18,058 bases of DNA from Candidatus Methylomirabilota bacterium (GTDB lineage: Bacteria > Methylomirabilota > Methylomirabilia > Rokubacteriales > CSP1-6): positions 1 through 18,058 of the forward strand of contig JBKPAK010000223.1 in NCBI GenBank assembly GCA_046726415.1, read 5' to 3'. Each line of letters starts with the position of its first letter. Positions within the stretch are counted from its first letter, which is position 1. The notes under the pieces were generated by a model. That model ran no database searches. It was not told the DNA's origin and saw nothing but the letters and a program-made list of their open reading frames with translations. Below are positions 1 through 18,058 of the stretch, piece by piece. Both the position numbers and the translations under genes were made by a program.

Positions 1-175
1 CTACGACAAGATGGCCAAGGAGTTGGGCGCTCACGGCGAGTTCGTCGAGAAGCCGCACGAGATCCGGCCGGCCCTCGAGCGCGCCTGGGCGTCGGGCAAA
101 CCGTCCGTGGTCAACGTCATCACGGACTACACCGCGCGCGCCACGACGGTGCGCTTCTCGGCCTATACGACGTAA
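1..175 (+). CDS. 3' end of a thiamine diphosphate-dependent enzyme (acetolactate synthase / oxalyl-CoA decarboxylase-like), truncated by the window edge
   Basis: Frame from nt 2 reads [42 protein letters not shown]...YTT, with stop TAA at 173-175. This matches the typical C-terminal pattern of TPP enzymes (Y.KMA..LG..G..V....E...AL.RA..SGKP.VVNV). Confidence 0.8.
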
Positions 176-187
176 CGACGTAACATA

Positions 188-285
188 GTCGGGGGGAACG
201 AGCGCCGTTCCCCCCGACACCCCTGCCGCTCCCTGAGCGACGGCGGGGGAAGCGTTGGCTCCGTCTCCACCAGGCCAGCGGTTCC
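188..285. repeat. Cluster of three GC-rich inverted repeats (REP-like element or bidirectional terminator) between convergent genes
   Basis: Perfect 13-bp stem GTCGGGGGGAACG (188-200) / CGTTCCCCCCGAC (206-218). Second stem CCCCTGCCG (220-228) / CGGCGGGGG (241-249). Third, imperfect stem GGAAGCGTTGGC (248-259) / GCCAGCGGTTCC (274-285). Confidence 0.55.
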
Positions 286-465
286 ATGCCTCAGGCCGCT
301 CCGCCTTCGCCTCCCGCGTTCTCGCACTTCGCCCACGTCCAGAAAGCCGGCGGCCTCGTTCTCCGCGGGTATGAGACGTCGGGGCAGGCGCGGCGGTCGC
401 GGTCGCCCCGGTCGGCACCGGCCCGGAACCCACGAGCTCGACGCTCTAGAGTCTCGGAGCGCGGC

Positions 466-1422
466 TTACGAACCGCTGGAGTGGGAGAGCACCTTCCTGG
501 GGTCGAGGGCGTCGCGCAGACCGTCGCCGATGTAGTTAATCGACAGAACGGTCAGGAAGATCGCCGTGCCGGCGAAGACCGCCCAATGCGGGGCGAAATC
601 GAGGTTGTCCTTGGCGTCGAACAAGATCCGCCCCCACGTGGGGATATCGGGGGGAAAACCGAGTCCCAGAAACGACAGCGTCGATTCCTGGAGGATGGCC
701 GCCGCCACGTCGAGCGAGGCCGCCACGATGACGGGGCCGACGGCATTCGGCAAGATGTGGCGCACCACCTGACGCAGAGGCGGCGCGCCGAGCGCCTTGG
801 CGGCTTCGACGAACTCCTTTTCGCGCAGGGACAGAAACTGGGCGCGCACGAGACGCGCCACGGGCATCCATCTCAGGGCGCCGATGACGAAGACGATCAG
901 CGCGAAGATACCCGCCTCTGGTCCCAACGCCTTTTTCAGGGGGTCGCGAAACAGGTAGACGACGAGCAGCAGGAGGGGCAGCGCGGGCAGGGACAGGAAG
1001 AGGTCGGTAATGCGCATCAGTGTGTTGTCCACGGCGCCACCCACGTGACCGGCCACCGCGCCGATGAGGGTGCCGACACTGATGGCGATGAGCATGGCCG
1101 CCACTCCCACCGCGAGTGAGATCCGCCCTCCGTACAGCATTCGGGCCAGGAGGTCTTGACCGAGGTCGTCGGTCCCGAGGGGATGCGTCCACGACGGCCC
1201 CTTCAGCTTGGCCTTGAAGTCGATGGCATCAATGGGGACGCGGTAGACGAGAGGCCCCGCGAGCACGGCGGTGACCAGGGCGAACAGGATGACCGCTCCG
1301 CCGAGAGCCAGACGGTGCCGGCGAAAACGACGCCACGCCTCGTGCCAGAGCGTCTCGCTGCCGAGCGCCGCAGCCGCCGGGGTCGCCCCGATCATGGTGG
1401 CCACCCGCGTGCCGGTGCTCAT
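466..1422 (-). CDS. Peptide/nickel (family 5) ABC transporter permease, OppC/DppC-like
   Basis: N-terminal WRRFRRHRLA segment, HPLGTDDLGQDLLARMLYGGRISL motif, EAA loop EFVEAAKALGA, and C-terminal NYIGDGLRDALDP. Confidence 0.93.
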   Translation of the reverse strand: MSTGTRVATMIGATPAAAALGSETLWHEAWRRFRRHRLALGGAVILFALVTAVLAGPLVYRVPIDAIDFKAKLKGPSWTHPLGTDDLGQDLLARMLYGGRISLAVGVAAMLIAISVGTLIGAVAGHVGGAVDNTLMRITDLFLSLPALPLLLLVVYLFRDPLKKALGPEAGIFALIVFVIGALRWMPVARLVRAQFLSLREKEFVEAAKALGAPPLRQVVRHILPNAVGPVIVAASLDVAAAILQESTLSFLGLGFPPDIPTWGRILFDAKDNLDFAPHWAVFAGTAIFLTVLSINYIGDGLRDALDPRKVLSHSSGS

Positions 1423-1447
1423 CGCGTCGAGGATCCCCTGCCGGGTC

Positions 1448-2407
1448 TCATCGGTACGAGATCCGAGGGTCGAGCCAGCCGTAGAGCAGGTCCGCGACGA
1501 GGTTGAAGAGGACGACCAGCGCCGAGAAGACGAACGTGATGGCCATGATGACGGGGGTGTCGTTGGCCAGGATGGAGGCGATGAGCAGGGAGCCGATGCC
1601 CGGGACCCGGAAGATCTGCTCGGTCACGATGCCGCCCGTGAAGATCAGGGGGATCTGCAACGCCACCAGGGTCACCACCGGGATGAGGGCGTTGCGCACC
1701 ACGTGCTTCACGATGGTCACGCGCTCGGACAGACCCTTGGCCCGAGCCGTGTTGATGTAGTCGAGGCGGATCACATCGAGCACGGAGGAGCGCACGAAGC
1801 GGGTGAGAGAGGCAGCCTGGAAGAGGCCAAGTACGCTGATCGGCATGATGCTCTGCCGGACCTGGTCGCGCAGCCAGCCGAGCCCCGACGAGCTGAGGTC
1901 GGCCCGGTAGATAAAGGGCAGCCAGTCCAGGTAGATGCTGAAGAACAAGATGAAGAGGAGTCCGGTGAAGAACGTGGGAAGCGAGAACCACACGAAGGCC
2001 AACGTGGTGGACAGCTGGTCGAACAGCGAGTACGGCCGCATGGCCGAATACGTTCCGATGGGCAGCGCGATCAGGATGGCCAGGGTCTGTGCCGTGCCCA
2101 GGACGAACAGGGTGGTGGGCAGGCGTTGCAGGATGAGCGCGTCCACGTTCACGCGGCTCACGAAGGAGAATCCCCAGTCCCCGCGGAGCATCGCCGCGAA
2201 CCAGCGGATGTAGCGCAGGAAGACGGGGTCGTCGAGTCCGTACTGCGCGCGCAGGTTGGCTCGCACCTCGGCGGGCACGTTGGGATTGGTGGCCAGTTCC
2301 TCGAACGGATCCCCAGGGGCCAGGGCCAGGATGGTGAAAAGCACGAGGCTGATCCCCAGGAGCACGGGAATCGAAATCAGCAGCCGCCGCAGGAAGTACT
2401 TGGACAT
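1448..2407 (-). CDS. Peptide/nickel (family 5) ABC transporter permease, OppB/DppB-like
   Basis: MSKYFLRRLL start, YGLDDP and GDWGFSF motifs, EAA loop DYINTARAKGLSE, and C-terminal NLVADLLYGWLDPRI. Confidence 0.93.
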   Translation of the reverse strand: MSKYFLRRLLISIPVLLGISLVLFTILALAPGDPFEELATNPNVPAEVRANLRAQYGLDDPVFLRYIRWFAAMLRGDWGFSFVSRVNVDALILQRLPTTLFVLGTAQTLAILIALPIGTYSAMRPYSLFDQLSTTLAFVWFSLPTFFTGLLFILFFSIYLDWLPFIYRADLSSSGLGWLRDQVRQSIMPISVLGLFQAASLTRFVRSSVLDVIRLDYINTARAKGLSERVTIVKHVVRNALIPVVTLVALQIPLIFTGGIVTEQIFRVPGIGSLLIASILANDTPVIMAITFVFSALVVLFNLVADLLYGWLDPRISYR

Positions 2408-2419
2408 CGGGGGTCAGGA

Positions 2420-2445
2420 GCGGCCGGGCGTCTTCGCCCGGCTGC
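2420..2445 (-). terminator. Intercistronic stem-loop between the binding-protein gene and the first permease gene (mRNA stabiliser or partial terminator)
   Basis: GCGGCCGGGCG-TCTT-CGCCCGGCTGC stem-loop just downstream of the binding-protein stop codon, with no U-tract. Confidence 0.45.
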
Positions 2446-2457
2446 CCGCCGCCACGT

Positions 2458-4254
2458 CTAGGTCTCGCGGTGCCAGTTCGCGAGGTTCCAGAGGTTCGAG
2501 TCCCAGCCCGAGATCTCCGTGCCCCTGAGCTTGTTGGACACTGCGGAGATCACGCTCCGCCACAGGACTGGGATGACCACCACGTTCTGGATGACCAGGT
2601 CGTTCATCCGGATGTAGAGGGCCGCGCGCTTGACGGGATCCAGCTCCGTCTCGGCGGCTCTCCACAGCTTGTCGTACTCGTCGTTGCGCCAGCGCGTGAT
2701 GTTGCGGCCCTGCCACTTGTTGTCCTTGCTCGATGCCTCCCACGAGGTGAACTGTTCCATGAACGCCTGGGGGTCGGGATAGCCCATGGTCGTCGTGTAC
2801 ATCTGAATGTCGGTATAGAAGTGGGCGTAGGTGTCGGGATTGGCCACGTCGGAGGAAAAGTACACCGAGGGTACGATCGACTTCAGCTCCAGATCGATCC
2901 CCACCTTGGCCGCCGCCTGCTTGACGATGGCTTGGGTCTTCTGGCGGGGAGCGTTGATGGCGGTCTGGTAGACCATCTTGAGCTTCTTGCCGTCCTTGGC
3001 CCGGATGCCGTCCGGGCCTCGCTTCCAGCCGGCGGCCTCGAGGATCTGGTTGGCCTTGTCGACGTTGAACTCCCACTTCATGTTCTTCGACTGGAAGCGC
3101 GATGGCGCGTTCAGGAAGTTGGCCGAAATCTGTCCGAGCCGCCCGTAGATTTGCTCCTGGATCGAGGCGCGGTCGACGAGCACATTGAGGGCCTGGCGGA
3201 CGGCGGGATCGATGAGAAAAGGATGCGTCGTCTTGAGACTCGATCGTTCCCCGTCGACCTCCTTCCACGGGTCGGTCTGGTTGCACTGGATGTGCTCGAT
3301 GTTGCCGGCCACTGCGATGTCGACGCGCCCACGGCCGCCCTGTTCCATGCGCCGGAGGATCTCGTCCTCGACCTGTAGGTTCCAGGCGAAATCGAACTCC
3401 CCGGTCTGGATGACGGCGCGGGCCGCAGAGACGGCGTCTCCGCCGCCCTTCATTTCGAGGGTGTCGAAGAAGGGGCGATTCGGCATGTGGTAGCTCGGGT
3501 TGATCTCGGCCCGGACGAGGTCGCCGGGCTTGAAATCGACGAACTTGTAGGGCCCGGTTCCTATGGGCTTCAGGTTCGTTGGCGCCTCCCGGGACTTTCC
3601 ACCCTTGTACGCCTCGAAGAGGTGCTTGGGGATGATCATCCCGCGGTTGCTACAGAAGGCTTCCTGCCAGAAAGGCAGCGGCTTCTTGAAGGCGACCTTC
3701 ACGGTGTGAGCGTCCACTTTCTCGATGCGCTCGATGTCCTTGTACGAGCCGATGGTGGTGGCCGCGGTGGCCGGATCTGCGGCGTACTCCCAGTTGAAGA
3801 CCACGTCGTCGGCGGTGAAGGGCTTCCCGTCGTGCCACGCGACGTTCTTCTTCAGGCGCCAGGTCACCGAGCGGCCGTCCTTGCTCAGTCCGCCGTTCTG
3901 GAGGCTCGGGAGTTCTGCGGCCAGGATGGGCACCAGATTCCCGTCCGGCTCGAAGGCGGCCAGCGGCTCGTAGAAGATGCGCGAGCCGTCCTGATCCTTG
4001 GTGCCCACCGCGAAGTGGGGATTGAGTAGGGTCGGCGATTGCCACCAGAGCGCCTTCAGCGCGCCGCCACCACCCCGTTTCGTTGGCGCGAAGGTCGCCT
4101 TGGGCTGGGCGTTCGCGATGCCCGCGGCGGCGAACATCTGGCCCACCATCGGAGCAGTCAGCCCCAGCGCCAGCATGGTCTCCACGAATGACCGGCGCGA
4201 CAGACGGCCGGCCTTGACCTCGTTCAGCAGTACTCTCAGGTCCTTCTCGTCCAT
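2458..4254 (-). CDS. Peptide ABC transporter substrate-binding protein (family 5) with a twin-arginine signal peptide
   Basis: Start moved to ATG 4254 (MDEKDLR...), which is preceded by GGAGG. Tat-like LSRRSFV, a hydrophobic stretch and ANA cleavage site. Family-5 motifs WHDGKPFTADDVVF and PIGTGPYKF. Confidence 0.92.
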   Translation of the reverse strand: MDEKDLRVLLNEVKAGRLSRRSFVETMLALGLTAPMVGQMFAAAGIANAQPKATFAPTKRGGGGALKALWWQSPTLLNPHFAVGTKDQDGSRIFYEPLAAFEPDGNLVPILAAELPSLQNGGLSKDGRSVTWRLKKNVAWHDGKPFTADDVVFNWEYAADPATAATTIGSYKDIERIEKVDAHTVKVAFKKPLPFWQEAFCSNRGMIIPKHLFEAYKGGKSREAPTNLKPIGTGPYKFVDFKPGDLVRAEINPSYHMPNRPFFDTLEMKGGGDAVSAARAVIQTGEFDFAWNLQVEDEILRRMEQGGRGRVDIAVAGNIEHIQCNQTDPWKEVDGERSSLKTTHPFLIDPAVRQALNVLVDRASIQEQIYGRLGQISANFLNAPSRFQSKNMKWEFNVDKANQILEAAGWKRGPDGIRAKDGKKLKMVYQTAINAPRQKTQAIVKQAAAKVGIDLELKSIVPSVYFSSDVANPDTYAHFYTDIQMYTTTMGYPDPQAFMEQFTSWEASSKDNKWQGRNITRWRNDEYDKLWRAAETELDPVKRAALYIRMNDLVIQNVVVIPVLWRSVISAVSNKLRGTEISGWDSNLWNLANWHRET

Positions 4255-4380
4255 CGGAAGCCTCCGTTCTGGCATAGCCTGGGCTCCGCGCCACCACCTC
4301 GATGGCGAACGCAGGGCCGCCGCGGTCATGAGTCTCGGAAGTGCCTTCTTTCGAACTCGGCGCACGGCGCCGGGGATCCT

Positions 4381-4407
4381 CGCGGGCCGCCCGGAGGGGG
4401 GCTCGCG
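4381..4407 (-). terminator. GC-rich hairpin directly after pdxA
   Basis: CGCGGGCC...GGCTCGCG inverted repeat a few nt downstream of the pdxA stop codon, with no clear U-tract. Confidence 0.3.
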
Positions 4408-4413
4408 ATGCCG

Positions 4414-5442
4414 TCATCCGCGATGCTCCAGCATGCGGACGGCGACGTCGATGGCCTCCACCATGCTCTCCGCGTTGGCGATGCCCTTCCAGGCGCGATC
4501 GAAGGCGGTGCCGTGATCCACGGACACCCGGAGGAAGGGCAGGCCGACGGTGACGTTGACACCGGACAGGCCCGTCCACCGCCGGCTCTTCTCGTCATAG
4601 GAGAAGCCGAGCGTCTTCACGGGAATGTGCCCCTGATCGTGATACATGGCGACGACGATATCAAACTCGCCGCCGCGGGCGCGGGAGAAGAGGGTATCGG
4701 CGGGCAGGGGCCCGTGGACGTCTAGACCCTCGCCGCGAGCGGCTTCGATGGCCGGCGCGATCGCGGTTTTCTCCTCGTCGCCGAAGAGGCCGTCCTCCCC
4801 GGCGTGTGGATTGAGGCCACAGACGGCGATCCGCGGCCGCGGCTGGCCCAACCCCTCCATGGTCCGCTGGGCGAGCCGGATCGTCCGAAGCACTCGCTCG
4901 GGAGTGACCAGATCGGGCACGCGGCGCAGGCTCACGTGGGTGGTGACGTGGATGACGCGCAACTCTACGCCCATGAGCAGCATGGCGTAGTCGCGCGTAT
5001 TGGACACCGCCGCCAGGATCTCCGTATGCCCGGTATGGGGCATCCCGGCCGCGGCCAGGGCCTCCTTGTTGATGGGCGCCGTCACCATGCCGTCAATGGC
5101 CTTGGACATCGCGAGATCGATGGCGCGCAGGATGTACGCATGGGCCGCGCGGCCGGCGGCGGCACTGACTTCTCCCCGTGGCAAGGTCGCCGATTCGACG
5201 TTGGCCAGATCGAGGCACTCCAATGTGCTCTCCCCCCAACGACAATCGGCCACGTCGGTGACGGAGCGCAGGCGGAGGGGTGAGTCGACAAGCCGGAGCG
5301 CCTCGCGCATGACCGAAGCGTCCCCAATCACGACGGGGCGACAGGTCCGTTGGACCTCCGCGCCGGCTGCCGCCCGCGCGATGATCTCGGGGCCCACGCC
5401 TGCCGGGTCGCCCATGGTGATGCCCAGGATCGGTCTGTTCAT
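4414..5442 (-). CDS. pdxA: PdxA-family dehydrogenase (4-hydroxythreonine-4-phosphate or D-threonate-4-phosphate dehydrogenase, PdxA2-type by context)
   Basis: Motifs ITMGDPAGVGPEI, TAPINKEAL, GHTE, GLNPHAGE, AMYHDQGHIP and RVSVDHGTAFD. Overlaps the upstream DUF1537 kinase gene by 4 nt. Confidence 0.95.
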   Translation of the reverse strand: MNRPILGITMGDPAGVGPEIIARAAAGAEVQRTCRPVVIGDASVMREALRLVDSPLRLRSVTDVADCRWGESTLECLDLANVESATLPRGEVSAAAGRAAHAYILRAIDLAMSKAIDGMVTAPINKEALAAAGMPHTGHTEILAAVSNTRDYAMLLMGVELRVIHVTTHVSLRRVPDLVTPERVLRTIRLAQRTMEGLGQPRPRIAVCGLNPHAGEDGLFGDEEKTAIAPAIEAARGEGLDVHGPLPADTLFSRARGGEFDIVVAMYHDQGHIPVKTLGFSYDEKSRRWTGLSGVNVTVGLPFLRVSVDHGTAFDRAWKGIANAESMVEAIDVAVRMLEHRG

Positions 5443-6554
5443 CGGGTTGCCTCCGTAGCCAGCGATACGAAGAGATCATGGTCGCCGAAGCCTCCGGCCT
5501 TGGTCAGCACGGGCAGGGCGGCACGGCCGGGAATGCAAAAGTCGCCGAGGGCGAGGCCCGGGCGAGGGGCGCCGGCGAGGTCGATGCGTTCGGCCCCCAG
5601 GCTTTCGAAGAGCGCGACAGCGGTCTCGCCGCCAGTGGCCACCACGAAATCGACGCCACCGGCCTCAATGCGGCGCCGCGCTTCGGCCGCGAGATTTCTC
5701 GCCACCGCGGCGCGGTCGCCGCAATCCGCTTTCGGCGTGGTGATGACGGAGAGGCGGGCGGCGCGGGCGGCGGCCACCTGGCATCGGGTGACCGGGTGCC
5801 GGCTGCCCGCGACGATCAGGATACGTTGCGCGCGCGGCAGTGGTGCGCACGGCGCGAGTAGACCCCAACGGCGGGCGAGCGCGCCAGCCAGCCCGGCCGA
5901 TCCCACCAGGAGGGGAGCGGTCTCCGCAGTCAGGGCGGCATCCACGAGGGCGTCGAGATCGGCATCGGTCTCCGCCTCGGCCAGCACCACGGAGCCCGCC
6001 AGCCGCGCCAGCCGATCGCGCAGGGATTCCGGCTGCGCTCGCACGCCGTCGAGGGGAATCCAGGCGAGAGGGCGTGCGAATTGGGATCGGAGCAATTCGG
6101 TGACATCGGGCCCGCGCCGCCTCGTCAAGGGCGCCGTCGCCGGAAACTCTGGATCGCCGGCGACGGCCGTGGAGTTCACGGGCGTCCCGTGAACGGTGAG
6201 CACGCGATCCGCGACGACGCGACCCTGTGCCGGGAACGCCGGGCAGAGGAGCGCGGTGGAGAAACCACCGGCCGCCATGACGGCTTCGGTCTCGGCGCCG
6301 ATGCGCCCGCGGAGGGTGGAGTCGATCTTCTTGAAGACGTGGGCGGCGGCGACTCGCGCGGCAGCGGAGCGAACCCTGTCGGCGGCCTCACGGCCGTCGA
6401 GCGCGCGCGACTCCGTGTCGATCACTTGCACCGCGGCCGCCGAAATGGTGCGCGGCCAGATCGTGAATGGCACGGGTCCGGGCCCCGCGAACAGGGCGCC
6501 CGCGTCGCACCCGCCAGTGAGGTCATCGGCGATGATGGCGAGCGCGGTCCTCAC
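5439..6554 (-). CDS. Four-carbon acid sugar kinase, DUF1537 family (DtnK/OtnK-like)
   Basis: Motifs IIADDLTGGCD, DTESR, FKKIDSTLRG, PAFPAQGR, GSAGLA, TGGETA and TKAGGFG. Adjacent to pdxA, as is typical for this family. Confidence 0.92.
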   Translation of the reverse strand: MRTALAIIADDLTGGCDAGALFAGPGPVPFTIWPRTISAAAVQVIDTESRALDGREAADRVRSAAARVAAAHVFKKIDSTLRGRIGAETEAVMAAGGFSTALLCPAFPAQGRVVADRVLTVHGTPVNSTAVAGDPEFPATAPLTRRRGPDVTELLRSQFARPLAWIPLDGVRAQPESLRDRLARLAGSVVLAEAETDADLDALVDAALTAETAPLLVGSAGLAGALARRWGLLAPCAPLPRAQRILIVAGSRHPVTRCQVAAARAARLSVITTPKADCGDRAAVARNLAAEARRRIEAGGVDFVVATGGETAVALFESLGAERIDLAGAPRPGLALGDFCIPGRAALPVLTKAGGFGDHDLFVSLATEATR

Positions 6555-6880
6555 GGGGCAGGCAACTCACCAGTCGGCCTCACGACCTCCGGCGCGGCGC
6601 TTCGCTCGACGCGGACCACGATCCGGGCGAGGAGATTGTGCATATCGAGAAACACCAGGACGACCTGACCGAGAACGATGAACGGGACGCCAGCCAGGAC
6701 GCCCGAGGCGGCCAGGAAAAAGGCGACCAGCGTCACCTCGGCGACGGCGTGACCGGTGATGCTCCCCCAGGGCATGTCGATGACGAGCGCCACGGCAGCG
6801 AGAAAGACGCCACTGGCGGCCAGGGCCAGCCCGACGGCGACCAGGATGCGGGCCCAGAAACGGGTGAAACTGGGATTCAT
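6551..6880 (-). CDS. Small hypothetical membrane protein (109 aa, about 2 TM segments)
   Basis: ATG at 6880 gives MNPSFTRFWARILVAVGLALAASGVFLAAVALVI... with two long hydrophobic stretches. Its stop overlaps the kinase start (GTGA). The upstream extension in the ORF track is antisense to the redoxin gene. Confidence 0.7.
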   Translation of the reverse strand: MNPSFTRFWARILVAVGLALAASGVFLAAVALVIDMPWGSITGHAVAEVTLVAFFLAASGVLAGVPFIVLGQVVLVFLDMHNLLARIVVRVERSAAPEVVRPTGELPAP

Positions 6881-6894
6881 AGCGCCCCCGGGAG

Positions 6895-6942
6895 TTGACA
6901 GCGTCGCCACCGAATATAGTGGTAGTATTCCCGGTGTTTCAA
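6895..6942. promoter_or_regulatory. Compact divergent sigma70-type promoter region
   Basis: AT-rich island in a 64-bp gap. Plus strand has TTGACA (6895-6900) and an extended -10-like TGG-TAGTAT (6920-6928). Minus strand has TTGAAA (6942-6937)-18 nt-TATATT (6918-6913). Confidence 0.5.
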
Positions 6943-6944
6943 GG

Positions 6945-7619
6945 ATGCCTGAGATTCGCGTGGCACGCGCGCTCACCCTCGCCGCATCGCTCGCGCTGGC
7001 TGGCCTCGTCGTCGTGATCACCGCGTTGGTGGCGATGAGACCCGGCACCGCATCGCGGCCGGCGGCGCCGCCGGTCGCCCCGCCCGTGACGGTCGGGCCT
7101 CCTTCGACCGCGCCGGACCCCGGGGTCGTCGCGATGTCGGACCGGCGCCCGCTGAGTGTGGACGAGGCCATGCGAGAGCTCGACCTGATCAAGCCACCCC
7201 GGGCGCGGGGGGTCGAAGACTTCACGCTCCCCACGCCGGGCGGCGGGCAGTTCCGGCTGAGCGCGCATCGGGGCAAGGTCGTCTTCATCAACTTTTGGGC
7301 GACGTGGTGCCCGCCGTGTCGCGAGGAGATGCCGTCGATGGAGCGGCTCTACATGCGCTTGAGGGATCGCCGCTTTGCCATGGTGGCGGTGTCGCTCGAC
7401 GCGAGCTCGCCGGTCGTGACATCGTATCTCGCCGAGGGGCGCTTCACCTTTCCGGTAGCCCTCGATCCCAAGATGGATCTCGCCAACTCCTACGGGGTAC
7501 GGGCCCTGCCCGCCACCTTCATCGTGGACCCGCGTGGAGAGCTGGTGGCCATGGCCCTGGGCCCCCGCAGCTGGGATGGACCCGCCGCCATGGCGCTCAT
7601 GGAAGGCGTGGCTCGCTGA
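6945..7619 (+). CDS. Membrane-anchored TlpA/ResA-family thiol-disulfide oxidoreductase
   Basis: N-terminal TM helix, Pro-rich linker, GKVVFINFWATWCPPCREEMP active site, and cis-Pro motif GVRALPATFIVD. Start taken at ATG 6945 (GTG 6960 is possible). Confidence 0.92.
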   Translation: MPEIRVARALTLAASLALAGLVVVITALVAMRPGTASRPAAPPVAPPVTVGPPSTAPDPGVVAMSDRRPLSVDEAMRELDLIKPPRARGVEDFTLPTPGGGQFRLSAHRGKVVFINFWATWCPPCREEMPSMERLYMRLRDRRFAMVAVSLDASSPVVTSYLAEGRFTFPVALDPKMDLANSYGVRALPATFIVDPRGELVAMALGPRSWDGPAAMALMEGVAR

Positions 7620-7621
7620 CC

Positions 7622-8359
7622 ATGGGCGAGTCGGTCGGGGTGCTCGTCGCCCTCAGCGCGGGCCTCTTTTCCTTTCTCTCGCCCTGCGTGCTCCCGCTCT
7701 TTCCGTCGTATCTCTCGTTCATCACTGGCATGTCGGTTTCGGATATGGCGGGCGACCTGGCTCCCGCCGCTCGTCGCCGCATCCTGCTCAATGCGCTCAC
7801 CTTCGTGCTGGGCTTTTCCGTCATCTTCGTGGCGCTCGGAGCCTCCTTCAGCGCGGTGGGACAGGCGCTGCTCGACCATCGCGACTGGATTCGTCGGGTC
7901 GGCGGCGCCCTCATCGTCGTCTTCGGGCTGTACATTACGGGCCTGCTGAAAGTTGGGCTCTTTGGGCGCACGACGCAGTGGCAACTCAGTGAAAAGCCAG
8001 CCGGATACTTCGGCTCGTTCCTCGTCGGGGTGACGTTTGCCGTGGGATGGACGCCGTGCGTGGGACCAATCCTGGGAGGCATTTTGTCCCTGGCCAGCAC
8101 CACGGAGACCGTTCAGCGCGGCGTGGGACTCCTCGTCGCGTATTCGGCCGGTCTGGGCATCCCATTCCTGCTGTCCGCGCTGGCCCTCCAGTCGTTCCTG
8201 CGCTTCTTCAAGCGCTATCGGCCGTTCATCCCGGTGGTGGAGCGGGCTGCCGGCGTGATCATGATCGTCGTGGGCGTGCTCGTCTTCACCAACTATTACG
8301 TCGTCCTGAACGCCTGGGCGATCTCGCTCACGCCGGACTGGCTGCTGCGCCGTTTGTAG
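7622..8359 (+). CDS. ccdA: Cytochrome c biogenesis protein CcdA (DsbD transmembrane domain)
   Basis: Start ATG 7622, 2 nt after the redoxin stop. Motifs AGLFSFLSPCVLPL and GWTPCVGPILG, about 6 TM segments. Confidence 0.93.
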   Translation: MGESVGVLVALSAGLFSFLSPCVLPLFPSYLSFITGMSVSDMAGDLAPAARRRILLNALTFVLGFSVIFVALGASFSAVGQALLDHRDWIRRVGGALIVVFGLYITGLLKVGLFGRTTQWQLSEKPAGYFGSFLVGVTFAVGWTPCVGPILGGILSLASTTETVQRGVGLLVAYSAGLGIPFLLSALALQSFLRFFKRYRPFIPVVERAAGVIMIVVGVLVFTNYYVVLNAWAISLTPDWLLRRL

Positions 8360-8373
8360 CGCGCTGACCGCCC

Positions 8374-9282
8374 GTGCGCGTCTCTGTCCGCGTTCCGGCA
8401 ACGTCGGCAAACCTCGGTCCCGGCTTCGATGCCCTGGGTCTGGCCCTGGCGCTCTACAACGACGTCGTGGCCACTGCCGCGGACCGCGTGACCGTCCGGA
8501 TCGAAGGGGAGGCCGCAGGGCGGCTTCCGACCGATGAGCGCAACGTCGTGGTGCGGGGCGTGCGACTGGCCTTCGATGAAGCAGGACGGTTCTTCACAGG
8601 GTGCGCGCTCACCTGCGTCAACCGCATTCCGACGGCGCGGGGACTCGGCTCGAGCGCGGCCGCCTGGGTAGGCGGTCTCATGGCCGGGAACGCCCTCCTG
8701 GGGTCGCCGCTCACTCGCGAGGTTCTCCTGAAGCTCGCCGCTCGGGCGGAAGGGCATCCCGACAACGTGGCCGCCGCCCTGTTGGGCGGTCTCACCGTGT
8801 CGTACGGCACCGCCGATGGCGCGCTTGCCATGACGCTTCCCGTGCCCAGCGAGCTTCGGTGGGTGATCCTCGTACCCGAGATCTCGAGCACCACGGCCGA
8901 GGCGCGGGCTGTCCTCCCGGCCTCGGTTCCGCGCGCCGATGCCGTGTTCAACGTCCAGCGGGTGGCCCTGCTGCTGTCCGCACTCCTGGCCGGGCGGCTG
9001 GAAACGCTGAGCGCAGGCATGGACGATCGGCTGCACCAGCCGTACCGCGAGCGGCTATTCCCGTGGATGCCGCGGGTGGCTGCCGCCGCCCGCACCGCGG
9101 GCGCGCTCGGATGTGTCTTGAGCGGGGCCGGGCCGTCGTTGCTCGCGGTGGTCACCCAGGACGCCGACACCGTCGCGCGCGCCATGGAGGCCGCCCTCGC
9201 GGAAGCCGGTGTCAGGGGCTCCGCCCGGGTGCTGAGCGTGGACGTGGCGGGCGCGACCTGCCGCGCCGATGAGCCGCGATGA
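8374..9282 (+). CDS. thrB: Homoserine kinase (GHMP family)
   Basis: Motifs VPATSANLGPGFDALG, IPTARGLGSSAAA, EGHPDNVAAA, DRLHQPYR and LSGAGPS. Confidence 0.95.
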   Translation: MRVSVRVPATSANLGPGFDALGLALALYNDVVATAADRVTVRIEGEAAGRLPTDERNVVVRGVRLAFDEAGRFFTGCALTCVNRIPTARGLGSSAAAWVGGLMAGNALLGSPLTREVLLKLAARAEGHPDNVAAALLGGLTVSYGTADGALAMTLPVPSELRWVILVPEISSTTAEARAVLPASVPRADAVFNVQRVALLLSALLAGRLETLSAGMDDRLHQPYRERLFPWMPRVAAAARTAGALGCVLSGAGPSLLAVVTQDADTVARAMEAALAEAGVRGSARVLSVDVAGATCRADEPR

Positions 9283-10475
9283 CGCCGCCTGTCTCGCCGA
9301 AGGCCCCTCAGGGCGCGCCCTCTGATCGGAAGATCCCTCAGGGCGTGCTCTCTGATCGCGAGCTGGAGATCGCCATCGCGGCCGGATGGATTAGGCCGAG
9401 CCAGCCGATCGAGGATGTTCAAATTCAGCCGGCCAGCCTTGATCTCCGGCTGGGAGCGACTGCCTACCAGCTTCGAGCGAGCTTCTTGCCCTGTGGGAAG
9501 CCCGTTCAGTCTCGGCTTCACCAGCCCGACTATTTGCGCGGAGAACTCGTCAACGACGAGATTCCCCTCCTCCCGGGCGCGACCCTGCAGCCGCACTCGG
9601 TTTACCTCGTGCCCCTCGTGGAATCGCTGGAGCTTCCGCGCTCACTCCGCGGGCGATGCAATCCCAAGAGCACCACCGGGCGCCTCGACATCTTCACGCG
9701 GCTCATCACGGATGGAAGCGAGCGGTTTGACGAGATCCGCGCTGGGTATCGAGGGCCGCTGTACCTTGAGATCGCACCCCAGTCCTTTCCCGTCCGGCTT
9801 CAGGCCGGGGTGTCGCTGAATCAACTCCGACTCCTCAAGGGATCACCATCGGTGTCTGACACCGCGCTGGAACGGCTGTATCGCACCACGCCACTCCTCT
9901 ACTACGACGATGACGACCGCCCGGTGCCTTTCCGCGACGTGACCCTGCGCGATGGACTCGGCATGAGCATCGACCTCTCCGGCCGGCTCACCGATGGCCT
10001 CATAGGCTATCGCGCGCATCCGAACCCACCAGTAGTGGATCTCAGCAAGATCAATGACTACGATCCCGATGACTTCTGGGAGCCAATCAAGCGCCCCAAG
10101 GGCGAGTCCTTCATCCTGGAGGCCAACCGGTTCCACATTCTCGTGTCGAGGGAACGGATCCGGGTTCCCCCCGAATACGCGGCCGAGATGGTGGTCTACG
10201 ACGCCGGCGCCGGGGAAATCCGCACGCATTACGCGGGCTTCTTCGATCCCGGCTTCGGCTTCGGCGACGGTCGTGTGCTGGGCACGAAGGTCGTGATGGA
10301 AGTGAGGGCGAGGGAAGTGCCATTCCTCGTCTACCACGGTCAGACTTTCTTCAAAGTCTGGTTCGAACGGCTGTGCGGCCCGCCCCACCGCGTCTACGGG
10401 GTCGGTCTGGGCTCCTCGTACCAATATCAGGCGCTCACCCTGAGCAAGCAGTTCCGGCGGGGGCGGGGGCGCTGA
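9279..10475 (+). CDS. dcd: dCTP deaminase, long two-domain form
   Basis: Motifs GVLSDRE, IQPASLDLRLG, NPKSTTGRLDIFTR and HYAGFFDPGFG, and C-terminal GSSYQYQALTLSKQF. Overlaps the thrB stop (ATGA). Confidence 0.88.
   Translation: MTPPVSPKAPQGAPSDRKIPQGVLSDRELEIAIAAGWIRPSQPIEDVQIQPASLDLRLGATAYQLRASFLPCGKPVQSRLHQPDYLRGELVNDEIPLLPGATLQPHSVYLVPLVESLELPRSLRGRCNPKSTTGRLDIFTRLITDGSERFDEIRAGYRGPLYLEIAPQSFPVRLQAGVSLNQLRLLKGSPSVSDTALERLYRTTPLLYYDDDDRPVPFRDVTLRDGLGMSIDLSGRLTDGLIGYRAHPNPPVVDLSKINDYDPDDFWEPIKRPKGESFILEANRFHILVSRERIRVPPEYAAEMVVYDAGAGEIRTHYAGFFDPGFGFGDGRVLGTKVVMEVRAREVPFLVYHGQTFFKVWFERLCGPPHRVYGVGLGSSYQYQALTLSKQFRRGRGR
9305..9358 (+). repeat. 30-bp-period imperfect tandem duplication at the 5' end of dcd
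   Basis: CCCTCAGGGCGCGCCCTCTGATCG (9305-9328) versus CCCTCAGGGCGTGCTCTCTGATCG (9335-9358), 22 of 24 identical. Encodes PQGAPSDR and PQGVLSDR. Confidence 0.85.
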
Positions 10476-10491
10476 CACGCCGGCAAAAGCG

Positions 10492-10519
10492 TTGCATGGG
10501 TATGCTCATGCGTTAGAAT
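10492..10519 (+). promoter_or_regulatory. Putative sigma70 promoter of the pup cluster, overlapped by a GCATG-N8-CATGC palindrome
   Basis: TTGCAT (10492-10497)-16 nt-TAGAAT (10514-10519). Palindrome arms at 10494-10498 and 10507-10511. Confidence 0.55.
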
Positions 10520-10568
10520 TACGTCAGGCGACGGGTGTTCCGGACTCGGCACTCGACGGGAGGGTGTG

Positions 10569-10769
10569 ATGGCTGAACAGAAGCGGAAAGAGACGCGGCC
10601 GACCAAGCCTTCGGACAACGGCGACGGCGCGGCAGCTAACCCCGAGGTCGCCAAGAAGGGCAAGAAGATCAAGGAGGACATCGACAAGCTCCTCGACGAG
10701 ATCGACGACATTCTCGAGGAGAACGCCGAGGAGTTCGTGAAGAGCTACGTGCAGCGCGGGGGCGAGTAG
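10569..10769 (+). CDS. pup: Prokaryotic ubiquitin-like protein Pup (C-terminal GGE)
   Basis: 66 aa with a disordered, charged N-terminus, then DIDKLLDEIDDILEENAEEFVKSYVQRGGE. This closely matches the conserved Pup C-terminal half (LLDEIDDVLEENAEDFVRAYVQKGG[Q/E]). RBS GGAGG at 10559-10563. Confidence 0.92.
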   Translation: MAEQKRKETRPTKPSDNGDGAAANPEVAKKGKKIKEDIDKLLDEIDDILEENAEEFVKSYVQRGGE

Positions 10770-10772
10770 GAG

Positions 10773-10985
10773 ATGCCGATCTACGAATACCGCTGCCGTC
10801 ACTGCACTCAGGACTTCGAAAAGTACGTTCACTCGGCGGCCACCGCGGTGGCCTGCCCGGCGTGCGCCAGCAGCAATGTGAGCCGCAAGCTCTCCGTGTT
10901 TGGCCTCCGGAGCGACGGCCGTCCTGTCGCGTCTGCCATGCCGGCCGGCGGTGGATGCTGCGGTGGAGGATGCTCCTGCCACTGA
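10773..10985 (+). CDS. FmdB-family zinc ribbon protein with a Cys/Gly-rich C-terminal tail
   Basis: MPIYEYRCRHC...FE...CPACAS...RKLSVF pattern and tail GGGCCGGGCSCH. Its RBS (AGGAG) overlaps the pup stop codon. Confidence 0.9.
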   Translation: MPIYEYRCRHCTQDFEKYVHSAATAVACPACASSNVSRKLSVFGLRSDGRPVASAMPAGGGCCGGGCSCH

Positions 10986-10997
10986 TCGGTGCGCTCC

Positions 10998-11018
10998 TCG
11001 AACCCCGACCGGGTTCGA
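10998..11018 (+). other. Perfect 8-bp stem-loop between the zinc-ribbon and LysR genes
   Basis: TCGAACCC-CGACC-GGGTTCGA, with no U-tract. Confidence 0.5.
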
Positions 11019-11062
11019 CGCGGCCCGTCGCCTGAGCCCCCGCGTTCCCATCGGTCGGCCAG

Positions 11063-11968
11063 ATGGACCTCCGGCGGCTCGAGATCTTCGCCAAGGTCGC
11101 CGAGCTGGGGAGTTTTTCGCGCGCGGCCGAGTCCCTCTTTCTGACGCAACCCACGGTGTCCGAGCACATCCGGTCGCTGGAGGAAGAGCTGGGAGTCCAG
11201 CTCCTGGATCGACTCGGCCGCGGCACCACGCCGACGCGAGCGGGCCAGCTGCTCTTGGGATACGCCAAGCGCATGTTGGCGCTGGGGCGCGAGGCTCGAC
11301 AAGCCATGGACCAGTTCCAGGGGAGGATGCTGGGCGAGCTGGTGATCGGAGGCAGCACGATCCCCGGCGAGTACGTGCTTCCGGCCCTGGTCGGGCGGTT
11401 CAAGCGCAAGTATCCCGAGGTCTCGATCTGCCTGCTGATCGGCTCAAGCCAGCAGGTGAGCAGCTGGCTCGAGGAAGGACGAGTGGAGGTCGGAGTCGTC
11501 GGGGCACGCCCCACTGGACGCGCGCTGGAGTCGGCCCGGCTCATGGCCGACGAGTTGGTGGTCGTGGTGAACGCCGATCATCCGTGGGCGGCCCACGAGA
11601 CCATCACCCTCGAGGAGCTGAGGGCAGAGCCAATGATCGTCCGCGAGCGAGGGTCCGGCTCGCGAGACGCCCTGGAGCGCGCCCTGGCCAAGGTTGGGCT
11701 AGACCTTGGCGCCTTCCGGGTGGTGGGTGAGATGGGATCGACCCAGGCGGTCAAGCAGGGCGTACGGGCCGGCGTCGGAATTGCGCTGATGTCCGATCGG
11801 GCCGTGGTCGATGAGTGCCGCACGAGGCTCGTGGCGTGTGTGCGGCTTGAGGGGCTGACCATCTCGCGCGATTTCTACCTCGTGACGCATCGAGAGCGAA
11901 GCCGGTCGCCGCTGGCCGTGGCCTTCCTGGAGTTCATCGAATCGGACGTGGTGGATCGGCCATCGTAA
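11063..11968 (+). CDS. LysR-family transcriptional regulator, CysL-like; selenium-metabolism-associated type by context
   Basis: HTH region GSFSRAAESLFLTQPTVSEHIRSLEEELG, plus CysL-like GGSTIPGEYVLP, RERGSGSR and GSTQAVKQGV. Lies 7 nt upstream of the corrected selD start. Confidence 0.92.
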   Translation: MDLRRLEIFAKVAELGSFSRAAESLFLTQPTVSEHIRSLEEELGVQLLDRLGRGTTPTRAGQLLLGYAKRMLALGREARQAMDQFQGRMLGELVIGGSTIPGEYVLPALVGRFKRKYPEVSICLLIGSSQQVSSWLEEGRVEVGVVGARPTGRALESARLMADELVVVVNADHPWAAHETITLEELRAEPMIVRERGSGSRDALERALAKVGLDLGAFRVVGEMGSTQAVKQGVRAGVGIALMSDRAVVDECRTRLVACVRLEGLTISRDFYLVTHRERSRSPLAVAFLEFIESDVVDRPS

Positions 11969-11975
11969 CGACACC

Positions 11976-13034
11976 ATGACTGGCAAGCAGATCCGGCTGA
12001 CCTCATACGCCTCGTGCGCCGGCTGAGCGTCGAAGATGGCTCCTGGAGATCTCCAGGAGGTGCTGGCCGCCCTGAAACCGGCTGACCCGAGAGCTCACGG
12101 CGATCTCCTCGTCGGTCTCGCCCAAGCCGATGATGCCGCCGTCTACCGGATCGCGAAGGACATGGCTATCGTCGAGACGGTCGACTTCTTTCCACCGGTG
12201 GTCGACGACCCCTACGCGTGGGGCGCGGTGGCCGCCGTCAATGCCATGTCGGACGTCTACGCCATGGGCGGCGAGGTGCTCTTCGCGCTGGCCGTGGCGG
12301 GCTTTCCCCGGGATATGCCCAAGGCGATCATCGCGGAGGTGTTTCGCGGGGGTGCCGATAAGGTGGCGGAGGCCGGCGGGATCATCGCAGGGGGCCACAC
12401 CGTCGTCGACAACGAGCCCAAGTATGGTCTCTGCGTGACGGGACGCGTGCACCCCGATCGGGTGATGATCAAGGGCGGCCTCCGGCCCGGCGATCGCCTT
12501 TTCTTGTCCAAGCCTCTCGGGACGGGGGTCATTACGACGGCGGCCAAGGGGGATGCCACCGACGAGGCGACGTTGCAAGGGGCGTTGACCTCCATGCTTC
12601 GCCTGAATCGCGGCGCGGCAACCGTGGCTCTCGAGTGCGGCGCCCGCGGGTCGACCGACATCACTGGTTTCGGCCTGCTCGGTCATCTCGCCGAGATGAT
12701 CGAGGCGTCGGGCGCCGGTGTTGCGATCGAGGCGTCACGGCTGCCTCTGCTGCCAGGGGCACAGAGCTTGGCGGCGGCGGGTCGCTTCAGCGGAGGGATG
12801 GGTCGCAACCGCCAGTATCTAGAGACCGCGCTCGGCCAACGCCTGTCCATCCACGTCGATGTGCCCGGCCCTTTGGTCGGAATCCTGTTCGAGGCGGAGA
12901 CTTCGGGAGGGCTCGTCTTCTCCGTCTCGCCGGATCGCGCCTCCGACGTTGCGCGCGGGGCTAAGGAGCTCGGCGAAGAATTCGCCGAGATCGGCGAGGT
13001 CATCCCGGAGCGCTCAATCCGCGTCGTTTACTGA
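11976..13034 (+). CDS. selD: Selenide, water dikinase (selenophosphate synthetase), selenocysteine-containing, 352 aa with Sec at codon 17
   Basis: ATG 11976 reads MTGKQIRLTSYASCAG-TGA-ASKMAPG, in frame with the 12036 ORF. The TGA sits at the catalytic Cys/Sec position of the RLT...GU..K motif. Downstream motifs DDAAVY, TVDFFPPVVDDPY, NAMSDVYAMGG, GGHT, TDITGFGLLGHL and ETSGGL. Confidence 0.96.
12021..12068 (+). promoter_or_regulatory. Bacterial SECIS-like element directly 3' of the selD UGA
   Basis: Upper stem CTCCTGGA-GATC-TCCAGGAG (12040-12059) with a G-first apical loop about 21 nt after the UGA. A lower stem GGCTGAGC (12021-12028) / GCTGGCC (12062-12068) includes the UGA. Confidence 0.75.
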
Positions 13035-13037
13035 TGA

Positions 13038-13634
13038 GGTGGGGCTCGAGGGCACAATCTCGTCGGGCGGCTGCGGGTCGTCCACAACGTCCTCGCGGGA
13101 AACCTCGGACGCTGGTCTGGGATCAAGGCTCTGCTTTCGCTGGCGCATCCCGGCGAGGCGGGCCAGGCCGCGCGGGCCCTCAGCCGCGTGGGTATTGTCG
13201 AGAAGCTGTGGGCGCGGACGGACGAGCTGTCGGGCGGTCAGCAGCAGCGGGTCGCCATCGCGCGGGTCCTGATCCAGGATCGCGAGGTGATTCTGGCCGA
13301 CGAGCCCGTGTCCTCCGTGGATCCCTCGCTGGCCGTAGCCATCGTGAGCCTCCTGCGCGACCTGTCGCACGAGTCGAACAAGACCCTCCTCATGAACCTG
13401 CACAGCGTGGAGCTGGCCCTCCGCTATTTCCCGCGGATCGTCGCGCTGCGTGACGGATCGGTCCTCTTCGATCAGCGCGCCGATGCCGTGACGTCGGAAC
13501 TGCTCCAGTCGCTGTATGCCGGGCACCATACGACGAGCGACAGCTGGCGGCCATGGAGGACCGCCTCCCGGACCTTGGCCACGCCTGCCACCCGCTTCCC
13601 GGCTTCTCCAAGTAAGTCGCAGCCTTCGCGGTGA
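13038..13634 (+). pseudogene. 5'-truncated PhnC-like ABC ATPase (phosphonate/oxyanion transporter family)
   Basis: From 13053: HNLVGRLRVVHNVLAGNLGRWS...LSGGQQQRVAIAR...ILADEPVSSVDP...MNLHSVELAL. The ABC signature, Walker B and H-loop are present. The start codon, Walker A and Q-loop are absent, and an in-frame stop lies at 13035-13037. Confidence 0.85.
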
Positions 13635-14347
13635 CCTTAGTCGCGTCGCTGCGCGTGGCCGACGTCGATCCCCGCCGTCTGGTCGAGGCCGGGCGCTGGG
13701 TAACGTGGCGCGCTTCGCGGCCGGGGCGTGGCCGCCGGACCTGTCGCCCGGGTTCCTGGGGCTCATGCTGCGGCCGGCGCTGGAGACGATCCAGATTTCC
13801 GTGATGGGAACCGCCATCGCCGTCGCCATCGGCCTTCCTCTGGGACTGCTTGCCACGTCGTCGCTGGTCTGGCGCGGGATCCGGCACGAGCGCACGTCGG
13901 CGGGGCGAGGGGCGGTGGCCGGGTTCGTTCCCTACGCGCTGGCTCGCGCGGTGCTCTCAGTGTTCCGCTCGATTCCGGAGTACGTGTGGGCCTTCATGTT
14001 CGTGCGCGCGGTCGGGTTGGGAGCGTTTCCCGGCGTCCTCGCCCTCGGGGTCGCCTGTGGCGGGATGCTGGGGAAGGTCTATTCGGAGATTCTCGAGGGC
14101 GTCAATCCGCGCCCCCTGGAAGCGCTCCACGCGGGCGGTGCTTCGAAGCTCGGCATTGTGCTCTACGGTCTGATTCCTCAAGCGTGGCCCACCCTGGTTC
14201 GTGGGGGCGGGCGGGCTGGGTCAGCGGATCCATGTGGCCATCAGCCTCTTCCACGAGCACCAGCTGCTCACGCTGATCCTGGCGATCTACGCCATGGTGA
14301 CCCTGGTCGACGCCCTCAGCGCCTACCTGCGGTCGCGGCTGGTCTGA
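13616..14347 (+). pseudogene. Frameshifted, internally deleted PhnE-like ABC permease
   Basis: Three pieces in different frames: VAAFAVTLVASLRVADVDPRRLVEAG (13616-13693); ALGNVARF..WPPDLS..ALETIQIS..RSIPEYVWA..GMLGKVYSEILE..IPQAWPTL (13693-14196); and FVGAGGLGQRI...LVDALSAYLRSRLV* (14198-14347). The conserved segment normally between the last two pieces is missing. Confidence 0.85.
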
Positions 14348-14601
14348 GCGCTCCGACTGCGAAGGACGGCGAGCAATCGCTGCCGCAGCTCGACGGGAAC
14401 GGGCGGGGGAACGGATAGTCGGCGGACGGCCTTCACCGTGGTTCGGAACGTATTCAGGAACGCGACGCACGGAGCGCAGCCGTCGATGTGCCAGTCAATC
14501 AGCTCCTTTGTGGCGTGCGGCAGGCGTCCCTCCACGTAGTCCGTCAGGAGTTCGGCAATCTGCCGACACTCGATGTCTGGCGGTTCCGGGTGCTCGCTCA
14601 T
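14323..14601 (-). CDS. Small zf-HC2 (ZAS, zinc-binding anti-sigma-like) protein, 92 aa
   Basis: From ATG 14601: ...IECRQIAELLTDYVEGRL...HIDGCAPC... with the C-x25-HxxxCxxC motif. No TM segment. Confidence 0.85.
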   Translation of the reverse strand: MSEHPEPPDIECRQIAELLTDYVEGRLPHATKELIDWHIDGCAPCVAFLNTFRTTVKAVRRLSVPPPVPVELRQRLLAVLRSRSAQTSRDRR

Positions 14602-14734
14602 GGCCACCACTATATCCGGATGCTTCGAAGGGGGCCCAAGATTCTCCGGGGCGTTGGACCGACGCCGGTGAGGCCCGGAAATGCGGCCCTCCGCCGGAAG
14701 CTTGGTCTGGCCGGCGGGTCGCAGTCCCACACCT

Positions 14735-14788
14735 CGATCCGGCATGAGCCTTTCGTGAGCGATCCGGCATGAGCCTTTCATGAGCCTT
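14735..14788 (+). repeat. 25-bp tandem duplication built from 11-bp CATGAGCCTTT-like units, abutting the moxR -35 element
   Basis: CGATCCGGCATGAGCCTTTCGTGAGC (14735-14760) and CGATCCGGCATGAGCCTTTCATGAGC (14760-14785). TGAGC cores start at 14745, 14756, 14770 and 14781. Confidence 0.85.
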
Positions 14789-14791
14789 ACG

Positions 14792-14820
14792 TTGACGGAG
14801 TGTCGACCCAGTTTGATAAT
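14792..14820 (+). promoter_or_regulatory. Putative sigma70 promoter of the moxR operon
   Basis: TTGACG (14792-14797)-17 nt-GATAAT (14815-14820). RBS AAGGAG at 14845-14850. Confidence 0.65.
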
Positions 14821-14855
14821 GGCCCAACGGTCGCACGCTCTCAAAAGGAGATGGC

Positions 14856-15869
14856 ATGAGTCACGACGCCCGAGTCCAGGAGTTTGTCACGGCCTTCGGG
14901 GCCCTGCGCGCGGAAGTCGAGAAGGTCATCGTGGGGCACCGTGAGATCATCGACAACGTCCTGGTCGGGATGTTCGCGGGTGGCCACGTCCTGCTGGAGG
15001 GCGTGCCGGGATTGGGGAAGACCCTCCTGGTCAAGACGCTGGCCGAGGGACTCGAGCTGTCGTTCTCGCGCATTCAGTTCACGCCGGACCTGATGCCTGC
15101 CGACATCCTCGGGACGAACATCATCGTCGAGGACGCCGAGGGTCGAAAGCACTTCCAGTTCCAGCACGGGCCGATCTTCGCCCACACCTTGCTGGCCGAC
15201 GAGATCAACCGCGCGACACCTAAGACGCAATCGGCGCTCCTGGAAGGGATGCAGGAGGCATCGGTGACCGTGGGCGGCGTCTCGCGACCGCTGCCCTCAC
15301 CGTTCTTCGTGCTGGCCACCCAGAATCCCATCGAGATGGAGGGGACGTATCCGCTCCCCGAGGCCCAGCTGGACCGGTTCCTGATGAAACTTCGGGTCCG
15401 GTATCCCGCCGTGGAGGAACTGAACGCCATCATCGATCGCACCACACAGGCCCGGACGGCGACCGTCAGCCAGGTCATGACAGGGCCGGCGGTCTTGTCC
15501 TATCGCGAGTTGGTCCGCGAGGTCCCAATCGCGTCCCACGTGCGGGACTTCGCGTCCGCGGTGGTGATGGCCACGCACCCGCAGTCGGAGCATGCTCCGG
15601 ATGTGACCCGGCGCTTCGTCCGCTATGGGGCCAGCCCGCGGGGGGCGCAGGCGATGGTGTTGAGCGCCAAAGTCCGGGCCCTGGCCAGCGGCCGGTACAA
15701 CGTCAGCCTTGAGGATCTCAAGGCGGTCGCGGCGGCCGCGCTTCGGCACCGCATCATCCTCAATTTCGAGGGCGAAGCGGAGGGCATCGACGTCGACAAC
15801 CTCATCGGACAGATCATCGAGACCGCCGAGGTGGCGTCGAGCGCTGGCAAAGAGGCATTTCTGCGCTGA
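14856..15869 (+). CDS. moxR: MoxR-family AAA+ ATPase
   Basis: Motifs HVLLEGVPGLGKT (Walker A), RIQFTPDLMPADI, LLADEINRATPKTQSALLE, ATQNPIEMEGTYPLPEAQLDRF, GASPRG and LRHRI. Confidence 0.95.
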   Translation: MSHDARVQEFVTAFGALRAEVEKVIVGHREIIDNVLVGMFAGGHVLLEGVPGLGKTLLVKTLAEGLELSFSRIQFTPDLMPADILGTNIIVEDAEGRKHFQFQHGPIFAHTLLADEINRATPKTQSALLEGMQEASVTVGGVSRPLPSPFFVLATQNPIEMEGTYPLPEAQLDRFLMKLRVRYPAVEELNAIIDRTTQARTATVSQVMTGPAVLSYRELVREVPIASHVRDFASAVVMATHPQSEHAPDVTRRFVRYGASPRGAQAMVLSAKVRALASGRYNVSLEDLKAVAAAALRHRIILNFEGEAEGIDVDNLIGQIIETAEVASSAGKEAFLR

Positions 15870-15880
15870 GGGGAGAGCCG

Positions 15881-17329
15881 ATGAGCGTCGAGAACCTCGA
15901 CCGACTTGTCCGCCAGGTGGCATCGCAGGTCCGCTGGCGGAGGGCCGAACACTACGGCCTCCGCGGGGCCTTCTATGGCGCGCTGGGGGCCGTCGGCGTG
16001 CTGATCTTCAAGCAGTCGCTGGGTACGCCCGCCATCCCCGCCGCCGGCGCGCTGCTCGTACTCGGCGCGCTCGTGGGCGCGGCGGTGGGCCTCGCCAAGA
16101 AGGTGCCGGTGGCGGATGCAGCGCGCCTGGCGGACCGGGCCTTTGGCCTCGATGACCGAGTGGCCACGGCCCTGGAGTGGGCGAACCGTCCGGATCGGAC
16201 GCCTCTGGTCCAAGCTCTGGTGGTCGACGCTACCGAGCGCACGGGCAGCTTGACCATGCGCCAGATCGTGCGGCGTCGGTCGTCGCGCGAAGCGCGGTTG
16301 CTCGCCGTGCCCGCGGCAGCCGCCGTGGCTCTGGCCCTCGCCCCCGCAGTCCCCGTGCCATCGTTCAAACTGCCCGACCTTTCCGCCAGCCGCGAGGAAG
16401 AGAAGGCGCAGGAGCGGGGGGACGCGGCTACGATGCAGGAGGCATCTCGAGGCCTGGCCAAGGAAGGACTCAAACGGCCCTCATTCGAGGAGCGCGACTT
16501 CGTCCAGCGCGCGGGCACGAGCGGGTCGACCACCGCTGGAGATCTGTCGGCGGTCTTCAAGGACACCTCCTTGGGCAATGCGCGGCCCGACTTCAACAGT
16601 TTCCTCAAGAAGGGGGACGACCGCCTCAAGATGCTGGAGCAGGTGGACCGCCTGCCTGATCTCCAGTCGGACTTCACGAGCAGCCAGTACAAGGTCGTCT
16701 ACCGGCGTGCCAAGGAACTGCGCGGGGGGCTGAGCCCGGATATCTCGCCTCAGAAGCTGAAAGAGTTGCTGGAGGAGATGGAGCGCCTGGGCCGGAAGGG
16801 CGGCAACAGTTGGAGCCCGGACGCCGCCGAGGGCTTGGAGGCCCTCGAAGGTGGACAGACCGACCGCGCCATGCAGGCCATGGAGAAGGCACTCAACAAG
16901 ATGCGCGCCATGGAGGAGCAGGGGCGTTCGGGCAAGAATCTGCGGGGTGGGCGGGAGAGCGACCGCAGTGCCAAGGGGCGCGACCGAGGCCGGGGCGGTG
17001 AGGGTGGACCCGACGAGCAGGATTTCGGAGAGGGCGAGGGGTTGCTCCCCGGGAAGGGCAAGAGCGGTTCCCCGAAGGGCGAGGCCACCCAGCGGCTGCG
17101 CGGCAATCCCTACGATGTCGGCGTCGAAGGGGAGTCGCGCCGAGGCAAGAAGGAGGGCTTTGACACGAACATGGTCGGACGCGGAGGACAGATGCCGTCC
17201 AGACTGCAGTACCTCGGCGTGATCGGGCAGTACCGCAAGATGATGGAGGACACCATCACGCGGGAAGCCATTCCGCGTGACTATCACTCGCAGATCAAGG
17301 ACTACTTCCAGGCGCTGGACGAGCGATAA
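15881..17329 (+). CDS. Hypothetical membrane-anchored coiled-coil/Gly-rich protein of a MoxR operon
   Basis: About 3 N-terminal hydrophobic segments with an LDDRVATALEW motif between them, a charged helical middle, a Gly/Glu/Arg-rich linker, and C-terminal helix EAIPRDYHSQIKDYFQAL. Purine-rich RBS, 11 nt after the moxR stop. Confidence 0.8.
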   Translation: MSVENLDRLVRQVASQVRWRRAEHYGLRGAFYGALGAVGVLIFKQSLGTPAIPAAGALLVLGALVGAAVGLAKKVPVADAARLADRAFGLDDRVATALEWANRPDRTPLVQALVVDATERTGSLTMRQIVRRRSSREARLLAVPAAAAVALALAPAVPVPSFKLPDLSASREEEKAQERGDAATMQEASRGLAKEGLKRPSFEERDFVQRAGTSGSTTAGDLSAVFKDTSLGNARPDFNSFLKKGDDRLKMLEQVDRLPDLQSDFTSSQYKVVYRRAKELRGGLSPDISPQKLKELLEEMERLGRKGGNSWSPDAAEGLEALEGGQTDRAMQAMEKALNKMRAMEEQGRSGKNLRGGRESDRSAKGRDRGRGGEGGPDEQDFGEGEGLLPGKGKSGSPKGEATQRLRGNPYDVGVEGESRRGKKEGFDTNMVGRGGQMPSRLQYLGVIGQYRKMMEDTITREAIPRDYHSQIKDYFQALDER

Positions 17330-17332
17330 AGC

Positions 17333-18058
17333 GTGCCGGCCACCATTCGCCAGCAGTTCTTCAGCTCGGACTTCCTGGCGCAGTTGGAGCGGCTCGCTCT
17401 CGCCTCGCGGCGCTCCTTCCGCGGCCGCGTCAAGGGCGAGCGCCGGAGTCCCCGCAAGGGTCAGAGCGTCGAGTTCTCCGACTATCGCGCCTACGGCGTG
17501 GGCGACGACCTTCGCTACGTCGATTGGAACATCTACGGCCGCACCGACCGCCTGCACGTCAAGCTCTTCGTCGACGAGGAGGACCTGTGCGTGCATCTGC
17601 TCATCGACGCCTCGGCGTCCATGAGCTTTGGCCGGCCCTCAAAGCTCGAGTACGGGACGCGTCTGGCTTCCGCCCTGGGGTTCATCGGCCTGGTGAATCT
17701 GGAGCGGGTCGGGGTCGGGATCCTGCGCGAGCAGGTCACCGAGGGGTGGGCCCCCGTGCGCGGACGCAATCAGTTCATGCCCCTCGCCGGCTTCCTGTCC
17801 GGCGTGCAGGCGAGCGGGGGCACGAGCCTCAACGCCGGGCTCGCGAACTACGCGGCGCGCGGTCGGGAACCGGGAATCGCGGTAGTCCTCTCGGATTTCC
17901 TCGATCCCGGCGGCTACGAAGCAGGGCTGCGAGCCCTGCTCGAGCATCGCTTCGAGATCCACGTGATCCACCTGCTCGATCCGGGGGAAATGAATCCCGA
18001 CATCGGGGGGGATCTTCGCCTCATCGACAGCGAGACGGGAGAGGTGCGTGAGCTGACG
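17333..18058 (+). CDS. DUF58 (VWA-like) protein, truncated by the window edge and absent from the ORF track
   Basis: GTG 17333 reads MPATIRQQFFSSDFLAQLERL...GERRSPRKGQSVEFSDYRAYGVGDDLRYVDWNIYGRTDRLHVKLF...LLIDASASMSFG...VVLSDFLD, open to the window end. Confidence 0.92.
   Translation, partial: MPATIRQQFFSSDFLAQLERLALASRRSFRGRVKGERRSPRKGQSVEFSDYRAYGVGDDLRYVDWNIYGRTDRLHVKLFVDEEDLCVHLLIDASASMSFGRPSKLEYGTRLASALGFIGLVNLERVGVGILREQVTEGWAPVRGRNQFMPLAGFLSGVQASGGTSLNAGLANYAARGREPGIAVVLSDFLDPGGYEAGLRALLEHRFEIHVIHLLDPGEMNPDIGGDLRLIDSETGEVRELT

Follow-up and report, generated by a model that had tools for sequence, protein, structure and literature searches.

The closest described counterparts of the locus analysed here are the actinobacterial Pup-proteasome system, the Ruc family of zinc-binding proteins and a selenium module built around a LysR-type regulator and selD. 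The actinobacterial system comprises arc/mpa, dop, pup, prcB, prcA and pafA, and a Pup that ends in GGE is ligated without prior deamidation. Among small zinc-ribbon proteins, Rv0991c (Ruc) is presumably a member of the TIGR02605/FmdB family. Ruc is the characterised member of the FmdB/Ruc superfamily and acts as a zinc-binding, oxidation-activated holdase chaperone. Its family is reported to co-occur with proteostasis genes (PMC7448276). The LysR_Se subfamily of regulators is described in the main text of PMC5322559 as lying next to selA/selB/selD. An earlier note on this DNA had read an orphan pup gene at the head of a selenium operon, and had proposed from it a link between pupylation and selenium or metal homeostasis.

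Gene content of the locus

The window, which is the whole analysed stretch of 18,058 nt, belongs to a genome of Candidatus Rokubacteria and carries, in one orientation, dcd, pup, a gene for an FmdB-type zinc ribbon (znr), LysR_Se, Sec-selD and what remains of a putative selenate ABC transporter. Every element named earlier, from Pup to the transporter remnant, was recovered at the same coordinates, and the gaps of 3, 77 and 7 nt in the order pup/znr/lysR/selD matched the sequence; profile scores, the in-frame TGA and tblastn likewise confirmed the calls of Sec-selD and of the transporter remnant.

The pup gene (10566..10769, + strand; the ATG at 10569 is the likelier start) was recognised by PF05639 with 82 bits (cut-off 27) and by TIGR03687 with 62.9 bits (cut-off 41.45), and its product ends in GGE. 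An alignment of 35 Pup sequences indicated that the C-terminal half is invariant and that the final residue is E or Q, varying among relatives. Starting 3 nt past the pup stop, znr (10773..10985, + strand) encodes a 70-aa protein of the FmdB/Ruc superfamily that scored 51.7 bits with both PF09723 and TIGR02605, over cut-off in each case. Its cysteines C8, C11, C28 and C31 were invariant in 34/34 aligned sequences, and they are followed by a Gly/Cys-rich tail ending CC...C.CH, which in Rokubacteriales holds four to five additional cysteines.

Further downstream, the gene for the selenium-metabolism-associated LysR-type regulator LysR_Se (11063..11968, + strand) matched NF040786 LysR_Sec_metab with 307.6 bits (cut-off 250). 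It is followed by selD for selenide, water dikinase (11976..13034, + strand; TIGR00476, 341.8 bits), the sole selD over cut-off in the genome, in which selenocysteine is encoded by an in-frame TGA at 12024-12026; a TGA at this position, in a conserved sequence context, was present in 87/87 relatives, and selA, selB and tRNA-Sec were found on contig C313. A SECIS-like 8-bp hairpin (12040..12059, + strand) begins 14 nt past the UGA. Its folding energy did not exceed that of shuffled sequences (z -0.27), and its stem nucleotides were near-invariant in 68 distinct sequences of relatives while the adjacent codons varied synonymously.

The transporter genes have decayed. What is left of a PhnC-type ABC ATPase gene (13053..13634, + strand) has lost ~87 residues at its start, Walker A region included, and by tblastn the part at 13053-13529 corresponds to residues 88-246 of a 274-aa relative, with a match to positions 134-242 of 243 of the TIGR02315 profile. 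The remnant of a PhnE-type permease gene (13702..14335, + strand) is N-terminally truncated and frameshifted near 14198; tblastn placed its two frames at residues 51-216 (13702-14199) and 235-280 (14198-14335), and it scored 128 bits with TIGR01097 (cut-off 216.7; profile positions 35-185 of 252). The remnant in the window has no substrate-binding gene; in relatives, the first gene of the intact transporter set encodes a putative selenate-binding protein that matches TIGR04553 with 334 bits (cut-off 250).

Proteasome genes elsewhere in the genome

As the earlier note had stated, dop, pafA, arc and prcAB are absent from the window; they were located on contig C90, which carries arc-dop-prcB-prcA (arc, TIGR03689, 748 bits; dop, TIGR03688, 617.5 bits, cut-off 492.3); no pup gene separates dop from prcB there. 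The final 15 nt of C90 encode MKRRI, the N-terminus of the PafA of the same-genus relative, so that the first five codons of pafA close the contig. In most relatives the distance of ~1.7 kb between dop and pafA is too small to accommodate a pup gene. The Pup of the window is thus not an orphan. A genome devoid of a PafA-type ligase, which had been named as speaking against the proposed link, was not what the whole-genome search returned, since it found the pafA start at the end of C90; and the suggestion of a dedicated Pup paralog has to be given up, because the pup in the window is the principal, phylum-wide one.

The genome has a second pup gene, which is the first gene of a fluoride-riboswitch operon. 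An RF01734 riboswitch (50.3 bits, cut-off 34) precedes this operon, which encodes a Na+/H+ exchanger, a USP, CrcB and a DUF190 protein, all typical members of fluoride regulons. Among the papers searched, none contains both 'fluoride riboswitch' and 'prokaryotic ubiquitin-like'.

Pairing of pup and znr across the phylum

Of 79 named loci, 76 have znr next to pup. Among the 144 loci with a pup match, 130 also contain znr, mostly 0-6 nt downstream of pup, whereas znr and lysR are separated by 3-164 nt. The pair was found in several surroundings: beside dcd in Rokubacteriales, on its own in families f7 (5 loci) and f13, and upstream of arc in family f11 (L142, L143), in the order pup-znr-arc-dop-prcB-prcA-pafA, with pup-znr-arc likewise in L176-L178. 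In family f12 (L144) the order is znr-arc-dop-pup-prcB-prcA-pafA, which leaves znr by arc and pup in its canonical place. The canonical dop-pup-prcBA-pafA loci of family f8 (L145, L181, L182) have no znr at pup, nor any upstream of arc (3 loci), so that the pairing does not extend to the whole phylum. Zinc ribbons linked to pup or arc, from six families, formed one group, from which the genome's three other FmdB paralogs were separate (support 89/86, on a short alignment). No fusion of Pup and a zinc ribbon was found among 14 longer Pup-containing proteins. Collectively, pup-znr is the robust conserved pair of this locus, and in other families it stands inside or beside the arc-dop-prcBA-pafA cluster.

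Transcription signals

A promoter-like element read from the sequence lies 5' of pup (10492..10519, + strand), with TTGCAT at 10492-10497, a 16-nt spacer and TAGAAT at 10514-10519; a consensus promoter scan missed it and reported 0 sites. Among 115 distinct pup upstream regions of relatives, a TAGAAT-like -10 box occurred in 55 and the full TTGM-N16-18-TAnAAT pattern in 15. The promoter of its own that had been ascribed to pup is thus favoured by the recurrence of the -10 box and disfavoured by the empty scan.

The spacer between znr and lysR contains an 8-bp hairpin (10998..11018, + strand) with no T tail and a folding energy not beyond that of shuffled sequences (z -0.77), and neither a T-tailed terminator nor a promoter-like box was seen in this spacer of the window. 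Among 68 distinct spacers of relatives, a hairpin with a T-rich tail was present in 30 and a TAGACA-N16-19-TATACT-like promoter in 11. A transcript end at the hairpin together with a separate lysR-selD promoter, which the earlier note had set against its own operon, is accordingly represented by motifs in relatives but not by the spacer in the window. The spacer measures <=35 nt in 25 of the 68, hardly enough for both a terminator and a further promoter, and in such lineages all four genes are probably carried on a single transcript.

For pup and znr themselves, the gaps of 0-6 nt suggest that the two genes most likely form a bicistronic message and are possibly translationally coupled. RNA-library contigs of relatives, from four runs in three studies, span the 3' end of pup into the 5' end of znr; such libraries may contain DNA and contigs cannot prove a single transcript, so they give a weak hint of a joint message.

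Synteny with lysR and selD

Of 74 named Rokubacteria loci with sufficient flank, 50 showed pup-znr-lysR-selD as an uninterrupted series. The neighbourhood survey that had been proposed thus returned a conserved arrangement, which disposes of a chance rearrangement. As a control, order was kept for flanking genes in 58/61 (GHMP kinase), 47/56 (dsbD) and 41/56 (zf-HC2) loci, compared with 71/77 for lysR and 55/74 for selD; genes of unrelated function being syntenic equally or more often, the synteny does not single out the selenium genes. The same-genus genome G002 retains dcd-pup-znr, with only a remnant of lysR, and selD is gone from the site and lies on another contig. Four further genomes (G046, G048, G195 and G154) have selD either on a different contig from pup or at a distance of 0.4-3.2 Mb from it. 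Overall, selD was unlinked from pup in 5/5 other genomes checked, and in these five neither znr nor lysR occurred within ~6 kb of selD. In most loci of family f1, znr stands between pup and lysR-selD; in family f4, LysR_Se (NF040786, 300 bits) still follows pup-znr although selD is elsewhere, and the Cys-rich tail of znr is found there as well.

Proposed division into two neighbouring units

We consider it probable that the stretch consists of a pup-zinc-ribbon proteostasis unit and a separate LysR_Se-selD selenium module, adjacent by descent, rather than one selenium operon. The first unit would comprise the main pup of the organism and the small zinc-ribbon gene. PafA would ligate Pup and the ARC-20S proteasome would then recognise it, the genes for both being on C90, and in Methylomirabilota/Rokubacteria pup would have departed from its position between dop and prcB to travel with the zinc-ribbon gene. 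The zinc-ribbon protein may then be a proteostasis partner of the Pup-proteasome, as a redox-sensing chaperone or adaptor, or else as a substrate or regulator. The second unit would be of a known type, with LysR_Se followed by Sec-containing SelD and a decayed putative selenate ABC importer. Gene identities, synteny patterns, the proteasome locus and the Sec machinery were observed directly, whereas co-transcription of pup and znr, any physical or functional contact between their products, and independence of the two units in the window strain are inferences.

The operon proposed earlier, for which possible targets of pupylation include SelD, the zinc ribbon and proteins damaged by selenium, could draw on the co-oriented genes with their small gaps, the contiguity in 50 loci, the 25 short spacers among relatives, the window spacer free of a T-tailed terminator, the extra tail cysteines in Rokubacteriales and the persistence of LysR_Se near pup-znr in f4; the wiring of the second pup to a fluoride operon further indicates that element-specific use of Pup occurs in the lineage. 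These points are outweighed by flank genes that are just as syntenic, the loss of lysR-selD from a same-genus site that kept pup-znr, the unlinked selD in all other genomes checked, the Cys-rich tail in f4 away from selD, the terminator-like hairpins in 30 spacers and the joining of pup-znr to the arc-dop locus in f11 and f12 rather than to selenium genes. We regard the link between pupylation and selenium as unsupported and the single operon as quite unlikely. Another reading assigns the zinc-ribbon protein to the selenium module, where it might, for instance, carry selenide or a metal to SelD, and takes its closeness to pup as incidental; this appears highly improbable. Its Gly/Cys-rich tail, and a position that in most f1 loci separates pup from lysR-selD, would suit such a role, but znr stays with pup or arc in f4, f7, f11, f12 and f13 with selD distant or on another contig, none lies near the unlinked selD genes, and its gap to pup is mostly far tighter than that to lysR.

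A more sweeping alternative is that all of the synteny is neutral, pup-znr included, the zinc ribbon then being functionally unconnected with the Pup-proteasome system. Many unrelated genes of the region keep their order across the order, the canonical f8 loci do without znr, and no fusion came to light. We nevertheless think this unlikely, as the pair persists while its surroundings change, znr sits beside arc in f12 even though pup is in the canonical place, and gaps are very short or zero in most of the 130 loci.

Comparison with known systems

The selenium half resembles the LysR_Se/HrsM-selD module (PMC5322559; NF040786, TIGR04553) in having a LysR_Se equivalog directly upstream of selD, and relatives add the TIGR04553 protein with PhnC- and PhnE-type partners; it differs in that the transporter of the window strain is a remnant. 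By term counts, ubiquitin-like proteins and zinc ribbons go unmentioned as neighbours in the main text of PMC5322559.

With the Ruc family as described in PMC7448276, znr shares a ~50-residue N-terminal domain that holds two CxxC pairs, a variable low-complexity tail behind it and the N-terminal MPxYxYxCxxC motif, also contained in the primer sequences given there. The two Cys pairs are separated by 16 residues in znr and by 17 in the scheme of that paper, the tail is Gly/Cys-rich instead of Ser-rich, and the neighbours listed in that text are DnaK, ClpB, HrcA, GroEL and FtsH, without Pup or the proteasome. The pup-linked zinc ribbon is moreover not the paralog that most resembles Ruc in this genome, which lies on C281, so that the chaperone activity of Ruc is not simply transferable to it.

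All protein families of the actinobacterial Pup-proteasome system are encoded in the genome, Pup ends in GG[EQ] and arc-dop-prcB-prcA(-pafA) is clustered; unlike in that system, the pup of the window does not lie between dop and prcB, adjoins no Dop/PafA gene, is paired with a zinc-ribbon gene and has a second copy in the genome. This second copy resembles fluoride-riboswitch (crcB motif) operons in its riboswitch and four regulon genes, and departs from them in that a Pup paralog comes first in the operon, followed by a Cys-rich DUF6062 protein.

Gene content of the window and its selenium module

The pup gene of the window lies on the plus strand at 10566–10769, with a likely ATG at 10569, downstream of dcd (9279–10475, plus strand), and was recognized by both PF05639 (82 bits, cut-off 27) and TIGR03687 (62.9 bits, cut-off 41.45). 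It is followed, all on the plus strand, by znr, which encodes an FmdB-type zinc ribbon of 70 aa (10773–10985; 51.7 bits with both TIGR02605, cut-off 31.3, and PF09723, cut-off 34.4), by a LysR-type regulator gene starting at 11063 that matches the equivalog NF040786, 'selenium metabolism-associated LysR', at 307.6 bits (cut-off 250), and by selD (11976–13034; TIGR00476, 341.8 bits), whose reading frame contains a TGA at 12024–12026. The intergenic distances read from the sequence are 3, 77 and 7 nt for pup/znr, znr/lysR and lysR/selD, the same values as in the earlier note, whose observation of the cluster and gene calls were confirmed by profile scores above the cut-offs for these four genes. 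The description of the downstream end as an oxyanion transporter remnant was also correct: a broken gene for a PhnC-type ATPase (13053–13529) lacks approximately 87 N-terminal residues, the PhnE-type permease gene (13702–14335) is truncated and frameshifted, and the binding-protein gene is absent from the window. The intact putative selenate transporter set of relatives, for example at locus L064, opens with a TIGR04553 putative substrate-binding protein (334 bits, cut-off 250). The Rfam scan of the window returned zero families. Further downstream, 14323–18058 carries a minus-strand gene for a zf-HC2 anti-sigma-like protein, moxR (AAA_3, 208.9 bits), an ORF of 482 aa and a DUF58 gene; the 482-aa ORF between moxR and DUF58 had no Pfam match, and the order of this MoxR–DUF58 set downstream of the selenium genes is retained in many relatives.

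The genome of the window comprises 7.6 Mb in 352 contigs, with an estimated completeness of 98%, and the selD of the window is its only selD above the cut-off. The TGA occupies the same codon, with conserved flanks, in the selD of 87 of 87 relatives, and by E. coli SelD we take this codon to be the catalytic Cys/Sec position. An 8-bp hairpin begins 14 nt after the UGA, and its nucleotides are nearly invariant while adjacent codons vary synonymously, a pattern that fits a bacterial SECIS element; the folding energy of this region was no better than that of shuffles (z −0.27). selA (591.9 bits), selB (374.2 bits) and tRNA-Sec were found together on another contig, C313. The regulator, with its equivalog score above the cut-off and the selD start 7 nt downstream, belongs to LysR_Se, a subfamily adjoining selA, selB or selD that was described in 2015 (PMC5322559). 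The selenium part of the window thus appears ordinary and functional-looking.

The cluster is conserved, and the selenium genes are separable from pup

Synteny was counted at 80 named loci obtained with the Pup protein, each gene being tallied only where the flank suffices. znr was present at 76 of 79 loci, lysR at 71 of 77 and selD at 55 of 74, and pup-znr-lysR-selD were contiguous at 50 of 74, so that the conservation on which the earlier note had staked its reading is real in the relatives. The flanking genes are retained as well, with the GHMP kinase gene (58/61) and dsbD (47/56) upstream and the zf-HC2 anti-sigma gene (41/56) and moxR (31/56) downstream. Since gene order throughout this region is shared by members of the order, the persistence of selenium genes beside pup carries no specific functional signal.

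Several genomes have the two parts separated. The same-genus relative G002 (locus L151) retains dsbD-GHMP-dcd-pup-znr, followed by mere fragments of lysR and then zf-HC2-moxR, and its selD, located on a separate contig, lacks the TGA. In family f4, selD lies 0.55 Mb from pup in G046 and 0.42 Mb in G048; the distance is 3.2 Mb in G195 of family f11, and in G154 of f12 selD is on a different contig. Within ~6 kb of selD in these five genomes, no znr, lysR or selenate-binding gene was found. A LysR_Se gene persists near pup-znr in f4 even though selD is 0.4–0.55 Mb away. Also in f4, the clade of locus L095 (6278–10941) has an ORF of ~1245 aa, a POR/DUF6537 protein resembling indolepyruvate-ferredoxin oxidoreductase, between znr and the LysR_Se gene (300 bits), with similar loci at L088, L091, L115–L117 and L148–L150; selD had no match in the flank of this clade, which ends ~1.3 kb past lysR.

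The Pup of the window has its proteasome partners on another contig

The window Pup ends in GGE, in keeping with the GG[EQ] required for ligation, and its covalent attachment to target lysines is predicted. The 34 main-type Pups of the 35-sequence alignment divide evenly, 17 with GGQ and 17 with GGE at the C-terminus; the remaining row is pup2, the second copy of this genome (GGE). As the last residue alternates between E and Q among close relatives, the need for deamidation by Dop flips often within the order. Of the 61 relatives, 57 have a pup gene, as do 181 of 201 genomes in a sample of the phylum.

The earlier note had called this Pup an orphan. In the window there is indeed no dop, pafA or prcB, so that pup adjoins no canonical partner; these genes map to contig C90 (locus L008), where arc-dop-prcB-prcA stand back to back at 10816–16016, with no pup between dop and prcB. 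arc scored 748 bits with TIGR03689 and dop 617.5 bits with TIGR03688 (cut-off 492.3), the PafA model remaining under its cut-off on dop. The whole-genome search recovered one gene of the Pup_ligase family. C90 stops 220 nt past prcA, and its final 15 nt encode MKRRI, with which the PafA encoded downstream of prcA in G002 begins. These five codons at the contig end indicate that pafA was probably cut by the assembly and is not absent, and the whole-genome search, in suggesting that PafA is missing, probably misleads. At least one Pup_ligase match was obtained in 53 of 61 related genomes, most of which have two, and in a typical relative the dop-type and pafA-type genes are ~1.7 kb apart, just enough for prcB and prcA. 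The orphan label therefore falls, given arc-dop-prcB-prcA and the start of pafA on C90.

A further locus, L105 (1916–8198 of CAZPDF010000006.1, titled Candidatus Saccharibacteria), carries arc (745 bits, 84% identity to the arc of the window's genome), a Dop-like gene (694 aa), pup and a PafA-like gene (516 aa). Its two ligase-family genes score far under the curated cut-offs (184 and 250 bits), and prcB/prcA had no match within 12 kb; it is a divergent Pup system. The high identity of its arc to that of this Rokubacteria genome suggests that the taxon label of the contig may be wrong.

pup is paired with a zinc-ribbon gene across the phylum

An znr ORF was also found at 130 of 144 loci with a pup match, mostly 0–6 nt downstream, and this in very different surroundings. 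pup-znr stand alone at five loci of family f7 (L140, L141, L146, L174 and L175) and at L136/L172 of f13. In f11 the pair opens a single-strand cluster, pup-znr-arc-dop-prcB-prcA-pafA (L142, L143), or is followed by arc (L176–L178), and at L173, on a 5.1-kb contig, pup-znr had no arc match. In f12 (L144) the order is znr-arc-dop-pup-prcB-prcA-pafA, the zinc ribbon adjoining arc and pup taking the canonical position between dop and prcB. Family f8 departs from the rule, with three canonical dop-pup-prcB-prcA-pafA loci that lack znr, and none was found upstream of arc at the 3 f8 loci with upstream flank. The pairing of pup and znr thus survives a complete change of surroundings, and a phylum-wide pup–zinc-ribbon pairing, in some families part of the proteasome cluster, is the new observation of this analysis.

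No natural Pup–zinc-ribbon fusion was found among 14 longer Pup-containing proteins, 13 of which are N-terminal extensions or unrelated fusions. P0014, which spans pup, znr and lysR, was rejected as a fusion since its garbled stretches point to a frameshifted assembly. The counts for pup (57/61 and 181/201), Pup_ligase (53/61) and znr (130/144), the arc search in f8 and the 33 riboswitch matches described below include the unpublished genomes G011, G025, G135 and G173, and leaving these out alters no conclusion. Our literature search returned no report of pupylation in Rokubacteria, also none under the term proteasome.

The pup-linked zinc ribbon forms a group of its own

All 34 sequences of the zinc-ribbon alignment share cysteines C8, C11, C28 and C31, which form two CxxC pairs with a spacer of 16 residues, where about 17 is expected of the family. 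Gly, Ser, Ala and Cys abound in the tail, which varies between sequences: Rokubacteriales have a Gly/Cys-rich version, other families a shorter one with one or two cysteines. A PDB profile search with this alignment returned generic zinc-finger and zinc-ribbon matches only.

The one characterized protein of this architecture is Ruc, which binds one zinc via four cysteines, has a disordered C-terminal half and turns into a holdase upon oxidation (PMC7448276). According to the same source, its gene family co-occurs with DnaK, ClpB, HrcA, GroEL and FtsH genes, and its heat induction requires the Pup–proteasome system of its host. This article was the only work in our literature search that joins FmdB-type zinc ribbons with Pup, and its supplements may hold neighbourhood tables; a Pup or proteasome neighbourhood of Ruc is not reported in the text consulted, whereas znr here stands beside pup or arc. 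The genome has four TIGR02605 genes, and in a tree built on few columns, with support of 89/86 that is not decisive, the Pup- or arc-linked zinc ribbons from six families form one group, separate from the other three of this genome (C281:7692–7841, C211:696–830 and C17:1024–1173). The C281 zinc ribbon, of 130 aa with a Ser/Thr/Lys-rich tail, is the most like the characterized Ruc architecture. On this comparison with the paralogs of the genome, the pup-linked zinc ribbon was rejected as a Ruc ortholog, and since it is a distinct paralog, Ruc activity can be transferred to it by inference only: zinc binding and an oxidation-activated holdase activity of the znr product are putative, by analogy.

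A second pup copy lies behind a fluoride riboswitch

pup2 is located at C193:1910–2113 (locus L009) and, like the window copy, encodes a C-terminal GGE. A fluoride riboswitch (RF01734, 50.3 bits, cut-off 34) was identified at 1792–1860 of the same contig, with pup2 50 nt downstream and a hairpin plus T run between the two, and from 1792 to 6974 the genes run pup2, DUF6062 (Cys-rich), Na+/H+ exchanger, USP, CrcB, DUF190 and a dynamin-like GTPase. The 61 relatives yielded 33 riboswitch matches, 8 of which sit 49–170 nt upstream of a pup gene, and four of the genomes with such a pup (L204–L207) share the pup2-DUF6062-exchanger-USP order. The literature search returned no work joining the fluoride riboswitch with a prokaryotic ubiquitin-like protein.

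Transcription signals vary among lineages

Upstream of the window pup lie promoter-like boxes, TTGCAT-N16-TAGAAT, and 55 of 115 distinct regions upstream of relatives' pup genes contain a −10 box of this kind. The consensus scan of 10300–13300 found no promoter-like site, and a single terminator-like site inside selD. The 77-nt znr–lysR spacer of the window contains an 8-bp hairpin (10998–11018) without a T tail, whose folding energy is no better than that of shuffles, and no T-tailed terminator, consensus promoter or TAGACA-type box was found in this spacer. Among the 68 distinct znr–lysR spacers of relatives, 30 have a GC-rich hairpin with a T-rich tail and 11 a TAGACA-N16-19-TATACT-like box a few nucleotides upstream of the lysR start, whereas 25 are at most 35 nt long; transcriptional coupling of pup-znr and lysR-selD would thus vary by lineage. 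At L072, L076, L107 and L114, for example, TAGACA/TTTACA-N17-TATACT boxes end ~7–10 nt before the lysR start codon, so that the lysR mRNAs of those lineages may be leaderless or nearly so.

In four RNA-library runs of three studies, contigs extend from the pup 3′-end into the znr 5′-end of relatives, and stretches of lysR and selD are covered by contigs with at most one mismatch; no contig links znr to lysR. The runs were available as contigs in small shares only (0.05–0.09), uncovered stretches carry no weight, and transcript ends are not given; most pieces represent the conserved Pup C-terminal region from many organisms, GGQ-type relatives included. A contig is no proof of a single transcript, and such libraries may contain DNA, so we regard these contigs as a weak hint only.

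Discussion

Two of the explanations that had been offered for the position of pup in the window can be weighed here. That the cluster reflects a link between pupylation and selenium stands in so far as the cluster is real, conserved and correctly called; the link itself is not supported, with selD separable from pup and the flanks equally syntenic. What 'pupylation meets selenium' rests on is a neighbourhood conservation equally shared by unrelated flank genes, and this is a caution for interpreting synteny in slowly rearranging lineages. That pup is a dedicated paralog heading an ion-stress operon does not hold for the window copy and fits pup2, the ion being fluoride and not selenium. As the first gene of a fluoride-riboswitch operon, pup2 offers a clean, testable tie of Pup expression to a defined chemical signal.

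For the main copy, the likeliest mechanism in our judgement would be a bicistronic pup-znr message, from which the tag and a redox-sensitive chaperone or adaptor of the ARC–proteasome pathway would be made jointly. The tie of pup to znr, a gene that in some families is part of the proteasome cluster, suggests that the pathway may have a further player, and it singles out a specific, testable small protein. A wider proposal, tentative and rather improbable when taken as a whole, is that the Methylomirabilota zinc ribbon would be an unrecognized component of ubiquitin-like tagging, a chaperone or adaptor that senses redox state, is produced alongside Pup and either passes clients on to PafA/ARC or controls Pup availability, and that Pup copies may be wired to element-specific stress circuits, one through the fluoride riboswitch and the main copy by co-transcription with LysR_Se-selD where the spacer is only a few bases.

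Pupylation is, to our knowledge, the only bacterial analogue of ubiquitin tagging. Nearly all knowledge of it comes from Actinobacteria, where pup sits between dop and prcB, whereas in this soil phylum pup is uncoupled from its enzymes and tied to znr.
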